Shown: piece by piece, positions 1-64,000 of the stretch | How the letters are laid out: every line of letters begins with the position of its first letter | Position numbering within the stretch: the stretch's first letter is position 1 | Source of the DNA: Magnetococcales bacterium | GTDB taxonomy: Bacteria > Pseudomonadota > Magnetococcia > Magnetococcales > UBA8363 | NCBI GenBank assembly: GCA_015660855.1 | Contig: JACSDG010000028.1 | Coordinates: 8,685 to 72,684 of the forward strand | Reading direction: 5' to 3' | DNA: 64,000 nucleotides | Position numbers and translations under genes: made by a program | The notes under the pieces: model-generated | The model's database searches: none | The model's input: only the letters and a program-made list of their open reading frames with translations | Told to the model about the DNA's origin: nothing

Positions 1-128
1 TCCGCCACCAACGCCGAACAGCCACTCAGGACCGCCAAAACGCTCTTGAAAACCACCATGAACACATTCATGGAAAAGGCGTACCACACCACCTGATACC
101 TGCATTCCGGACAATGGGGGAATTTCAT
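1..128 (-). CDS. mamB: MamB (magnetosome CDF-family iron transporter), first 42 codons only; the gene runs off the left edge
   Basis: Minus-strand ATG at 128..126 overlaps the mamQ stop (ATGA). Translation MKFPHCPECRYQVVWYAFSMNVFMVVFKSVLAVLSGCSALVA fits the MamB N-terminal pattern (MKF..C..C..VVW.AF...FK..L...SG..ALVAD). It sits directly after mamQ. Confidence 0.75.
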   Translation of the reverse strand, partial: MKFPHCPECRYQVVWYAFSMNVFMVVFKSVLAVLSGCSALVA

Positions 129-1048
129 GGAACCACTCCTTTGTCAAAGGCTGTTCCCCCGACCGTTCCAGAAACTTTTTCTGTCCCCGCCTCCGTTTTT
201 TGACCTCCGGCGGCCAGGGGTAGAAGACGTTGGAAAAGCGAAGAAGACAGGTTGGGCAACATCAGTCTGTCCACGTCAGACAGAGACTCAATGGCAAAAT
301 AGTCGTGACGCTTAAAACCGGTAATATTGGCCAGAACGTACCAGGGAAACGAAGTAATCAGGGTATTGAACACTCGGACATCCTCGTTGTAGGCATCTCT
401 CCGACTGATGATTCGGTCCTCGATCTCCACCAGTTTATCCATCAACTTCTGGTAGGTCGTAGAGGATTTAATTTCGGGATATTGTTCCACCACCGCCATG
501 AGCCTGGACAGGGATGCCACCCCTTCCATCCCCACCATGGCCTCGGCTAGGCCCGCACCCCCGACTCCAGAAGCACTCGCCTCGCCCCCCCCTTCCCGGC
601 TCACCTGGGCCCCAACCGGTGCCACAGCCTTATCGCCAGCCTGCTCCTGGCCTGTCATCGTCGCCCGAACATCGGCAACGTGCCGAAACACTTCCTGTTC
701 CAGTGCCGCCTGGTTGAGAGTCAGGTTGATCAGGTTGGTAAAAAGATTGGCCCGACGCTGCATGGTGTCTTCAACATGACCTTTGGCTGAAATAATTTTT
801 TCTTCGAGGGTGATGAAAATATTAAAATTGTACAGCGTTGTTACACCGAAAACAATGATGGAGGCAAAGGACAAAAACAGAACCAATCCTTTGATCTTGA
901 TGACAGAGATTCCCAGTCCCTTGTTTTCCACCTCTTGCCTGTGAAGCTGGCTCAGAAGCCGCTTCATACGGCGCATGCGCTCGGAATGGCTCGATTCCGG
1001 TCCCAGCCCGTCCAACTGTTCAAATGCGTTTTGCGGATGCTCGGCCAC
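125..1048 (-). CDS. mamQ: MamQ (LemA-family magnetosome membrane protein)
   Basis: N-terminal TM helix followed by a LemA core (TMQRRANLFTNLINLT; VEQYPEIKSSTTYQKLMDKLVEIEDRIISRRDAYNEDVRVFNT; FPWYVLA). Immediately upstream of mamB. The track start at 1048 is GTG; in-frame ATG alternatives lie at 976 and 967. Confidence 0.85.
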   Translation of the reverse strand: MAEHPQNAFEQLDGLGPESSHSERMRRMKRLLSQLHRQEVENKGLGISVIKIKGLVLFLSFASIIVFGVTTLYNFNIFITLEEKIISAKGHVEDTMQRRANLFTNLINLTLNQAALEQEVFRHVADVRATMTGQEQAGDKAVAPVGAQVSREGGGEASASGVGGAGLAEAMVGMEGVASLSRLMAVVEQYPEIKSSTTYQKLMDKLVEIEDRIISRRDAYNEDVRVFNTLITSFPWYVLANITGFKRHDYFAIESLSDVDRLMLPNLSSSLFQRLLPLAAGGQKTEAGTEKVSGTVGGTAFDKGVVP

Positions 1049-1132
1049 AGTCCATCATCTTCATGTTAGAGAATCCACCAGCCCTTGAATGCATCGCGGA
1101 CATCCGCTCCAAAGCTCCGCGTACCGCCGCAG

Positions 1133-3943
1133 TCACTCCAGGGAGACAGGATATTTTTCCGCATCATCCCTGGCTTCGGCCACTTTCAAATGATGCACCG
1201 CTTCCTTGACCTGCCCCACCGATTGCAGAGAAAAACCCAAGGCACGCCGATACGCCCTGCGCCCAGGTTCCAGGACCACCGCTTCCTTGTAGGCTGAAAC
1301 GGCCTCATCCAGACGATCAATGCAACCAAGAACTTCCCCCAATCGAAACCACAAGGCGGCACGTTGCCCCGGCCGATCCGACCCGCGCTCCAACCCTTTG
1401 CGGATCAATCCTTCCGCCCAGACATACCGCCCGGAACCAATATAGGCCACGATCAAGTCGTCGTCCAGCCATGCCCCGCCCGACCCCTCCAGTTCCCGGG
1501 CTTTTTCCAAAAATCCCAATGCACGGTCAAAGGCTTCCTGTTTCAAATAACACCGCCCCATCCCGGCAAGGACAGCCACATTTTTCTCATCTTTATCCAA
1601 AACCTTGCGATAGCAGAATATCGCATCATAAATCATTCCCTGTTGGAAAAAACGGTGGCCCCGTTCGGTATAATAATGGGTTCGGACCGGCCCTCCCAAG
1701 GATACCAACCCCATGTACCTGTGCACCACCACCTCGGACAATCGACCCAACAACTTGAACACGGAATGCAACATAAAACGCCATTCTTCCAACACGGGAA
1801 CCCGGACAGATGGTCTGGAAGTCGCCACACCACGCGCCGGTTCAAGCACGTCCTCCTGCCCAACGCATCCCCTGCATTCAAACTGTTCGGGCAATCGTTC
1901 TTTTCCAGTTAAAACCGTTCTTTCCGGTTCTTCAACGATGTATCCCCCTTCCAACGATTCCCCCGAGACCGTTTCTCCTCCAACCCATTCCCCCTCTGTA
2001 CCGGGATCCCCTTCGACTTCAACACCATCCTCTCCCACCAACAGGGTCTCTGCAACGCGGTCCCCTTCCAGCAATCCTGCAGAAACCTCATCCCCCGCCA
2101 CCGGCACCAATTCGCAATGATTTCCTTCCTCCACATCCACTTCAAGGTCGTCATCCTGCGTCCGGGCATCCGCGAGTTGGGTTTCTTCGGGGTCAACGCG
2201 ATCCTCTTCCACCCGTTCTTCGACAACGCCCTCCCCTTCCACCAACTCTGCAAAAACCTCGTCCCCCGCCACCGGCTCCAATTCGTAATGATTTCCTTCC
2301 TCCACATCCACATCAAGGTCGTCATTCTGCGTCCGGGCATCCGCAAGTTGGGTTTCTATGGGGTCAACCTCATCCCAATTTTCACCGGCCCGATGAACAC
2401 CTTCCCAGGGATCTTCCTTCGCCGTGGACAGTTTCCAGGGAAACGGCAACGGCGGATCTGAACTCGCCGCACCGGGTACCAAACCCGGACCATCCACAAC
2501 ATCCTCGTCCATCATAGCTTGGCGATGGAGCCTGAAATCGTTCAAAAGGCGCGCCAGGGATTCTCTATGCTCAACCTCTGGGAGTTGAATCGCCAAACTC
2601 TCCGTCGACGCAGTATCCGCCATTTCCCGCAGCGCGGCTCCAACACCATCTCCCCCCGAGACCCCCTCTACTTGCAACGCCGCCGGGACTTCATCCCCTG
2701 TGTTGCTGACATCTTCACCGCCGTCCCCGACAATTTCCACCCCGGAAGGCCGTTCCGTCCACGCCCATTCCCCCGACGTCGGTCCCTGACGCACCGCCAA
2801 CCCCTGCAAAAAATGCCGGGCCGACTCCCCCACAGAAGTCGCCACAGGATTAAAACCTGTCGCCAAACCATTCACCCCCTGGCTTTTTTTTTCCGTCGCC
2901 TCGCCCTTCCGGCCACCACCACCCCGAAAGATTTCCACAGCTTCCATGTCATCCATGGAAGCGACGAACACCCCCTCCCCCACGCGAGTGGACGTTTTTT
3001 GCCCAATATTTCGATTTTTCCCAAAAGACTCCAGCAAACGGACCACATCCTGCCGATCCGGGGAAGAACTCCTGACAGCCAACGGCTGACTTTCCGCAAG
3101 CACGGATCGCCGCCCCTCCTCCCCATCATCGTGGACCAAAAGCCCGGTATCCCCCCCTGACAAAGAGTCGGAAACGGCACCCGGGATCATCCCTGAGAAA
3201 GACAGCGGGGCCTTTGATTGGCCCGATCCTTCACCCCCACCGTTTCGATCCGTTGAACCAACAGGAAATCGAGATGGCACCCTACCCTCCAACTCTTCCT
3301 CCTCCGAAAGGAAATCGGTCCCCTTGGCCCTTCCGCGCTGACGTGCCATGGCACTGAAAAGTTCCAACGGAGTCGGCTCGGCATGAAGATCCCGACGCCG
3401 GACAGGCAGTTCCAATGAATACACATCTTCATTGTCCGCACTCGCCCCCCCCCGTTCCTTTCCCCATCCCGAAACAGAAACCTCCGACGCCCCCACCTCC
3501 CGCACCGGATTGGCATGACCCCGGACAGGTCCAACGGCAAGGACAGGGGGTAATGCCCTAGATGCCAAAGGCAATTTCAATGACGCTTCTTCTTCATTCT
3601 CCGGGAGTGCCTCCGCCACCATCAACGATTGTGACGCCTCCTTGAGCCACTCTCCACGCAACTCCAAGCCTTCACCTTCACGGTCGGACTGGAAAAAATC
3701 TGCCTCTTTCTCCTTGATTGCCCATTCGGTCGAATCTTTTTCCCCCTCTGGCACCTCGGATACGAAACCATCCTCTTCGGTCAGGTCATCCCCGAAACCT
3801 TCCCCTCCGCTGCTTTCGCCCCTTGCAACAGCCTCGGCAAAAGACTGGCGTTTCATCATGGCACCACGAATCATGGAATCCATGCGGTCCATGCGGGCCT
3901 GCCAAAGACTTTCTTCCACATCGGAGTTCAAAGGTTGATCCAT
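1133..3943 (-). CDS. 936-aa acidic low-complexity protein with a C-terminal MamA-like TPR module (giant MamA paralogue)
   Basis: ATG start, long uninterrupted ORF in operon orientation. The C-terminal ~230 aa align with the MamA of this window. Compare FMLHSVFKLLGR...THYYTERGHRFFQQGMIYDAIFCYRKVLDKDEKNVAVLAGMGRCYLKQEAFDRALGFLEKARELEG with FFLHAALHVVKR...LHYYQERGIEYTRRGRYDAAATMLEKVLVEWPADEDTLFHLGFCYLKMDRTQEGIELLERAEALG. The N-terminal ~700 aa are E/D/G-rich and contain a 57-aa tandem repeat. Confidence 0.8.
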   Translation of the reverse strand: MDQPLNSDVEESLWQARMDRMDSMIRGAMMKRQSFAEAVARGESSGGEGFGDDLTEEDGFVSEVPEGEKDSTEWAIKEKEADFFQSDREGEGLELRGEWLKEASQSLMVAEALPENEEEASLKLPLASRALPPVLAVGPVRGHANPVREVGASEVSVSGWGKERGGASADNEDVYSLELPVRRRDLHAEPTPLELFSAMARQRGRAKGTDFLSEEEELEGRVPSRFPVGSTDRNGGGEGSGQSKAPLSFSGMIPGAVSDSLSGGDTGLLVHDDGEEGRRSVLAESQPLAVRSSSPDRQDVVRLLESFGKNRNIGQKTSTRVGEGVFVASMDDMEAVEIFRGGGGRKGEATEKKSQGVNGLATGFNPVATSVGESARHFLQGLAVRQGPTSGEWAWTERPSGVEIVGDGGEDVSNTGDEVPAALQVEGVSGGDGVGAALREMADTASTESLAIQLPEVEHRESLARLLNDFRLHRQAMMDEDVVDGPGLVPGAASSDPPLPFPWKLSTAKEDPWEGVHRAGENWDEVDPIETQLADARTQNDDLDVDVEEGNHYELEPVAGDEVFAELVEGEGVVEERVEEDRVDPEETQLADARTQDDDLEVDVEEGNHCELVPVAGDEVSAGLLEGDRVAETLLVGEDGVEVEGDPGTEGEWVGGETVSGESLEGGYIVEEPERTVLTGKERLPEQFECRGCVGQEDVLEPARGVATSRPSVRVPVLEEWRFMLHSVFKLLGRLSEVVVHRYMGLVSLGGPVRTHYYTERGHRFFQQGMIYDAIFCYRKVLDKDEKNVAVLAGMGRCYLKQEAFDRALGFLEKARELEGSGGAWLDDDLIVAYIGSGRYVWAEGLIRKGLERGSDRPGQRAALWFRLGEVLGCIDRLDEAVSAYKEAVVLEPGRRAYRRALGFSLQSVGQVKEAVHHLKVAEARDDAEKYPVSLE
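2055..2368 (-). repeat. 171-bp (57-codon) tandem duplication inside the giant MamA-like gene
   Basis: GTCAAC landmarks at 2192..2197 and 2363..2368 are exactly 171 bp apart. The encoded units are VDPIETQLADARTQNDDLDVDVEEGNHYELEPVAGDEVFAELVEGE and VDPEETQLADARTQDDDLEVDVEEGNHCELVPVAGDEVSAGLLEGD. Confidence 0.9.
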
Positions 3944-3994
3944 AAGGTCGCGGGTGGCATAAAGACTGGTGAATTTCGGAACATTATTCCCTTA

Positions 3995-4035
3995 GGGCGA
4001 AAACCAAAACATTGGGTGCTCTCGCCCCCAAGCCC
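3995..4035 (+). repeat. Nested-hairpin intergenic repeat (NH-REP), partial copy
   Basis: gggcgaaaaccaaaacattgggtgctctcgcccccaagccc matches the H1-linker-H2 part of the full copies at 5113, 8582 and 32047. Confidence 0.7.
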
Positions 4036-4171
4036 TCACTGCGATGAAGCTTTTTGTCCAAATTAAACTTTGGTATATCTGCGAAAAAATCTCCTTAATG
4101 CCAACGGTAAACCGCGAAAAATATGTAAAAACTTCGCTCTGTTGGGAAATTCAGGTTGGTAGAAATGGGGA

Positions 4172-5110
4172 CTATAGTTTCACGGCCCACGTAGTTATAA
4201 TGTCATGCAAATTTTTACGAATCCGTATCTTTCCCAGCCTGGAATGTTCAACCAACTTGAAACAATGATAAAACAATCCACGCTGCTTTCCCTCCGACAA
4301 ACGGAAAAATATTGTCTTTAGAAACAAGATATGGGAAATATATTTGTGGGAAAGCACAGAAAAACCACTTTCAACCAATGCGAAGTCAAGAGTTTTTTTA
4401 TTGAAGTAGGAAAGATGAACCGGCGGTACAATTGCATAATATTTCGAGCCGGTTATGCGAGCGTACAGGCATGAAATATTGTGAACTTTGACGACGATCA
4501 GCCCTCCAGGCTTCAGGAGGTCACGGCATTTTCTTAAGCTTGCCAAAGGGGCAGGCATGTGATCAAGCACATCCTGCAAGGTAATGACATCGAAAGTTTC
4601 ATTGGAAAAACCGGCATCTTCCAAATTTCCGTTAAAAACACGATCACCATACTTTATTTGTGCTTTTTGGGCAGCAACGGGTTCGAGTTCCACGCCATGG
4701 CATTGCCAACCGTGCATTACGTCCAGAAACTGTCCTTCGGAACATCCAACATCCAATAACTGTCCACCCGGTTTCATAGCCTGAATGATATCTCTCAATG
4801 ATTCATAATAATAGTTAAGATTTACCCGATTTTCCACCTCACCATAAACTTGGTCAGTCCCCTGTTGTTTGTAATACGTGGCCAACGCATCAGGAGACCA
4901 ATGTTCCCAGACAAACACGAACGAACAGGTTCGACATTGGACGATATGGTGGTCGTTGACCTTGAATTTTTTTTTTATATTCGTTGCACCACACAGATAA
5001 CAAGCTGGATGTAGAGAATGTTTTTGCGGCACAGGCTGCATAACAAATACGTCCCCTCGTATTGAGCACTTGGTTGGGCCAATCTGACCCTGATCTTGGT
5101 TCATGAACAT
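4172..5110 (-). CDS. Class I SAM-dependent methyltransferase with an N-terminal Zn-ribbon
   Basis: CYLCG...CRTCSF Cys4 ribbon, then SAM motif I LLDVGCSEGQFLD and the post-I acidic residue (HGVELEP). The start is moved to ATG 5110 (MFMNQDQ) because the 43 upstream codons of the track ORF (to 5239) are the translated NH-REP copy at 5113..5225. The gene is AT-rich. Confidence 0.7.
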   Translation of the reverse strand: MFMNQDQGQIGPTKCSIRGDVFVMQPVPQKHSLHPACYLCGATNIKKKFKVNDHHIVQCRTCSFVFVWEHWSPDALATYYKQQGTDQVYGEVENRVNLNYYYESLRDIIQAMKPGGQLLDVGCSEGQFLDVMHGWQCHGVELEPVAAQKAQIKYGDRVFNGNLEDAGFSNETFDVITLQDVLDHMPAPLASLRKCRDLLKPGGLIVVKVHNISCLYARITGSKYYAIVPPVHLSYFNKKTLDFALVESGFSVLSHKYISHILFLKTIFFRLSEGKQRGLFYHCFKLVEHSRLGKIRIRKNLHDIITTWAVKL

Positions 5111-5112
5111 GG

Positions 5113-5225
5113 TGCCCTGCGGGCAAAAACCAAAACCTTGGGGGCTCTGCCTCCAAACCTCCGCCGTGGGGGATGATCCCCCCGGACCTTCGCAATAATT
5201 CTGCCAAACTTTATTTTCCGATACA
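5113..5225 (+). repeat. NH-REP, full copy (H1 TGCCCtgcGGGCA, H2 TTGGGGGCtctGCCTCCAA, H3 GGGGGATGATCCCCC, A/T-rich tail)
   Basis: Near-identical to 8582..8698 and 32047..32161. Three consecutive short palindromes followed by gcaataattctgccaaactttattttccgata. Confidence 0.9.
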
Positions 5226-5305
5226 CGTAGCCTATGCAAGTGAATTCAAAAGGTTAAACATGACAAAGTAGAACGAGTCTCTCCACACTCCGATTGTCCT
5301 GTATT

Positions 5306-7804
5306 TCACCACCCACGTCTACTGAAATCTTTCAAATTTGGCCCCAAATGCTCCCCAAATTTTGACGGATGGCCCCATCGGAAGGAACAGCGGATGCTTT
5401 GTGTATAATGATGTAGTAGAAGAAGAATAACGCACGCCAGAGAAAACAGAGAAATCCACAAACCGATCCTAAAATAAAGTGGTTGGTAGTGAAATCTGAC
5501 GGAATGTTTCCCGGAGGGCAGGGAAATGGCGCGGAAATAGGCGTATGCCTGATAGATTGGGACAGGTATGCCATCCACGTAGGCGGTCCATCCCGGATCA
5601 TAAAGGTCGGAAAGAATAAGGATACGATTGTTGGTGTTTTGTGTTTTTATGAGAACCTCCCTAGGTGCGTAGGATTCTATGATGACCTTGTCCTTGGAGG
5701 TTTCAGGACCCAATTTCTCGGTCGAAGGGGTTTCCAGAAGGTAGACCGTTTTTTCCGGGACGAAATGTTCGCCTTTCATGACTGCAACAATGTCGGATTC
5801 GGAACCCAACTGCTGAAAACTCCCCACGGTGAAGGCCCGTGGGAGAACTTGGGGATTTTGATAAACCTTGAACTTGCCATCATGCACCATAGGGAACCGA
5901 TTCTGGTTCAACTCATTGGAATGAGTCAACAAATATTTCACATTGCCAAGACTGAGGAAACCGGGGTTTGCTGGTTGGTCCATCAGGGTGACCCGATTAT
6001 TCAATGCAGGTGGAAACTCGTACACTCCCGCTGTAGAATACCATCTAAAGTAGACATTTGTTACGTCTGGCATGATCCAAGGCATTCCGTCTATGGGCAC
6101 TATCGAGAAACGATCTGACAATAAATTTTCCTTTAAAAACTTGAAGGTTTCATCTTCTGGGGTGAAATTGTGCTCCTTCAAATCAATGACCGGAGCATAG
6201 GAATGGAAGAAAGTTCCCAGATCAAGGCATGTCAGTAAAACAATCCCGATACCGATGATTTTTACCGGAATTATTTTACGGTAATGCAAGAAAAGAATGA
6301 GGCCAAAAAAGAACACAATAAATATAGTTATTAATAGTTTCAGATTATCAAAATTGAAATAAGACAACGTGTTTGCGATCCTGAGCATGTTATAATCAGA
6401 CATGGGAAAAAGGCTTCCGCCTGTCGAGGCTTCGGCGTAGTGGGTGGCTATGGAAATGATTTCTGATCTATTCAAGTTGATAACGACGAAAATAGTGATC
6501 CAGGCTGTGACCAGCAAGAAACCGAGTTTAAACATCCACCGTGCAAATTTCAGGACGAACCCTTTGTTTTGAGGTTGCAGGAGGTAGTCTAGACCAGCCC
6601 CCCCCAGGAAGGCGATACAAAGTGTAAAAAACACGAGAAACCTTGCGTAGAGATACATCACAATTGGCGTCAAAAAAACTGTAAAAATTATTATGAATCC
6701 TGTATTTTTAAAATAATTAAACTTAGAGTTACTTGTCAGAGTGCCTGAACTTACCATAGCCAGAAGTAAAGGTATGAGTCCGGAATACCCAAAGACAAAG
6801 TCAGACCATTTACCACCAACGAGTGAAACTGGATTCAAGATACTGTGGTGACCAACAAAATGGGGTATGGCAAGAGACACCAGGAATGGAATTCGCAAAA
6901 TAGACTCAGGGAAATGATTAAGCCAGTTTGGGAAATCGAAAGAAACATGATTCGTAGTTCCTCGTATAAGAAGTTCAAAGAAAGTTATAAAACCTACAGC
7001 AGACAGTAATATACTTATTGTATAGGCACCAGAAAGATTGACAAAGATAACCCGTAATAATCTCCGGTCGCTTTTGTTTGAAAATAAGGTTCTTGAGAAC
7101 ATCCATAGAGTGAGGAAGAATCCGATCTGTAGTATGTTTTGGGCATTGCCAGCCAAGTGAGAAAAAGCCAGAAACAAACCTGTTGCTGCGATGTTGACAA
7201 CTCGGGATTTTTCGTGCAGGCTTTTTTCGAGGTAAAGGATGATGAATGGAACCCATAGAATTGAGCCTAAGGCCCAATAAAAAGAGTGCAGAGCGAAAAA
7301 TGAACCGTTGAACATAAAGGCGATACCACCAAGCGTTGCTCCCATGGAGGAAATTCCGAAATATCTCATGAGAATGAACATACCTATACCCGCTGTCCAT
7401 AGTTCAACTGCAGCGATGACAACATCCATATACATATCGGCTGAGAGAAGATAAAAAACGTAAAATACATCAAGAAAAACGGGAATTGCGAACGAAATAT
7501 TTGGTGTCCCGAAGTTATTGTATGGATTCCAGATGGGAAGTTCAAAATTGGAGATGCTTTCGGCAATAAAACGCTGCCATGGAAACATTTGCCGAACAAG
7601 ATCCCAACTATAATGATATTGGACAGGCACAAACTGGCCATCACCCCAGGGGAGTGACCATTTCAGCAAGTCAAACGGGACGTAGGTTTTTCCAAAGAAG
7701 AGATAAGGGGATAAAAATAAAATAATGATCAGTGCAAAAAAGATTCCCGAGGCAAAAAAAAACTGTTTGACCTGTTCATAAGTTCGACCTTGTCGCGATA
7801 CCAA
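5306..7804 (-). CDS. YfhO-family polytopic membrane protein (GT-C type glycosyltransferase-like)
   Basis: 832 aa with many TM segments. N-terminal loop motif SWDLVRQMFPWQRFIAESISNFELPIWNPYNNFGTP. C-terminal extracytoplasmic block PGWTAYVDGIPVPIYQAYAYFRAISLPSGKHSVRFHYQP followed by a terminal TM helix, as in YfhO family members. The only start available is TTG 7804, with no clear SD. Very AT-rich. Confidence 0.72.
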   Translation of the reverse strand: MVSRQGRTYEQVKQFFFASGIFFALIIILFLSPYLFFGKTYVPFDLLKWSLPWGDGQFVPVQYHYSWDLVRQMFPWQRFIAESISNFELPIWNPYNNFGTPNISFAIPVFLDVFYVFYLLSADMYMDVVIAAVELWTAGIGMFILMRYFGISSMGATLGGIAFMFNGSFFALHSFYWALGSILWVPFIILYLEKSLHEKSRVVNIAATGLFLAFSHLAGNAQNILQIGFFLTLWMFSRTLFSNKSDRRLLRVIFVNLSGAYTISILLSAVGFITFFELLIRGTTNHVSFDFPNWLNHFPESILRIPFLVSLAIPHFVGHHSILNPVSLVGGKWSDFVFGYSGLIPLLLAMVSSGTLTSNSKFNYFKNTGFIIIFTVFLTPIVMYLYARFLVFFTLCIAFLGGAGLDYLLQPQNKGFVLKFARWMFKLGFLLVTAWITIFVVINLNRSEIISIATHYAEASTGGSLFPMSDYNMLRIANTLSYFNFDNLKLLITIFIVFFFGLILFLHYRKIIPVKIIGIGIVLLTCLDLGTFFHSYAPVIDLKEHNFTPEDETFKFLKENLLSDRFSIVPIDGMPWIMPDVTNVYFRWYSTAGVYEFPPALNNRVTLMDQPANPGFLSLGNVKYLLTHSNELNQNRFPMVHDGKFKVYQNPQVLPRAFTVGSFQQLGSESDIVAVMKGEHFVPEKTVYLLETPSTEKLGPETSKDKVIIESYAPREVLIKTQNTNNRILILSDLYDPGWTAYVDGIPVPIYQAYAYFRAISLPSGKHSVRFHYQPLYFRIGLWISLFSLACVILLLLHHYTQSIRCSFRWGHPSKFGEHLGPNLKDFSRRGW

Positions 7805-7818
7805 AAAATATTGGACTT

Positions 7819-8547
7819 TTAGGCTTTATTAAACACTCTAATCTTGAAAATTTTCCACAAAGAATAAATGACGGGTAAAACATTTTTTAACTTAAGGATG
7901 GCACTTTCTTCCCGCCCCCGCGCCTCGCTTGAATGCTCTCGCACCGGAATATGGACGTGTACATAGCTCAAACCCCTGCGGAGTAAGTGGCAGAGAACCT
8001 CGCATTGAAATGCCGGACTAGAATAGTATGCAGGCGCGGTGCATACATGTTTCCGAGGAAATAAAATAATGCCATTGTAATATAAAACTTTATTACTGCT
8101 GATAATATTGACGGTTGCTGTGAACAATCTTGAAATAAATACGCGACTGCGAGATCTTGGGTCCAAGTCACCACTGTGATGGGAAATAACAATATCCTTC
8201 TCGTAACGCCTCTCCAGAATATCGCGAATTCCTTTAGCCATCACCACGTTGTCTCCGGGAACGTAAATGATCCATTGACCTCGCCCCAAGAGAGCCGCAA
8301 GGAGAAAAGAAAAACCAACCCCACGGTTTATTCCGTTCCGCAAAACCATTATGTCGGTATTGCGACGAGTGCGTTTGGTCTTGAGAAGGTTCTCGTAGGT
8401 TCCGTCCGAGGAACCATCGTCAACGGCGACGATCTCGTAAGAAACCAAATCGGTACACGCGGCGCAAATCGTCTCTACTGTATCGGCTGCATGTTTTTCC
8501 TCATTCATACATGGAACAAAAAAAGTTATCTCAGGGCAGGTATCCAC
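7819..8547 (-). CDS. Family 2 glycosyltransferase (polyprenyl-phosphate sugar synthase-like, DPM1/CsbB-like catalytic domain)
   Basis: ITFFVPCMNEEKH...YEIVAVDDGSSDGT...YVPGDNV are GT2 (GT-A fold, DxD-like) signatures. GTG start at 8547 preceded by AGGGA. No obvious C-terminal TM helices. Confidence 0.78.
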   Translation of the reverse strand: MDTCPEITFFVPCMNEEKHAADTVETICAACTDLVSYEIVAVDDGSSDGTYENLLKTKRTRRNTDIMVLRNGINRGVGFSFLLAALLGRGQWIIYVPGDNVVMAKGIRDILERRYEKDIVISHHSGDLDPRSRSRVFISRLFTATVNIISSNKVLYYNGIILFPRKHVCTAPAYYSSPAFQCEVLCHLLRRGLSYVHVHIPVREHSSEARGREESAILKLKNVLPVIYSLWKIFKIRVFNKA

Positions 8548-8581
8548 TCTTTGGTCCCTATGCTAAAAACTCCGGTCACAA

Positions 8582-8698
8582 TGCCCTTCGGGCAAAAATC
8601 AAAACCTTAGAGGCTCCGCCTCCAAACCGCAGCACGGGGAGGATAATCCCCCCCTTAACCCCCGCAATTTTTTTTTCCAAACTTTATTTTTCCGAAAC
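8582..8698 (+). repeat. NH-REP, full copy
   Basis: tgcccttcgggcaaaaatcaaaaccttagaggctccgcctccaaacc...ggataatccccccc...cgcaatttttttttccaaactttatttttccga. It ends 2 nt before the mamA stop codon. Confidence 0.9.
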
Positions 8699-8699
8699 G

Positions 8700-9362
8700 T
8701 CAAAAAGAAGACCGCCCCTCATCCAGACTCGCCGCCTTTTTAAACTGCGCCACCGACTCTTCATGCCGCCCCATCTGCTCCAGCGTGAACCCCAGAGAAC
8801 GATAAACCTTGGGTTCGTCCGGGCGAACCCCAATCGCCTTCTTAAAGTAGGACACCGCCCGATCATACTGTTCCAAGTTATCCAACCCCAAAGCCATACG
8901 ATAGTTAAGATGAAAATTTTGCGGATCTTCCTCAAGGGCTTTTTCCAATACGGCTACCGCCTTGGCATATTCCTTGGTTTGCAGAAAGGCCATCCCCAGG
9001 ATGGATCGAACCCGGATGCCACCGCGCCCCAGTGCCTCAGCCCGTTCCAAAAGCTCAATACCCTCCTGGGTACGATCCATTTTCAGATAACAAAAACCCA
9101 GATGAAACAAGGTATCCTCATCCGCCGGCCATTCCACGAGAACCTTTTCCAACATGGTAGCGGCGGCATCGTAGCGACCACGCCGGGTATACTCTATCCC
9201 CCGCTCCTGGTAATAGTGCAGCCGCAATTCGGAATCCACCACAAAAAACCGATTGTAGCTTTCGGTGGCTGAGATAAAAGCCCGCTTGACCACATGCAAG
9301 GCGGCATGGAGAAAAAATCCGACATCGGACATTGGATTTGGGCTGCGGTGCTCGGGTCTCAT
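8700..9362 (-). CDS. mamA: MamA (TPR magnetosome-associated protein)
   Basis: Five TPR-like repeats. The C-terminus KKAIGVRPDEPKVYRSLGFTLEQMGRHEESVAQFKKAASLDEG closely follows the conserved MamA C-terminus (...YEQMGRHEEALPHFKKANELDEG). ATG preceded by AAGGGA. Confidence 0.9.
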   Translation of the reverse strand: MRPEHRSPNPMSDVGFFLHAALHVVKRAFISATESYNRFFVVDSELRLHYYQERGIEYTRRGRYDAAATMLEKVLVEWPADEDTLFHLGFCYLKMDRTQEGIELLERAEALGRGGIRVRSILGMAFLQTKEYAKAVAVLEKALEEDPQNFHLNYRMALGLDNLEQYDRAVSYFKKAIGVRPDEPKVYRSLGFTLEQMGRHEESVAQFKKAASLDEGRSSF

Positions 9363-9396
9363 TGGTCACATCCCTTTTCAAACGAATCCATGGTTT

Positions 9397-9449
9397 AAAA
9401 AACCGGGGGTTTTGCCCCCAAACCTCCACCGAGGAGGATGATCCCCCCG
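9397..9449 (+). repeat. NH-REP, partial copy (H2 variant + degenerate H3)
   Basis: aaaaaaccgggggttttgcccccaaacctccaccgaggaggatgatccccccg, in the mamP-mamA intergenic space. Confidence 0.7.
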
Positions 9450-9487
9450 AAGCTGCTCGTCATCCCTGGGCCAATCCCCCGGTGATG

Positions 9488-10279
9488 TCAAGGAACGATC
9501 TTATGACAGGCCACGCACGGGCCACGATCCTGATGCGGTCTGCCAACCCCCACCCGGATGGTTGGCGGCGGGAGAATAATGCCATCGGGATCGGGAACAA
9601 GATGTCCGGTCACACCGATGGCATGACAATCGGTACACGGTCCCCGGTAAGGATGCGGCCTTATGTCGCCCGGCAAAACCATGGGGGCGGTTTCCACCTG
9701 GGTAAAGCCCAGATTTTCGCCCGGCATCGATACCAACTTAAAACTCATCCAAGCCCCGTTCCGATAGACCATGAGCATGGCACTCTTGCGATTCTGCACC
9801 TTCCGGCTTTCCCGATACATGTCTTCCAGACTCAAAACCGGACGATTGTTGATCGCAACCAAGACATCCCCAGCCAAAAGACCCGCCCGAGCCGATTGCA
9901 AACTGACCTCATCGATCAGAACGCCTTCGACGTTCATCGGATAATTCAATTTTTTCTTGAGTTCTGTCGTCAGGGGTAACGTTTCCATCCCCTGCCAATG
10001 GGCCTCAGATTTTTTTATTTTTGCGGAAACAAACTCCGGTAACGCTGCCACAGGCGGAACCTTAACGACCGTTTCCGGGGTTGCAAACGAGAGGGGAGGC
10101 TGGCCCATCATGGCCACATTGACCGCCACAGGAAGCGACGTACCCCCGCTAGGCAACCTGTCTGCCTGTGGCTCCCCCAACCGGAGGGCATCGTCGGAAT
10201 GGCCAAACAGCCCGACGATAATGATAACCACGGTACCCAGAATACCAGCGGTTACTACCCCCTGTCCGACCCCTTTCAT
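9488..10279 (-). CDS. mamP: MamP (PDZ + two magnetochrome c-type haem domains)
   Basis: TM anchor, a PDZ-like segment, and two CXXCH motifs in magnetochrome context ([13 protein letters not shown] and [14 protein letters not shown]). The start is set to ATG 10279, which overlaps the mamO stop (ATGA). The track ORF extends to 10366. Confidence 0.85.
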
Positions 10280-12189
10280 GACAAAATCATTCGCGCAGAA
10301 ATAAAAAACATCAAAAATGCATACATCCAGCGCAAGGTGTTCAGCGGAGCCACCGTCGTCAACCATGCGCCAATAAAACCACCAAGATAAGCCCCTGGGG
10401 TCAGGATGATCGCCAAAATCAACGGTGTGGCCACGGTAAAGGCACCACTGGTCACCCCATGGATCATGGCCACCAACGATCCCACAATGGATGCAAAGAA
10501 AACCAATACGGCACTGTTGGCAATGGCTCGACGTAGCGGAGCGCGCAGAATGTAGCGCTGCAAAGGAACCTCGATGACGCCTCCCGTTATGCCGAGAATG
10601 CCACTGATCATCCCCATGGGCAACCCCAGCAACCCGTGGGCCAGAGTGGCGTTCCCCACCAGGGACGAAGGATAGGGCCCCGTTGGCTCACTGGCACCAA
10701 TGATGCGCTGCAAATCACCCAGCAAACCCTTACGTTCCCTTGATTCGGAAATTTCCACCAACATTTTTATGGAAAGAAAAAAGGCAAAAATCCCCAGGAG
10801 GAGGCGAATAACCGATGCGTTCAGAACGTTGCCGACAAAATAGCCCAGCACCACCCCCACCATGGCCCACGGTACCATGGGTTGGATATCCGACCAGCGA
10901 TAGACGTTGTCCCGACGGTAGCGCAGGGACGCCCCTCCATACATGAAAATGTTGGTGATATAGGCCACAGGCCGCACCAGCAACAGCCCATAACCAAACA
11001 CCGACATCAAACCGATAACCTTGATGATGCCACCCCCCATGGTCATCATGCCACCACATAATCCAGAAAAAAATCCCAACAACAACAAACCCAGAAAAGT
11101 AGGGACGGGAAACCCGAGAATACGCTGCGTCGTCGCGTGACTCTGGCCCCCACCGGCGTTAATGTCCGGCATCCCTTGATACGCGGGCAACTGATGCCCC
11201 AATTGCGCTTCCAGCATGGCCTTGGCCCGGTTCCACCAATCGTCGGCCCTTCGGGGGGGACGTTCAATTCCCGGAGTGGATGGCTGCGGCACGGCCATGG
11301 CTACCGGAACCGACTGGGGCACAATACCTGCCCCCGGTTGTTGATTGATCTGGACCTGGGGAGGAAAATCCACCACATCCTGAAAATGCGTCACGATAAC
11401 GTGCGAAGGGAGGGCATAACCCAAAAACAGGTTACCCGGGGCCTGAATCAACAAATTGATTCCCAACAGACGGCCCTTATCATCCACCAAAGGCCCCCCC
11501 ACCATGGCCCAATGGTTGACCGCGCTGGTGGTCAAAAGGTGGGTCAACTCGGTGGAACCCACCCGAACCGGACTTCTGGAAACCTCCGCATCGACAATCC
11601 CGACGTTACGCAAAACCGACGAACCGTCCGGGTCACCCCAGGCCACCACCGGAGTGCCGGCCAGCAACTGCCGCGAATCTCCCGGCAATAAATAAGGAAA
11701 AATATCCTTGGAGACTATTTTCACCAACGCCAGATCGTGTTGGGCCACCGACTTGACCAACTGACCCGAATATTGCCTGGGGCCCATCGGCGTCTGCACG
11801 CGAATAAAAATTTCCTTCAGCCCAGCCAGGAGGTGGTTTGCCGTCATCACATGGCCATTGGCAGTAATCACCACCCCCGACCCCACCGAAACAAACTTAT
11901 TCTTTCCCCCCGTGTCCGCCACGGTCCCAGCAATGTTCACCAAGGCCGCCCGCACCATGGTGTCAACGGGATCATAACTCGCCGCCGCCGGCAGAGCCGC
12001 CACCTGGACCGTGGGAACGCCGGCATTCGACAACGCCGCCAAGGATCTCAGCTCATCCCGATGTTCCTTGATGAGATGAAACCCCCAGGCAAAAGTACCG
12101 AGAACCAGCAAGGTCAAAATGATGGCCGGGGTGTACCAATGTTGCCGGCAAAAAGGCGGAGAAATGGATCTCTTTGCGGATTTGGCCAC
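10276..12189 (-). CDS. mamO: MamO (degenerate trypsin-like domain + TauE/SafE-like membrane domain)
   Basis: The protease-fold half has His (MTANHLL) and Asp (HDLALVKI), but the GNSGGP serine box reads AMVGGP, so there is no nucleophile. The C-terminal half is a polytopic TauE-like domain. GTG start preceded by GGGAG. Confidence 0.85.
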
Positions 12190-12192
12190 GGT

Positions 12193-12309
12193 TCACTCCC
12201 ATCCGAAGGTCAGAAGGTTGGCAAAAAATTCGCTCCCCAAAACACCACCGATCCCCACCGCATCCGGTCCCTCCACAAAACCCGCCAATCCTCGAAACAG
12301 GTCATCCAT
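12193..12309 (-). CDS. Candidate 38-codon ORF exactly filling the mamM-mamO gap
   Basis: ATG 12309 lies 4 nt after the mamM stop, and TGA 12195..12193 lies 3 nt before the mamO GTG. Product MDDLFRGLAGFVEGPDAVGIGGVLGSEFFANLLTFGWE. It is below the 60-aa cut-off of the ORF track. No homology recognised. Confidence 0.35.
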   Translation of the reverse strand: MDDLFRGLAGFVEGPDAVGIGGVLGSEFFANLLTFGWE

Positions 12310-12313
12310 CGCC

Positions 12314-13276
12314 TCATTCACCCTCATTGCCCTCCTTGGACTGGGACAAACCCAAGGCTGCTAAACTTTGCTGCCGCAGTTTGGCAAACGGTTCCTCGCT
12401 GTCCTTGTGGGAACGAAACTGCACACCCACATCGCCCACATGGGGAATGGATGTGACCAGGGCTTCCTCAACCCGCATGGCCAAAGCCTTGGCCTTAACC
12501 AACGTCAGCTCCGGATCAACTCCGATAATCAAGGTAATCCACAATTCCTGGCCCACCTGGCGGGTGCGAACCTCTCCCACATCCTGAACCCCCTGAATCT
12601 GCAACGCCTCCTTGCGAATACGCTCCACCACTTTCTTTGGTGCCGCCGTATCCATAAGACCGCTGAAGGCATTCCAGAATATTTCCCCCGACAGATAAAT
12701 CAAATGCACGCTTTCCAACATGGCGACGGCGGTATCCAACCAGGGCATCCCCAGATAATGGGATCCCACAATGCCCACAGCCACGGCCATCGAAGAATAT
12801 CCGTCGGTCAGGTGATGCTTGGACAACAACTTCACCACCGGCGAATTGATCTCGTGGCTGACGCAATGGGTATAGCGGTGCATGAACCAGTTGACCCCAA
12901 CCGACAGCAACGCCGTCCACAAAGCGATCAGGTGCGGCGCGTTATGATTGCCGTCCAGTAGGTTGCCCGCAGAAAAATAAAACAACAGCCCCGTCACAAT
13001 CAGCAACACAAGGCTTATTGCAAGGGAAAGCAAAAACTCCACCTTGCCATGACCAAAGGGGTGTTCCTGATCCAACGGCTTCCTGGAAACTTTAAGACCG
13101 ACGATGATAACAGACGAGGTAACCACATCTTTGGCCGAATACAAACCATCGGCCACCAGGGCGTGCGAACCAGAAAAGGTTCCGATAAACAGCTTGAGCA
13201 CCGACAGAACCAAGTTGGTTGCGAGCCCAATCCAGCCGACCCCCTCGTAACAGACGACGCACTTGGAATATCTCAT
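12314..13276 (-). CDS. mamM: MamM (magnetosome CDF-family transporter)
   Basis: MRYSKCVVCYEGVGWIGLA...ALVADGLYSAKDV...PLDQEHPFGHGKVEFLLSL...GVDPELT follows MamM closely (MRKSGCAVCSRSIGWVGLA...DAEHPYGHGKVEF...GVDPEHT). Confidence 0.88.
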   Translation of the reverse strand: MRYSKCVVCYEGVGWIGLATNLVLSVLKLFIGTFSGSHALVADGLYSAKDVVTSSVIIVGLKVSRKPLDQEHPFGHGKVEFLLSLAISLVLLIVTGLLFYFSAGNLLDGNHNAPHLIALWTALLSVGVNWFMHRYTHCVSHEINSPVVKLLSKHHLTDGYSSMAVAVGIVGSHYLGMPWLDTAVAMLESVHLIYLSGEIFWNAFSGLMDTAAPKKVVERIRKEALQIQGVQDVGEVRTRQVGQELWITLIIGVDPELTLVKAKALAMRVEEALVTSIPHVGDVGVQFRSHKDSEEPFAKLRQQSLAALGLSQSKEGNEGE

Positions 13277-13316
13277 GGGTCAACCGAAACCTGCCCTGAA
13301 AAAGTAACGAACGCGA

Positions 13317-13449
13317 TGCCCTGCGGGCAAAAACAACAACCTTGGGCGCTCTCGCCCCCAAACCCCCATAGGCAATAAAGCTTTTTTGTTTTAATTCAAA
13401 AACAAAACCTTGGGGCGCTGCCCCAAACCCCGCCGGGGGGGATGATCCC
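13317..13449 (+). repeat. NH-REP, composite copy (H1, H2 variant, AT-rich spacer, second H2 variant, H3)
   Basis: Reverse-complement match to the composite copy at 49787..49953, including the spacer ccataggcaataaagcttttttgttttaattcaaaaac. It overlaps the last ~19 codons of mamL. Confidence 0.85.
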
Positions 13450-13687
13450 AATCATCGGCATATTCATCCGACTTTTTGCTTCCCGCACGCACGATAAAAT
13501 AAAAAATGGCCAGCGCAAACCCGGCAATAAACGCCCCCGCCAACGCCAAAATAACCGGCATTTCAACCGCATCACCAAAAATAAACCTTACCTCGGTCCC
13601 GTGCATGTTCTGAGAGGCAAAGATTAAAAGGAATATGGCAAAAATCAGTGATATGACAAGCCTGACCACGCGACAAATTCCTCGCAA
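13391..13687 (-). CDS. mamL: MamL-like small magnetosome membrane protein
   Basis: Two TM helices (RVVRLVISLIFAIFLLIFASQN...VEMPVILALAGAFIAGFALAIFYFIV) as in MamL, positioned between mamF and mamM. The track start 13687 is TTG. GTG at 13669 has a GAGGA 9 nt upstream. The C-terminal WDHPPRRGLGQRPKVLFLN is encoded by the NH-REP copy. Confidence 0.65.
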   Translation of the reverse strand: MRGICRVVRLVISLIFAIFLLIFASQNMHGTEVRFIFGDAVEMPVILALAGAFIAGFALAIFYFIVRAGSKKSDEYADDWDHPPRRGLGQRPKVLFLN

Positions 13688-13802
13688 TCAAAAAGATGAT
13701 GCCAACAACCCTCACTTTCAGGCCCACGGACTTCCGCCCATCGGAGGAAATACCATCCCGCCAACGCCCCCGCCGCAACCACAGCCCATCCTGGACCACC
13801 AG

Positions 13803-14117
13803 TCAAAGTTTTTCAGCCAATTGTCCCACAAAAGGGAACCGCCAGGTTCTACCCAGAAATACCGCAACCAATCCCACTACCGACAAAACGAAGCAAAGAA
13901 GGCTGGACACCTGGAAAAAAACCCGGCCCACGCCAGGAATCACCAAGCTGAACACCGCCAGAACTTCCCATATCCAAAGAACCACCCCCTGCCGCGCGTG
14001 GAAGCGCACAAAAGGATCGATTTTCCCCAGGACCAACGGCACCAAAGCCAATATTCCCAGATAACTCATCGCTGCGGTAATTTGTGTTGCGGTTGCAATC
14101 GGTCTTCTCATGATCAT
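13803..14117 (-). CDS. mamF: MamF/MmsF-family magnetosome membrane protein
   Basis: YLGILALVPLVL...FVRFHARQGVVLWIW...VVGLVAVFLGRTWRFPFVGQ matches the MamF/MmsF (DUF4870-type) pattern. ATG 14117 is preceded by GAGGGTGAG. A GTG alternative at 14201 would overlap the mamK stop. Confidence 0.72.
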   Translation of the reverse strand: MIMRRPIATATQITAAMSYLGILALVPLVLGKIDPFVRFHARQGVVLWIWEVLAVFSLVIPGVGRVFFQVSSLLCFVLSVVGLVAVFLGRTWRFPFVGQLAEKL

Positions 14118-14197
14118 TTTTCTCACCCTCGCATCAGCAAAACAAACAATCAGGCCCACACCACGACCACCCCAAAAATCCAGAGGCAAACCCGCGC

Positions 14198-15235
14198 TCA
14201 CTCCCCAATGACATCACCCACCTGTGTCCAATAGTCCGGTGGCAGTTCGGTCGCCAATTTCAGTGCCCCGGCAGCACCGGCATAGTCCGGCTCGTCCACC
14301 TTGAAAACATGAACCTCGCCAAAAGATTTCAAACCATCCTTCAACACCTGATCCAAACCCCGTATGGCCGACCCGCCCCCCGCCAAAATAATATTTTTCA
14401 CCGCATCCGCCTGATCCTCGGGATCAAAAACACTGACCAACTGTTCCAGACTTTCCAAAATGTCCGGGACAACGGTTTCACAGGCAAAGCGAACTTCCCG
14501 TCCGATGTCATAGTTTCTGGGCTTGCCACCAGAACGCAACTCCACCATCGCCACCTCCTGCGGTCCAGGACCCACATGGCTGAAACGCTCCTTGAGCTTT
14601 TTCGCCAACAGGTTGGTCATCTGTACCTCAGGGTGAGCCTCGGTAATGGCCGCCGCCAGGATGTCATCGATGTAGCTGCCCGCCTTGAGAAGCGTCACCT
14701 GCTCCTCCGGCAAGGGAATGGTCCCCTTCATGGCACACAAATCGGTCGTCCCAGCCCCAATGTCGATGATGATGGCGTTAGTCAGACGGTTGAGACCATA
14801 AGCCACCATGAAAGGTTCGGAAACCACCATGGAAAGATCCATCACCTCATCGGCAATCTTCAACAATTGCCCCTTGTTGGTCACCGAAGCCCGCGCCGGC
14901 ACCCCAAGAATGCCACAAATGCGATCACCCGGAGCGGGAGACACCAAACCAATGGCATGCTTCAACAATTCCCGCGCCGCCTGGGTATTTTGCTCCCCCG
15001 TTTCTTTAAGGACACCATCTTCCAGGGGAAAATGCAGATCCATATAGGATTTTTTAGCCAGAGCCTCGTCCCCCACCGCAAAAGTGCGATTGAGGAGCTT
15101 GACCCCGAGAATATCCTTGGGATAACCAACAACCGAACGCACCAACCCCTTGCCACCCCGGCTGGACATGATCGTCGTGCGAGAAGTTCCCAGATCAATA
15201 CCCAGAAACAGCGTTTTATCCATTTCCTGAATCAT
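14198..15235 (-). CDS. mamK: MamK (actin-like magnetosome filament protein)
   Basis: Actin/MreB ATPase motifs (LGIDLGTSRT; IIIDIGAGTTD; IILAGGGSAIRGL), about 345 aa, located after mamE. Confidence 0.92.
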   Translation of the reverse strand: MIQEMDKTLFLGIDLGTSRTTIMSSRGGKGLVRSVVGYPKDILGVKLLNRTFAVGDEALAKKSYMDLHFPLEDGVLKETGEQNTQAARELLKHAIGLVSPAPGDRICGILGVPARASVTNKGQLLKIADEVMDLSMVVSEPFMVAYGLNRLTNAIIIDIGAGTTDLCAMKGTIPLPEEQVTLLKAGSYIDDILAAAITEAHPEVQMTNLLAKKLKERFSHVGPGPQEVAMVELRSGGKPRNYDIGREVRFACETVVPDILESLEQLVSVFDPEDQADAVKNIILAGGGSAIRGLDQVLKDGLKSFGEVHVFKVDEPDYAGAAGALKLATELPPDYWTQVGDVIGE

Positions 15236-15276
15236 CTTGATCGACTCCCCTGATAAACTTCCACCAATCGATGGAG

Positions 15277-17538
15277 CTATTGCAATGTGGCAAACATGCG
15301 TTGATTCATACGTTCAATCTCCACCAACACACCCGTGCGAACCTTGACCGCCTTAATGGCATTGTCCAACGCGGTTGCCGAAGGAACCGGCAAACCGTTG
15401 ATTGCTACAACCAAATCACCGCGCCTAATCCCGGCCCTCTCTGCCTGCGCCCCCACATCCACATCGGCCACCAACCCGCCAAACTTGCCCCGAAGATCGG
15501 GATTGCGCTGCCATGCCGCCTGATCCATAGGAACCATTTCCATCCCCATCCATTCAAATTCGGTGGGAGGAGCGGCTGGCTTTGCCTGACCAGGAACCCC
15601 GGGCGGGTTACCCTGAGGCGGAAAATTTTGTCCGGGGACCGCAAACTGGCCCTGTTCCGCCGCCAGCATCGGATCTATCCCATTCTGCCCCCCTGAAATT
15701 TGCGGCTGCGTCATGGGCTGCTGCATCATGGGAGACGGCCCCGCCACGGGCAACCATGTCGCCGAAGAGGGCTGCCCACCAACGTTGCGCCGGGCTGTAT
15801 CCAGTTCCATCCGCACCCCACCCCGATGCACCAGAAAACGGACCGCATCGCCACGTTGCAAACGATCAAAGGACTCCTGAACCTGGCCCATCGTCTTGAG
15901 CCAACGCCCATCGACCTTGAGCAACACATCATTCGCCCTGAAACCCAAAGATTCCCCAGACATTCCCGGATGCACGGTATCGATCACCGCACCGAAGGGA
16001 ACCGGCACCTGCAACCCTTCGGATCGAGCGGCATCCAGCATGCTCCAGGTAACTCCCAGACCAGCATCGCCGGCAGCCGCGACGGAATCCGCCATACCTG
16101 CCGCTGCCACGGTCACCCCTATGGCACCACCCGGAGAAAAGGAAAACTGCTGCATGGCGTCAAAATTGCCCTCATCGGCCTTCCCCATTCCCAGACCCGG
16201 TTTTTGGTGCAAACCAGGACCAGGACCCACCCCAAAAGCGATCGGCTGGGGGGAAGGTATGATCTGGTGACAGTTCACGCACGGCCCCCAATCATCGTGG
16301 GGCAGCGCAGCATCGGCCTGGATGGGAGGTCCCTTGGTTTGCGGAGCGGCAGCATTGGTAAAAGCCACCGGTTGCGGGCCGGGAAGAATGTCATGACAGT
16401 TGGCGCAAGGACCGCGATCACCGTGGGGGGGCTTGGCGTTGGCCTGGATGGGGGGAGGCGGACGGACGGCGACATGCGCACCCGCCGCTTGGCCAGGCAT
16501 GGGCAGATCGGGACGAACGTTCGGCAGCGTGATCCAGTCTTCGAGAAAATCCCGGGCGGTGTTGATGGGAACCGCAAAGCCGACGCCAGAAAAAGCACTG
16601 GTGGTGGTATAAATGGCGGTGTTGACACCAATCACCCACCCCTGTCCATCCACCAGGGGACCGCCGGAATTGCCACGATTGATGGCGGCATCGGTTTGCA
16701 ACAAACCTTTGTGCAGCACCCCACCAATATTAACCACCTTGCGTTTGCCAGCCACAATCCCCTTGCTGACCGAATGGTTGAGTCCAAACGGCGAGCCAAT
16801 GGTGATGACCGAATCACCGATCTGGGCGTTTTCACTGTTACCCAGGGCTGCGGATTTAAGTTTTCCCGCAGGTTCAATCAGGAGGAGTGCCAAGTCGCGG
16901 GTATTGTCACGAGCCACCACATCGGCGTGATAACTTTTATCCCCCATTTCGCCGTAGACCATGACAACAACATTTTTGGAATTTTCAACCACATGGAAAT
17001 TGGTAAGAATATGGCCTTCCTCGGTGACGATGATGCCGGAACCGATGCTTTCCTGGGAGACGCCGCTGAAAGGATTGGCGAATTGCAGACCACCGGGAGA
17101 CGGCGTTTGTCCCGCCTGAGGCAATTCGGGCCCGACGGCGGGACCAGTCGCCTGGGCCTGGAGCGGAGAGTCGTTGTGGGCACTGATGTTGACAACGCTG
17201 GGCATCATGGATTTCACGACGGCGGCAAACCCCCATGGACGGTTCAACAGGCTGGGGTCGGCAGCGAGGGGATCGTTTTGTTGCGTGGCCATGGCTGCCG
17301 CCATGGCCTGGGGTTGCAGAGGGGCGACACCGGGGGCATTGGACGCCGGATTGGGAACCCGCACGGAATTAACGCCACCCTGGACGTAGCCCAGGCGACC
17401 GTCAGCACTCTTGCCATAGTATTCGGAATACCAGTAGCCACCGACCATGATGGCCACGGCAAGCGCGACAATGAAGTAGAGGTATTTGTGATACTCTTTA
17501 CCGCAGAATTTGTCGGATCCGTTTGACTTGGAGGCCAT
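15277..17538 (-). CDS. mamE: MamE (HtrA-type serine protease with magnetochrome and PDZ domains)
   Basis: Intact triad context (TNFHVV, RDLALLLI, GNSGGPLVD), two magnetochrome CXXCH motifs (GDRGPCANCHD, DDWGPCVNCHQ) and two PDZ-like regions. The start is 6 nt after the mamI stop. Confidence 0.9.
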   Translation of the reverse strand: MASKSNGSDKFCGKEYHKYLYFIVALAVAIMVGGYWYSEYYGKSADGRLGYVQGGVNSVRVPNPASNAPGVAPLQPQAMAAAMATQQNDPLAADPSLLNRPWGFAAVVKSMMPSVVNISAHNDSPLQAQATGPAVGPELPQAGQTPSPGGLQFANPFSGVSQESIGSGIIVTEEGHILTNFHVVENSKNVVVMVYGEMGDKSYHADVVARDNTRDLALLLIEPAGKLKSAALGNSENAQIGDSVITIGSPFGLNHSVSKGIVAGKRKVVNIGGVLHKGLLQTDAAINRGNSGGPLVDGQGWVIGVNTAIYTTTSAFSGVGFAVPINTARDFLEDWITLPNVRPDLPMPGQAAGAHVAVRPPPPIQANAKPPHGDRGPCANCHDILPGPQPVAFTNAAAPQTKGPPIQADAALPHDDWGPCVNCHQIIPSPQPIAFGVGPGPGLHQKPGLGMGKADEGNFDAMQQFSFSPGGAIGVTVAAAGMADSVAAAGDAGLGVTWSMLDAARSEGLQVPVPFGAVIDTVHPGMSGESLGFRANDVLLKVDGRWLKTMGQVQESFDRLQRGDAVRFLVHRGGVRMELDTARRNVGGQPSSATWLPVAGPSPMMQQPMTQPQISGGQNGIDPMLAAEQGQFAVPGQNFPPQGNPPGVPGQAKPAAPPTEFEWMGMEMVPMDQAAWQRNPDLRGKFGGLVADVDVGAQAERAGIRRGDLVVAINGLPVPSATALDNAIKAVKVRTGVLVEIERMNQRMFATLQ

Positions 17539-17544
17539 GAGGTT

Positions 17545-17775
17545 CTACTCGTCCCCTGAAACCGTATTTCTGCCGAGTTCCTCGGCCAAGCCCACATCAT
17601 CCCGGGTTCCCTCATCACGCACCCGGGTGATACCGGCTCCCAAGGCGATGAAACCGAGAATGACAAGCAGCAAAGGGACGACGCCGCGCAACATTTCCAC
17701 CACAGACCACCACCAGACGGAGAGGCCCCAAAGGCCGAGAGCGAGGGCAACCAGCCCGAAAATTATGTTGGCCAT
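17545..17775 (-). CDS. mamI: MamI (small two-TM magnetosome protein)
   Basis: MANIIFGLVALALGLWGLSVWWWSVVEMLRGVVPLLLVILGFIALGAG carries the GLWGL..WWW signature typical of MamI. 76 aa, between mamH and mamE. Confidence 0.78.
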   Translation of the reverse strand: MANIIFGLVALALGLWGLSVWWWSVVEMLRGVVPLLLVILGFIALGAGITRVRDEGTRDDVGLAEELGRNTVSGDE

Positions 17776-17842
17776 ACGACCTATACACCCCCAACCGCTT
17801 TTAATTCAGAATTAACCTTATGCCAACCCACCCGGAAAAAAG

Positions 17843-19123
17843 TCACGGATCAAGGTCCAGGGCCTGGTCCATGTCTGAGCCGCCGCTTTGTGAACCAGAC
17901 CGCAAAACCCAGAGACCATAGGCCATAATGACAAAATTTGCAAGCCCAGTGAATATGAAAGGCGCGGTTGGGCTGACCAAGTCGAACAAAAATCCGCCGA
18001 TCTGAATAAAAAAGATGATGCCGATGCAACCAACGGTATTGAAAGCCCCCATGACCGATCCACGGGTATCCACCGGAGAAATGTCCAGGGCCAGGGTTTG
18101 CGGTGCCAGGAGACAACCCGCCTGACCAAGTCCGACAAACAGTGCCGGAACAAAGGTCCACCAGCTCAGAGGATTGTAGATCAAACCCATGCCGGTAAAA
18201 CCGACGCCGGAAAGAACCATCCCCAAGGTCAAGGATTCGACCCGACCAAAATTTTGGATCAACCACCCCCAGAACGGCAGGCTGATGAGGATGATCAACC
18301 CGACGAAACCGATGACCATGCCTGCCTGGCCTGCCGCCTGGACGTGGGTAACTCCGGGGACGATGTCGGCAAAATAAATAAACCAGGTCATGAGAAACAA
18401 GCCGATGATCACCATATCGTTGCGCGATGAGAAGGCGGCCATGAAGCTCAAACGCAGATCTCTTTCCTGCCGCAGCAGGCTCATCACGGCCGCGAAGGGA
18501 AATTTTTGCTTTTGGGTCGGTGTGGCCTTTTCCACCAGGAACTGCCGGGAGACCCAGGCTCCCGCAAGGGCCGTGGCCGCCGAAATCATCATAACCATGG
18601 TCAGGCCGATGTATTTGGGCATTTGCATGAGAACAGCGTAGACCAGGGTGGCCCCGAAGGCGGTCATGAACCCCACCTTGGCCAGAAGCATAGGCCTGTC
18701 TTTCGGGGTGGAATAGTCGCCGGTCAGGGTACCCAACTGCGGCCATACCGCCGTGGAGCCGACGGACATGAGGATGCGCGCCACGTAAAAAACGGCGACG
18801 CCGTTCATCCCGACAAGCAGGCCGATTTCAAGACAGAATGGCGTCAGTGCCGCTGTGATGGCGGAAAGGATAAAACCGTAATATACGATGGGAATCCGAC
18901 CAAACCGGTCGGACAGGTATCCGAGATAACCTACAAAAAGCAGATCGACAAGTTCGGTGATGACTTGAATGTTGGCATTGACAAACCCGGCATTATCCCG
19001 CCCCAAGCCCAAACCTTTCAGAAAAAGCGGCTGGACGGCCAACACCAGAGTCATGAAAATCATCGACAGTGAGACGACCAGGTAGAGGCTGTTGCGATGA
19101 CTGGGGTGGAGTTCCTGGGACAT
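17843..19123 (-). CDS. mamH: MamH (MFS transporter, first gene of the operon)
   Basis: 426 aa with a 12-TM MFS-like profile. First gene of the minus-strand mam cluster, followed by mamI-mamE as in mamAB operons. Confidence 0.78.
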   Translation of the reverse strand: MSQELHPSHRNSLYLVVSLSMIFMTLVLAVQPLFLKGLGLGRDNAGFVNANIQVITELVDLLFVGYLGYLSDRFGRIPIVYYGFILSAITAALTPFCLEIGLLVGMNGVAVFYVARILMSVGSTAVWPQLGTLTGDYSTPKDRPMLLAKVGFMTAFGATLVYAVLMQMPKYIGLTMVMMISAATALAGAWVSRQFLVEKATPTQKQKFPFAAVMSLLRQERDLRLSFMAAFSSRNDMVIIGLFLMTWFIYFADIVPGVTHVQAAGQAGMVIGFVGLIILISLPFWGWLIQNFGRVESLTLGMVLSGVGFTGMGLIYNPLSWWTFVPALFVGLGQAGCLLAPQTLALDISPVDTRGSVMGAFNTVGCIGIIFFIQIGGFLFDLVSPTAPFIFTGLANFVIMAYGLWVLRSGSQSGGSDMDQALDLDP

Positions 19124-19239
19124 GTTCGTTGTCGATGGTCCTTTGCTAAAAAACGCGGGGACAGGCCTGCCTCCAAGGTGCCCGAGGTTGGGTCAAACCA
19201 GGTATTGAGGCTTTCATTTCGGCCAAAAACAAAATCTCC

Positions 19240-19268
19240 GTGAAAAATAAATTTCGTTGCCGTACAAT
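19240..19268 (+). promoter_or_regulatory. Candidate sigma70-type promoter for mms6-mmsF
   Basis: GTGAAA (19240..19245), 17-nt spacer, TACAAT (19263..19268), about 60 nt upstream of the mms6 ATG. Confidence 0.3.
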
Positions 19269-19330
19269 GCGCCAGAGTCGGCTGAAGCTGATTGTCCCAT
19301 GACACCGGAATGGATACAAAGGGGAAAAAC

Positions 19331-19939
19331 ATGGCCAACGTCGTAAATACCCAAACAGGTGGAGTCCCTCAAGGGGCTGCCGTTGCCCAGAAAGCACCTG
19401 CGATCAAACCCGCCCCGGGAGTAGAACAAGAAGCTCCCGAAGGAGCCAAGGCGGCCAAAGCGGCCACAGGGGGAAAGGGTGCCGTCGGCAAGGCGGCCGG
19501 AGGCAAGGGGGCGGCGACTCAAGTACCTGCCAACCTCCCCCCTGGAGCCGAGTGGGAGGCCCCTGAAGGGGCCAAAGCGGCCAAAATGACCGCCGCAAAA
19601 ACCGCCACTGGAAAAGGGACTGCCGGTGCCATTGCAACCAAAACCACCACGGGAACCGTAGCCACCAGCAAGGCCGCCACCGGAAAAAGCTTGGCTGCAA
19701 CCGGGGCCGTCGCCACTGGAAAAGGGGCCCTGGCTGCCGCCCCCGGAAGCCTCGCCGTCAAGGGAATCACCTCGGGCGGTTCCTTTTGGTCTGGCAGCCT
19801 GCCCGCGCTGGGCATCAGCCTGGGCGGTCTCACCCCCATTCTCACCGCCGGTGCCGCCGCCGCTCTGGGGGTCGGAATCTATAGCTATATCAAAAACAAA
19901 AAAAAATATATCAACGAACTGGATGACGCACTTAGTTGA
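19331..19939 (+). CDS. mms6: Mms6-like protein (A/K/G/T-rich region, GL-rich TM segment, acidic C-terminus)
   Basis: The C-terminus LPALGISLGGLTPILTAGAAAALGVGIYSYIKNKKKYINELDDALS has the Mms6 architecture (Gly-Leu-rich hydrophobic stretch, basic patch, acidic tail). Internal repeat EAPEGAKAAK x2. ATG 19331 is preceded by AAGGGG; upstream in-frame ATGs lie at 19292 and 19310. Confidence 0.6.
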   Translation: MANVVNTQTGGVPQGAAVAQKAPAIKPAPGVEQEAPEGAKAAKAATGGKGAVGKAAGGKGAATQVPANLPPGAEWEAPEGAKAAKMTAAKTATGKGTAGAIATKTTTGTVATSKAATGKSLAATGAVATGKGALAAAPGSLAVKGITSGGSFWSGSLPALGISLGGLTPILTAGAAAALGVGIYSYIKNKKKYINELDDALS

Positions 19940-19961
19940 CCCCTATCTGGAGAATGTGTTC

Positions 19962-20294
19962 ATGGCCAACCGTTCCTGGCTGGTAACAAAATCGATGTCA
20001 CCAAGGGCCAAAATCCTCGCCCTGTTCAGCTACATGGGAGTTTTGTGCCTTATCCCGCTGCTCTTCAACAACGACCATAACGACTATGTCCGGTTTCATT
20101 CCCGACAGGGGCTGGTTCTGTGGGTCTGGGGGGTGTTGGCCATCTTCAGTCTCTACATCCCGGTCCTGGGGGGATTCATCTTCAGCTTTTCAGTGCTGAT
20201 GATTGCCCTTTTTTCCATCGCCGGCGTCGTTTCAGTCATTTTCTCCCGGGCCTGGAAACTCCCTTTTATCGGTCAGGTTGCAGTCCTCCTGTAG
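19962..20294 (+). CDS. mmsF: MmsF (MamF/MmsF family)
   Basis: YMGVLCLIPLLF...YVRFHSRQGLVLWVW...VVSVIFSRAWKLPFIGQ, paralogous to the mamF product in this window. ATG 19962 is preceded by GGAGA and lies 22 nt after the mms6 stop. Confidence 0.78.
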   Translation: MANRSWLVTKSMSPRAKILALFSYMGVLCLIPLLFNNDHNDYVRFHSRQGLVLWVWGVLAIFSLYIPVLGGFIFSFSVLMIALFSIAGVVSVIFSRAWKLPFIGQVAVLL

Positions 20295-20324
20295 TCGCCA
20301 TTCAGTCCCCCCCCATTTTTTTTT

Positions 20325-20433
20325 AAAGGTTTTAATTATTGCGGGGGTCCGGGGGGAGGTTCTCCCCCCGGCGGAGGTTTGGAGGCAGAGCCTCCAAGGT
20401 TTTTCTTTTGACTTTGATTTTGACTTTGATTTT
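20325..20433 (-). repeat. NH-REP, full copy in reverse orientation plus (GACTTTGATTTT)x2
   Basis: attattgcgggggtccggggggaggttctccccccggcggaggtttggaggcagagcctccaaggtttt is the reverse complement of the tail-H3-H2 modules. It overlaps the 3-prime end of the SPOR-domain ORF. Confidence 0.88.
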
Positions 20434-21294
20434 ACGGCGCAACACCTCCCCCGCCGCCGCCCTGTCACCATAAGGACCGGAAAACACACAACTCATGGCT
20501 CCATCCCGAATCTGCTTTCTGTAAATCGACGCCGCAAAAGGACGCACCTGTTTACCGCGATCAACCGCATTGCGCGCTTGGGAAAAACACCCCAACGAAA
20601 TAAAAAAACCCCGTTTTTGATCCTCGACAGGCACCGGATTGAAAACCCCGTCCTCCAACCCCAATAAACCCGCGCTCTGTGGTTGCATCACAGATTTTTC
20701 CTTGGCAGTTTCCACCTGTGTTGGCAAAACCTGGGCCACCTTGACGGAGACACCACCTCCATCACCAGCGGCCTTATCTGCCACCTCCACAACATCCGTC
20801 ACCACCGGGACAGAAGCCTGTGCCACCTGGACCGAACCTTCCACGTCCCCACCAACCACCCTCAAACTGTCCAACCTTGGCCCCTGCAATGCCGCTTCCT
20901 GAACAAAGGCTTCCAGCCGTTCATCAATGTCATGACGCAACTGCGACCAATTCAACTCCCTGCTTTCCTTGATGTGGTCCAATTTATCGCCCAAACTCAC
21001 GATCATACGTCCCAGACGCTCGTCGCGATGCCTGAAATTTCTGTCCAACTTTTCCACTAGGCGTTCGGCCAATCCATCGACCGCGCCATCGCCTCCCCCG
21101 GTCTGCCCATCCTTTGGCCCCCCCACCGCAACCAAACCCGGAGGTGACGTGCTCGGCACCACAGTCTTTTTCTGTTCCAGCATGACTGCGGCCGATAGCA
21201 GGATAAACCCGATAAACAGGGATCCGGCAAACACTTCCAGGATTGTTATGGAAAATAATCCGTCAGAGAAACGGACGGTATTCAAGGCGGCCAT
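20332..21294 (-). CDS. Membrane-anchored protein with a C-terminal SPOR-like domain
   Basis: N-terminal TM (ITILEVFAGSLFIGFILLSAAVML) and a C-terminal SPOR-like block (GFFISLGCFSQARNAVDRGKQVRPFAASIYRKQIRDGAMSCVFSGPYGDRAAAGEVLRR). The last ~34 codons (KIKVKIKVKRKTLEALPPNLRRGENLPPDPRNN) are translated NH-REP sequence. Confidence 0.6.
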   Translation of the reverse strand: MAALNTVRFSDGLFSITILEVFAGSLFIGFILLSAAVMLEQKKTVVPSTSPPGLVAVGGPKDGQTGGGDGAVDGLAERLVEKLDRNFRHRDERLGRMIVSLGDKLDHIKESRELNWSQLRHDIDERLEAFVQEAALQGPRLDSLRVVGGDVEGSVQVAQASVPVVTDVVEVADKAAGDGGGVSVKVAQVLPTQVETAKEKSVMQPQSAGLLGLEDGVFNPVPVEDQKRGFFISLGCFSQARNAVDRGKQVRPFAASIYRKQIRDGAMSCVFSGPYGDRAAAGEVLRRKIKVKIKVKRKTLEALPPNLRRGENLPPDPRNN

Positions 21295-21560
21295 TTTTCA
21301 AGGTTTTCCTTCCTGATTTTCAAACCAGCACCGTGACTGCGGTACCCAACATCAAGTCAAGAAAAGACTCAGGCCGCAGTATCCAAACCAACACCGTTAT
21401 TTATGCACTTTTTGCGCCAAACAATTTACCCGTATCCAAAAATCAGTGGGAACGAAATGAAGACCACGGATCCAATGATTTGAAATCTATTGATATTTTA
21501 ACAAATAAGGAGGAGAGTTCCCATGTCGGGCGAAACAAAAGGCAGACAGTGATTACGTCT

Positions 21561-21636
21561 GGCAAAAATTGTTGCGGGGGTTAAAGAGGGGGGCGAGAGC
21601 ACCCAAGATGTTGGTTTTTGCCCGAAGGGCATCATG
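21561..21636 (-). repeat. NH-REP, degenerate copy in reverse orientation
   Basis: ggcaaaaattgttgcggggg...gggcgagagcacccaagatgttggtttttgcccgaagggcatcatg (tail, H2 variant, H1). Confidence 0.75.
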
Positions 21637-21674
21637 TTCCAATCACACAAGTCACGACTCATTTGTAAAATTAA

Positions 21675-21688
21675 TTGATGTATATCAA
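21675..21688. promoter_or_regulatory. Perfect FNR/Dnr/NnrR-type box TTGAT-N4-ATCAA upstream of norC
   Basis: TTGATGTATATCAA at 21675..21688, about 235 bp upstream of the norC ATG, in a 630-bp non-coding region. Confidence 0.4.
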
Positions 21689-21766
21689 AAATCTCTCGCA
21701 ATCAGCTTGTCAAGTTGATCAAAGCGGATAAAACTAAATGGAAAGCGAAAGATTGAAGCTTCTTAT

Positions 21767-21815
21767 TTAAATTCAAAAACAAGGTCAAAACCCTGGGGGA
21801 AATCCCCCAGCCCCC
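21767..21815 (+). repeat. NH-REP fragment (spacer + H2 variant)
   Basis: ttaaattcaaaaacaaggtcaaaaccctgggggaaatcccccagccccc parallels 13391..13431. Confidence 0.6.
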
Positions 21816-21923
21816 TTTTTTTTCTTTTAATAATTTCAATATGGGATGGCGGATCTTAGCGGTTTCCATTATTTTATTTTTTTAATGCTAATAATTATTT
21901 CTCTAACCGTGCGGAGCTAATGT

Positions 21924-22346
21924 ATGAGCAGATTCACCAAAAACTCCTCAAGAAATTTATTTTATGGAGGGAGCTTGTTTTTCTTTCTTGTATTGATCGG
22001 GCTGACCTTCGACACCATGGGGGGATTATCCAAAAGGGATCACCGCGAGAATATCACTCCACAAGTGGCTCAGGGAAAACGGGTCTGGGAAGACAATAAC
22101 TGTGTTGGTTGCCACACCATCATGGGTGAGGGGGCCTATTTTGCTCCCGAATTGGGCAACGTCTACCAACGTCGTGGCCCTGACTTTATCAAAGGTTGGA
22201 TTCAATCCCAACCGACTGGAATCAAAGGTCGTCGGCAAATGCCCCAGTTTCATCTGACCGAAGAAGAGTTGGATGCCATTGTCGCGTTCCTGAAATGGAC
22301 CAATGAAATCAATGCCGCCAAATGGCCACCCAATGTCGAAGGATAA
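21924..22346 (+). CDS. norC: Nitric oxide reductase subunit C (membrane-anchored cytochrome c)
   Basis: TM anchor plus the haem c site NNCVGCHTIMGEGAYFAPELG, with the C-terminus typical of NorC. Immediately upstream of norB. Confidence 0.9.
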   Translation: MSRFTKNSSRNLFYGGSLFFFLVLIGLTFDTMGGLSKRDHRENITPQVAQGKRVWEDNNCVGCHTIMGEGAYFAPELGNVYQRRGPDFIKGWIQSQPTGIKGRRQMPQFHLTEEELDAIVAFLKWTNEINAAKWPPNVEG

Positions 22347-23744
<1,398 letters not shown>

Positions 23745-23764
23745 TTCACCATTTCTTCTCTACT

Positions 23765-23800
23765 AATCCGGGGCATCTGGTGTATGCCCCGGATTTTCTT
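23765..23800 (+). terminator. Stem-loop with U-tract between norB and norQ (intra-cluster terminator or attenuator)
   Basis: AATCCGGGGCAT-ctggtgt-ATGCCCCGGATT followed by TTTCTT. It starts 21 nt after the norB stop. Confidence 0.55.
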
Positions 23801-23817
23801 AATCCTTCGGTTATTCA

Positions 23818-24489
23818 ATGATTATGCTGACTTCCAAGAGTGACTCCATCCCGTTTTATCAGCCTGTTGGTAATGAAATTGCCTTGTTTGAATACGCCTA
23901 TAACAATCAACTGCCTTTGTTGATTAAAGGCCCGACCGGTTGTGGTAAAACCCGATTCATTCGTCGTATGGCCAGTCGGTTGGGACGGCCTCTGTTTACC
24001 GTCGTGGAGGCCAGAAAAGATACAACGGTAGTCCTGCACCCTTTGGCCGATGACCGTCGCATCCTCCCCATTGATCGCACAGGAGAGCTATTGATGGCTC
24101 CGGCTCAATTCATGCTGGTGATTTCCTACAACCCCGGCTACCAAAATTTTTTAAAGGGGATGAAGCCCAGCACCCGACAACGTTTTATCTCCCTACGCTT
24201 TCAATTTCCCCAACCAGAGGTTGAACGAATCATTCTGATCCAGGAAAGCGGTATTGAGCCATCCATAGCCGCCCAACTGGTCACTTTGGCAGGAGCCTTG
24301 CGCGCACTGAAAGATCACGACCTGGAAGAGAGTGTCAGCACGCGACTTTTGATCTATGCCGCCAAGTTGATCAAAGATGGTTTTCCTCCGGTTGAATCCT
24401 GCCGATCCGCCATGGTGGAGACGTTAACCGATGACCTGGAGACCGCCCACGGGTTGATGGAGGTTGTCCATGCCATCTTCGGTGAATAG
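23818..24489 (+). CDS. norQ: NorQ/CbbQ-type MoxR AAA+ ATPase, apparently carrying an in-frame internal deletion
   Basis: Walker A LIKGPTGCGKTRF and the C-terminal blocks VEARKDTTVVLHPL, LVISYNPGYQNFLKG and STRLLIYAAKL are present. The ~44 residues normally between ...RPL.TV and VVEARKD (ACHDDL..DLVGR.......GAICYLDE, including Walker B) are missing. The product is 223 aa versus about 265-270 aa for family members as I recall them. Confidence 0.8.
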   Translation: MIMLTSKSDSIPFYQPVGNEIALFEYAYNNQLPLLIKGPTGCGKTRFIRRMASRLGRPLFTVVEARKDTTVVLHPLADDRRILPIDRTGELLMAPAQFMLVISYNPGYQNFLKGMKPSTRQRFISLRFQFPQPEVERIILIQESGIEPSIAAQLVTLAGALRALKDHDLEESVSTRLLIYAAKLIKDGFPPVESCRSAMVETLTDDLETAHGLMEVVHAIFGE

Positions 24490-25522
24490 ACGTGCCGATA
24501 TCATTCCGATTCAACGTCTGGATTCACTCAATTCCTCCTGCAAAATTCTAGAGCATTTGTCCGCACCTGGACACAAACAATTACAACGGCAACGCTTGAT
24601 CCTACGACTGTCTTTTTTTGCTTTGTTCATCATTATGCCGATCCTTGATATTTTCCGCCTTGATTTAACCCTGGGTCATTTTTTTATTTTCGGCCAACCG
24701 GTGACTTTAGATATTAACCCGGAGAGTATTCGCACTGGAGGAATGTGGTCAGCCACAGAACAATTGCTGACGCACATTTTTCTCCCTGTGCTTTCCCTCG
24801 TAGGAACCGTTATTTACGTTTCCTGGCGTTGGGGACGGATTTACTGTAGCTGGCTCTGCCCCCATTTTTCCATGGTTGAACTCATCAATGGCCTTTGGCG
24901 ACGCACCAATGGCAAACCAACTTTCTGGGAACGACATCCCCTGCCCAGCACCGAAACGGGGGGAACCCAAATTAAAATTCGCTCAAGAAACGGTTTTTTA
25001 TTGGTGGCAACCATCCTGTTTTTCTCAGCTCTCTGGGCCATCGTTCTACTGACCTATCTTCTGCCTCCGGCCGAAATCTATGGCAATTTGTTTTCTGGAA
25101 ACCTGACGGCCAATCAAACCCTGTTCATTACCGTGGCCACGGTGGTCTTTATCATCGACTTTACGGTTGCCCGACATTTTTTCTGTCGGTTTGGCTGTGC
25201 GGTAGGCATGGCGCAAAGTTTAGCCTGGTTTGCCAACCGCAAAGCACTGGTGGTCGGTTTTGAACGTCATCGTGTCGAGGAATGTTCCACCTGTAGCCAA
25301 GCCTGTGATAATTCCTGTCCCATGCGCATTAAACCCCGTGGTGGTAAAGGGCGAATTGCCACCTGCACCCAATGTGGCGCGTGTGTCGAAGCCTGCGCCC
25401 AGGTTAAAACCCATAACCCTCAAGGACCACTGCTCTACTGGGTTTCCGGGGACCAAGCAAACAATGTAGCCGATCCAAAAACAGTGGGCATCATCAACCC
25501 GGATTCTCAAAGCAAGGGGTAA
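24470..25522 (+). CDS. Polytopic membrane polyferredoxin (NapH/MauN/CcoG-like, two 4Fe-4S Cys clusters)
   Basis: TM segments carrying YCSWLCP and FFCRFGCAVG motifs, then CSTCSQACDNSCP and CTQCGACVEAC clusters. ATG 24470 is preceded by GGAGG and overlaps the norQ 3-prime end. Confidence 0.72.
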   Translation: MPSSVNRRADIIPIQRLDSLNSSCKILEHLSAPGHKQLQRQRLILRLSFFALFIIMPILDIFRLDLTLGHFFIFGQPVTLDINPESIRTGGMWSATEQLLTHIFLPVLSLVGTVIYVSWRWGRIYCSWLCPHFSMVELINGLWRRTNGKPTFWERHPLPSTETGGTQIKIRSRNGFLLVATILFFSALWAIVLLTYLLPPAEIYGNLFSGNLTANQTLFITVATVVFIIDFTVARHFFCRFGCAVGMAQSLAWFANRKALVVGFERHRVEECSTCSQACDNSCPMRIKPRGGKGRIATCTQCGACVEACAQVKTHNPQGPLLYWVSGDQANNVADPKTVGIINPDSQSKG

Positions 25523-25525
25523 CCC

Positions 25526-27373
25526 ATGGAAGAATACATTGGCTCCCTCTGGGATCGGTGGATTACCCAAAGTTCCCATGGACGCCACCCGGAAGCTACC
25601 GTTTGGCTAAGTGATGTGGAAAAATCGGCAGGACTGCTTTTCCGAGCTTTTGGGGGTAATCCGGCATCATCTTTGATAGGTGTTGCTGATTCCTCCCATA
25701 ACGCCAAACGGAGCTGGTTGGCACGTCTGGGCGGCACACAAAAAAAAGTCCCCCTCTCCTGGCAGGAAGAAGATAAACTCTGCCTGCCAGAAAAAATTGA
25801 TCTCTTTCCTCTTCCTGCCCTCAATCGGGATCTTTATGTGTGGTTGATCGCCTTGCAAGGGGTCCAGCGAACCTCCCTTCATCCAGACTGGATCACAGCG
25901 TCTCAAGATCGAGTTTGTACGGTATTAAACAACTTTCCCGGCCTAATCAACCGTTACCGGCGTTTACTGGCGGCGCATATGACCAGCCGACCTGACCCAG
26001 GCAACCTCCCACCAACTGAGGCGCATCAAGAGTTGCTGATTCGTCGTGCATTAACAAAGCCGGGTAGTGTTGCTGCGTTATCCGCCTGTAACATAGCCCC
26101 CTGGCCGGTTTTACTCTGGCCCCATCCCGCCCCAGAGATCTATGCAAATAGCACCGAACCACGCCGCCCTGATGCGGAACCGACGATGGGAGAGTCTCGT
26201 GCGGCAAAACCTGAATCAGGACACAAAAAAAATAAACACCGCAGCGAACGGGTCGAGGCACCCGAGGAGAATCGAGGGCTTATACTCCATCGTTTCGAGA
26301 GTATTTTCAGTTGGGCCGAATATATCAAGGTGGATCGGGCCACCGATGAGGAAGATGAACCAGAAAACTCCAAGGGGATTGCCGATGATCTGGAAATATT
26401 GAGTTTAGCGCGGGATAATAAACCCATGGCCAAAAGAATCCGCTTTGACATGGATCTTCCCAGTGAAGCCGACGATGACTTGGTATTGGGTGGCGGAAGA
26501 CTGTTACCGGAATGGGATTACAAGAAAAACAGGTTAGTATCTGATTATTGCCGGATTATCCCCATGATGGCCCGCAATGCCCAACCCAGTGAACTTCCCC
26601 CGCATTTGCTGGCCACTTCCCGCAAGATACGGGGGCAATTTTCCCAAATCAAACCAGTACGCCTCTGGTTCCGACGCCAATCCGATGGAACAGAGCTGGA
26701 TCTGGAAGCCATGGTCGAGGCCAGAGCCAATCAACTGCGCCAACAGGGGATGACCCAACCGCCCATATTTAAAGATTTTCGACCGGGAAATCGGGATCTG
26801 GCATCCCTTCTTCTTGCCGATCTCTCTCTTTCCACCGACACATGGGTCAACAACAGCCAAAGAATCATTGATGTGATTCAGGACACATTGTTTCTCTTTT
26901 CCGAGGCCCTTTCTGCTGTTTCAGACCCATTTGCCCTCTATGGTTTTTCATCCCGACGCCGGGATCACATTCGCTTCCATCATATTAAAGATTTTAGCGA
27001 ACCTTACAACAGTCAGGTCCGTGGTCGAATTCAGGCCATCAAACCGGGATATTATACCCGTCTTGGGGCGGCCATCCGACAATCAACGGAGATCCTATCC
27101 GATTATCCTGCTTCTCGCCGACTACTGCTACTTTTGACGGATGGAAAGCCTAATGATTTGGATCGATATGAGGGACGTTATGGAGTAGAAGATACCCGCA
27201 TGTCTATTCTGGAAGCCCAAAAAAAAGGGGTACGGACTTTTTGTGTTACCATTGATGAGAAGGCGGGAGAATATTGCCCCTATCTCTTTGGGAAAGATGG
27301 TTTCATCGTGTTAAAAAACGCCAAGAATCTGCCCTCAGGATTACCGCTGCTCTATTCTCGAATCACCCGTTGA
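25526..27373 (+). CDS. norD: NorD (VWA-domain nitric oxide reductase activation protein)
   Basis: 615 aa with a C-terminal VWA/MIDAS region (LLLADLSLSTD...LLLLTDGKPNDLDRYEGRYGVEDTRMSILEAQKKGVRTFCVTID), typical of NorD/CobT-like proteins. Confidence 0.9.
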   Translation: MEEYIGSLWDRWITQSSHGRHPEATVWLSDVEKSAGLLFRAFGGNPASSLIGVADSSHNAKRSWLARLGGTQKKVPLSWQEEDKLCLPEKIDLFPLPALNRDLYVWLIALQGVQRTSLHPDWITASQDRVCTVLNNFPGLINRYRRLLAAHMTSRPDPGNLPPTEAHQELLIRRALTKPGSVAALSACNIAPWPVLLWPHPAPEIYANSTEPRRPDAEPTMGESRAAKPESGHKKNKHRSERVEAPEENRGLILHRFESIFSWAEYIKVDRATDEEDEPENSKGIADDLEILSLARDNKPMAKRIRFDMDLPSEADDDLVLGGGRLLPEWDYKKNRLVSDYCRIIPMMARNAQPSELPPHLLATSRKIRGQFSQIKPVRLWFRRQSDGTELDLEAMVEARANQLRQQGMTQPPIFKDFRPGNRDLASLLLADLSLSTDTWVNNSQRIIDVIQDTLFLFSEALSAVSDPFALYGFSSRRRDHIRFHHIKDFSEPYNSQVRGRIQAIKPGYYTRLGAAIRQSTEILSDYPASRRLLLLLTDGKPNDLDRYEGRYGVEDTRMSILEAQKKGVRTFCVTIDEKAGEYCPYLFGKDGFIVLKNAKNLPSGLPLLYSRITR

Positions 27374-27389
27374 GGTGGAAAGCTCGGAT

Positions 27390-27457
27390 GGTTTTGATTT
27401 TTTGGTTTTGTCTTTCAAGGTTTTGTTTTGACTTTTTTTTGCCCGAAAGGCATCATG
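27390..27457 (-). repeat. NH-REP fragment (GGTTTTG-type linker repeats + H1)
   Basis: ggttttgattttttggttttgtctttcaaggttttgttttgacttttttttgcccgaaaggcatcatg. Confidence 0.65.
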
Positions 27458-27508
27458 CTCCTTTAAAGAACCGTCGAATTGATAATCTTCCTGACATGAG
27501 GTGGTTTT

Positions 27509-28126
27509 ATGCTCCCTTTTTTGCTTCCGATGGGTGTGTTTTCGGCGGTGGGGTACATCCTCGGTGATCGGGCAGCAAAAAAAAATGCCCCCGGAGAAAA
27601 AACTGTCGGATCCAAGGAAATACGGGTGGAAATCATTCGGGATCATGTTTTCAGTGATGAATCCTTGATCCTTGCGTGCGAAGATGTCCCTCTGGATAAC
27701 CGCTTTGGTGATCGGGTTTTGAGTAGCGACAACGAATTCAGTCGCACGGCTACGGTGGCTTTAGACCTTGATCGCAGCAGCGAGGTGAACAGTTCCCTGC
27801 GCAGCGGTTTTGGCAAAATGTTTTCCAGCGAAATCGCCGGGGAACTTTCCAAATCCATGGGGGTGAAAATCGGCAGCCAGATCAGTCGCAAAATCCGCTT
27901 GAGCTTTTCCGTCTCACCCCATAAAAAAGTCATCTACCGGGTTGTTTGGAAACAGGAATCCAGGCGGGGAGAATTTGATATTATGGTCAACGATAAACGC
28001 CGTTTTCGTGTCCCTTACCTGATTACCTATGGCCTGTCGCATTCGGTGGAAAGCATCGAAGATGTGGAGGTGTTCCATCCGACAACCATCCCGACAGGTG
28101 ACTCGGCGCAATCGGAAGATGCGTGA
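27509..28126 (+). CDS. Hypothetical protein with an N-terminal TM helix
   Basis: ATG preceded by GAGGTGG; 205 aa. No motif recognised. The last 14 codons lie in the duplicated junction sequence (copy A). Confidence 0.55.
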   Translation: MLPFLLPMGVFSAVGYILGDRAAKKNAPGEKTVGSKEIRVEIIRDHVFSDESLILACEDVPLDNRFGDRVLSSDNEFSRTATVALDLDRSSEVNSSLRSGFGKMFSSEIAGELSKSMGVKIGSQISRKIRLSFSVSPHKKVIYRVVWKQESRRGEFDIMVNDKRRFRVPYLITYGLSHSVESIEDVEVFHPTTIPTGDSAQSEDA

Positions 28127-28174
28127 GAAAAGCTCAAACCGAAACCAAATCCGCCAGATCTAGGTGGTGGCGTA
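28084..28174. repeat. Junction repeat copy A (3-prime end of the 27509 gene + intergenic + last 13 codons of a mobB copy)
   Basis: aaccatcccgacaggtgactcggcgcaatcggaagatgcgtgagaaaagctcaaaccgaaaccaaatccgccaga...ggtggtggcgta recurs at 30892.. and 31193... The minus strand reads RHHLDLADLVSV*, a remnant of the MobB C-terminus. Confidence 0.85.
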
Positions 28175-28407
28175 GACAGACAGGAAATCTGGGAACAGCA
28201 CACCCATTTCACAAGAGGCTCCGGCTTGTGATAGGGAAATGGATATACTGTCCCAAGATTTGTGCACATATGGAAAACATGCTACAGTCCCCTCTACAGT
28301 TGGTACGCCAGTTCTCTACTCTACCAGATTACCCATTCAGGACATCGTGACAGCCAGCCTGGATGAGCGACAATCGGACCGGGCGGGAGTTTTGGTAGAG
28401 ACAGGGG

Positions 28408-29301
28408 CTATTTCACCGTCAGAACCTCACGTATTTTATCGTCCAAAACACGGCCGGGAGGTAGATTCGCACCTGATATGAATCGGGCAGCAAATTCGTC
28501 CATTTTAAATCGCAACACTCGGTCAAGAACCACAGAACGTTTCTGGCCATGTTGTGGTTTTTGGCTAAGATTATACGTGAATACCGAGACGACATCTTTT
28601 TCGGCATGATTCACTTTCGGAATATCGTTCCCAATGATTTCTTCGAACTTACGAAACACAGTTTCAGGAACTACGAAATAAAGACCTTTTCGAACCAGAG
28701 CAGACCTTGAGTAGATCAATCCCTTTCGAATGAGTTGTGGAATAAGTCGCTTGTGAACGTTGGCCCAGTTGAGTCCATGTGCAGAAGCTGGCAGGACATT
28801 CTCCTGGTTTTTGGCTGCATACCAAACGTCACGGTAGTTTCCGGTTATGTCAATACTTTGAACCTCAATACCTACATATTCTTGAAGCTCACCACTGCGG
28901 ATGTGAGCCAAAACCCAATCCATGCTCATCTGACTGAGTTTCACTTCCTTTCCTGAGTATTGACCTAAAGCAACAATAACTTCTTTCGTGTCTCCAAATA
29001 TCTTGACATATTCATCAAAGAATATCATTGGAATTTTCGCTCCGAATACATCAGTCGATACATTACGAATAGTTGCGTAATCATTCTCATACAAACGATT
29101 TGGACATATCACAACGTTCGATCCTCCATTGGATACCGAACAGGTGCCGTAACAAATGGTATTCGTGTGATCAAACTTGGTGCATGCGCGTCCAATAAAC
29201 GGACATGCTTTCAAATCCCAGAATTTACGAGCCTCGGATGTGTGATCTTCTGGAGAGAATCCGAAAATCTCTATCAATTTTTTTACGCTATGTGTCGTCA
29301 T
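28408..29301 (-). CDS. Type II restriction endonuclease, NotI-family-like
   Basis: Starts 10 nt after the MTase stop. N-terminal Cys-rich motif (ACPFIGRACTKF...GTCSV...VICPNRL) plus EYVGIEVQSIDITGNY and GLNWANVHKR blocks, which resemble NotI (TCPFL...C.K...GVC.V...LVCPNR; LEIQTMDFHGSY). This comparison is from memory. The start is set to ATG 29301 (MTTHSVKK). Confidence 0.6.
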   Translation of the reverse strand: MTTHSVKKLIEIFGFSPEDHTSEARKFWDLKACPFIGRACTKFDHTNTICYGTCSVSNGGSNVVICPNRLYENDYATIRNVSTDVFGAKIPMIFFDEYVKIFGDTKEVIVALGQYSGKEVKLSQMSMDWVLAHIRSGELQEYVGIEVQSIDITGNYRDVWYAAKNQENVLPASAHGLNWANVHKRLIPQLIRKGLIYSRSALVRKGLYFVVPETVFRKFEEIIGNDIPKVNHAEKDVVSVFTYNLSQKPQHGQKRSVVLDRVLRFKMDEFAARFISGANLPPGRVLDDKIREVLTVK

Positions 29302-29311
29302 GATGTCGCCG

Positions 29312-30469
29312 CTATGATATGAGGTGCTTGATCTTTTCACCAATAGCTTTAGCCAATAAGGGGGGGACAGCATTTCCGACCTGTTCGAACTGTTGAGTTA
29401 GGTTTCCAGTAAAAAAATATCTATCGGGAAACGACTGAATTCTTGCCGCTTCTCGAACTGAAATAGCCCGTTCTTGGGTCGGATGGAAAAAACTGCCCCA
29501 ATGGGGATCGCATTTTGTCAGAATGGTGGAACATAGACCGTCTGGATGCAGACGACCATACCGTTTTGTATGGTCGCTTCTTCTTGCCCGCTTCAAACCG
29601 GATGGCAATAGATCATGAGGTATGTCCCTCCAACTGCCTCCCTGTGGAATACATTTTAGACGTTCTAGATTCGCTTTGCCCAGCTTAGAGCATCCATGAT
29701 TAAAAAGGCGCTCAGAACCTTTACGTAATTCTTTCTGGAATTCAGATTGAGCACCGACTGGATAGTGGACATCGTGGATCAACTGACCAGGGAGCAAGGG
29801 TGGTAAATCTGAAATTGCTTCCCATACTGTTGTTTTCTTACGTAAACATTGATCAAGTAATGGGTAAATTTTTTGGCAATACTGTTTAGCCCCAGTGAAA
29901 TTGGCTACCGCTTCACAATCATGGGTAGGGTCTGGAAAATCTATATGAACTTTCCCGATAATAGCGATAAAAATCGTCCGAAATCTTAGCTGAGGAACAC
30001 CATAATGACCTGCAAATAAGATTCGATGGGAGATAGAATACCCCATATGTTCCAATTCTTCATATATCGCGTCTACAACCGTTCCTTGACCTAGAGACAT
30101 AATGCCTGGAACGTTTTCGATCAGGATTGCTTTTGGCTTTAGAATGTTAGCAATTCGAAGGTGTTCTTTGAATAAATTGTTCCTTTGATCGTCAAGGTTT
30201 CGAATAGGAGCATTAATGGAAAAACCCTGGCATGGTGGCCCACCGCTAACTAAATCTAGATCGCCCTGCTTCAATCCAAGCAATTTACAGACGTCGTATT
30301 CTGAAAGATCTCGTATGTCGGCAGTAATCACATTTGTTGATGGGTGGTTTGCGGCATACGTCTTAGCATAAACTGAGTTTATTTCCAAAGCGAGCAGAGG
30401 ATCGAAGCCTGCCATCTTCAAGCCACAGGATAACCCTCCCGCTCCGCAAAACAGATCAATCGACTTCAT
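29312..30469 (-). CDS. DNA (cytosine-5)-methyltransferase
   Basis: All canonical C5-MTase motifs are present: I IDLFCGAGGLS, IV SGGPPCQGFS, VI LIENVPG, VIII QLRFRTIF, IX REAARIQSFPD, X QVGNAVPPLLA. The start is set to ATG 30469 (MKSIDLF); in-frame upstream ATGs lie at 30502, 30544 and 30697. Confidence 0.9.
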   Translation of the reverse strand: MKSIDLFCGAGGLSCGLKMAGFDPLLALEINSVYAKTYAANHPSTNVITADIRDLSEYDVCKLLGLKQGDLDLVSGGPPCQGFSINAPIRNLDDQRNNLFKEHLRIANILKPKAILIENVPGIMSLGQGTVVDAIYEELEHMGYSISHRILFAGHYGVPQLRFRTIFIAIIGKVHIDFPDPTHDCEAVANFTGAKQYCQKIYPLLDQCLRKKTTVWEAISDLPPLLPGQLIHDVHYPVGAQSEFQKELRKGSERLFNHGCSKLGKANLERLKCIPQGGSWRDIPHDLLPSGLKRARRSDHTKRYGRLHPDGLCSTILTKCDPHWGSFFHPTQERAISVREAARIQSFPDRYFFTGNLTQQFEQVGNAVPPLLAKAIGEKIKHLIS

Positions 30470-30941
30470 CGTGACAAGCCAAAACAGGAAAGACGATTGC
30501 ATATTATCATTAAAAGGCTCCAAAACGAAACCAAGGGAATTCATTAGAACCCCTTCCACCCTCCAATAATGAATTCCAAGTTTGATCGTTTTCCATTTTT
30601 TCTGCAAGGCTCTCTGATGGCGTGGACCAACAAATGCAGCCACCTGCCAACGTACAACGTTTCGTGCAAAGCCGCCCAGACTCAAGACATCAGACAATCC
30701 AATAAGTTATCTGAAAAACATGATTTGTGCTTGATACCCTGTTGGAGCAATGGCTGTATATGGTCATCGCACACAACCCAAAAAAAGGAGCAACGCACAT
30801 GACCAACCTTACCCAGAACGCACTGACCCCCGCACAACAGACCATCCTTGAAGCCGCCGCCGGTCGCACGGGAAATCTGGGGACAGCCGATAACCATCCC
30901 GACTGGTAACTTGGCGCAATCAGGGGGTGCGTGAAAAAAGG

Positions 30942-31193
30942 TCAAACCGAAACCAAATCCGCCAGAGCCAAGTGGTGACGTATGAATCGTGATACGACCA
31001 GGGGTTCGTTCAGGGCCAGCAAGGGGGGAGAAGGGCCAAGCACGGTCTGAAATCCGGGGTCGTCGGTGGCAATAGCGACGCAGTTGGCGAGGGCCTTGAT
31101 GTAGCCCGGATCGATAACCCCGTAGCGATAAACGGCAATTTTTGGGTGATTGTGATTTTTATATCCCTCCAAAATCACCAGATCATGGTGCAC
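30942..31193 (-). pseudogene. Partial duplicate of mobB (last 83 codons only)
   Basis: HHDLVILEGYKNHNHPKIAVYRYGVIDPGYIKALANCVAIATDDPGFQTVLGPSPPLLALNEPLVVSRFIRHHLALADLVSV is about 88 percent identical to the MobB C-terminus. It lacks the P-loop half. In the track ORF (to 31238) it is fused to 15 codons of junction-repeat sequence. Confidence 0.8.
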
Positions 31194-31234
31194 GACGGGT
31201 GACTCGGCGCAATCGGAAGATGCGTGAAAAAAAG

Positions 31235-31765
31235 TCAAGCCGAAACCAAATCCGCCAAAGCCAAGTGGTGGCGTATGAATCGTGATACGACCAGGGGTTC
31301 GTTCAGAGCCAGCAAGGGAGGAGAAGGGCCGAGCACAGCCTGAAGTCCGGGGTCGTCGGTAGCAATGGCGACGCAGTTGGCGAGAGACTTGATATAGCCC
31401 GGATCGGTAACCCCCTGGCGATGAATGGCAATCTTTGGGTGACTATAATTTTTATATCCCTCCACAATGACCAGATCGTGGTGCAAAAAAAGCCGCACCT
31501 GTTGTTCCAGTTCCGGTTCTTCCCCGGGATGCAGCTCTTGAATCATAAACCATCGTTGCGGACAGGCAAACAACACCGAACGCGCCCCCGCCTGCCGGAA
31601 ACGATGCGTATCCTTGCCCGGTTGGTCGGGATCGGCCGGATGGTGGCCATGCTTGATGGCCCCGACCCGGTATCCCTCGTGGCTGAGTTCAGCAATAACC
31701 CGTTCCATAAGGGTCGTCTTGCCGGTTCCGCTCGGGGCTGCAAAGCCAATGACAGGAATGTTCAT
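31235..31765 (-). CDS. mobB: Molybdopterin-guanine dinucleotide biosynthesis adapter protein MobB
   Basis: P-loop GFAAPSGTGKTTL, KHGHH and DLVIVEGYK motifs; 176 aa. The ATG overlaps the moaD stop (ATGA). Confidence 0.9.
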   Translation of the reverse strand: MNIPVIGFAAPSGTGKTTLMERVIAELSHEGYRVGAIKHGHHPADPDQPGKDTHRFRQAGARSVLFACPQRWFMIQELHPGEEPELEQQVRLFLHHDLVIVEGYKNYSHPKIAIHRQGVTDPGYIKSLANCVAIATDDPGLQAVLGPSPPLLALNEPLVVSRFIRHHLALADLVSA

Positions 31766-32013
31766 CCGCCGCTGACCGGTGGAAAAAAAGCAATCTCGTC
31801 ATAATTGGTGACGCCGGTCTCAAGTTGGGCGTACTCCTGGTTGACCGCCACCCGCAACGATGTGTCGGCAAGGGCTTGGTCATGGTTGGAGTCCAAACCC
31901 CGCAAAAAACGAATAACCTGCGCCACCGTCTTCACCGAGTCGGGCAGGGCCATCCGCTCCTCGGCGACTCCAACCTTTTCACGTACCCAGGCAAAATAAA
32001 GAATTCGAGCCAT
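31762..32013 (-). CDS. moaD: Molybdopterin synthase sulfur-carrier subunit MoaD
   Basis: Small ubiquitin-like protein ending in FPPVSGG (C-terminal Gly-Gly). The start is set to ATG 32013 (MARILYFAWVRE); ATG 32025 is an alternative. Confidence 0.82.
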   Translation of the reverse strand: MARILYFAWVREKVGVAEERMALPDSVKTVAQVIRFLRGLDSNHDQALADTSLRVAVNQEYAQLETGVTNYDEIAFFPPVSGG

Positions 32014-32046
32014 GCTGCGTATCATCCTGATAGAAAACGGACACTA

Positions 32047-32161
32047 TGCCCTGCGGGCAAAAACCAAAACCTTGGAGGCTCCGCCTCCAAACCTCCGCCG
32101 GGGGGGATGATCCCCCCCGGGCCCCCACAATAATTTTTGCCGAACTTTGTCTTTCCGATAC
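32047..32161 (+). repeat. NH-REP, full copy (best-preserved hairpins)
   Basis: TGCCCtgcGGGCA aaaaccaaaacc TTGGAGGCtccGCCTCCAA acctccgcc GGGGGGGATGATCCCCCCC gggcccccacaataatttttgccgaactttgtctttccgata. Confidence 0.92.
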
Positions 32162-32163
32162 AT

Positions 32164-33408
32164 TTAAAAACCAACCGCCAATTGCAGAGTCGCCGAATTG
32201 GACTTTTCACCCGTTCCCATTCGCGTCAGGCCCCCTTCGACGGAGCTTGAATCTTCAGCATTGTAATCCCGGTCGTGTGCCCATTCAAAGGCAAGTTCGG
32301 TATCCTCAAACACAGACCAATTGACCCCCCCGCGAAACCGCCGTTTCGGCAGCATCAAACCACCAGCTTCTGCCGTTTGTTGGTACCCCGCAGCGACAGT
32401 TCCCTGATGACCCATAAGATCCCAGGCGTATCCCAACTCGCTGTTGAAGGCCCAAGGTCTGGCACCCCTGGTGTTCCAGAGCATTTCACTGGAATCGAAT
32501 CGTTTCAGGGCACCCACATATTCAGCCAGAGCCGTCACCGGACCCACTCCGATACGGGTATGCAGGCTCAACCCAGGCAGATGCTTCTGCATGGTCGTTT
32601 CGTCAACCGGGGAATCGGTAATCCCATTGGAATCGTCCAGCGCGCTGATGATGTCCGAACCAACATGAACTTTGGCAATGTCATAGTCGCGGTTGTAGGC
32701 CAGATTGGCACCCACCCCCCTTAAATGGCTGTTGGTCCCGGTCTTCTCCGCCTCGCCGTTGAACGCAAAGACCGAACCACTGTAGTGGCTGTGTTCAAAA
32801 CCCAGTCGCAGTGCAGTTTCCGTGGTTTCACCCAGATCCAGAGTCAGAGGATCGGAAACCATGAATGTCTCGTAGCTGCCAAAAGGAAGCGTCATCAAGC
32901 CGCCGGACAGAAAAGCGGGGGTCACCTCGGGATTGGCAATGGTGATGGTCGCCTCATCGACATCGATTTCCTTGTCCGCCCCCGCCTCCTCGTGCAGCAA
33001 GACAACCTTGCCCTTGGCCCAGTTGTTGATCTTGGCCTCGGCTGCCAATTCTGCAGTGGCTACCGTGACATCGCTGGTCTGACTTCTCGGAGTGGTAAAA
33101 TCTCCGTCATGATTGTTGTTCCAGTTGGCTGCGACTTCAACAGTCCCGCTGAAAGTGATCCGGTCGCTCCACTTCAAACCAATCCCTCCCTCCTTCGCCG
33201 GTTCGGATTTGGCGGCGGGTACCGCAACCTGGCTCTTCGGGGCAGCCGCAGCTTCCCCCAATTGTTTTTTGAGTGCGGCAATTTCACGTTGCTGTTCCTG
33301 CAACATTTTCCACATTTCTTCACGGCTGGGTGGTTCCTCGGCATACGCTGTCACAGTCGCACCAATCGCCAAACAGGGTATTAAGGCACTGAGTACAAAC
33401 TTTTTCAT
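32164..33408 (-). CDS. Outer-membrane beta-barrel porin with an N-terminal coiled-coil
   Basis: Signal peptide (...ATVTAYA/EE), coiled-coil REEMWKMLQEQQREIAALKKQL, alternating beta-strand pattern, and C-terminal LQLAVGF (terminal Phe). Confidence 0.7.
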   Translation of the reverse strand: MKKFVLSALIPCLAIGATVTAYAEEPPSREEMWKMLQEQQREIAALKKQLGEAAAAPKSQVAVPAAKSEPAKEGGIGLKWSDRITFSGTVEVAANWNNNHDGDFTTPRSQTSDVTVATAELAAEAKINNWAKGKVVLLHEEAGADKEIDVDEATITIANPEVTPAFLSGGLMTLPFGSYETFMVSDPLTLDLGETTETALRLGFEHSHYSGSVFAFNGEAEKTGTNSHLRGVGANLAYNRDYDIAKVHVGSDIISALDDSNGITDSPVDETTMQKHLPGLSLHTRIGVGPVTALAEYVGALKRFDSSEMLWNTRGARPWAFNSELGYAWDLMGHQGTVAAGYQQTAEAGGLMLPKRRFRGGVNWSVFEDTELAFEWAHDRDYNAEDSSSVEGGLTRMGTGEKSNSATLQLAVGF

Positions 33409-33698
33409 GGATCAGACCCTCCAGCTAAATATTTAAGGCTTTCTTTCAGCTTTCAAATTCCACAATCGGCCACAGCACTTGCTGATCGACGGAATTGACA
33501 GGGGACTTGAGCCAAAAAAAAACTCAACTGGGTAAAAATGTAAAAATAACTCTCCTGCCGTCCGCTTTAAGATATTTCTGGCTGCCCTTAAAGCCAATTC
33601 CCTGACTTCCTTGGTGGAACGGGATACCATGTCCGTCCCTCAAGAGAGAGCGGTCGTTCCCAATGGGGACAGGATTCCTTTTTTTAGGAAAGTATTTT

Positions 33699-34538
33699 AT
33701 GCCCCGTACCGAAGCCATTTTGTTTATCGGTGATATTTTTGGCAAAGCAGGGCGCAGCCTTCTGAAGAACCGCCTAGGAAATCTCAGAAAACACTACGCC
33801 GTGATAGCCGTGGTGGCCAATTGTGAAAATGCCGCCGGTGGCATCGGCGTCACCCCGGCCATCGCTCGCGAGTTGCTGTCCTCAGGGGTGGATGTTTTGA
33901 CCTCGGGCAACCATATATGGCGTTACAAGGAAATATCCCGCTTCTTGGAGGAGGAAAAACGTTTGATCCGTCCCCTGAACTATCCCCCGGGGGTTCCAGG
34001 TCACGGCATGATCGTGGTGGAACTGGATATGGGGTTTCGGTTGGCGGTACTGAATCTTCAGGGACGGGTGTTCATGGATCCGTTGGATTGCCCGTTCCGA
34101 GCGGCAGATCAATGCCTGACCAAACTGACCTTGGGACGAGATGCCCATGCCATTATCGTGGATTTCCATGCCGAAGCCACATCCGAAAAAGCCGCCATGG
34201 GGTTTCACCTGGATGGAAGGGTTTCAGCCATCCTTGGAACGCATACCCATGTCCCCACCGCCGATGCACGCATCCTTCCTCGCGGAACCGGCTTCATCAC
34301 CGATGTCGGAATGACCGGATCCTACCAGTCTATCATTGGTATGGAGACCGCTTCGGTGATGCCTCGGTTCTTGCGTGGTCTACCCACCCGTTTTGAACCT
34401 GAAGTCTCTGAGGCCACCCTGGCCGCTGTTGTCGTGGAAGTTGACCGGGCCAGTGGCCGTTGCGTCAACATGATTCCCGTCCTGGAGGGCGGGGGGTTGT
34501 TGGCAAGTCAATCCCCTGGACGGTTGAAGTCCCTGTGA
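33699..34538 (+). CDS. YmdB-family metallophosphoesterase (TIGR00282-type)
   Basis: ILFIGDIFGKAGR...VANCENAAGGIG...LTSGNHIW...VDFHAEATSEK...GTHTHVPTAD are the YmdB/calcineurin-like motifs. ATG 33699 is preceded by AGGAAAG. Confidence 0.85.
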   Translation: MPRTEAILFIGDIFGKAGRSLLKNRLGNLRKHYAVIAVVANCENAAGGIGVTPAIARELLSSGVDVLTSGNHIWRYKEISRFLEEEKRLIRPLNYPPGVPGHGMIVVELDMGFRLAVLNLQGRVFMDPLDCPFRAADQCLTKLTLGRDAHAIIVDFHAEATSEKAAMGFHLDGRVSAILGTHTHVPTADARILPRGTGFITDVGMTGSYQSIIGMETASVMPRFLRGLPTRFEPEVSEATLAAVVVEVDRASGRCVNMIPVLEGGGLLASQSPGRLKSL

Positions 34539-34696
34539 CTTATGATGCCTTCTGAAAGATAGGGAGAAGCTTCATAGATTTTGTTGTTTTAATTGTTGTT
34601 TCTCTGGGTTAGTATGCGATCGTCGGGCATGTGTGGATAGGCCATGTTTTTTTCGTCTCCAGGAAGTTGCACACTTTCGTTCTCAAGGAACCCGCC

Positions 34697-35428
34697 ATGA
34701 ATAGTGGAAAAAAATTGTATGAGGGCAAAGCCAAGGTGTTGTTTGCCACGGACGATCCCCATGTTCTCATTCAATATTTCAAAGATGACGCAACCGCCTT
34801 CAACGGTGTCAAAAAGGGATCAATCCATGACAAGGGTGTGATCAACAACAGGATCACCGAACGGTTGATGACCATTTTGGCCGCCGTGGGCATACCGGTG
34901 CATTTTTTAGAACGCGTCAGCGAACGGGAACAAAAAATTAAACGGGTGGAGATTGTTCCGGTAGAGCTGGTGGTCCGTAATGTTGTGGCCGGTTCCATGG
35001 CCAAACGCCTGGGACGGACGGAGGGGGAACCCCTGCCGCGACCGGTGGTGGAGTTTTACTACAAATCCGACCCCCTGGATGATCCCCTGATCACCCTGGA
35101 CCATATTGAGGTTTTCGGTTGGGCCAGCCGTGCCGAGGTTGCGTGGATTTTACAGACCGCCCTGCGCATCAACGATGTTTTACGTGGCTATTTTGCCAGT
35201 ATTGACATTCGCCTGGTCGATTATAAATTGGAATTTGGTCGCTTGAGTGAACATCCCGAGACCCTGGTTTTAGCCGATGAAATTTCCCCCGATACCTGCC
35301 GCCTTTGGGACATGAAGACGGGCAAAAAACTGGATAAGGACCGCTTTCGGCGCGACCTGGGGGATGTGTCGGAGGCCTACCATGAAGTGGCCTTCCGCAT
35401 GGGGCTGATGCCATCCCCGGGGCTTTGA
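34697..35428 (+). CDS. purC: Phosphoribosylaminoimidazole-succinocarboxamide synthase
   Basis: [11 protein letters not shown]...[16 protein letters not shown]...; VPVELVVRN...GS; [14 protein letters not shown]. Confidence 0.93.
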
Positions 35429-35433
35429 CTGCG

Positions 35434-35456
35434 TTTTTTTTGCCCAAAGGGCATCC
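35434..35456 (-). repeat. NH-REP fragment (H1 hairpin only)
   Basis: ttttttttGCCCaaaGGGCatc, just after the purC stop. Confidence 0.5.
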
Positions 35457-35495
35457 TGTCTCCCCTTTTTACCGTGACCGGGAATTCGATTCGCC

Positions 35496-38400
35496 ATGAC
35501 CTACGATCCCTTGATAGTTTTGCCGGGTGGGGATGCCTTGACCTTGTTTCAACGGCAACGCCTGGAACAACAGGTGAGGGGGCAGGTCGTCCATGCGGTC
35601 TATGTTTATTGCGCCAGCCTTATTTCCCCTCTCGACAATCAAGATGAAGAGCGTCTCAAGGCACTCTTGGAAGTTGGCGGGAACATACAGGTACCTTTTG
35701 CGGCCGGGGACTTTCTTGTGCTTCCGCGTCTGGGGACCATCTCTCCCTGGTCCACCAAGGCGACGGAAATCCTGCATAATGTCGGCTTGACGAAGATACG
35801 TCGCCTTGAACGTGGGGTGATTTATCGTTTTGCGGGTCAGAACTTGGATATTGAAAAATGGATCCATGACCGCATGACGCAGCAGGTGTGGCCCCATCTG
35901 GAATCCATGCACTTTCTTTTTTCCACGCCCGATCCCCGATCCCTGGCGCGAGTGGGGATCCTGGCGGGTGGCATGGCGGCGTTGCGAGGAGCCAATCACA
36001 ACCTGGGGCTGGCCCTTTCCCAGGAGGAAATGGATTATCTTCTCGAATCCTTCACCAGGCTGGGACGTGACCCTTCGGACGCCGAATTGATGATGTTCGC
36101 CCAGGCCAATTCGGAACATTGTCGCCATAAAATATTCAACGCCTCCTGGACCATCAACGGTATTTCACAGGAAAAAACAACCCTGTTTGGCATGATCCGT
36201 CATACCGAGGCGGTATCACCCCTGGGGACAATCAGTGCCTACAAGGACAACGCTGCCATCATGGAAGGAGGTCCGGGACACTCTTTTCATCCCGACCCCA
36301 AGACCTCATGTTATGACTTCCATGAAGATGACATCGCCATCCTCATGAAGGTGGAAACCCATAACCATCCCACCGCCATTTCCCCATTTTCCGGGGCGGC
36401 GACCGGGTCGGGGGGGGAGTTGCGCGATGAAGGAGCGACGGGGATCGGTGGCCTTCCCAAGGGGGGGCTAACCGGTTTTTGTGTCTCCAATCTGCTCCTT
36501 CCCGATGCCAGACAACCCTGGGAAATTGAAAGTGGACGCCCAGAGCGGATTGTCTCCGCCCTGGACATCATGCTGGAAGGGCCGTTGGGTGCCGCCGCTT
36601 TCAATAACGAATTTGGCCGCCCAGCCCTGGGCGGTTATTTTCGCACCTTTGAAATGGAATTCGATGGCGAGGTCCGGGGTTATCACAAACCCATCATGAT
36701 TGCCGGTGGCATGGGTCATGTTTTTCGCAAACATGGCAGCAAAAAATCGCTTCCCCCCGGGGCACTCATCGTACAGATTGGTGGTCCGGCCATGCTCATC
36801 GGTTTGGGAGGGGGGGCCGCTTCGTCCCAGACGAGTGGATCGGGGCAGGCGGAATTGGATTTTGCCTCGGTGCAACGGGAAAACCCGGAAATGCAGCGGC
36901 GTTGCCAGGAGGTGATCAACCGTTGCCGCCAACGGGGGCCGGACAATCCCATCCTCTCCATCCACGATGTGGGGGCGGGGGGACTGTCCAATGCCGTTCC
37001 CGAAATCATCCATGGTGCGGAAAGAGGGGGCCGGTTTGAATTGACCCACATTCCCAATGATGACCCGGGCATGTCCCCCATGGAAATATGGTGCAACGAA
37101 GCCCAGGAACGTTATGTCCTGGCCATTGCCGAGGGTGATCGGGAAACATTTGCCGAAATTTGTCGTCGGGAACGCTGTCCCTGGTCGGTCCTTGGGGTCG
37201 CCACCCAGGAAGAAAAATTGCTCTTGCAAGATGCCCGTGGTGGCGATCCCCCCATCGACATGCCTTTGGACCTGTTGTTTGGCAAGCCACCCCGAATGCA
37301 CCGGGTAGTTGCGCGACAAAAACGCGATGTCGCCGATTTTCGTCCCCAATTGGAACTTGCCGAGGCGGTGGCGCGGGTGTTGCGCCTGCCGACGGTAGCC
37401 GACAAGGGATTTTTGATCACCATCGGCGACCGTTCGGTCACGGGGATGGTTTGTCGCGACCCGATGGTATCACCGTGGCAAGTCCCGGTGGCCGATGTGG
37501 CGGTGACAGCCAGGGGATATGTCGGATGGGCGGGAGAAGCCATGGCCATGGGTGAACGACCACCGGTGGCTTTGGTCAACGCCGCAGCCTCGGCCCGACT
37601 GGCGGTGGCCGAGGCCATTACCAATCTGGCAGCGGCGTGCATCGAATCCCTGTCCCATGTCAAACTGTCCGCCAATTGGATGGCTCCGGCGGGGCATCCG
37701 GGGGAAGATGCCAACCTGTTCGACGCCGTGGCGGCTGTGGGATTGGAATTGTGCCCGGCTTTGGGGGTAGGTATCCCGGTGGGAAAGGATTCCCTTTCCC
37801 TCAAGACGGTTTGGCGTGTGGGAGAAGAGGAAAAATCGGTGACGGCACCGGTCTCTCTGGTGGTGTCGGCATTCGCTCCGGTGACCGATATACGGCGGAC
37901 ATTGACGCCACAACTGGTGTCTCTGGACAATGAAACCGATTTGATCCTGGTGGATCTGGGGCGTGGCCGCAATCGCCTGGGGGCTTCGGCCCTGGCCCAG
38001 GTGCATGGTGAGGTGGGAGGATCTCCAGCGGATCTGGATGATCCACAAGACTTGAAGAACTTTTTTGCCGCCATCCAAAAATTAAACCGAGACAAACTGT
38101 TGCTGGCCTATCACGACCGCAGCGATGGCGGACTGGTGGTTACCTTGTTGGAAATGGCCTTTGCCGGTCATTGTGGCTGGATGATCGACCTCCAACCCCT
38201 GGCCGGCGATCCCATGGCGATACTCTTCAGTGAAGAACCGGGGGCGGTGATTCAATCGTTGCGCAGCCATCGGGGACAGGTGTTGCATTCCCTTGAGGGA
38301 GTTGGCCAAGTGACCCTTTTGGGGAACCCCTTGAAGGGGGACTCGATTGCGATCAGAAACGGATCCCAGGTGTTGTATGCCGCTTCCCGTATCGAATTGC

Positions 38401-39341
38401 GTCGCATATGGTCGGAAACCAGTTGGCGTATGCGTACCTTGCGGGATAACCCAGCCACGGCCATAGAAGAATTTGATGGATTGCTTGCGGTTGATGATCC
38501 GGGGATGACCATTCGTCTGACGTTTGCGCCTGCGGCGGCAGTCAAGGTTGGAAAACCCCGTCCACGGGTTGCCATTTTGCGAGAGCAGGGGGTCAATGGG
38601 CAGGTGGAAATGGCGGCGGCCTTCCACAGGGCTGGCTTTGAGGCGGTGGATGTGACGATGACCGATCTGTTGGCCAAACCGCAATCACTCGAAGGTTTTT
38701 CTGGCTTGGCGGCTTGTGGTGGTTTTTCCTATGGTGATGTTTTGGGGGCGGGTGTCGGTTGGGCCAAGACCATTTTGTTTCATCCAGACCTCAGGGAAGC
38801 TTTTGGGGCGTTTTTTCACCGTCCGGAGACCTTTACTCTGGGGGTGTGCAATGGTTGTCAAATGTTGAGCCACCTTAAAGATCTCATTCCGGGTGCGAAC
38901 AACTGGCCGGTCTTTAAAAACAATGTCAGTGCCCGTTTCGAGGCACGTGTCGTTTCCCTGGCCATTCCTGCCAACCGGTCGATTTTTTTCTCAGGGATGG
39001 AGAATTCCATTTTGCCGGTCCCGGTCGCCCACGGCGAGGGGCGAGCCGTTTTCGCCGACGAAAAAACGGTGCATAATTTTTTTGAACAAAATCTGGTGGT
39101 GGCCCGCTATGCCGACGGTCATGGCCAACCGACGCAACGTTATCCGCACAATCCCAATGGATCGGTGTCGGGTATTGCCGGGGTGACCAGTCGCGACGGT
39201 CGGGCCACCATTTTGATGCCGCATCCGGAAAGGGTGTTTCGCAGCGTGACCAACAGTTGGTATCCCCCTTCCTGGGGTGAGGATGGTCCATGGTTGCGTC
39301 TTTTCACCAATGCAAGCGCATGGGTTGCGCAACATCGTTGA
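35496..39341 (+). CDS. purL: Phosphoribosylformylglycinamidine synthase (single-chain, large PurL)
   Basis: 1281 aa with the N-terminal PurS-like region, FGAM synthetase core (ETHNHPTAISPFSGAATGSGG; DVGAGGLSNA) and a C-terminal glutaminase (GVCNGCQML...HGEG). Confidence 0.95.
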   Translation: MTYDPLIVLPGGDALTLFQRQRLEQQVRGQVVHAVYVYCASLISPLDNQDEERLKALLEVGGNIQVPFAAGDFLVLPRLGTISPWSTKATEILHNVGLTKIRRLERGVIYRFAGQNLDIEKWIHDRMTQQVWPHLESMHFLFSTPDPRSLARVGILAGGMAALRGANHNLGLALSQEEMDYLLESFTRLGRDPSDAELMMFAQANSEHCRHKIFNASWTINGISQEKTTLFGMIRHTEAVSPLGTISAYKDNAAIMEGGPGHSFHPDPKTSCYDFHEDDIAILMKVETHNHPTAISPFSGAATGSGGELRDEGATGIGGLPKGGLTGFCVSNLLLPDARQPWEIESGRPERIVSALDIMLEGPLGAAAFNNEFGRPALGGYFRTFEMEFDGEVRGYHKPIMIAGGMGHVFRKHGSKKSLPPGALIVQIGGPAMLIGLGGGAASSQTSGSGQAELDFASVQRENPEMQRRCQEVINRCRQRGPDNPILSIHDVGAGGLSNAVPEIIHGAERGGRFELTHIPNDDPGMSPMEIWCNEAQERYVLAIAEGDRETFAEICRRERCPWSVLGVATQEEKLLLQDARGGDPPIDMPLDLLFGKPPRMHRVVARQKRDVADFRPQLELAEAVARVLRLPTVADKGFLITIGDRSVTGMVCRDPMVSPWQVPVADVAVTARGYVGWAGEAMAMGERPPVALVNAAASARLAVAEAITNLAAACIESLSHVKLSANWMAPAGHPGEDANLFDAVAAVGLELCPALGVGIPVGKDSLSLKTVWRVGEEEKSVTAPVSLVVSAFAPVTDIRRTLTPQLVSLDNETDLILVDLGRGRNRLGASALAQVHGEVGGSPADLDDPQDLKNFFAAIQKLNRDKLLLAYHDRSDGGLVVTLLEMAFAGHCGWMIDLQPLAGDPMAILFSEEPGAVIQSLRSHRGQVLHSLEGVGQVTLLGNPLKGDSIAIRNGSQVLYAASRIELRRIWSETSWRMRTLRDNPATAIEEFDGLLAVDDPGMTIRLTFAPAAAVKVGKPRPRVAILREQGVNGQVEMAAAFHRAGFEAVDVTMTDLLAKPQSLEGFSGLAACGGFSYGDVLGAGVGWAKTILFHPDLREAFGAFFHRPETFTLGVCNGCQMLSHLKDLIPGANNWPVFKNNVSARFEARVVSLAIPANRSIFFSGMENSILPVPVAHGEGRAVFADEKTVHNFFEQNLVVARYADGHGQPTQRYPHNPNGSVSGIAGVTSRDGRATILMPHPERVFRSVTNSWYPPSWGEDGPWLRLFTNASAWVAQHR

Positions 39342-39362
39342 TCGGGGCTTTTGGAGGGGACC

Positions 39363-40145
39363 ATGGCAAAAAACGATGAAGAAGAACAGGAAGATACCGC
39401 AGAGGATTCATCCGATGCGGGTGGGACGGAGCGAAAAAAAAATCTGCGCAAGGGCGTAGTCATCGTTTCCGTAACCCTGATTCTCCTGGGGTGGGGCTTT
39501 ATTGCGGTTTATAAAATTTTTTTTACGTCCAATGAACATGAAATCGCAGCCCGAGAAATGCAATTACAACTGGTGGCGGAGCAAAAACTGGCGCGCAAAA
39601 ATGTGATACGCGGCCAGTGGTTTACAGGAAAAATTCCCGTACTGCTGCCAATTCCTTACCAACCCCTCGAAGGAGCGGATGGGGAAAAAAAACCTTCGGA
39701 AAAAGATGCGAAAACTTTGAAACCGGCAGAAGCGGAGGAAGAGGAAGGGGTGGAAAAAACTCTCGGGGGTGACATTATCTATACGATGGGGGAGGAAAGG
39801 TGGATCGGACCCAAAGGGGACAATGAGGCCGTTGTGGTTGTGGATCGGTTGCGGGTTGGCGTCGATGGCTTTGGCAACAAGATTGTTCGCGGTCGTATCG
39901 CCAACCAGGGAGGAAAAAGTCTGGCTCAGGTTTTGATGTTCATCGATTTCACAGGGTCTGGTGGCGCAGCCGTGCAATCCCGGTTGGTCAATCCGCTGGT
40001 TGTTTCCGGTGGTCTGTTTGGCGACCGGGTTCAAAGCCTTAAACCGGGAGACAGTCGATCATTTCAGGTGGATGCCACCGATCTTCCCAGTTCCTGGTCG
40101 GGAGCGGTGGTGGCACGGATACAATCGCACCATTTTCTGCCATGA
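39363..40145 (+). CDS. Hypothetical membrane-anchored protein (acidic N-terminus, single TM)
   Basis: ATG 39363 after GGAGGGGA. The stop overlaps the maf ATG (ATGA), suggesting co-translation. No motif recognised. Confidence 0.55.
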   Translation: MAKNDEEEQEDTAEDSSDAGGTERKKNLRKGVVIVSVTLILLGWGFIAVYKIFFTSNEHEIAAREMQLQLVAEQKLARKNVIRGQWFTGKIPVLLPIPYQPLEGADGEKKPSEKDAKTLKPAEAEEEEGVEKTLGGDIIYTMGEERWIGPKGDNEAVVVVDRLRVGVDGFGNKIVRGRIANQGGKSLAQVLMFIDFTGSGGAAVQSRLVNPLVVSGGLFGDRVQSLKPGDSRSFQVDATDLPSSWSGAVVARIQSHHFLP

Positions 40146-40723
40146 ATCCGTCCCCCATCATCCTGGCATCCACCTCCGTGTATCGACGCATGTTGCTGAC
40201 CCGGCTTGGTTTGACGTTTGATTGTGTCCGCCCCGATTGCGCCGAGGATCCCCTCCCCGATGAAAATCCCCATAATCTGGTAGCACGACTGTCCGAAGCC
40301 AAAGCACGTTCGGTTGCCGTCCATCATCCCGGTGCCATCGTTATCGGTTCGGACCAAGTGGCCGTGTTGGACCATCAGGTCATGGGAAAACCGCTGACCA
40401 TTGAAAATGCCGTGGCACAACTGCGTCAGGCCTCAGGACGCCAGGTGGTTTTTTATACCGGGGTGTGCTGCCTGGGGGGATTGGACGATTGCCAGGTCGA
40501 TGTCGTCTTAACCTGGGTTCATTTCAGAACCTTGAATGTGGATACCATCGATCGTTATGTTGCCCGGGATCTGCCACTGGATTGCGCTGGATCGTTTAAA
40601 TCGGAGGGATTGGGGATTACACTGTTTGAAAAGATGGGAGGAGACGATCCCACAGCACTCATGGGATTACCGTTGATGCGTTTATGTCGCATGTTGGAGC
40701 AGGCGGGGGTGACAATCTATTGA
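40142..40723 (+). CDS. maf: Maf-like nucleoside triphosphate pyrophosphatase (YceF/YhdE family)
   Basis: IILASTSVYRRMLL..LGL.F....D..E....; GSDQV...; GKP....A...L...SG; CAGSFKSEGLGI.LF. Confidence 0.88.
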   Translation: MNPSPIILASTSVYRRMLLTRLGLTFDCVRPDCAEDPLPDENPHNLVARLSEAKARSVAVHHPGAIVIGSDQVAVLDHQVMGKPLTIENAVAQLRQASGRQVVFYTGVCCLGGLDDCQVDVVLTWVHFRTLNVDTIDRYVARDLPLDCAGSFKSEGLGITLFEKMGGDDPTALMGLPLMRLCRMLEQAGVTIY

Positions 40724-40767
40724 AACGTGTCGCTGTTGAAAACACTCCAGCAACAGGAGACGACCGC

Positions 40768-41772
40768 ATGAAAAACAGGCTTTGGCTTGGATCTCGGTAT
40801 TTAATCGTTATTTTTTCATTGTTTATCCAGGTAAATCCATCGGTTGTCCAGGCTGACGGTGGGTTGTCGGCTCCCGAATTCACCGACCCGGCCATGTTGG
40901 CCCAGCGACCCGAAGATTGGCAGCGCAAACCGATTCATTATGAATCGTGGGCTGAAAAGGCCAATGTGGCCATAACCCTGGATCAGCATCAGTATGCCGC
41001 CCTCAAAGATGCCATCGGGCAATTTTCCCAAAAGACAGGTTGGCTTGTCGCTTCCAGGGAGGGAAATTGTGGTACGTCGGAGGCATCAATCGACAAAAAG
41101 CAGGTGGATATTGCTGGCTTTTGTTGTCCACCGTCCACCCGTGATCGCTTGCCGGGATTGAAATATCACACGCTGGGAATCGCTGCCCTGGCCATATTGG
41201 TCCATCGCGATAATCCGGTTGGAAATTTAACCCTTGAAGAAATTCGTGCCATTTTTTCCGGAAGGATCAAAAACTGGTCGCAAATCATCGGTGCGAACAA
41301 GCTGGGAGATTTGCCCGTGATTCCCGTCGGTCGTTTGCACTGTAATACCCGTCCTGGCCACTGGCGCACAATATTGCCGGACGAAAACGATTTTTCCCCC
41401 CATCTCACCGAAGTGGGAACAGTCCCGGATATGATCGCCACCGTTGCAGGAAATCCGGGAGCCATTGGTTATGAAGTTTTGTGGAACAGAACCCGGTTTG
41501 ATCGAAAAGGTTTGGTCAAGCCTGTTTGGGTGGACGGCATTTCCCCAGAAGATGACCGGGCCGTGGCCTCGGGTCGCTATCCTTTTTATCGGGTTGAAAA
41601 TATCAGTTCATGGGAAACACCCTCGATGAAAAACGCTGCGGCCTCCAGCCTGGTCATGTACCTGCGGGAAAATGTTGCGTATCTCAATCCTGTTTACCGA
41701 ATTGTCGGGTATCAATGGCTCCGGGAAAATGGGTGGCGTTTTGATGGGGATGAACTGATCGGAAGACCTTGA
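40768..41772 (+). CDS. Periplasmic substrate-binding protein, PstS/PBP-like-2 family
   Basis: Signal peptide (LIVIFSLFIQVNPSVVQA), then GAIGYEVLW and IKNWSQI motifs reminiscent of phosphate-binding-like proteins. ATG 40768 is preceded by AGGAGA. Confidence 0.65.
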   Translation: MKNRLWLGSRYLIVIFSLFIQVNPSVVQADGGLSAPEFTDPAMLAQRPEDWQRKPIHYESWAEKANVAITLDQHQYAALKDAIGQFSQKTGWLVASREGNCGTSEASIDKKQVDIAGFCCPPSTRDRLPGLKYHTLGIAALAILVHRDNPVGNLTLEEIRAIFSGRIKNWSQIIGANKLGDLPVIPVGRLHCNTRPGHWRTILPDENDFSPHLTEVGTVPDMIATVAGNPGAIGYEVLWNRTRFDRKGLVKPVWVDGISPEDDRAVASGRYPFYRVENISSWETPSMKNAAASSLVMYLRENVAYLNPVYRIVGYQWLRENGWRFDGDELIGRP

Positions 41773-41803
41773 TGTATCGGAAAAAATAAAACACTCCTTA
41801 AAT

Positions 41804-41830
41804 TTGTTTTGTGCCCGAAGGGCATGATAT
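41804..41830 (-). repeat. NH-REP fragment (H1 hairpin only)
   Basis: ttgttttgTGCCCgaaGGGCAtgat. Confidence 0.5.
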
Positions 41831-41884
41831 TCCAACGTTGCAGCTTTTTCCCAAAACCAACAAACAAAAACCAAAAGGAAAGGG

Positions 41885-42892
41885 ATGACCACCCAGGAAA
41901 GCTCTGAAAAATGTCCCAACGATGAATTTGACGTGCCCTGGAAGGATATACTGGAGGCTTATTTTCCGGAATTTTTGGAGTTTTTTCTGCCGGTCGCTTA
42001 TAACGGTATCGATTGGACACGAGGATTTGAGTTTCTCGACAAAGAGTTGTCCCGCATCACCCGTGAATCTCAGATTGGTGATCGGCGCATGGATAAGCTG
42101 GTCAAAGTGTGGCGGTGCGATGGCGTTGAACTCTGGGTTTTGATTCACATTGAAATCCAGGGAGATCGTAAGCCGAACTTTGAGTTGGGAATGTACGTCT
42201 ACCAGTACAGGGCTTTCGATCTCTATCAAGTGCCGGTGGTCGGTTTGGCCATACTTGCGGATGAGGAAGTTGGTTGGCGACCCACAGAATTTCGTTATGA
42301 TCTTTGGGGGACGAAACAGAGCTATCAATTTACGGCGGTCAAGTTATTGGACTATCCGGAGGCTGGTCTGGAGAAATCCAGTAATCCGTTTGCGATTGTC
42401 ACCTTGGCGCATCTTCATGCCAAAAGGACCAAACACCGAACGCAAGATCGTTACCAGGCGAAGTGGAAATTGACACGAAAACTGTATCAAAGTGGTTTTA
42501 CGCGCCAGCAGGTGATTGATCTGTTTCGGTTTATTGACTGGGTACTCCATTTGCCGGAAGAACTTGATGATCAATTGCGTATGGAAATTGTTGCCTTCGA
42601 GGAGAACCAGAAAATGCCATATGTTTCGAGTATAGAACGGATTGGGATTCGGATCGGTAAGCAGATAGGTGAGCAGATAGGTGAGCAGAGAGGTGAACAG
42701 AGAGGTGAGCAGAAAGGTGAGCAGAAAGGTGGAGCAAAAATGCTGACACGCCAGTTGCAGCGCCGCTTCGGTACCGTGCCTGACTGGGTCAGTGAAAAAG
42801 TCGCAAAGGCCGAGCTGTCCTCTCTGGAAGAGTGGGGTTTGCGATTTGTGGATGCCCAGTCACTGGAAGATGTTTTTTCGAGCCGGGGGTAA
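41885..42892 (+). CDS. Rpn-family recombination-promoting nuclease / putative transposase with a DUF4351-like C-terminus
   Basis: N-terminus DVPWKDILEAYFPEFLEFFLP...DKEL...RRMDKLVKVW...VLIHIEIQ is the PD-(D/E)XK Rpn-type pattern. The C-terminus LTRQLQRRFG.VP..V..KV..A....LEEW......A.SLEDVF is DUF4351-like. Confidence 0.68.
   Translation: MTTQESSEKCPNDEFDVPWKDILEAYFPEFLEFFLPVAYNGIDWTRGFEFLDKELSRITRESQIGDRRMDKLVKVWRCDGVELWVLIHIEIQGDRKPNFELGMYVYQYRAFDLYQVPVVGLAILADEEVGWRPTEFRYDLWGTKQSYQFTAVKLLDYPEAGLEKSSNPFAIVTLAHLHAKRTKHRTQDRYQAKWKLTRKLYQSGFTRQQVIDLFRFIDWVLHLPEELDDQLRMEIVAFEENQKMPYVSSIERIGIRIGKQIGEQIGEQRGEQRGEQKGEQKGGAKMLTRQLQRRFGTVPDWVSEKVAKAELSSLEEWGLRFVDAQSLEDVFSSRG
42656..42739 (+). repeat. 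Seven tandem 12-bp units GGTGAGCAGA(T/G/A)A inside the Rpn-family gene
   Basis: The units encode GKQI-GEQI-GEQR-GEQR-GEQK-GEQK-GGAK. Each starts every 12 nt from 42656. Confidence 0.9.
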
Positions 42893-42904
42893 GTCAGGGC
42901 ACTT

Positions 42905-44854
42905 ATGATCAAGGCCAAATTGAATAGCCACCTGCGCAACCTGCCCCTGGCACTGAAGGCTGTACTGTTGACCACAAGCCTGAGCCTTGTTCTTTGGATC
43001 GTTATTGATCATTTTCACCATTGGAACATGGAAAAAATTGTTAATAATTTTTCCATGCAGGAGTTGCAGCAACGGACCTCCGTTCACTGGGGCAGATTGG
43101 ATACCTACATTCGTTCCCAGAGCCAAGTGGCGCAACTGCTGGTCCAACGGCAGGCCTTTTTGGATTATCTGAACGGGCAATGGGATCGAAAGGAAGGAGA
43201 TGCCGGGCCGGTGGTCCCTGTCCGGCACAGGGATGTCCCTCCGTGGCTTCCCGACAGGACTGTTTTACAGGAGCTACTTTTTTCACCCCATTGGCTTCTC
43301 CTGGATCCCCAGGGGAAGGTGCGTGAGATATACCGGGAAACAGACTTTGATTCGGATCTGCCCGAATCTCTGACGAAGGAACTGACGGCTGGGATAGCGG
43401 ACGTAAAAAATGTGGATTCCATCCGCCTAGTGGACAAAATGGTCTATCTGGTAACCCATATCAAGGTTGTGGATTCATCCGCCAGCCTACGGGCATTCCT
43501 GGTTTTGGTGACCCCCTTGGACGATACTTTTCTCATGTCTGTTCAGGCGAAGTCAAACACAAATGACATCATAATTTTCCTTGAAGCGGAAGGGCAATAC
43601 GTTTCCGCTTCAAGCCATCCCGGAGTGATCCCCACAGGGACGGCTGTTGCGGCGTTGAGAAAAAAATACATCCTAAATAATAGAACTTTTCTTGACTGTA
43701 AATTTTCTGTCGATAGTTTCGTTCGCATGGCCTCTCTTGTTCCGTTATCCAGGGTAGACGAATTGAGTCAAAGTGTGGCGCATGTTGATCGCAGTTTGCG
43801 TACGATTGGTTTTGCGGTGCTGTTGTTCCTGTTTTTTGGGATTATCCAATGGTTGGTGTGGCGAATTCGGGCCTTGACCCAGGAGATACTGATTTTTTCC
43901 AAGCAACATCTCGGATCGGAACCCGTTCGGGTTTTGGGGCGGGATCAACTGATGGTCATGGGCGATCAGCTACGTTTAATGATGGCGGCCATTGTCGAAT
44001 TTCGCGAACATTTGCGGGAACGTGAGCAAGAATTGACTCTCGCCAACAAATCGTTGTGGGAATCCCTGGTGATGGTCAAACGAACCCAATCCAAACTGCT
44101 GGAATCGGAAAAGATGGCCTATCTGGGCGGACTGGTAGCCGGGGTGGCCCACGAAATCAACACCCCGGTGGGCATAGGCATTACCGCTGCCTCTTTTCTC
44201 GAAAAAAAATGTCGCGATGTCCACGTCCGCATAGAATCGGGGGAATTGAAAAAATCGGAACTCGTATCTTTTATCGCTGATGCCAGAGAATCGTCGGAGA
44301 TGGTGTTGAACAACCTGCAACGCGCCGCCGAATTGATTCGCAGTTTCAAGCAGGTGGCGGTGGATCAAAGCAGCGAAGAAAAAAGAAATTTCAATTTTTG
44401 CCAATACATCCAGCAAATTTTCAAAAGCCTTCAGCCGCGGCTGAAAAAAACCCGGATCCAAATTTCTACAGACTGTCCCGATAATCTGGAATACAATGGG
44501 TTCCCAGGTGCGCTATCCCAAATCGTCACCAATCTGGTGGAAAACTCCCTGAAACACGGGTTTGATCCCGACGAACCTGGGGAAATACACTTGAGGGTGG
44601 ACATGCTGGACGACAATATTCGCTTGGTCTATAGCGATACCGGTCGCGGAATCGCCAAAGATGTTATTAGTCATATATTTGAACCTTTTTTTACCACGGC
44701 ACGCAATAAGGGTGGCAGCGGTTTGGGACTGCATATCGTCTACAACCTGACCACGCAAACGCTGGGGGGAAGCATCCAGTGTGAAAGCAGTCCGGGCAAG
44801 GGTGTGCGTTTCATGTTGGTTTTTCCGGGAACTGGGGAAGTTTTCCATGAATAA
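42905..44854 (+). CDS. Sensor histidine kinase (two-TM periplasmic sensor, HisKA + HATPase_c)
   Basis: H-box LVAGVAHEINTPVG, N-box NLVENSLKHGF, G-boxes DTGRGI and GGSGLGLHIV. Confidence 0.85.
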   Translation: MIKAKLNSHLRNLPLALKAVLLTTSLSLVLWIVIDHFHHWNMEKIVNNFSMQELQQRTSVHWGRLDTYIRSQSQVAQLLVQRQAFLDYLNGQWDRKEGDAGPVVPVRHRDVPPWLPDRTVLQELLFSPHWLLLDPQGKVREIYRETDFDSDLPESLTKELTAGIADVKNVDSIRLVDKMVYLVTHIKVVDSSASLRAFLVLVTPLDDTFLMSVQAKSNTNDIIIFLEAEGQYVSASSHPGVIPTGTAVAALRKKYILNNRTFLDCKFSVDSFVRMASLVPLSRVDELSQSVAHVDRSLRTIGFAVLLFLFFGIIQWLVWRIRALTQEILIFSKQHLGSEPVRVLGRDQLMVMGDQLRLMMAAIVEFREHLREREQELTLANKSLWESLVMVKRTQSKLLESEKMAYLGGLVAGVAHEINTPVGIGITAASFLEKKCRDVHVRIESGELKKSELVSFIADARESSEMVLNNLQRAAELIRSFKQVAVDQSSEEKRNFNFCQYIQQIFKSLQPRLKKTRIQISTDCPDNLEYNGFPGALSQIVTNLVENSLKHGFDPDEPGEIHLRVDMLDDNIRLVYSDTGRGIAKDVISHIFEPFFTTARNKGGSGLGLHIVYNLTTQTLGGSIQCESSPGKGVRFMLVFPGTGEVFHE

Positions 44855-46424
44855 TTTGGGTGCAGAGGACATGATTGACGAGGCCCCGTTGTTTCTGGCT
44901 GAAGAAACAGTGACAAGGCCGGGTCATTCCGTGAAAAAAAGTGCCTGGAAAGTCCTGGTCATTGATGATGATCGCAGCGTCCATGAAATAACTTCGATGG
45001 TTTTGCGGCGTTTCAGTTTCGAGGATCGAGGGCTGGAACTGGTTTCGGGCTATTCCGGCAAAGATGCGCAGCTATTGATGCGTGAACACCCCGACACAGC
45101 GGTTATCCTGTTGGATGTGGTCATGGAGAGCGAACAGGCGGGTCTGGATGTGGTGCGTTATGTTCGCGATGCGTTGAAAAACCAGAAGGTGCGAATCATC
45201 CTGCGCACAGGCCAACCAGGATACGCACCCGAATTGGAAGTGATCACCGGATACGACATCAACGATTACCGGGAAAAAACCGAACTGACCCAGGACAAAC
45301 TGATTACGGCAATCATCACGGCCTTGCGATCCTTTCGGGATCTGGTTTCCATCGACAACAACAAGGTTGGATTGGAAAATGTCGTGGAAGCTACCGGGGT
45401 TTTGTTTGGACCTCGTTCGGAAAAAAAATTAGCTCTGGATGTGTTGGGACGTCTGGATGGCATCCTTGGTTTGGATGCGGGGGATTCGGTTATCCCGTCC
45501 TCGGGCTTTGCCGCACGGCAGGAGGGCGGAAAATGGTCGATTTACGCCGGGATGGGTGAATTTGAATCCGGTGTTGGCCAGGACATTTTTGGGACGGTCT
45601 CACCCAATGTAAGTGCCATGGTGAATTCGGTGCTCCAATCGGGTCGGTATGCTTGCGAAGCCAACAGGTACGTTGCCACCTTCAAAGACCACAATCAACG
45701 GGCAAACATTTTGTTTTTTCAGGGCCAAGAAGAACTTACCGACATGGATTGCCGTTTGTTGGAACTTTTCATGGCCAATGTGGCGTTGGCTTTTCGTAAC
45801 ATTGGCCTAAATCGGGAAATCTTTGAAACCCAACACGATATTGCATTCACTTTGGGAGAGATCATCGAGGCTCGTTCCCACGAATGTGGCAGCCATGTCA
45901 AGCGGGTGGCCGACTGTGCCCAATTGATGGGGGAATTGGCAGGCTACCCGGAACATGAAGTGGAGCTGTTGCGGCAGGCTGCGGCGTTGCATGATCTGGG
46001 AAAAGCGGTCATCAGCGACCAACTGTTGCAAAAATCTGCCCCCCTGGAACCGGACGAGTTGGCACAGATACGCGGACATGCCACGGTGGGTTTTCATATT
46101 CTCAAGAAAAGCCGGCACAAGGCCATGCAGTTGGGAGCCACAGTGGCCCATCAGCATCATGAACGTTGGGATGGCAAGGGTTATCCGCAAGGATTGCGGG
46201 GTGAGGAAATTCACGTTTTTGCCCGAATCGTAGCCTTGATGGATGTTTTTGACGCCATCACCCATCATCGGGTTTACAGGAACGCCTGGCCCAGAGATGA
46301 AGCATTGTCTTACATAAAAAAGTCCCGTAAAACGCTTTTTGACCCCGCCTTGGTGGATCTATTTTTTGCCCATCTGGAAAAATTTTTGGCCATTCAGGAT
46401 AAAACCCCCGACAGGAAGGAATAA
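44847..46424 (+). CDS. Response regulator with an HD-GYP output domain (RpfG-like c-di-GMP phosphodiesterase)
   Basis: REC domain (VLVIDDD...ILLDVVME...ILRTG) and HD-GYP (AAALHDLGK...HHERWDGKGYPQGL). ATG 44847 overlaps the kinase stop by 8 nt (ATGAATAA). Confidence 0.88.
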   Translation: MNNLGAEDMIDEAPLFLAEETVTRPGHSVKKSAWKVLVIDDDRSVHEITSMVLRRFSFEDRGLELVSGYSGKDAQLLMREHPDTAVILLDVVMESEQAGLDVVRYVRDALKNQKVRIILRTGQPGYAPELEVITGYDINDYREKTELTQDKLITAIITALRSFRDLVSIDNNKVGLENVVEATGVLFGPRSEKKLALDVLGRLDGILGLDAGDSVIPSSGFAARQEGGKWSIYAGMGEFESGVGQDIFGTVSPNVSAMVNSVLQSGRYACEANRYVATFKDHNQRANILFFQGQEELTDMDCRLLELFMANVALAFRNIGLNREIFETQHDIAFTLGEIIEARSHECGSHVKRVADCAQLMGELAGYPEHEVELLRQAAALHDLGKAVISDQLLQKSAPLEPDELAQIRGHATVGFHILKKSRHKAMQLGATVAHQHHERWDGKGYPQGLRGEEIHVFARIVALMDVFDAITHHRVYRNAWPRDEALSYIKKSRKTLFDPALVDLFFAHLEKFLAIQDKTPDRKE

Positions 46425-46531
46425 ACGGTGTAAGTTCTCGACTGACTCGGCACCTTTGTGCCTGCAGGCTGATGCGTTGGCTTTCTGGCATCGGTAAGGT
46501 TAACTCTATAAAGACTAAGAATAAAATTCCC

Positions 46532-47380
46532 ATGAAAGATAACAACACTATGGATGCCTACCCGCCGTCGTTAAGCTTTGTTGCGCCGGACTGGCTGGAA
46601 GCTGCCCTGGGTGATGCCCGTCTTCGGATTGTGCAACTGGATGGAGAAAAATATTACCAACAGTTTCACATACCCGGTGCCGCACAGACCGCCTATGCCC
46701 GACTGGTGACCAAACGCAACGATATCCCCGGGATGATGGCCGACCTTTCCGACTTAGTGCCGGAAATAGAACGTCTGGGGATTGGCAATGCCACCCCTGT
46801 GGTCGCCTATGACCTGACGGGAGGTTTGGATGCCGCCCGATTTTTGTGGACCCTGGCCTCGTCTGGCCATACTGGTTTTAAAGCTGTCCTCGACGGTGGA
46901 TTGTCTGCGTGGTATTCCCAAAAGCGCAGGATGGAATCGGGGATTGCAACGTATGAAACAGTGGCGTTCCAGGGCAAAATAGATGCCCGTTGGCTGGTTG
47001 GACACAAAGAAGTGTTGGCCATCTCCGAGGGAAAAACAGACGCACTTTTGGTAGATACCCGTTCGGCCAAGGAATACCAGGGATTGACGATCCGTGCCCC
47101 CAGAGGCCATATCCGGGGCGCACGACATTACGATTGGACCGACAGTTTGATCGATCCGAAGGATATGCGTTTGAAGGATCCGGGGAAGATCAAGGGACAA
47201 CTGGACAGGATCGGGATTTCAGATACGACGCAGGAGATCGTTCTGTATTGTGAAACGGCCCACCGGGCGGCCCATACATGGTTGTTGCTGAGACATCTGG
47301 GTTATGAAAAAGTCAGACTTTATGACGGCTCCATTGCGGAATGGCGGGTGTTGAACCTCCCTGTGACCATGATGGAATGA
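46532..47380 (+). CDS. Tandem-rhodanese sulfurtransferase (SseA/thiosulfate sulfurtransferase-like)
   Basis: Two rhodanese modules with the catalytic loop LYCETAHRAAH in the second. The start is set to ATG 46532 (MKDNNT). Confidence 0.82.
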   Translation: MKDNNTMDAYPPSLSFVAPDWLEAALGDARLRIVQLDGEKYYQQFHIPGAAQTAYARLVTKRNDIPGMMADLSDLVPEIERLGIGNATPVVAYDLTGGLDAARFLWTLASSGHTGFKAVLDGGLSAWYSQKRRMESGIATYETVAFQGKIDARWLVGHKEVLAISEGKTDALLVDTRSAKEYQGLTIRAPRGHIRGARHYDWTDSLIDPKDMRLKDPGKIKGQLDRIGISDTTQEIVLYCETAHRAAHTWLLLRHLGYEKVRLYDGSIAEWRVLNLPVTMME

Positions 47381-47442
47381 ACCCTATCAGGCTGTGCGTC
47401 ATTCACCGCCTGGCTGTTGGATTTTTTTAGGAGACAACAAAC

Positions 47443-48843
47443 ATGTTTGATACACTTTCCGATCGACTGGACCAGGTGTTCAAGGTTTTGAAGGGTCAAG
47501 GTTCGTTGAGTGAAAAAAACATGGAGGACGCCCTGCGTGAAGTGCGGCGCGCCTTGTTGGAAGCTGACGTCCATTTGACGGTGGTGAAGGAGTTCATCAA
47601 CAGGGTTCGGGAAGAGGCGTCGGGGCAAAAGGTGTTGAAATCCCTGACCCCAGGTCAGCAGGTCATCAAGGTGGTGCACGATGCGTTGGTTGCCATCATG
47701 GGGGAGCGCAACGAGCAACTCAATCTGGCAGCGCAACCGCCGGTGGTGGTGATGATGGTCGGGTTGCAGGGGTCGGGCAAGACAACCACCACAGGCAAGC
47801 TTGCCAAAAGAATGCTGGAGCGGCACCAAAAGAAAAGTTTACTGGCCTCGTTGGACGTGTACAGACCCGCGGCCATGGACCAACTGGCGACGGTGGGCAA
47901 AGGGGCGGGAGTGGATGTATTTCCCGGTCGGACCGATGCCAATCCGCGCGAGATTGCAACACAAGCCCTTGAGGCGGCCCGTCGCGGCGGGCAGGACATT
48001 TTGTTTCTGGACACCGCAGGTCGGTTGCATATCGATGATGACCTGATGCAAGAACTGCAAGACATTAAAGACTTGGTGAATCCCCTGGAAATTTTGCTGG
48101 TGGCCGACGCCATGACGGGTCAGGATGCAGTGGGGATAGCGCGCAGCTTTGACGAACGGTTGAACATTACCGGGGTGATTTTATCCAAGACCGATGGCGA
48201 TGCCCGTGGGGGAGCCGCGTTGTCCATTCGCCACGTCACCGGCAAGCCCATCAAGTTTGTGGGTACGGGTGAAACCTTGGCGGGTTTGGAACCTTTTCAT
48301 CCCGACCGAGTGGCTTCGCGAATTTTGGGGATGGGGGATGTGGTCAGTCTCGTGGAGACGGCCATGGAAAATGTGGACATCCTGGAGACGGCAAAACTCC
48401 AGGAAAAAATCATGACTTCGTCCTTTACCCTGGAAGATTTTCTGGTACAGTTGCAGCAGATAAAAAAAATGGGACCCCTGAGTGAAATCATGGCGATGAT
48501 CCCCGGCTTCAAGCAGGCGATGAAGGGGAAGACGCTGGAGGGAGACGAAGGCCAACAACTCAAGCGGATCGAAGCCATCATTTTATCGATGACTCCCCTG
48601 GAACGGCGGAAGCATCAAATTTTGAACGCGTCGAGAAAACGGCGGGTGGCCAGTGGTTCCGGAACCAGCGTTCAGGAGATCAACCGGTTGCTCAAGCAGT
48701 TTGCAGACATGCAGAAGATGATGAAAATGTTTGGTAAAATGGGAGCCAAGGGGGCATTGCGCAGTGGCTTGGCGGGATTGGGTTTACCCAAGGGGTTCAA
48801 CCCGGGCGGAATGAAGTTGCCGGGGATGGGGCCGAAGAGATAG
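47443..48843 (+). CDS. ffh: Signal recognition particle protein Ffh
   Basis: MFDTLSDRL...; GLQGSGKTTT; DTAGRL; the M-domain; and the Met-rich C-terminus QFADMQKMMKMFGKMG. Confidence 0.95.
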   Translation: MFDTLSDRLDQVFKVLKGQGSLSEKNMEDALREVRRALLEADVHLTVVKEFINRVREEASGQKVLKSLTPGQQVIKVVHDALVAIMGERNEQLNLAAQPPVVVMMVGLQGSGKTTTTGKLAKRMLERHQKKSLLASLDVYRPAAMDQLATVGKGAGVDVFPGRTDANPREIATQALEAARRGGQDILFLDTAGRLHIDDDLMQELQDIKDLVNPLEILLVADAMTGQDAVGIARSFDERLNITGVILSKTDGDARGGAALSIRHVTGKPIKFVGTGETLAGLEPFHPDRVASRILGMGDVVSLVETAMENVDILETAKLQEKIMTSSFTLEDFLVQLQQIKKMGPLSEIMAMIPGFKQAMKGKTLEGDEGQQLKRIEAIILSMTPLERRKHQILNASRKRRVASGSGTSVQEINRLLKQFADMQKMMKMFGKMGAKGALRSGLAGLGLPKGFNPGGMKLPGMGPKR

Positions 48844-48845
48844 GC

Positions 48846-48874
48846 TTGACTTTTCGCGCAAGCACCAACATAAT
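48846..48874 (+). promoter_or_regulatory. Candidate sigma70 promoter of the rpsP-rimM-trmD-rplS operon
   Basis: TTGACT (48846..48851), 17-nt spacer, CATAAT (48869..48874), about 90 nt upstream of the rpsP ATG. Confidence 0.4.
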
Positions 48875-48965
48875 GCGGCGTTTTTATATCTTGTTTCTTT
48901 AGCTCATGGGAAAAGCTCGGTTTCCACTTAAGGGGGCCGGCACTATCGAAAGGACGATTCATAAC

Positions 48966-49217
48966 ATGGCTGTGCGTATACGGATGCAGCGTCGGGGTTC
49001 CAAAAAGAAAGCTTTTTATGCCGTAGTGGCGGCCGACTCCCGCATGCCCAGGGATGGCCGTTTCCTGGAAAAGCTGGGGACGTTCGATCCCCGTCTGGAA
49101 TCGGGCGGACTCAATCTTAATATGGACCGGATCAACCACTGGATCAACGCAGGTGCGCTACCCACGGAAACTTTGGCCAAGTTGCTCAAGGGCGCAGCTG
49201 CTGAAGCTAAAGCTTGA
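48966..49217 (+). CDS. rpsP: 30S ribosomal protein S16
   Basis: MAVRIRMQRRGSKKKAFYAVVAADSRMPRDGRFLEKLGTFDP. Confidence 0.93.
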   Translation: MAVRIRMQRRGSKKKAFYAVVAADSRMPRDGRFLEKLGTFDPRLESGGLNLNMDRINHWINAGALPTETLAKLLKGAAAEAKA

Positions 49218-49765
49218 GTCAGAGCTTAAAAGACTCCGGGGAATCACCAGAGCACCAGGGGCGGTGGATCGAGGTAGGTCGGATCCTTGGACCCTTTGGC
49301 GTCGAAGGGGCAGTCAAGGTTCGCTCTACCATGACCCGTCCCGCTGACCTGGATCAATGGGCAACGTGGTGGTTGGGGGAAGACCGGTCCGAAAAGACGG
49401 AACACAGGGTGCTTTGGTGCAAAACCCACAGCAGGGGACTGGTTGTCCGGTTGGAAAAGATCGATGATCGCGATCAAGCCGCCGGAATGGCGGGAAAATC
49501 CATCTGGGTGCCCCGGTATCAGCTCCCGGCATGCGACCAGGACAGCTACTATTGGACCGATCTGGTAGGGATGGATGTCAAAGATCGGTCGGGTCGCACC
49601 CTGGGGCGTGTGGATCATCTGTTTGAAACCGGTGCCCAAGATGTCATGGTCATCGTGGGTGAGTTTGGCCAGGAGGTGCTAATCCCCTTCGTGGCGGACT
49701 TTGTCGATGCCGTAGATCGGAACCAAGGAACGATCATCGTCAATCCCCTGCCGGGCATGGTTTGA
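49214..49765 (+). CDS. rimM: 16S rRNA processing protein RimM
   Basis: VGRILGPFGVEGAVKV...; the PRC barrel region; and operon position. The only start available is TTG 49214, which overlaps the rpsP stop. Confidence 0.85.
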   Translation: MSQSLKDSGESPEHQGRWIEVGRILGPFGVEGAVKVRSTMTRPADLDQWATWWLGEDRSEKTEHRVLWCKTHSRGLVVRLEKIDDRDQAAGMAGKSIWVPRYQLPACDQDSYYWTDLVGMDVKDRSGRTLGRVDHLFETGAQDVMVIVGEFGQEVLIPFVADFVDAVDRNQGTIIVNPLPGMV

Positions 49766-49786
49766 TGTGCCGGAAAGATGAGGTTT

Positions 49787-49953
49787 GGCAAAAATTTTTG
49801 CGGGGGTCCGGGGGGGATCATCCCCCCCGGCGGAGGTTTGGAGGCGGAGCCTCCAAGGTTTTGATTTTGAATTAAAACAAAAAAGCTTTCTTGCCTACGG
49901 GGGTTTGGGGGCGAAGCCCCCAAGGTTTTGGTTTTTGCCCGAAGAGCATCATG
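49787..49953 (-). repeat. NH-REP, composite full copy in reverse orientation, between rimM and trmD
   Basis: Tail, H3 (GGGGGGGATCATCCCCCCC), H2 (TTGGAGGCggaGCCTCCAA), AT-rich spacer, second H2 variant, then H1 (TGCCCgaagaGCA). Reverse complement of the 13317..13449 arrangement. Confidence 0.9.
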
Positions 49954-49989
49954 TTCTCCGTCGGCGTGGCGTGGGGAAGGTCTGGAAAG

Positions 49990-50766
49990 ATGCGGTTTAG
50001 CATCGTGACCCTTTTCCCGGAAATGTTTTCCGGGGTTCTTGGGCATTCCATCCTGGGCCGGGCGGTTAAAAACCGGCATCTGGAAATCGAGCTGGTCGCC
50101 TTGCGCCATTTCGCCAAGGATCGCCATCGGACGGTGGACGACACCCCTTTTGGAGGCGGCCCGGGGATGGTGATCAAAGCCGATGTGCTGGAGCAGGCCC
50201 TTTTCGGTATTGCCCAGTGGCACGAGGCGCATGTGGTCTATCTGTCGCCCCAGGGGAGAAAGTTCGACCAGGGTGGCGCGGTGCGTCTGGGTGGGTATGG
50301 GCATGTCATTCTTTTATGCGGTCATTATGAAGGGGTAGATGACCGATTTGTGGAACGGTATGTGGATGAGGAAATTTCCTTGGGGGATTTCGTCCTGACC
50401 GGGGGAGAAGTGGCGGCCATGGCGGTGGTGGATGCCACGGCGCGGTTGATCCCTGGGGTATTGGGAGATGTGGAAAGTTTCCGCAACGATTCGTTCTACC
50501 ATGGTCTCCTGGACCATCCCCATTATACCCGCCCCGCTTCCTGGACCGTTGCGGGTGGCGTGGTAGAGGTTCCGAGAGTTTTGTTGTCGGGACATCACGA
50601 AGCCATCGAACGCTGGCGCAGACGCCAATCGTGGCTGCGTACCTGGATTCGCCGACCCGATTTGCTGGAAACAGGACGTCTGACCAAAGAAGAACGACGT
50701 TTGGTCATGGCTTTAAAGCAGGATATGGAACAGTTGAATCCCGAGGAGAAAACCCTCCTTGAATGA
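49990..50766 (+). CDS. trmD: tRNA (guanine37-N1)-methyltransferase TrmD
   Basis: MRFSIVTLFPEMF...DDTPFGGGPGMV...LLCGHYEGVDDRF...SLGDFVLTGGE. The start is moved to ATG 49990 because the upstream track ORF codons are NH-REP sequence. Confidence 0.93.
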   Translation: MRFSIVTLFPEMFSGVLGHSILGRAVKNRHLEIELVALRHFAKDRHRTVDDTPFGGGPGMVIKADVLEQALFGIAQWHEAHVVYLSPQGRKFDQGGAVRLGGYGHVILLCGHYEGVDDRFVERYVDEEISLGDFVLTGGEVAAMAVVDATARLIPGVLGDVESFRNDSFYHGLLDHPHYTRPASWTVAGGVVEVPRVLLSGHHEAIERWRRRQSWLRTWIRRPDLLETGRLTKEERRLVMALKQDMEQLNPEEKTLLE

Positions 50767-50883
50767 ATCGGCTGGATCATTGTAAAGGTAACAACACATT
50801 CCGAAATGAAAAGCAGTGCCGGTCCCTCTTTTCATGCGTCACACGGATGGGATCAACGGTCGGCAGTGGCGGGACAGGTAGCC

Positions 50884-51231
50884 ATGAACGAAATGATAAA
50901 GTTTGAACAAGCCCAAATCAAAAACAGTCCCCCTGTTTTCCGTCCTGGGGACACCTTGCGTGTACACGTAAAGGTCTCCGAAGGCGGTCGTGAAAGGGTG
51001 CAGATTTACGAAGGTGTGTGCATCGGACGGCACAACGCCGGGTTCCGTTCCACCTTTACGGTACGCAAGGTTTCTTTTGGTGAGGGTGTAGAGCGGGTGT
51101 TTCCCTTGCATTCGCCAAGACTGGCCAAAATTGAACGAATCCGCCAGGGCGACGTTCGCCGCGCCAAGCTGTATTATTTGCGAGGTCGTACCGGCAAGGC
51201 GACGCGCATCAAGGAAAAACGCGACTGGTAG
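50884..51231 (+). CDS. rplS: 50S ribosomal protein L19
   Basis: [31 protein letters not shown]...[21 protein letters not shown]...I..I. Confidence 0.93.
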
Positions 51232-51283
51232 CGGTCTCTTGGTGGCACGCGAAGGTGGAAATCTGGTCGCGCCATACGGGTGA

Positions 51284-51958
51284 ATGGCTGTGAAAAGAAA
51301 GCCCGACCTGGAGGTTGAGGGGGGACTGTGGAGAGAGGGCAAAGTCCACGTCTGTGGTGTGGACGAGGTGGGGCGTGGGCCGTTGGCGGGTCCGGTGGTG
51401 GCGGCAGCGGTGGTTTTTTCGCCGGGTCTGGAGTTGTCGTCGGAGCTTCCGGGTTTGGACGATTCAAAGCGGTTGACCCCAGGGCAACGGAGTTTGCTGG
51501 AGGAAAGGATACGTCGGGTCGCAGTGGCCGTGGGGGTGGGCCAATCCGACGTTGCCGAGATCGACCGCCTCAACATACGCCGTGCCAGCCTTCTGGCCAT
51601 GAAGCGTGCAGTGGAGTCTCTTTCCCAAAAAACGTCATCGCTTCTGCCGGATTTTCTTCTGCCAGATTTTCTTCTGATAGACGGGAGGGATCTTTTGGAG
51701 CAGTGCATCATTCCCTCCATGGCGATCAAAGGTGGGGATGGGACATCAGCCAGCATCGCCGCCGCCTCCATCATCGCCAAAGAAACCCGGGATCGCCTCA
51801 TGTGTGCCCTCGCCGAGGAATGCCCGGGATACGGCTGGGAGCGCAACATGGGGTACCCCACGCAAGAACACCGCCAAGCACTGACAAAACAGGGCGTAAC
51901 CCGCCATCACCGCCATACCTTCAAACCCGTGGCGGACGTTCTTGCTAAAGAAACGTAG
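51284..51958 (+). CDS. rnhB: Ribonuclease HII
   Basis: GVDEVGRGPLAGPVVAAAV...DSKRL...; ASIIAK; GYGWERNMGYPTQEH. Confidence 0.9.
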   Translation: MAVKRKPDLEVEGGLWREGKVHVCGVDEVGRGPLAGPVVAAAVVFSPGLELSSELPGLDDSKRLTPGQRSLLEERIRRVAVAVGVGQSDVAEIDRLNIRRASLLAMKRAVESLSQKTSSLLPDFLLPDFLLIDGRDLLEQCIIPSMAIKGGDGTSASIAAASIIAKETRDRLMCALAEECPGYGWERNMGYPTQEHRQALTKQGVTRHHRHTFKPVADVLAKET

Positions 51959-51972
51959 TTTTATGTGTCAGC

Positions 51973-52065
51973 CTAAAGAATTTTGATCAAAGTGGCCATG
52001 GCACCAATGGCCACGACCATAAGCCCTCCAAGTTTGATAACCATGCGATCCTCCAAAGCTTTCAT
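51973..52065 (-). CDS. 30-aa hydrophobic peptide (detached DUF1640-type C-terminal TM helix), copy 1
   Basis: The ATG overlaps the stop of the upstream coiled-coil ORF (ATGA). Product MKALEDRMVIKLGGLMVVAIGAMATLIKIL. An identical copy lies at 52596..52688. Confidence 0.5.
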   Translation of the reverse strand: MKALEDRMVIKLGGLMVVAIGAMATLIKIL

Positions 52066-52433
52066 GTCGTTTCTTTCATTTCGTGGCGCAGATTGGTTTC
52101 CATCTCCTTTATTTCGCGACGAACAAGCTCAATATCATGTTTGAGTCCGACGTCCATCTCCTTCATTTCGCGACGAATAAGCTCAATATCATATTTGAGT
52201 CCGACGTCCATCTCCTTCATTTCGCGACGAATAAGCTCGACATCATGCTTGAGTCCGACTTCCATCTCCTTTGTGTCGCGTCGGATCAGTTCAACGTCCA
52301 ACTTGGTCGCAAGCCGTTCTTCCATGAACTCGACGATGGTTTCGGCCTGAACTTCCGCCTGGGCCTCAGTAAAACCAGCCGACTTGAGCTTTTTGGTATA
52401 CGCCAATGAGTCAAACATGATCGGTGCACTCAT
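52062..52433 (-). CDS. DUF1640-like coiled-coil protein, copy 1 (lacks the usual C-terminal TM helix)
   Basis: MFDSLAYTKKLKSAGFTEAQAEVQAETIVEFMEERLATK is the DUF1640 N-terminal pattern, followed by 18-aa repeats DVELIRREMKEMDVGLKH. The start is set to ATG 52433 (GGGAGGA 5 nt upstream); the track ORF extends to 52550. Confidence 0.7.
   Translation of the reverse strand: MSAPIMFDSLAYTKKLKSAGFTEAQAEVQAETIVEFMEERLATKLDVELIRRDTKEMEVGLKHDVELIRREMKEMDVGLKYDIELIRREMKEMDVGLKHDIELVRREIKEMETNLRHEMKETT
52100..52315 (-). repeat. Four tandem 54-bp units inside DUF1640 copy 1
   Basis: CCATCTCC unit starts at 52100, 52154, 52208 and 52262. Confidence 0.9.
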
Positions 52434-52542
52434 GAAAATTCCTCCCTGGCAGGATGGTATCTCATAACATCCAGGACAGTCCATTGGTTTCGAAGCTGGC
52501 CCATCCATGACAATGCGAAAGGAATCAGATACGCTAGGGCGT

Positions 52543-52590
52543 GTTGACATTCAATAATCTCCCCCCCTTGGAAAATTATTGAATGTCAAC
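52543..52590. promoter_or_regulatory. Perfect 16-bp inverted repeat with a 16-nt loop between the two DUF1640 modules
   Basis: GTTGACATTCAATAAT-(ctcccccccttggaaa)-ATTATTGAATGTCAAC. On the minus strand the downstream arm contains TTGAAT, followed 17 nt later by TATCTG, a possible promoter for copy 1. It lies 5 nt after the copy-2 peptide stop. Confidence 0.35.
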
Positions 52591-52595
52591 AGGCC

Positions 52596-52688
52596 CTAAA
52601 GAATTTTGATCAAAGTGGCCATGGCACCAATGGCCACGACCATAAGCCCTCCAAGTTTGATAACCATGCGATCCTCCAAAGCTTTCAT
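52596..52688 (-). CDS. 30-aa hydrophobic peptide, copy 2
   Basis: Same sequence and same ATGA overlap as copy 1. Confidence 0.5.
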   Translation of the reverse strand: MKALEDRMVIKLGGLMVVAIGAMATLIKIL

Positions 52689-53053
52689 GTCGTGCGCAGA
52701 CTGGTTTCCATCTCCTTCATTTCGTGGCGCAGTCTGTTTTCCATCTCCTTCATTTCGTGGCGCAGATTGATTTCCATCTCCTTCATTTCGCGACGAACAA
52801 GCGCAACATCATGCTTGAGTCCGACTTCCATCTCCTTCATTTCGCGACGAACAAGCTCGACATCATGCTTGAGTCCGACGTCCATCTCCTTCATTTCGCG
52901 TCGAATCAATTCAACGTCCAGCTTGGTCGCAAGCCGTTCCTCCATGAACTCGACGATGGTTTCGGCCTGAACTTCCGCCTGGGCTTCGGTGAAGCCGACC
53001 GACCTGAGTTTTTTGGTATACGCCAATGAGTCAAACATGCTCGGTACGCTCAT
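52685..53053 (-). CDS. DUF1640-like coiled-coil protein, copy 2
   Basis: MFDSLAYTKKLRSVGFTEAQAEVQAETIVEFMEERLATK, then 18-aa and 11-aa repeats. ATG 53053 is preceded by GGGAGGA. Confidence 0.7.
   Translation of the reverse strand: MSVPSMFDSLAYTKKLRSVGFTEAQAEVQAETIVEFMEERLATKLDVELIRREMKEMDVGLKHDVELVRREMKEMEVGLKHDVALVRREMKEMEINLRHEMKEMENRLRHEMKEMETSLRTT
52708..52935 (-). repeat. Tandem 33-bp (x2) and 54-bp (x3) units inside DUF1640 copy 2
   Basis: CCATCTCC unit starts at 52708, 52741, 52774, 52828 and 52882. Confidence 0.9.
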
Positions 53054-53301
53054 AAAAATTCCTCCCTGGCGGGATGGTATCTCATGACATCCAGGATAGT
53101 CCATTGGTTTCGTAGCTGGCCCATCCATGACAATGAGAAAGAGGTCAGATACGCTAAGCGTTTATTGACGGTTCCATGATGGTCTGGTTTGATGATAGAG
53201 TGGGAGTTTGGATTTTTGTTTTGACAACCTTCCGCAAAAGCCAACCGATCCGAGGGATGGAGTAAAGCTTTTGCGGATCCAAATTTTGTTAAGGATCAAG
53301 C

Positions 53302-54003
53302 ATGGAACAGCAAATCAACCTTGTGGGCAAAACCGATCCGGAAGCTTTTTCCCTGTTGGCGACCCAATTTGCAAGCACCAGTGCCAAAGATGCCCTCGTT
53401 GTAACCCTGGGCAACAACGGAGAGGGGATATTGATTCCGTTTCAGGATCGGTTTTGGGGCGAATTTGAATGGCACCCCCTTCATGTTGGCCCCCCCTCCT
53501 GGCAGTTCATTCTGACAAGGAGTCCGACCAAATTGTCGAAAAGGACCATCGGTGAATTTCTTGGCGCGGACCACCACCGTTGCGATGAACTGTTCATCCA
53601 AATGGAGAATGCTTCCCAAGCCAAGGATGTCACCGGCGCAACGACCTGCTTTACTCAATTTAAAATCGGAATGAATCAACACTTCGCCATGGAGGAGACT
53701 GTTTTTTTTCCCGCTTTTGAACGCGCGACCGGAATGACTCAGGGACCGACCATGGTCATGCGCATGGAACATCGACAGATGCTTGGGTTGATTGGTCAAG
53801 CGGCTCAAGCTTTGGAACAGGGAAAATGGGAGGGGGTCAGTCGTGCAGGCTCCACCCTGATGATTTTGATGCGTCAGCACAACATCAAGGAAGAACAAAT
53901 GCTTTATCCCATGGCGGACCAGCATATGGGAGACGCCGATGTCCTGGTCCGATCCATGCAGAAACTCGCACCGGTCAATCCATCAACCGGTCCCGGAAAG
54001 TAA
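53302..54003 (+). CDS. DUF2249-like domain + hemerythrin (HHE cation-binding) domain protein
   Basis: The N-terminal half follows the DUF2249 pattern (...FEWHPLHVGPPSWQFILTR). The C-terminal half has hemerythrin-like His/Glu motifs (HHRCDELF, HFAMEETVFFPAFE, MRMEHRQM, HNIKEEQMLYP). Confidence 0.72.
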   Translation: MEQQINLVGKTDPEAFSLLATQFASTSAKDALVVTLGNNGEGILIPFQDRFWGEFEWHPLHVGPPSWQFILTRSPTKLSKRTIGEFLGADHHRCDELFIQMENASQAKDVTGATTCFTQFKIGMNQHFAMEETVFFPAFERATGMTQGPTMVMRMEHRQMLGLIGQAAQALEQGKWEGVSRAGSTLMILMRQHNIKEEQMLYPMADQHMGDADVLVRSMQKLAPVNPSTGPGK

Positions 54004-54081
54004 GCTCCATTACACGCTTCCGGGCACGGTGGGCAACGACGGCACCCCGCCGTTGTTGCCCGCCAGGAAAGAACCTGTCCC

Positions 54082-54330
54082 CTAAACCATGATCCGATCC
54101 ACCGGAGCAAACCTTTCGTATTCCACTTCCCGACGGCTGTTCCTTGAGCTGGGCTGCTGCGCCAGATGCCGACGCTGATGCCAAGCGTGCTCCGATGCGA
54201 CATCCAGGACAACCACTCCAAGCATGGGGTCAAGCTGATCCAGGCGAGTGAGAAGATCATGCAACTGCGGTTTCTCCACCAGCAGACCGCGAATAACCCG
54301 ACCATCAAACAATTCTACAACGTACCGCAT
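54082..54330 (-). CDS. Hypothetical 82-aa protein
   Basis: ATG preceded by GAGGAGA at 6 nt. No motif recognised. Confidence 0.45.
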   Translation of the reverse strand: MRYVVELFDGRVIRGLLVEKPQLHDLLTRLDQLDPMLGVVVLDVASEHAWHQRRHLAQQPSSRNSRREVEYERFAPVDRIMV

Positions 54331-54364
54331 TGAAGTCTCCTCTCGTTTTTTTATCCGAACGCCA

Positions 54365-54485
54365 TGCCCTGGTGCACTGCCCCAAACCTAAGCCGGGGGA
54401 AATGCTCCCCCCCGAACCCCCGCAAAAATTTTTGCCAAACTTTGTTTTTCCGACACCTGAACCTTGGGGGCTTTGCCCCTAAACC
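54365..54485 (+). repeat. NH-REP, degenerate full copy plus an extra H2 variant
   Basis: tgccctggtgca...ccgggggaaatgctccccccc...cgcaaaaatttttgccaaactttgtttttccga...ccttgggggctttgcccctaaacc. Confidence 0.8.
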
Positions 54486-54830
54486 ACCGCATCAAAAAAG
54501 ACGCAACGATCATGCCATTAATATTTCTGTCAGGCATAGTTAGTGAGACGGGAGGAAGGTTTGTTTAACATTTTGTTAATCAATATTTTTTCATTATTCA
54601 TACCCAGAGGAAAAACTACCACCCTCCCCCACAATCCACCCCATGCCAGGGGAAACTGAAAGATTGGGAAACTTTTGACACGGTTTCAGGATCTTTTGAC
54701 GGCGGACACATGGAAGTTTCGGGCTAATGATTTTGCTCAACAGGGAATGGATTGAATGACAAATCATAGGCCATGTTTTATTATTGGATCTTGGGAAGGA
54801 ACATGGGAGGAATCGACCTGGAGATGGGTC

Positions 54831-55811
54831 ATGAAAACGGTGGTCTGTGAGCTGTGTCCGCGCTATTGCGCCATACCCGATGGCGGGGCTGGCGACTGCC
54901 GCATTCGTGTCAACCTGGGCGGTCGTCTGATTGCCACCACCTTCGGACGCCCCTCCAGCGTCCACATCGATCCCATGGAAAAAAAACCGCTGTATCATTT
55001 TTTCCCCGGTACCCCCATTTTTTCCCTGGCCACCGCCGGCTGTAATCTGCACTGCCTCAATTGCCAAAATTGGCAACTTTCCCAACGTGGCGGTGAAGAA
55101 ATGGACGAAATCTATGACGCCCCCCCGGAAAAAATTATCGCCACCGCCCAGGCCGAATCCTGCCAAAGTATCGCCTACACCTACTCCGAGCCTATCGTCT
55201 ATTATGAATACGTTAACGCCACGGCACACTTGGCCCATGCAGCCGGCTTGAAAAATTGCCTGATCAGCGCCGGTTACATCAATGAACCGCCACTGCGCCA
55301 ACTCTGCCGCGTGCTGGACGCCGCCAACATAGACATCAAAGCGTTCACCGAAGATTTTTATCGCCGCATCTGCTCCGCCACCCTGGCTCCCGTGCTGCGA
55401 GGACTGGTCGTCATGCGCGAAGAGGGCGTCTGGGTAGAAATCACCTTTCTGGTCATTCCAGGCGAAAACGACGATCCGTTACAGGTTCGGGCCATGGCCC
55501 GATGGATCCACGATGAATTGGGGGCCGACACCCCTTTGCACCTGAGCCGTTTTCATCCACACTATCGCATGCGAAATCTGCCTCCCACGCCAGTCGAAAC
55601 CCTGCTGCGCTGTCGGCAAATGGCCCTGGAGGCAGGACTTCGCTTTGTCTACGTCGGCAATGTCGTGGGTAACCAGGGCGAATCGACCTATTGTCCCAAC
55701 GATGGCACCTTGTTGATCGAACGATTTGGTTTCATGATCAAGAAAAATCGGCTGCTGGACGGCGGTCGCTGTCCCGTATGCCGTAAAACCTTGGCGGGAG
55801 TCTGGACATGA
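54831..55811 (+). CDS. AmmeMemoRadiSam system radical SAM enzyme
   Basis: N-terminus CELCPRYCAIPDGGAGDCRIR...HIDPMEKKPLYHF.PG; the radical SAM cluster CNLHCLNCQNW; and a C-terminal CPVC. ATG 54831 is preceded by GGAGA. Confidence 0.88.
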   Translation: MKTVVCELCPRYCAIPDGGAGDCRIRVNLGGRLIATTFGRPSSVHIDPMEKKPLYHFFPGTPIFSLATAGCNLHCLNCQNWQLSQRGGEEMDEIYDAPPEKIIATAQAESCQSIAYTYSEPIVYYEYVNATAHLAHAAGLKNCLISAGYINEPPLRQLCRVLDAANIDIKAFTEDFYRRICSATLAPVLRGLVVMREEGVWVEITFLVIPGENDDPLQVRAMARWIHDELGADTPLHLSRFHPHYRMRNLPPTPVETLLRCRQMALEAGLRFVYVGNVVGNQGESTYCPNDGTLLIERFGFMIKKNRLLDGGRCPVCRKTLAGVWT

Positions 55812-56014
55812 CAAGCGAAAAACCTCCCCAGGCGGCGACAAAGACAGAAAATACGGCCGAAGGGGAAAGCAAACACCGGGGGCGGCGCATATTCCTGGGG
55901 GGAATGGGGGTGACCGCCTGCGCCCTGCTTGCCCCATCGTTGGGCGAAACCGTCCCGATAGAACGCAAACTCCAGGAAGCCGATTTTTATCGACCACATG
56001 ACTTGGCCGGCTAG
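55808..56014 (+). CDS. Small protein with a twin-arginine (Tat) signal-like motif
   Basis: The ATG overlaps the rSAM stop (ATGA). HRGRRIFLGGMGVTACALLAP matches the S/T-R-R-x-F-L-K Tat pattern followed by an h-region. 68 aa. Confidence 0.45.
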   Translation: MTSEKPPQAATKTENTAEGESKHRGRRIFLGGMGVTACALLAPSLGETVPIERKLQEADFYRPHDLAG

Positions 56015-56027
56015 GGAGCTTAAAAAA

Positions 56028-57593
56028 ATGAACCTGAGAACTGTCAAACTTTTTATTATGGGGGTCGTTTTTATGGCACCAATTCTGTTTGGATCGACGC
56101 ACGCTGCGGAGCGTGTGGTACGTCCCCCGGCACTGGCAGGGACGTGGTACCCGGCGAACCCAACCGAACTGGCGGCGTTCGTCGAAAAATTACAGGCCCA
56201 GACCGACCCCGCCACCACGGTCCAAAAAACACCTCCCATACGGGCCATCCTCGTCCCCCACGCCGGTTATCGCTACAGCGGTGAGACCGCCATGACCGCC
56301 CTGAAATCATTGGCGGGTGCCCGTTTCCAACGGGTTGTCATCCTGGGGCCGACGCATCGGCAAAATTTTGTGGGTCTGGCATTGCCGCAGGTCACCCATT
56401 TTTCCACCCCCCTGGGGGAGCTGCCCCTGGATACCCAGGCCATGGCACAACTGGCCAACCATCCCATCATTCGTACCATCAACAGTGCCCATGAACAGGA
56501 ACACAGCATTGAAATTCAGCTCCCCCTGTTGCAGAAGGTTTTGGCCGATGGCTGGAAACTGCTGCCTTTGTTGGTGGGACAAATGGATGCCCAGGGATTT
56601 GCCCTGGCGGCGGCCACGTTGCGTCCCCTCCTCGATGAACAAACATTGCTCGTCATCTCCGGAGATTTTACCCACTACGGCCAAAATTTCAGCTACCAAC
56701 CCTTTCCCCTGGATACCACCACCGAAGGCAACCTGAAAAAGCTGGACCAGGGGGCAATAGACAAAATAATGGGGCGTGATCCCAAAGGGTTCATGGACTA
56801 TCGCCAAAAAACCGGCATTACCGCTTGCGCCTTTGGTCCAGTCACAATTCTGCTCAATCTTCTCGACGACCAGGTCGAACCCCGCCTGATACGATACCGT
56901 ACCAGTGGTGCCGACAATAGTGATTTTTCCCATTCGGTGAGCTATGTCGCCATGAGCTTTCATTCGCCGCACCCCCTCGCAAACATGGGAACAAAAACAG
57001 AACCTTTTTCCGAAGGCGAAATGAAACAATTACACACCCTGGCCGTGGCCACGGTGATCGGTGCCGTCCAGGGAAAATCGACGCCCCCCGCCAACCTGCA
57101 AGACCTGCGACAACACTTCAACAATCCTTCCGGTGCTTTCGTGACCCTCAAACGTTCAGGGGCATTACGCGGTTGCATCGGCCAACTTCAACCCATTCAA
57201 CCGCTCTACCAGGCCATCATGGAAAATGCCGTCAACGCCGCCCTCCGGGATCCCCGCTTTCAACCGGTCACCCCCAACGAACTTGGAAACATGGAACTGG
57301 AAGTCAGCGTGTTGAGTCCCATGCGTCCCATCCCTTCCTGGGAAGCGTTTGAACTCGGTCGGCACGGGATCGTCCTGAGCAAGAATGGCCGCCGTGCGGT
57401 ATTTCTCCCCGAAGTGGCGGTGGAACAAAAATGGAGCCGGGAAGAAACCCTGACCCATCTCGCCATGAAGGCAGGCCTCCCTGGTGACGCTTGGCGTCAG
57501 GGGGCTTCGTTTGAAATATTCACCTCCCAGACCCATACAGCACCACTGGCCCCCTCCCCCCCTTCCGGCGACACAGGTTCCCCTGGTTTATGA
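56028..57593 (+). CDS. Fusion of AmmeMemoRadiSam protein B (MEMO1-like) and protein A (AMMECR1 domain), with an N-terminal signal-like hydrophobic segment
   Basis: Memo motifs AGTWYP, LVPHAGYRYSG, EHSIEIQLPLL, ISGDFTHYG. AMMECR1 motifs GAFVTLKRSGALRGCIGQ, DPRF.PV, LEVSVLSP. The N-terminus is MNLRTVKLFIMGVVFMAPILFGSTHA/AE. ATG 56028 follows GGGAG. Confidence 0.85.
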   Translation: MNLRTVKLFIMGVVFMAPILFGSTHAAERVVRPPALAGTWYPANPTELAAFVEKLQAQTDPATTVQKTPPIRAILVPHAGYRYSGETAMTALKSLAGARFQRVVILGPTHRQNFVGLALPQVTHFSTPLGELPLDTQAMAQLANHPIIRTINSAHEQEHSIEIQLPLLQKVLADGWKLLPLLVGQMDAQGFALAAATLRPLLDEQTLLVISGDFTHYGQNFSYQPFPLDTTTEGNLKKLDQGAIDKIMGRDPKGFMDYRQKTGITACAFGPVTILLNLLDDQVEPRLIRYRTSGADNSDFSHSVSYVAMSFHSPHPLANMGTKTEPFSEGEMKQLHTLAVATVIGAVQGKSTPPANLQDLRQHFNNPSGAFVTLKRSGALRGCIGQLQPIQPLYQAIMENAVNAALRDPRFQPVTPNELGNMELEVSVLSPMRPIPSWEAFELGRHGIVLSKNGRRAVFLPEVAVEQKWSREETLTHLAMKAGLPGDAWRQGASFEIFTSQTHTAPLAPSPPSGDTGSPGL

Positions 57594-58891
57594 ACACCCT
57601 TTTTGCCGCCCTGGTTTTCATCTCCTTTCTGACCGCCGGCTACCGCCAATGGAGTTGGGTCGAAGGAAATGGCAAAGCCCCCATGGAACAATTGACCAGT
57701 GCCATGGTAGATACCGCCGCCTCTTCCGTAACCCTGGCTCTGGGTCTGGTCGGAGTGATGGCCCTGTTTCTGGGCTTGATGAAAGTAGCGGAAAAAGGCG
57801 GGGTGTTGCTTCTCCTTGCCCGCCTGATCCGCCCCTTGATGATCCGTTTGTTTCCCGAAGTCCCCCCCGATCATCCCGCCATGGGGGCCATGATCATGAA
57901 CATGTCGGCCAACGCCATGGGACTCGGCAACGCCGCCACCCCATTTGGCATCCGCGCCATGCACGAACTGGATCGCCTCAACCCCCACAAAGGGACCGCC
58001 ACCAACGCCATGGCCCTGTTTCTGGCCATCAACACCTCCTCAGTCACCTTGCTGCCCACCAGTGTCATCGCCCTGCGCGCCTCAGTAAACTCCAACGACC
58101 CCGCAGCGATCCTCCCCACCACGCTCTTCGCCACCTTCTGCTCCACCCTGGTCGCCATCCTCGCCGTCAAAGGTCTGCAACGCTTCTTTCCAGCCCATTC
58201 AACCTCCCATGGAGACACGCAAAACACCTCCCCAACCCCCAGCAACCTTTCCCAGGATCCTGAACCATGGGTTGACAACGGTAAAAACTATCCCGCTTGG
58301 GTGTCTCTGGTGACCCTGCTGGGATTCGTGGGAATGATCCCCCTGACCATCCTTTTTGGCCGATCCCTTTCCCCCTGGATCATCCCCGGTTTGATGGTAA
58401 CCCTCCTGGTATTTGGACTCCTGCGACGGGTGGCCATCTACGAAGCCTTCGTCGAGGGAGCGCGCGAAGGTTTTGATGTCGCCGTCCGCATCATCCCCTA
58501 CTTGGTCGCCATTCTGGTCGCCATCGGCATGTTTCGCGCCAGTCTGGCCATGGATTTTCTGGTGTCCCTGATCGCCCCATGGACAACCCCCTGGGGACTC
58601 CCAGCCGAAGCCCTGCCCATGGCCTTCCTGAGACCCCTTTCCGGCTCTGGCTCCTATGGCCTCATGGCCTCGCTGCTGCAAGATCCCGCCATCGGCCCCG
58701 ACAGCTACACCGGCATGCTGGTTTCCACCATCCAGGGATCCTCCGAAACCACCTTCTACGTCCTCGCCGTCTACTTCGGAGCCGTCGGAGTCAACAAAAT
58801 GCGGCATACCCTGGCAGCAGCCCTTTTGTCCGATGTCGTCGCCATCATGGCATCGGTGGCCATTTGCACTTGGCTTTTCCCACAAGGATAG
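57590..58891 (+). CDS. Nucleoside-recognition-domain membrane protein (SpmA/SpmB-like fusion)
   Basis: The ATG overlaps the upstream stop (ATGA). Motifs GLMKVAEKGG, MNMSANAMGLGNAATPFG, AINTSSVTLLP and a second half GSSETTFYVLAVYFG are typical of SpmA/SpmB-type proteins. Confidence 0.78.
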   Translation: MNTLFAALVFISFLTAGYRQWSWVEGNGKAPMEQLTSAMVDTAASSVTLALGLVGVMALFLGLMKVAEKGGVLLLLARLIRPLMIRLFPEVPPDHPAMGAMIMNMSANAMGLGNAATPFGIRAMHELDRLNPHKGTATNAMALFLAINTSSVTLLPTSVIALRASVNSNDPAAILPTTLFATFCSTLVAILAVKGLQRFFPAHSTSHGDTQNTSPTPSNLSQDPEPWVDNGKNYPAWVSLVTLLGFVGMIPLTILFGRSLSPWIIPGLMVTLLVFGLLRRVAIYEAFVEGAREGFDVAVRIIPYLVAILVAIGMFRASLAMDFLVSLIAPWTTPWGLPAEALPMAFLRPLSGSGSYGLMASLLQDPAIGPDSYTGMLVSTIQGSSETTFYVLAVYFGAVGVNKMRHTLAAALLSDVVAIMASVAICTWLFPQG

Positions 58892-58898
58892 GGAAAAC

Positions 58899-59513
58899 AT
58901 GGAATTTCCCTCCCCATCTGCAGAAGCCCTGGCCCTTGAAAACACTTGGCTGGCCCAAGCGCAACCTCCTCCACGGGCGGCTAAAATGGACCTGACAACC
59001 CAAATCGCCGTCTCCTTGCGTCTCCTCTCCGAAGACCTTGATGACCCTTTGCTGCACCTGCCATGGTTTGCGTGGAGGAAACGTCGATTGTTCATGCGCT
59101 ATCGCGTCGCCATCAACGCCCTGCTGTGGTATTGGGCCCTCAGAGAAGTGGCCGCCGACCGCGCCCACACCCTGTTGCAGCTGGTGGCACCTCTCTACAC
59201 CGCAACCCGTTCCAAAAAATCGCTCCCATGGCGACAAATTATGTCGGACCTTGATTTTTTTCTTACCATCCTGGACAATTATCGTGAGGAAGGCTTTTTG
59301 AGTGTCGCGCAACATGTCGTCTGGCGCGTCCATGGCGATTTTACCAGAGACCACCATCTCCTTGAAAACGCCGTATCTCTGGCATTTTATATGGATAAAA
59401 TCTTCGATGAATTCCGATTCCGGGTTTATCAATGGGCAGGTCGTGAACCTCCGGCAAGCATGGACCGCCTCACCGGACTGCTTGATGACGATGCGTTTTC
59501 GGGAAACTTTTAG
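58899..59513 (+). CDS. Hypothetical 204-aa protein
   Basis: ATG 58899 lies 8 nt after the upstream stop, preceded by AAGGATAGGG. The upstream part of the track ORF (from 58656) overlaps the membrane-protein gene. No motif recognised. Confidence 0.5.
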   Translation: MEFPSPSAEALALENTWLAQAQPPPRAAKMDLTTQIAVSLRLLSEDLDDPLLHLPWFAWRKRRLFMRYRVAINALLWYWALREVAADRAHTLLQLVAPLYTATRSKKSLPWRQIMSDLDFFLTILDNYREEGFLSVAQHVVWRVHGDFTRDHHLLENAVSLAFYMDKIFDEFRFRVYQWAGREPPASMDRLTGLLDDDAFSGNF

Positions 59514-59534
59514 TCGCTACGCTCTTCCTGAATA

Positions 59535-59559
59535 AAAACGTGAAAAAAAAACACGTTTT
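59535..59559 (+). terminator. Weak AT-rich hairpin after the 58899 gene
   Basis: AAAACGTG-(A)9-CACGTTTT. The T-run is part of the stem. Confidence 0.3.
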
Positions 59560-59654
59560 GGACAAGGTTTTGAGGATGGACAGGGAAAAGGAAATGTCAA
59601 TAATTTGGTATTGTGTCCCTGGAATTCCCTGGTTGAACACCTTCCAAGTTGCTA

Positions 59655-59743
59655 GAGCCCACTTCTCCTTGACGAAACCTCTTCAGCAGGTCACGTACCA
59701 TATCTGGATGGCTAAAAAGCAATTTGTAGCCTGAGTCATGATC
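59655..59743 (-). pseudogene. Remnant of the N-terminus of a YhgA/Rpn-family nuclease gene
   Basis: The minus strand reads DHDSGYKLLFSHPDMVRDLLKRF, then after a frame change VKEKWA. This is the canonical Rpn/YhgA start (HD.SYK.LFSHP.MV.DLL.GFV.EEW). There is no ATG, and the frame is lost after about 25 codons. Confidence 0.5.
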
Positions 59744-59925
59744 CAAGCAAGGAGAAACTCCGTTCTGAAAGGCTACCTGAATTTCTTAAGGAAATTTCCA
59801 AAAGGTGCCGCTAATCCAGGATTGTTCCGGATTTCACCTTTCCAGTCCACAGAAATTTATCAAGTTTGGCCCCAACTTCATCCAAAATCTGGCCGGATGA
59901 ACCAATCGGAAGGGACAGGGGGGGC

Positions 59926-60936
59926 ATGCCCTGGAATTTTGCGGCAGAGGAGTTAAATTTCATGTTGGAAGTGGCACGACGGACGCTCCATCTGGAGTCC
60001 CAGGCGATACAGGCCATGGCGGACCGGTTGGATGGTCGCTTTGAGGTAGCGGTGGATCTTCTCCTTGCTTGCCGTGGCCGGGTGGTGGTGACCGGAATGG
60101 GCAAGTCGGGACTCATAGGCCAAAAAATCGCCGCCACCTTGTCAAGTACGGGGACTCCAGCCCTTTTTTTACATCCAGCCGAGGGGAGTCATGGCGATCT
60201 GGGGATGTTGACCCGCCAGGATTGCGCCATCGCACTCTCCAACAGCGGCGAAACCGCCGAAGTCGTCGCCATCATGCCGGTAGTCAAACGTTTGGGTATC
60301 CCTTTGATCGGGTTGCTGGGACGGATCAATTCCACCCTGGCCAAAATGAGTGACGTGGTTCTGGATGTGTCGGTGGCGCGTGAAGCCTGTCCTTTGGGTT
60401 TGGCCCCCACCAGTTCCACGACAGCGGCATTGGCTATGGGCGATGCCTTGGCGGTCTCCCTGCTCGAAAAACGCGGGTTTAACGCCGATCAGTTTGCCTT
60501 GTTTCATCCGGGTGGCAGTTTGGGTAAAAAATTGTTGTTGAAGGTGGCGGACTTGATGCATACTGGGTCGCAGATTCCCCTGGTTCCAGAGCACGAAAGC
60601 GGTCGAGAAGCCATTCTGGAAATGACGGCCAAACGATTTGGCATGACCGGCGTTGTCAACCGGGCGGGGGCGTTGGTGGGTATTATCACCGACGGCGATT
60701 TGCGCCGTCATCTTGAACGGGGCAGCTCTCTGTTGACGCAAAAGGCGGGTGAATTGATGACCGCCAATCCAAAAACTATTGCCCCCGAGGCACTGGCTGC
60801 GGAAGCTTTGCATCGAATGGAGGAAAAAAAAATCACCACCCTTTTCGTTTGCTCCGAATCGGGGGACAATGACAACCTGGGAGCCGTAGTTGGGGTGATT
60901 CATCTGCATGATCTGCTGCAGGCGGGGCTGATGTGA
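59926..60936 (+). CDS. kdsD: Arabinose-5-phosphate isomerase (KdsD/KpsF; SIS + tandem CBS)
   Basis: VVVTGMGKSG.IG.KIAATL.STGTP..F.HP.E..HGDLG; SNSGET.E; and CBS pairs at the C-terminus. Confidence 0.9.
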   Translation: MPWNFAAEELNFMLEVARRTLHLESQAIQAMADRLDGRFEVAVDLLLACRGRVVVTGMGKSGLIGQKIAATLSSTGTPALFLHPAEGSHGDLGMLTRQDCAIALSNSGETAEVVAIMPVVKRLGIPLIGLLGRINSTLAKMSDVVLDVSVAREACPLGLAPTSSTTAALAMGDALAVSLLEKRGFNADQFALFHPGGSLGKKLLLKVADLMHTGSQIPLVPEHESGREAILEMTAKRFGMTGVVNRAGALVGIITDGDLRRHLERGSSLLTQKAGELMTANPKTIAPEALAAEALHRMEEKKITTLFVCSESGDNDNLGAVVGVIHLHDLLQAGLM

Positions 60937-60957
60937 TTTCTCCCTGGCACCTGGGGC

Positions 60958-61310
60958 ATGCTACGCATGCTGGCACTGGACGTGGATGGCGTGCTGACGG
61001 ATGGTGTCATTCATCTAGATGCCGAAGGCCATGAACACAAAAGACTCCATGTGACCGATGGGTTGGGAATCCGGTTACTGCTGGAGGCGGGATTGCGGGT
61101 GGGTTTGATCTCGGCTCGGCGTTCGGTGGCCAAGCGGGCGAAAGAATTGTCTCTGCCTTTTGCTCACATGGCGGTGCGCGGGGAGAAATGGCAATGTTTG
61201 CAGGGGGAATTATTGCTCAAGGGGGGGGGGGGGGCACCCAGACCGGTGCGCCCGTATGCGCGATGACCTGATCGATCTGGAAATGCTGTACCGGGTAGGA
61301 CTGGCGACGG
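60958..61310 (+). pseudogene. kdsC: KDO 8-phosphate phosphatase KdsC interrupted by a frameshift at a G14 tract
   Basis: HAD motif I LALDVDGVLTDG and GLISAR are in frame 1, which stops at 61266. The expected downstream motif (HPDRCARMRDDLIDLEMLYRVGLATAP, i.e. GDD..D) continues in the +1 frame right after the G14 run at 61221..61234. Thirteen Gs would join the two frames. The 3-prime end beyond about 61310 cannot be followed with confidence. Confidence 0.7.
61221..61234 (+). repeat. Homopolymeric G14 tract
   Basis: Counted directly: ctcaa-G14-caccca. Confidence 0.95.
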
Positions 61311-61765
61311 CCCCCAGAGGTGCCCGTCCGGTGGGGTCGAGTAGACCGGTTCCTTCGGTATGCCACAGGTCGAGGTTTATTTTCTCTGTTCCTGCCTGGT
61401 TTCCCGGCAGTGCCACATTATTTCGACCATGCATCCGTTGTCCCCGACCCCTCCCAGAACCGTGCTTGCGCCATTTACGCACACAGCTCCCCATTTGTGC
61501 CGTTTCACGTTGACTCAGAACAAATTGACCCGAATACACGGTATCGGAAGCGGAAACAACTCGAAAATATGATTGAATTTATTCCAATCGATACTGCCCC
61601 GCTTGCCCCATCGGTCCAACCATTTGCACAACAGTTTACATACCTCATTGTTCACGTATCGGAAAAACCGTAACAAAAAGCTGCTTTATGCTTAAAACCC
61701 CACCCCCCTGACCTTGCGCGCAAGCGAAAGGCCAGGGGCAAAAAACTATTAAAAGGCAGCGAAAA

Positions 61766-63088
61766 TCAATAGCGATAGTGTTCCGGCTTGAACGGACCTT
61801 GAACCGGAACGCCAATGTAATCGGCCTGTTTTGCGGTCAGTTGCGTCAACTTGACCCCCAGCTTGCCAAGATGCAACCGGGCCACCTTTTCATCCAAAGC
61901 TTTGGGCAGGACGTACACGCCCACAGGATATTTCCCTGGATTATTCCACAACTCCAACTGCGCCATCACCTGGTTGGTAAAAGAATTCGACATCACAAAG
62001 CTGGGATGACCCGTGGCACAGCCCAGATTGACCAAACGACCTTCCGCCAAAATAATCAACCGCTTGCCATCGGGAAAAATCACATGATCCACCTGGGGCT
62101 TGATGTTATCCCAAGTCAAATCCCGAATGCCGGCAATGTCGATCTCCGAATCAAAATGGCCAATGTTGCAAACAATGGATTGATCCTTCATCGCATCCAT
62201 GTGGGCACGGGTGATGACATTGATATTGCCCGTGGCAGTGACAAAAATATTCCCCAACGCCGCCGCGTCATCCATCGTCACCACACGATATCCCTCCATG
62301 GCCGCTTGCAGGGCACAAATGGGATCGATCTCGGTAATCCATACCGTCGCCCCCAACCCCCGGAACGATTGGGCGCAACCCTTGCCCACATCCCCATAGC
62401 CGCAAACTACCGCAATCTTGCCGGCAATCATCACATCGGTGGCCCGTTTAATCCCATCCACCAACGATTCCCGACAGCCATAAAGATTGTCAAACTTGGA
62501 TTTGGTCACCGAATCGTTGACGTTGAAAGCGGGCACTTTCAGCAATCCTTTGGCCGCCATCTCGTTCAAACGATGAACCCCGGTCGTCGTCTCCTCGGAA
62601 ATACCACGCACCTGTGCAATCAATTCCGCATACTCAGGGCGGTGCATCACCACCGTCAGGTCGCCACCATCATCCAAAATCATGTTGGGGGTCCACCCAT
62701 TGGGGCCACGAATGGTCTGCTCGATACACCACCAAAACTCCTCCTCCGTCTCCCCCTTCCAGGCAAACACCGGAATCCCCGCCTGCGCCATGGCCGCCGC
62801 CGCCTGATCCTGGGTCGAAAAAATATTGCACGACGACCACCGCACCTCCGCCCCCAAGGCTACCAGGGTTTCCATCAACACCGCCGTCTGAATGGTCATG
62901 TGCAGGCAACCCGCAATGCGCGCGCCCGCCAAAGGTTTCTTGCCCGCATACTCCTCACGCAAGGCCATCAAACCCGGCATCTCCGTTTCGGCAATGGTCA
63001 CTTCCTTGCGCCCCCACCCCGCCAAGGACATGTCGGCAACCTTGTAATCGTGAGTGGAAACAACGTGCGTTCGGGTTTGGGCTGTCAT
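61766..63088 (-). CDS. ahcY: S-adenosyl-L-homocysteine hydrolase
   Basis: [15 protein letters not shown]...AE.EMPGLM; GYGDVGKG; C-terminal KPEHYRY. Confidence 0.95.
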
Positions 63089-63137
63089 GAATGTCCTCTT
63101 TTTCTGGCCTGGTTTTTTGATTTAAACGTGCTCACGA

Positions 63138-64000
63138 TCATATGCCCGCCGATTGCCGAATGGCTTGGGCCTTGTCGGTCCTTTCCCAATAGAATTCCGG
63201 CAACTCTCGGCCAAAATGACCATAAGCGGCCGTCTTGCGATAGATGGGACGCAACAGGTCCAACGTCTGGATAATGGCCTTGGGCCGCAAATCAAAGTGC
63301 TCCCGCACCAAAGCCTCTATCCTTTCGTCCGCAACCTTACCCGTCCCAAAAGTGTTGATCATCATGGAGACAGGCTTCGCCACCCCGATGGCATAAGCTA
63401 CCTGCACCTCACAACGATCAGCAACCCCGGAAGCAACAATGTTTTTGGCAATGTAGCGCCCCATGTAGGCCGATGACCGGTCCACCTTGGAAGGATCTTT
63501 CCCCGAAAACGCCCCGCCACCGTGATAACCGGCACCGCCATAGGTGTCCACAATAATCTTGCGTCCCGTCAAACCACAGTCGCCGACAGGCCCACCAATC
63601 ACAAAACGACCCGTCGGATTAACGTGATAAGTAATCGCACCCTTCGTCAGGTGCGCGGGCAATTCGGGTTTGATGATCTCCTCAATCACCGCTTCCCGCA
63701 ATTTGTCATGGGCGATGTCGGGATCGTGTTGCGTGGAAACGACAACCGTGTCCACAGCCACCGGTCGGCCATCCTCATAGCGAATCGTCACCTGGGATTT
63801 GGCATCGGGACGCAACCAGGACAATCCACCCTCTTTACGTATCCGTGCCTGCCTCTCCATGATCCGATGGGCGTAATGGATCGGGGCCGGCATCAATTGC
63901 GGCGTCTCGTTACAGGCAAAGCCAAACATCAAACCCTGATCCCCCGCCCCCTGGTCCAGATCCAACCCCTTGCCCTCGTCAACCCCCTGGGAAATGTCGG
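63138..64000 (-). CDS. metK: S-adenosylmethionine synthetase, C-terminal about 287 codons; the gene continues past the right edge
   Basis: [40 protein letters not shown] and [16 protein letters not shown]. Homology ([12 protein letters not shown]) continues upstream of the track ATG at 63965 to the window end. Confidence 0.95.

Follow-up and report, generated by a model that had tools for sequence, protein, structure and literature searches.

The gene at positions 1133..3943 (minus strand) of the window, the 64,000-nt stretch of Magnetococcales DNA analysed here, encodes a 936-aa paralogue of MamA: its C-terminal module reproduces the full-length magnetosome coat protein, including the pre-TPR helix, and follows a long acidic arm, predicted to be largely disordered. 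Arm and module are truly fused; this fusion is conserved and is not an assembly artefact. On balance, we consider it fairly probable that the protein is a cytoplasmic magnetosome-surface scaffold, docked in the MamA coat and projecting the arm as a tether or spacer, which organizes or spaces the magnetosomes of the chain. The gene itself was known before, being deposited in NCBI nr as a 'tetratricopeptide repeat protein' and present on published gene maps; its anatomy and the hypothesis on its role are added here.

Gene and Genomic Context

The ORF of the long paralogue starts with ATG and is intact, and no longer ORF was present in the region. Long plus-strand ORFs inside the gene (e.g., 1810-2517 and 2519-3160) were attributed to the skewed composition; it is the minus-strand frame that the orthologues conserve. 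The next gene downstream (125..1048, minus strand) encodes MamQ of the LemA family (Pfam LemA; NCBIfam MamQ, 248.6 bits vs. a cut-off of 250). The bona fide MamA of 220 aa is encoded at 8700..9362 (minus strand; NCBIfam MamA, 213.2 bits, cut-off 200) and is presumed to be both the docking partner and the duplication source of the long paralogue. The order on this strand is therefore mamA, an inserted cassette, the long paralogue (X), and mamQ.

The cassette (4172..8547, minus strand; 4.4 kb), encoding a GT2 glycosyltransferase, a YfhO-like membrane protein, and a SAM methyltransferase, was absent from the mamA-to-paralogue interval of the other loci (L002-L007). It is a foreign insertion outside the ancestral locus, and its position between mamA and the long paralogue could alter the expression of the latter. 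The host-like base composition noted in the preliminary description was evident: the GC content was 0.51-0.60 in the ORF of the long paralogue, like that of the mam genes, vs. 0.39-0.49 in the cassette, and GC3 of the cassette was 0.45-0.47 vs. 0.58-0.67. Codon-position GC of the three segments of the long paralogue also agreed with that of the adjacent mam genes. A scan for promoters and terminators around the gene gave results no better than for shuffled sequence. As stated earlier for this operon, mamJ was missing: mamE (15277-17538) adjoins mamK (14198-15235), with no gene between them. Mms6-like and mmsF-like genes were found in the same cluster as the long paralogue.

MamA-like Module

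BLASTP against MamA of the window aligned aa 710-927 with MamA residues 2-215 (29% identity, 47% positives, E 9e-21). The similarity, initially traced through the first TPRs, thus takes in the pre-TPR helix and all five TPRs. The pre-TPR helix (aa 717-747, EEWRFMLHSVFKLLGRLSEVVVHRYMG; 1703..1795, minus strand) runs collinear with MamA's own N-terminal helix. Self-assembly of MamA is reportedly mediated by its N-terminal segment. The five-TPR module proper (aa 752-930; 1154..1690, minus strand) was delineated by Pfam TPR families, NCBIfam, AF2, and Foldseek.

MamA, also named Mam22, has crystal structures in PDB entries 3AS4/3AS5, 3VTX, and 4XI0. It was the best match of this region in the profile and structure comparisons. 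The NCBIfam MamA model (NF040959) matched aa 720-922 with its positions 2-199 of 204 at 80.2 bits, which is below the 200-bit equivalog cut-off, and the next family scored 25 bits. The best natural match in the PDB by phmmer was MamA (E 3e-13), and the top nine Foldseek matches of the AF2 model were MamA chains (3as5, 3asg, 3vtx, 4xi0; target TM 0.76-0.91). The pLDDT of the predicted structure was about 90 in the module. Of the characters of MamA, the protein has the collinear model match and the predicted five-TPR hook fold, and lacks the bit score and the small size. The module shared 20-30% identity with MamA proteins of Magnetococcales, which among themselves shared 45-83%. A tandem duplication of mamA is the probable origin of the long paralogue; co-assembly of the module with MamA may have been lost, given the score of 80 vs. 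200 bits and the 20-30% identity.

N-terminal Arm

The E/D/G-rich composition ascribed to the N-terminal two-thirds was reproduced by calculation: residues 1-700 contained 21.9% D+E and 12.3% G, with a pI of 4.26 and a net charge of -90. For the whole arm, comprising the first ~715 aa, the pI was 4.3 and the net charge was -88, with disorder predicted over most of its length; in the AF2 model, 644 residues had pLDDT < 50. No signal peptide was seen in the long paralogue, and the arm has no transmembrane segment, since the strongest 19-residue hydropathy window of residues 1-700 scored only 1.1. Pfam and NCBIfam gave no matches outside aa 720-930. The earlier statement that this part has no recognizable domain accordingly holds for the family databases; however, it overlooked four conserved helical islands, with which the helices predicted by AF2 at aa 7-40, 192-206, 297-312, and 456-479 coincide.

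The best-conserved part of the arm is the N-terminal helix (aa 7-40, EEsLWqARMdRMDSMIrGAMMKRQ; 3824..3925, minus strand), found in alignment A1 and predicted by AF2 with a pLDDT of about 88; M18, R20-D22, M24, I25, and M29-R32 were invariant in this alignment. A membrane-binding amphipathic function of this helix was considered and dropped, its hydrophobic moment (muH) being only about 0.3-0.35. Island 2 (aa 177-206, LPVRRRDlhAEPTPLELFsAM; 3326..3415, minus strand) includes the predicted helix at 192-206, island 3 (aa 286-312, QPLAVR..DR..V.RLLeSFG; 3008..3088, minus strand) that at 297-312, and island 4 (aa 456-492, RLLnDFRlhRQaMM...PGLvPGA; 2468..2578, minus strand) that at 456-479. All three were recognized from the alignment and AF2.

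Between island 4 and the module lies the hypervariable and most acidic stretch (aa 520-680; 1904..2386, minus strand), with D+E of about 33%, recognized from its composition, repeat, and alignment. The 57-aa tandem repeat reported for the arm was recovered here by TRF as a 171-nt unit in 1.8 copies with 90% matches (2053-2368, aa 526-631). Orthologues carry different tandem repeats at the same place.

Orthologues and Integrity of the Fusion

The family was recovered by an exhaustive HMMER scan, and its matches have so far been confined to Magnetococcales, which answers in the affirmative the question raised at the outset of whether the fusion is lineage-specific. Orthologues of the same architecture (P0002, P0003/P0153, P0004, P0006) were detected at E 1e-59 to 1e-101. 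MBF0139421.1, MBF0422596.1, and MBF0602890.1/HAT51426.1, with 33-44% identity, share with the window gene the N-terminal motif, the four islands, the acidic repeat region, the MamA-like module, and the mamA-X-mamQ slot; the window gene differs in being split from mamA by the cassette, and the tandem repeats are lineage-specific. The features by which the family is recognized, namely the mamA/mamQ slot, the LWxARMxRMDSMIxGAMMKRQ helix with three further islands, and a single ORF, were all found in the window gene. Two scans of metagenome contigs with the A1 and A3 patterns found generic TPR proteins only and no true orthologues.

In five Magnetococcales MAG loci from GTDB, the order was mamO-mamP-mamA-X-mamQ-mamB, X being a single ORF without interruption in each. 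The order mamP-mamA-X-mamQ, with X as one unbroken gene of this architecture, was seen in seven Magnetococcales MAG loci; mamA, X, and mamQ were directly adjacent in L002-L007. Independent contigs covered aa 1-323 (L001) and, in a 443-aa fragment (P0001), aa 441-883, i.e., across the junction of the arm and the module. The suspicion that two genes were fused in this assembly only was therefore dispelled, every orthologue being one ORF. Translation of only a short C-terminal product from an internal start, which had also been envisaged, is not indicated because no internal Met close to the beginning of the module was conserved. dN/dS, calculated for two independent close pairs, was 0.39-0.53 in the arm and 0.18-0.33 in the TPR module.

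The arms of the close clade are consistently acidic (net charge from -51 to -107). A second clade comprises MBF0453956.1 (identical to P0149), P0132, and P0112; P0149 fills the mamA-mamQ slot in locus L007. Its members resemble the window paralogue in ending with a MamA-like module, in having a long disordered arm, and in bearing the motif W..R(L/M).R.D at the N-terminus. The module of the second clade is nearer to MamA (35-40% identity, compared with 20-30% in the window clade), and its arms are rich in proline and either basic or no more than mildly acidic (pI 5.2 and 9.3). The designation of the arm as an acidic repeat region is thus valid for this protein and its close clade but not for the second clade. 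In BLASTP comparisons of the arms between the clades, the N-terminal motif was the sole recurrent match, each time at E 0.3-3, and no conservation of islands 2-4 was detectable arm against arm in the second clade. Because the arms of the second clade are extended but not strongly acidic, the features shared by the whole family are length and extension.

Proposed Function and Alternatives

According to the reading we favour, the MamA-like module with its pre-TPR helix would co-assemble with the MamA oligomers coating the magnetosome membrane on its cytoplasmic side, and the long charged arm, as a flexible tether or spacer, could reach into the cytoplasm over tens of nanometres. A partner would be bound by the conserved helices, chiefly the N-terminal one; the MamK filament is the leading candidate for it, and a TPR groove of an adjacent magnetosome is another. 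Magnetosomes would thereby be organized or spaced in the chain, a task resembling that of MamJ but performed by a presumably unrelated protein. What counts against this reading is the weak amphipathicity of the N-terminal helix (muH about 0.3), for which MamK is a purely conjectural partner.

The arm might act less specifically, as an electrostatic or entropic spacer: with the module serving as an anchor, it would form a non-specific polymer brush keeping magnetosomes or parallel chains apart against magnetic clumping. About 640 residues predicted to be disordered and the net charge of -88 would suit such a brush, as would the proline-rich arms of the second clade, which are also extended without being strongly acidic; the fast evolution of the most acidic stretch by lineage-specific tandem duplication is expected if bulk properties outweigh sequence. 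However, at an overall identity of 33-37%, four helical islands, invariant residues among them, have stayed conserved, and the second clade shows the N-terminal motif again; conservation of this degree speaks for specific binding sites and not for bulk properties alone, and we regard the brush as rather unlikely. Less probable still is a role in modulating or capping the MamA coat, in which the module would insert into MamA oligomers and limit or shape the coat or its recruitment of clients, and the arm would regulate or recruit magnetosome proteins without a part in chain organization. The retention of the pre-TPR helix and the five-TPR hook, the location of the gene immediately beside mamA in all orthologous loci, and the faster divergence of the module (20-30% to MamA) than of MamA itself (45-83% among orthologues) are compatible with this role, but the very long arm with its conserved distal helix would be left unexplained.

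Iron is bound by acidic proteins, Mms6 for example. The carboxylate-rich repeats of the arm (D+E up to 33% in aa 521-700) and the Mms6-like and mmsF-like genes of the cluster could accordingly suggest a cation or iron buffer or an acidic matrix protein binding Fe or the magnetite surface. We find this improbable: the protein is without a signal peptide or transmembrane segment and MamA-type modules work on the cytoplasmic side, which places the lumen out of reach, and the arms of the second clade, which stands at this locus too, do not share the acidity (pI 5.2 and 9.3). The mineral-facing role contemplated in the preliminary description is unlikely on the former ground. A decaying, functionless duplicate or an artefactual gene fusion might be suspected from the low NCBIfam MamA score, the low-complexity composition, and the foreign cassette alongside; this explanation is strongly disfavoured and in our view very improbable, since seven loci have the ORF intact, dN/dS stays below 1 for arm and module alike, independent contigs span the junction, and the motif islands are conserved.

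Comparison with MamJ and Significance

MamJ of Magnetospirillum is likewise acidic, repetitive, largely disordered, cytoplasmic, and encoded in the mamAB operon, which we take as a resemblance rather than homology. MamJ has no TPR module, and its gene is flanked by mamE and mamK, whereas the long paralogue is encoded between mamA and mamQ; the preliminary placement of the gene where a MamJ-type function might be expected was thus mistaken with respect to position. No relationship to MamJ was detected with Pfam and NCBIfam, which gave only TPR and MamA families, although the many Mam models of NCBIfam perhaps do not include MamJ. A MamJ-like adaptor role, linking magnetosomes to MamK, is a plausible conjecture.

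MamJ is restricted to Magnetospirillum (PMC9840458). Magnetococcales are without mamJ and mamY, and the literature treats their magnetosome-MamK link as unsettled (PMC6783814, PMC9840458). Koziaeva et al. 2019 (PMC6783814) described a 'mamA-like' gene within the mamAB cluster, and the UR-1 family lacks this 'mamA-like gene inside the mamAB cluster' (PMC6783814). In FCR-1, mamA is directly followed by mamQ (PMC11950176). In DMHC-6, the chain phenotype of which is given in PMC9840458, we found mamA and mamQ adjacent, with no paralogue between them. An 'HP' occupies the mamA-mamQ interval in MC-1 and IT-1, both single-chain strains (Morillo et al. 2014, PMC3934378), and by its gene order may be a member of the family. 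In the handful of genomes without the long paralogue, compared with kinship ignored, only dispersed or partial chains occurred.

The MamA-type docking module, the arm helices, the core mamAB position, and the absence of the gene in the few compared cocci with improper chains together make the long paralogue a testable candidate for the missing magnetosome-to-cytoskeleton linker of the cocci. More speculatively, the family could be a functional replacement of MamJ, in which the module would plug into the MamA coat, the N-terminal helix on the ~700-residue arm would capture MamK, and the gene's loss (UR-1/FCR-1 family, DMHC-6) would be one reason for dispersed or partial chains; we put this forward as a doubtful proposition.

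Magnetococcales are the most abundant magnetotactic bacteria. In them, the family of the long paralogue would show how a coat protein became a tether through duplication and the acquisition of a disordered arm.

Gene Structure and MamA-like Module

The longest ORF of the region by far (1133–3943, minus strand) starts with ATG and encodes an uninterrupted protein of 936 aa, the long paralogue. Its residues 710–927 aligned with residues 2–215 of the MamA encoded in the window (29% identity, 47% positives, E 9e-21 in BLASTP); the alignment spanned the entire 220-aa TPR protein (8700–9362), beyond the first repeats. The best natural PDB match of this C-terminal module was MamA (3as4, E 3e-13), outscored only by designed consensus TPR proteins. 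The top NCBIfam family was also MamA (NF040959; 80.2 bits, E 1e-22, model positions 2–199 of 204; runner-up 25 bits). Foldseek with the predicted model placed MamA structures first (3as5, 3ash, 3asg, 3asf, 3as8, 3vtx, and 3vty), 4xi0 and 5lfl being further down; TM-scores of MamA targets were 0.76–0.91. All three comparisons thus support the MamA-like nature proposed earlier for the C-terminal part. However, the score was far under the 200-bit equivalog cut-off of NF040959, and a true MamA was encoded 5 kb away; therefore, the protein is a MamA paralogue, not MamA.

Residues 1–700 of the N-terminal arm had a pI of 4.26, 21.9% D+E, 12.3% G, and a net charge of −90. A single tandem repeat was found by TRF within the ORF (2053–2368, 171 nt × 1.8 copies, 90% matches), encoding a 57-aa unit which starts with ETQLADARTQ. 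Neither a membrane segment nor a signal peptide was found in residues 1–700, as the most hydrophobic 19-mer scored 1.1. GC values by codon position (0.69/0.45/0.58) were stable over all three thirds of the gene and similar to those of nearby mam genes; GC along the ORF was 0.51–0.60 versus 0.39–0.49 along the three genes upstream. Each element observed in the preliminary description (the ORF, its MamA-likeness, the repeat, the acidity, and the host-like GC) was thus confirmed.

Genomic Context

Neighboring genes, named by Pfam and NCBIfam, were all located on the minus strand. From high to low coordinates, they encoded MamH (17843–19123, 642 bits), MamI (17545–17775), MamE (15277–17538), MamK (14198–15235), small MamF-like and MamL-like proteins, MamM (12314–13276, 411 bits), MamO (10276–12189), MamP (9488–10366), and MamA (8700–9362; 213 bits, above the 200-bit cut-off), followed by a cassette of three low-GC genes, the long paralogue, and MamQ (125–1048). 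Magnetotactic cocci have this gene order in their mamAB operon. Since mamE adjoins mamK, mamJ is missing from its canonical place, in agreement with its previously noted absence. The positional argument for a MamJ-type function was wrong or weak: the long paralogue gene lies between mamA and mamQ, while the canonical place of mamJ is between mamE and mamK. MamQ (248.6 bits) scored just below its NCBIfam equivalog cut-off of 250 and MamP (280.6 bits) below that of 300, so automatic annotation of this lineage may give generic names only.

The cassette (4172–8547, minus strand, GC 0.39–0.49, GC3 0.45–0.47) lies within the operon and in its orientation, separating mamA from the long paralogue. Its products are a GT2 glycosyltransferase (7819–8547), an 832-aa YfhO-like membrane protein (5306–7804), and a SAM methyltransferase (4172–5239). 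Six other Magnetococcales loci lacked the cassette at this interval; it thus looks like a recent foreign insertion, which could influence read-through of the operon. An intergenic REP/MITE-like repeat of about 50–115 nt was present in the window in at least ten copies in both orientations (3987–4057, 5101–5240, 8582–8652, 9413–9449, 13317–13352, 13398–13449, 20334–20403, 21596–21639, 32047–32162, 49811–49868, and 49902–49956), some with a terminator-like hairpin. Copies flank the cassette on both sides and immediately precede the long paralogue. Between the window and L001, an ENA metagenome contig, the sole indel (61 bp, 13449/13450) was located at one of the copies.

Beside mamH, two ORFs in divergent orientation (19292–19939 and 19851–20294, plus strand) matched no NCBIfam model. 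The 215-aa Ala/Gly/Lys-rich product looks Mms6/MamD-like, its C-terminal part bearing a GL-repeat TM segment and its tail being acidic (…IYSYIKNKKKYINELDDALS); the 147-aa one looks MmsF/MamF-like. The magnetosome cluster has at its upstream edge an ORF of 320 aa (20332–21294, minus strand) with one N-terminal TM segment and no match in Pfam or NCBIfam; a short (TTTTGACTTTGA)n microsatellite (20406–20433) overlaps the 3′ end of this ORF. Beyond the cluster (22365–27373, plus strand, and 28408–30697, minus strand), a NorB-like haem-copper oxidase, NorQ (CbbQ_C/AAA_5), and a VWA (NorD-like) protein were encoded, as well as a NotI-like restriction endonuclease adjoining a C-5 cytosine DNA methyltransferase. 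Further tandem repeats were found at 30900–31485 (293-nt unit × 2.0, 88% matches) and 52099–52905 (54-nt and 33-nt arrays, partly within the ORF 52062–52550, minus strand).

Orthologues and Integrity of the Fusion

L001 was 99.99% identical to the window and spanned the upstream genes and residues 1–323 of the long paralogue. NCBI nr contained the full 936-aa protein, encoded by a contig of 73.2 kb, and an exhaustive HMMER scan revealed a 443-aa fragment on a separate 1.4-kb NCBI contig, 100% identical to residues 441–883 and crossing the junction of the arm and the module. Four further proteins from the scan, P0002 (992 aa, E 2e-101), P0003/P0153 (791/808 aa), P0004 (1013 aa), and P0006 (1031 aa), were clear orthologues, all with a C-terminal TPR module. 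When GTDB was scanned by pattern, with each species represented by one genome, five loci were retrieved, all in Magnetococcales MAGs (nWRX3bin6, DCbin2, HA3dbin1, nWRX3bin12, and nHA5abin3), in line with a family confined to one lineage. In all five, the N-terminal motif through the TPR module formed one uninterrupted ORF, and the order mamO-mamP-mamA-long paralogue-mamQ-mamB was retained wherever the contig was long enough. The fusion is therefore genuine.

Nei–Gojobori dN/dS values for two close pairs of loci (L004/L005 and L002/L003) were 0.53 and 0.39 in the arm and 0.18 and 0.33 in the module, respectively; judged by these ratios, arm and module alike are coding sequence subject to purifying selection, which is weaker in the arm. 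Together with the conservation, this excludes a decaying duplicate. No conserved internal Met near the module start was found in the alignment of five orthologues (A1), so internal initiation yielding a short C-terminal product is not a family feature. As far as computable, none of the objections anticipated in the preliminary description (no MamA-like match, an internal start, or a fusion limited to this assembly) was borne out.

Arm Anatomy and Second Clade

The sequences of A1, 33–37% identical to the window protein, contained conserved islands separated by variable sequence: residues 10–33 (EEsLWqARMdRMDSMIrGAMMKRQ), 177–204 (LPVRRRDlxAEPTPLELFxAM), 286–311 (QPLAVR..DR..V.RLL.SFG), and 460–492 (RLLxDFRxxRQxMM...PGLxPGA), as well as the short motif LPExF (684–688). 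AlphaFold2, run on A1 with only five sequences, gave a mean pLDDT of 45.7, dominated by the arm, with 644 residues below 50. Its arm helices (7–40 with pLDDT of about 88, 192–206, 297–312, and 456–479) coincided exactly with the islands; contrary to the preliminary description, the arm is thus not featureless. At the C-terminus, a helix (717–747) preceded ten TPR helices (752–930, pLDDT of about 90). Acidity peaked at residues 520–680 (about 33% D+E), where tandem repeats differ by lineage: the 57-aa unit in the window, repeats of the EITGIEVLEDAEAFG type in P0004, and those of the PVVTCADPLPxDEIEEISVV type in P0153.

Lower-ranked HMMER matches, P0132 (879 aa), P0149 (809 aa), and P0112 (458 aa), constitute a second clade, with modules 35–40% identical to Magnetococcales MamA versus 20–30% in the window clade; P0112, whose contig measures 2.4 kb, may be truncated. 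P0149 (MBF0453956.1, Magnetococcales MAG) is encoded between mamA and mamQ in locus L007 and is thus a positional orthologue. Second-clade arms were proline-rich and basic or mildly acidic (pI 9.3 in P0132, 5.2 in P0149), while net charges in the window clade were −51 to −107; strong acidity is therefore restricted to the latter. The sole arm element recurring across both clades was the N-terminal motif EExxW..R[ML].R.D..[ML]...[VT]M, which topped many pairwise arm comparisons, yet with E values of only 0.3–3. The family-wide features are the mamA–mamQ slot, the MamA-like module, and a long extended arm; the N-terminal helix is probably common to both clades. L007 also carries, between mamE and mamK, a 265-aa gene without a Pfam match (792–1589), in the literature position of maq1 and the MC-1/IT-1 'HP'; the window counterpart interval (15236–15276) contains no gene.

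Proposed Function

The long paralogue is a soluble protein, conserved next to mamA, with a MamA-type module that includes the pre-TPR helix and a long acidic disordered arm bearing four conserved helices. The MamA of Magnetospirillum coats the cytoplasmic face of magnetosomes, and its N-terminal segment reportedly mediates self-assembly. As the pre-TPR segment and the five-TPR hook are retained, the simplest model is that the long paralogue would co-assemble with MamA at the magnetosome surface; the arm would project into the cytoplasm, where its conserved helices may bind a partner.

Alternatively, the arm might be a pure electrostatic or entropic spacer, in line with its fast-evolving repeats and the non-acidic second-clade arms, but the conserved helices argue against this. 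The protein might also modulate the MamA coat, or it might buffer cations or face the mineral. Of this last reading, the lumenal version is effectively excluded because an export signal is absent and modules of the MamA type work on the cytoplasmic side. The initial interpretation was right in that the protein is a MamA paralogue whose acidic arm is repetitive, confined to one lineage; the argument from position, the mineral-facing role, and the featureless arm were wrong or weak.

Under the co-assembly model, MamK is the leading candidate partner, since Magnetococcales lack mamJ and mamY and no magnetosome–MamK linker is known in them (PMC6783814, PMC9840458). The UR-1 family, whose magnetosomes are dispersed, lacks the gene (PMC6783814); in FCR-1, with unchained magnetosomes, mamQ is listed directly after mamA (PMC11950176). 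DMHC-6, with twisted or partial chains (PMC9840458), also lacks the gene (in locus L008, mamA runs to 8666 and mamQ begins at 8810), while MC-1 and IT-1, which form single chains, carry a gene at the mamA–mamQ position (PMC3934378). This pattern, from a handful of genomes without phylogenetic correction, is suggestive, if thin, support for MamK as the partner. The long paralogue may plausibly be an adaptor.

NCBI names the orthologues 'tetratricopeptide repeat protein'. Koziaeva et al. (PMC6783814) described a 'mamA-like' gene inside the mamAB cluster, absent from the UR-1 family and, by implication, carried by other Magnetococcales. Morillo et al. (PMC3934378) reported the order mamP, mamA, HP, mamQ in M. 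marinus MC-1 and M. australis IT-1; judging by this order, the HP between mamA and mamQ likely belongs to the family of the long paralogue. Among open-access papers, we found none analyzing the architecture or proposing a function. The long paralogue is a member of an existing uncharacterized Magnetococcales family, and its novelty is modest; its value is that of a well-defined, testable candidate for chain organization in magnetotactic cocci.

Follow-up and report, generated by a model that had tools for sequence, protein, structure and literature searches.

A GT2-YfhO-methyltransferase cassette that interrupts mamAB in an uncultured Magnetococcales bacterium: a probable lineage-specific insertion of an envelope glycan-modification module

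The window, that is the whole 64-kb stretch of DNA analysed here, carries a mamAB operon which is interrupted by three intact open reading frames (ORFs) on the minus strand. They encode a GT2 glycosyltransferase, a GT-C glycosyltransferase of the YfhO family and a SAM methyltransferase (MTase). According to NCBIfam models the upstream neighbours of this cassette are MamK, MamM, MamO, MamP and MamA; downstream follow a protein of 936 amino acids (P936) and then MamQ. The preliminary description had correctly recognised three co-oriented genes interrupting the operon and had placed them between mamA and mamQ. They do lie inside that gap, but they border the P936 gene and not mamQ directly. The features, including three copies of a REP element, are arranged as follows:

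125..1048, minus strand: mamQ (NF040966 MamQ, 248.6 bits)
1133..3943, minus strand: P936 gene, 936 aa, downstream border of the insertion (MamA model, E 1e-22, residues 720-922)
3976..4048, minus strand: REP copy in the MTase-P936 spacer (nhmmer E 5.9e-16)
4172..5110, minus strand: Zn-ribbon class-I SAM MTase, 312 aa from the ATG at 5110 (Methyltransf_23)
5103..5184, minus strand: REP copy in the YfhO-MTase spacer, with the ATG of the MTase in its 3' end (nhmmer E 2.6e-23; terminator-like hairpin at 5149-5131)
5306..7804, minus strand: YfhO-family GT-C, 832 aa, TTG start (PF09586)
7819..8547, minus strand: GT2, 242 aa, GTG start (PF00535)
8573..8654, minus strand: REP copy in the mamA-GT2 spacer (nhmmer E 1e-19; three short GC hairpins; terminator-like hairpin at 8626-8606)
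8700..9362, minus strand: mamA, upstream border of the insertion (NF040959 MamA, 213 bits against a cut-off of 200)

The spacers mamA-GT2, GT2-YfhO, YfhO-MTase and MTase-P936 measure 152, 14, 195 and 228 nt, the TTG start of the YfhO-like gene lying 14 nt past the GT2 stop. The coding sequence of the cassette (4.2 kb) is free of frameshifts and stops, and no ORF for a transposase or integrase was found within 3.9-8.7 kb. P936 is an acidic protein with a MamA-like TPR at the C-terminus, encoded by a clade-specific gene of the magnetosome cluster. With all three cassette genes intact and pointing the same way as the operon, transcripts starting at the mamAB promoter probably continue across them into P936, mamQ and the genes further on. 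A promoter scan was uninformative, giving 16 sites against 12.7 ± 3.4 expected, most of them within the AT-rich cassette.

The cassette is indeed more AT-rich than the flanking mam genes, as had been noticed by eye. Its genes have a GC content of 42-45% compared with 53-57% in the mam genes; windowed GC is 0.39-0.46 between positions 4000 and 8250 and 0.54-0.60 in the flanks, and GC3 reaches 0.44-0.47 in the three cassette genes versus 0.58-0.67 in the mam genes. As decisive proof of a recent foreign origin, however, the low GC has to be rejected, since two other Magnetococcales genomes carry the homologous GT2-YfhO pair, and there it exceeds its flanks in AT content to an equal degree (GC 39% vs 52-55% and 42% vs 56%). 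Low GC is a property of the GT2-YfhO pair wherever it is found. An envelope locus joined chimerically to a magnetosome cluster might be suspected, as the sequence derives from a metagenome-assembled genome (MAG) and assemblers could be led astray by the REP repeats at its junctions. Yet both junctions recur at 99.98-100% nucleotide identity in three further assemblies, an ENA megahit contig spanning mamI to P936 (L001), an NCBI MAG contig (L002) and a Logan contig (L003), which argues that the contig is not chimeric; the probability of an artefact is thus negligible.

The REP copies at both borders and inside the cassette, noted already in the preliminary description, are present, but they are not specific to it. 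Counted with an nhmmer profile, because a strict pattern search proved too narrow, the 64-kb window holds 12 copies; outside the cassette they occur, among other places, in the mamP/mamA spacer, upstream of mamM and at 32.0, 49.8, 49.9 and 54.5 kb in housekeeping regions. A role as cassette-specific borders or as the signature of a mobile element was therefore discarded for this genome-wide family, which also occupies canonical mam junctions and housekeeping regions; no transposase or integrase ORF lies within 3.9-8.7 kb. The REP spacers were likewise rejected as strong terminators: their folds are no more stable than those of shuffled sequences, and terminator-like sites overall are not above chance. 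Furthermore, the same REP hairpins occur at canonical mam junctions, between mamP and mamA and upstream of mamM, and a working operon would not be compatible with strong termination there.

The assignments to the GT2, YfhO and MTase families proposed earlier hold in Pfam, where all three proteins score above the respective cut-offs. GT2 aligns with PF00535 over residues 9-121 (49.9 bits, cut-off 23.3) and its translation carries a DDGSSDGT motif. Of the solved structures, ArnC (9hwj, residues 6-211, E 4e-5) and GtrB (5ekp, E 5e-4) come closest to it. No equivalog-level match to the polyprenyl-phosphate sugar synthases of NCBIfam was obtained (ArnC 26 bits vs 529, PgfS 24.9 vs 500, PpgS 16 vs 370). 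GT2 is a putative polyprenyl-phosphate sugar synthase, and the argument for a lipid-carrier step comes mainly from the gene context, because the similarity to such synthases is weak and far below the NCBIfam cut-offs. The 242 residues contain no hydrophobic segment that could form a membrane anchor of the CsbB/GtrB kind; the protein resembles soluble variants of the GacI/DPM1 type, in contrast to GtrB and CsbB with their C-terminal TM helices. The 229-aa start chosen by gene callers would remove the conserved ITFFVPC strand. Among the loci of short-GT2 relatives, 26 of 80 have a large polytopic ORF within 4 kb, and in several of them a single open frame runs across both, apparently as a fusion.

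In place of the DxD motif GT2 contains 'GDN', and the position aligned to D-A-D of ArnC reads P-G-D. Together with the terminator-like REP hairpins and a GC3 far from that of the host, this variant could suggest a silent or decaying hitch-hiker which is not productively expressed, be it by REP attenuation or owing to an inactive GT2, and which persists pending excision. But GDN is kept in homologs of 62% (L004) and 35% identity (L074, homologous over the full length), which marks it as a trait of the subfamily; the reading frames lack any frameshift or stop, and hairpins of the same kind, no more stable than shuffles, lie between canonical mam genes. A decaying remnant is accordingly quite improbable.

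The 832-aa protein reaches 57.0 bits against PF09586 (YfhO, cut-off 28.5), with only residues 629-785 aligning (model 675-835); precomputed PF09586 matches exist for 14 of 15 relatives. It has 13 hydrophobic segments. An AF2 model (pLDDT 78, pTM 0.81) was compared by Foldseek, and the top matches were all GT-C enzymes: AftD (1e-6), ArnT (1.5e-5, TMt 0.52), AglB (1e-4) and AftA (4e-4), with Pmt1/2, DPY19 and Emb among the further ones. The modelled structure hence assigns a GT-C fold to the protein. By fold comparison alone were such matches found; a profile built from the YfhO alignment had none among PDB sequences at E<=1, and no relatives turned up when JGI metagenome contigs were scanned using the aligned close YfhO clade. 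All 14 aligned relatives share residue D45 of the first extracytoplasmic loop; a conserved PLWNP motif follows it, and the predicted topology places D45 and a beta-rich C-terminal domain on the extracytoplasmic side.

The MTase exceeds the gathering scores of Methyltransf_23, 11, 12 and 25 (82.6, 60.7, 45.1 and 42.9 bits; cut-off of Methyltransf_23, 27). A CxxC...CxxC Zn-ribbon forms its N-terminus, the glycine-rich motif I reads LDVGCSEG in the translation and the closest solved relative is 3cc8 (E 2e-13). The contexts of 223 relatives are sugar-nucleotide and glycan loci, in which they adjoin DegT and FdtA genes or occur in the arrangements GT2-MTase-MTase-PMT_2 and MTase-MTase-GT2-867aa. 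An obligatory partnership with the GT2 family was rejected, since tblastn finds an MTase in only 2 of 80 loci and HMM searches find one in 9 of 42; it is rather an occasional accessory.

This gene content matches the known scheme in which a polyprenyl-phosphate sugar serves extracytoplasmic glycosylation, with a soluble GT2 followed by a YfhO protein of GT-C fold and an additional MTase, as had been proposed (PMC8035078). [quoted passage not shown] In B. subtilis, csbB and yfhO form an adjacent GT-A/GT-C pair and the flippase gene gtcA is unlinked (PMC8035078). The cassette shares with it the neighbouring GT2 and YfhO-family genes, the unlinked flippase, the GT-C fold, an acidic residue conserved in the first extracytoplasmic loop and the C-terminal domain matching PF09586. 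It differs in its host, a diderm without teichoic acids, in the lack of C-terminal TM helices in the 242-aa GT2, in the extra SAM MTase, in the site inside a magnetosome operon and in that only the C-terminal ~160 of 832 residues match the YfhO model. A GtrA- or Wzx-type flippase was not found in the cassette, nor a small ORF of that kind with 3-4 TM segments among the ORFs scanned in the window, and the four spacers are too short to hold one; the flippase gene may lie elsewhere, as does that of B. subtilis.

In the GacI/GacJ/GacL system, which adds the GlcNAc side chain to the rhamnose polysaccharide of S. pyogenes, a short GT-A acts with a GT-C and with a further, small membrane protein (PMC8035078). 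The combination of a short anchor-less GT2 with a polytopic GT-C is similar by description; however, a GacJ-like partner was not identified and the GT-C of the cassette is YfhO-type instead of PMT_2-type. The Gtr system (GtrA/GtrB/GtrV) of Shigella and Salmonella and the lipid A modification by ArnC/ArnT decorate LPS in the periplasm through undecaprenyl-phosphate sugar. These too are compact, horizontally mobile, low-GC cassettes of Gram-negative bacteria, and ArnC and GtrB are the closest solved relatives of GT2, while the GT-C has ArnT among its best matches in structure; the similarities have E values of 1e-4 to 1e-5 only. Unlike Gtr, the cassette has no GtrA gene and its GT-C belongs to a different family. 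The Pgf system of Streptococcus mutans, responsible for protein O-glycosylation, likewise combines a GT2 (PgfS) with YfhO-type enzymes (PgfM1, PgfM2); as the Pgf enzymes act on proteins, the YfhO family is not limited to polymer acceptors. The cassette proteins score 25-31 bits against Pgf cut-offs of 500-1500, an epimerase is missing and the hosts are unrelated. Similar, uncharacterised modules were also found on two metagenomic contigs (L074 and another one), in which a short 'GDN' GT2 (35% identity over the full length) and a Zn-ribbon MTase (51-54%) adjoin a large candidate membrane glycosyltransferase. Those modules have two MTases and a GT-C partner that is PMT_2-type or unassigned, whereas the cassette has one MTase and YfhO.

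The closest relatives of the GT2-YfhO pair (62% and 53% identity) stand in the sister MAG DCbin2 (L004), where the two genes overlap by 8 nt and adjoin murC-murB-ddl-ftsQ-ftsA-ftsZ-lpxC. A second relative (50%) has as neighbours FliB_C, a PMT_2 GT-C and a TPR protein. Extracytoplasmic acceptors do exist in the Magnetococcales, as these bacteria are known to glycosylate their flagellins heavily and to make a flagellar sheath of glycoprotein (PMC7175107).

Near mamP-mamA-mamQ, the GT2, YfhO and MTase families were found in 0 of 63 magnetosome clusters of other species, according to tblastn and family HMM searches over 1.02 Mb with working positive controls. In the closest clade the mamA-mamQ gap holds one ORF only (682-1106 aa), a homolog of P936, as in L009, L011-L016, L019 and L026. 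The sister MAG DCbin2 has its own magnetosome contig (L010), on which the stretch from mamO to mamA is preserved in order and contains no cassette. Among the clusters compared the insertion is thus carried by one lineage only; on these sequence comparisons the cassette lacks the conserved presence that characterises magnetosome genes (mam/mms/mad/man sets). A literature search found no relevant paper on a glycosylation module in magnetosome clusters, and Uzun et al. 2020 do not mention such a module.

In our judgement the cassette is probably an envelope glycan-modification module whose insertion, specific to the lineage of one uncultured Magnetococcales bacterium, hit the short mamA-P936 spacer, and with regard to magnetosome formation it is probably a passenger; the module is likely of the kind that glycosylates the envelope in two steps via a polyprenyl-phosphate sugar. 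The soluble GT2 would load a sugar onto polyprenyl phosphate at the cytoplasmic face, and the SAM MTase would methylate this sugar in its nucleotide- or lipid-linked form. A flippase encoded elsewhere would then carry the lipid-linked sugar across the membrane, where the YfhO-type GT-C could pass it to an extracytoplasmic acceptor, for example LPS/O-antigen or a surface or flagellar-sheath glycoprotein. Expression of the cassette is probably coupled to the organelle genes, because magnetosome formation needs the genes that follow it in the operon (mamQ and beyond) and the cassette itself is intact, co-oriented and closely spaced. Such coupling would count against a pure passenger, which does not require it.

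A general periplasm-facing envelope glycosyltransferase might incidentally modify the magnetosome invaginations as well, without a dedicated role in the organelle. The predicted extracytoplasmic position of D45 and the C-terminal domain of the GT-C and the probable mamAB read-through would allow this. Magnetosome membranes derive from the cytoplasmic membrane (e.g. PMC4902198), and the invaginations may stay continuous with it. The missing conservation among magnetosome clusters speaks against such a dual action, which we consider unlikely.

A true co-option would go further. Lumen-facing domains of the magnetosome are topologically periplasmic, and a GT-C in the magnetosome membrane could glycosylate lumen-facing Mam domains or lipids, with the MTase tuning the sugar and the mamAB site providing co-regulation. 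The co-oriented position inside mamAB with its short spacers and no transposase, the intactness of the genes, the conserved motifs and the identical arrangement in four assemblies are compatible with this idea. The YfhO family also includes protein O-glycosyltransferases (bioRxiv 10.1101/2022.10.10.511621), and the YfhO-like protein has weak NCBIfam matches to PgfM1/PgfM2 of S. mutans. However, the cassette is missing from 63 of 63 other magnetosome clusters, the closest clade included; the nearest homologs stand in envelope/division and flagellar-type contexts, no relevant paper in the literature searched links a glycosyltransferase to the magnetosome or mamAB, and the adjacent P936 has no TM segment and is presumably cytoplasmic and not an acceptor. 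Co-option is therefore very unlikely, and a lumen-side glycosylation as part of the organelle programme, which the preliminary description had put forward, is not supported: nothing indicates an organelle role, and the absence from related magnetosome islands that it had named as part of a refutation is what was found. Still slighter is the chance that a mobile GT2/YfhO/MTase module was captured by mamAB in one Magnetococcales lineage and now decorates lumen-exposed magnetosome proteins or lipids with a (methylated) sugar. If true, it would be the first glycosylation step tied to the biogenesis of a bacterial organelle and would open a glycobiology of the magnetosome membrane.

If the preferred reading of an inserted envelope module holds, the core of mamAB, usually seen as tightly conserved, tolerated a foreign AT-rich insertion of three genes and 4.5 kb upstream of mamQ, besides REP elements at several mam junctions. 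The locus would then represent a natural experiment on plasticity and read-through of the magnetosome operon, in which envelope genes can hitch-hike on an organelle promoter. A small, uncharacterised Magnetococcales clade is also defined here, in which a diderm YfhO-type GT-C is paired with an anchor-less 'GDN' GT2.

The minus strand of the window carries a mamAB-type operon in which MamA is followed by a three-gene cassette, the gene of a 936-aa protein (P936) and MamQ:

19123-17843, minus strand, MamH
between MamH and MamE, minus strand, MamI
17538-15277, minus strand, MamE
15235-14198, minus strand, MamK
between MamK and MamM, minus strand, a MamF-like gene, then a MamL-like gene
13276-12314, minus strand, MamM
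12189-10276, minus strand, MamO
10279-9488, minus strand, MamP
9362-8700, minus strand, MamA
8547-7819, minus strand, GT2, 242 aa (PF00535, 49.9 bits)
7804-5306, minus strand, YfhO-like protein, 832 aa (Pfam YfhO 57 bits, residues 629-785 only)
5110-4172, minus strand, class-I SAM methyltransferase (MTase), 312 aa (Methyltransf_23, 82.6 bits; N-terminal CxxC...CxxC Zn-ribbon)
3943-1133, minus strand, P936
1048-125, minus strand, MamQ

The presence of three co-oriented non-mam genes after MamA, reported in the preliminary description, is thus confirmed. The spacers from mamA to the P936 gene measure 152, 14, 195 and 228 nt, and none of the four has room for a further gene. An assembly artefact is ruled out, since the mamA-to-P936 arrangement recurs with 99.98-100% nucleotide identity in three further assemblies of the same organism, an ENA contig spanning mamI to P936 (L001), the NCBI MAG contig DUZR01000403 of GCA_013349385.1 (L002) and a Logan contig (L003). 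Just upstream of mamH lie a 320-aa ORF (20332-21294, minus strand) and a 147-aa ORF with three TM segments (19851-20294, plus strand), both without a Pfam or NCBIfam match, which could be spurious or represent magnetosome genes specific to the lineage.

For comparison, 63 magnetosome clusters from species-representative genomes were found with a MamP alignment and taken with flanks of up to 10 kb wherever the contigs were long enough; most are from Magnetococcales, and Nitrospinota, SAR324, Gamma- and Deltaproteobacteria and Planctomycetota are also represented. With the window proteins as tblastn queries, the only contigs matched by GT2, YfhO or MTase were the three of this organism itself, and family HMMs built for this analysis, which recovered every positive control, gave no match at E<=0.01 in any ORF of the 63 clusters (1.02 Mb). 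The text of Uzun et al. 2020 does not mention 'glycosyl' or 'methyltransferase'. The absence of the cassette from the 63 clusters of other species gives no support to the earlier proposal that it is part of the organelle programme; on this comparative evidence a true co-option for organelle glycosylation is very improbable.

The distance from mamA to mamQ is about 50-100 nt in most clusters. Only in one Magnetococcales clade, the one nearest the window (MamP 59-70% identical), is the gap occupied by a single P936-homologous ORF (L009 3785-6181; L011 11725-14787; L012 11575-14481; L013 11595-14588; L014 6569-9664; L016 11309-13801; L019 11636-14956; L026 1875-3923); L015 has an 844-aa ORF in this position (11446-13980), but without a tblastn match. 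Because the gap of this clade holds the P936 homolog only, the mamA-P936 spacer is the site of insertion, and the cassette is restricted to the window lineage. The P936-type proteins are large (682-1106 aa) and acidic, have a C-terminus of MamA-like TPRs and lack a TM segment, and the N-terminal ~700 residues of P936 have no family match. The P936 gene is apparently a magnetosome gene particular to the clade, a 'long MamA paralog'; without a TM segment, the protein is presumably located in the cytoplasm, as MamA is, and not an acceptor. Its gene contains a 171-nt tandem duplication of 89% identity (window 2053-2375) repeating the acidic 57-residue segment DP(I/E)ETQLADARTQ(N/D)DDL(D/E)VDVEEGNH...

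Among 5.8 billion proteins, the YfhO-like protein has only two close relatives, P0002 (53% identity) and P0003 (50%). P0002 comes from the sister MAG DCbin2 and is also present in three other assemblies; the gene before it encodes a GT2 62% identical to that of the window, and its locus adjoins murC-murB-ddl-ftsQ-ftsA-ftsZ-lpxC. The neighbours of P0003 are a FliB_C-domain gene, a 913-aa PMT_2 GT-C and a TPR protein, so that both contexts are of envelope, division or flagellar type. The magnetosome contig of DCbin2 (L010; MamP 70%, MamK 95%) has no cassette in its preserved mamO-mamA stretch. On this contig (PEAO01000070, 3750-6406) mamM and mamK follow mamO-mamP-mamA on the opposite strand, which reflects either a rearrangement of the cluster or faulty scaffolding of the MAG.

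The AT-richness noted by eye proved correct, with 39-46% GC over 4000-8250 against 54-60% in both flanks (whole window 52.6%) and a GC3 of 0.44-0.47 in the three cassette genes against 0.58-0.67 in the mam genes. However, it does not date the insertion, because the homologs in two other MAGs are equally AT-rich relative to their surroundings (DCbin2 pair 39%, flanks 52-55%; third MAG 42% against 56%); low GC is a trait of the GT2-YfhO pair wherever it is located.

The placement of the 832-aa protein in the YfhO/GT-C family was borne out by the Pfam score, the fold and a conserved aspartate. It has 13 hydrophobic segments, and an AlphaFold2 model from a 16-sequence alignment (pLDDT 78, pTM 0.81) comprises a helical membrane domain, a beta-rich domain (~540-775) and a final TM helix. 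The top Foldseek matches in the PDB are exclusively GT-C glycosyltransferases, in the order AftD, ArnT (TM-score 0.52 on target), AglB and AftA, then Pmt1/2, DPY19 and EmbA/B/C. Asp45 in the first loop after TM1, followed by a PLWNP motif, is kept in 14/14 aligned relatives, in agreement with what is known of the catalytic loop in GT-C enzymes (PMC8035078). The protein is thus a YfhO-family GT-C enzyme.

The GT2 has no TM helix and shows the motif DDGSSDGT and a 'GDN' where DxD is expected; homologs 62% and 35% identical to it keep the GDN. Among solved structures the GT2 is closest to the polyprenyl-phosphate sugar synthases ArnC (residues 6-211 aligned) and GtrB. As their E-values are only 4e-5 to 5e-4 and all NCBIfam equivalog scores lie far under the cut-offs, the role of a lipid-carrier-charging enzyme is suggested mainly by context. 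GT2 and GT-C genes are 14 nt apart in the window and overlap by 8 nt in DCbin2, and 26/80 metagenomic loci carrying GT2 relatives have a large polytopic ORF <=4 kb away. In several of these loci, one open frame of 730-920 codons (stop-to-stop) covers a 'GDN' GT2 and a polytopic membrane domain (L091 989-3745; L094 5983-8652; L095 1893-4571; L097 5630-7831; L099 907-3108; L123 2407-4998; L133 5980-8562); these apparent fusions support a functional link between the subfamily and its membrane partner. In the 5' part of the GT2 gene (window 8509-8547), gene callers choose an ATG start that gives 229 aa and drops the conserved first strand ITFFVPC; the homologs in the DCbin2 locus (L004) and L074 support the upstream GTG as the probable start.

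The MTase family is very large and environmental (223 matches), and its relatives lie in glycan loci, namely beside DegT and FdtA genes (L072), downstream of a DegT gene (L155, 61% identity), in GT2-MTase-MTase-PMT_2 order (L074) and, on a further contig, as MTase-MTase-GT2-867-aa protein. These contexts give no support to 'benzoquinol methylase', the name assigned automatically by JGI.

In the known two-step form of extracytoplasmic glycosylation, a GT-A enzyme loads a sugar onto polyprenyl phosphate, a flippase carries the product across and a GT-C enzyme transfers the sugar (PMC8035078). This enzymology, proposed earlier for the GT2 and YfhO-type pair, is supported by families, GT-C fold and gene adjacency and is, by analogy, the best-supported model for the cassette. 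The GT2 would make the polyprenyl-phosphate sugar and the MTase would add a cytoplasmic methylation step, comparable to AglP, which methylates the dolichol-phosphate-linked glycan in Haloferax N-glycosylation. A flippase encoded outside the cassette would move the lipid-linked sugar across the membrane, where the YfhO-like enzyme would transfer it to a putative extracytoplasmic acceptor. No flippase gene was found in the cassette or the 64-kb window; in csbB-yfhO of B. subtilis it is likewise unlinked (PMC8035078). Extracytoplasmic acceptors are plausible in view of the heavily glycosylated flagellins and the glycoprotein sheath of Magnetococcales (PMC7175107). Nothing in the evidence examined ties the products to the magnetosome, and an incidental action of the enzymes on magnetosome invaginations is unlikely. 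The cassette is an uncharacterised GT-A/GT-C envelope glycosylation system in an unusual genomic position.

REPs of roughly 70-80 nt with three short GC hairpins (consensus ...GGGGGGATCATCCCCC..GGAGGTTTGGGGGCAGAGCCCCCAAGGTTTTGGTTTTTGCCCGAAGGGCAT) were seen at the borders of and inside the cassette, and a profile search found 12 in the window:

8573-8654, 5103-5184 and 3976-4048, the three longer cassette spacers
9387-9449, mamP/mamA spacer
13307-13377 and 13397-13449, upstream of mamM
20351-20412 and 21580-21642, upstream of the operon
32038-32118, 49810-49869, 49885-49956 and 54460-54490, housekeeping regions

Their presence in the cassette stands, their specificity to it does not. They are absent from the magnetosome loci of the closest relatives and from around the dcw-linked GT2-YfhO pair, and L032, L035 and L053 carry only weak cousins; they belong to a family spread through the genome of this organism and do not mark the boundaries of the cassette. 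No transposase or integrase is present, and that REPs offered homology for recombination is a conjecture. All copies within the mam operon point along transcription. Read-through from the mamAB promoter is likely, given the shared orientation of the cassette and the presence of these hairpins between canonical mam genes as well; scans for terminator-like and promoter-like sites gave counts not above chance. The cassette is of interest mainly because it indicates that foreign insertions of some size, and REP invasion, are tolerated in the mamAB operon.

An ATG (..GGGCACCATGTTC..) lies in the 3' end of the repeat (window 5104-5110 and 3976-3990). The likely MTase start codon at 5110 falls within the REP, which may therefore have supplied or replaced the translation start region of the gene. 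L001 (4295-4355) is 61 bases longer than the window at 13449/13450, precisely where two REPs stand upstream of mamM. The difference is a polymorphic indel linked to the REPs or stems from assembly, and it hints that REPs are still dynamic.

A spacer of 39-43% GC with REPs divides the magnetosome cluster from plus-strand genes at 22365-27373, which encode a haem-copper oxidase subunit I-like protein (COX1, E 1e-78; NorB-like), an AAA ATPase (weak GvpN/MadB matches; NorQ-like), a NapH-type ferredoxin membrane protein and a VWA protein (NorD-like). A type II R-M system is encoded in a 45% GC patch (28408-30697, minus strand) some 9 kb upstream of where the mam operon starts; in it the genes of a NotI-like restriction endonuclease (321 aa) and a Dcm-type cytosine-5 DNA methyltransferase (461 aa) overlap.
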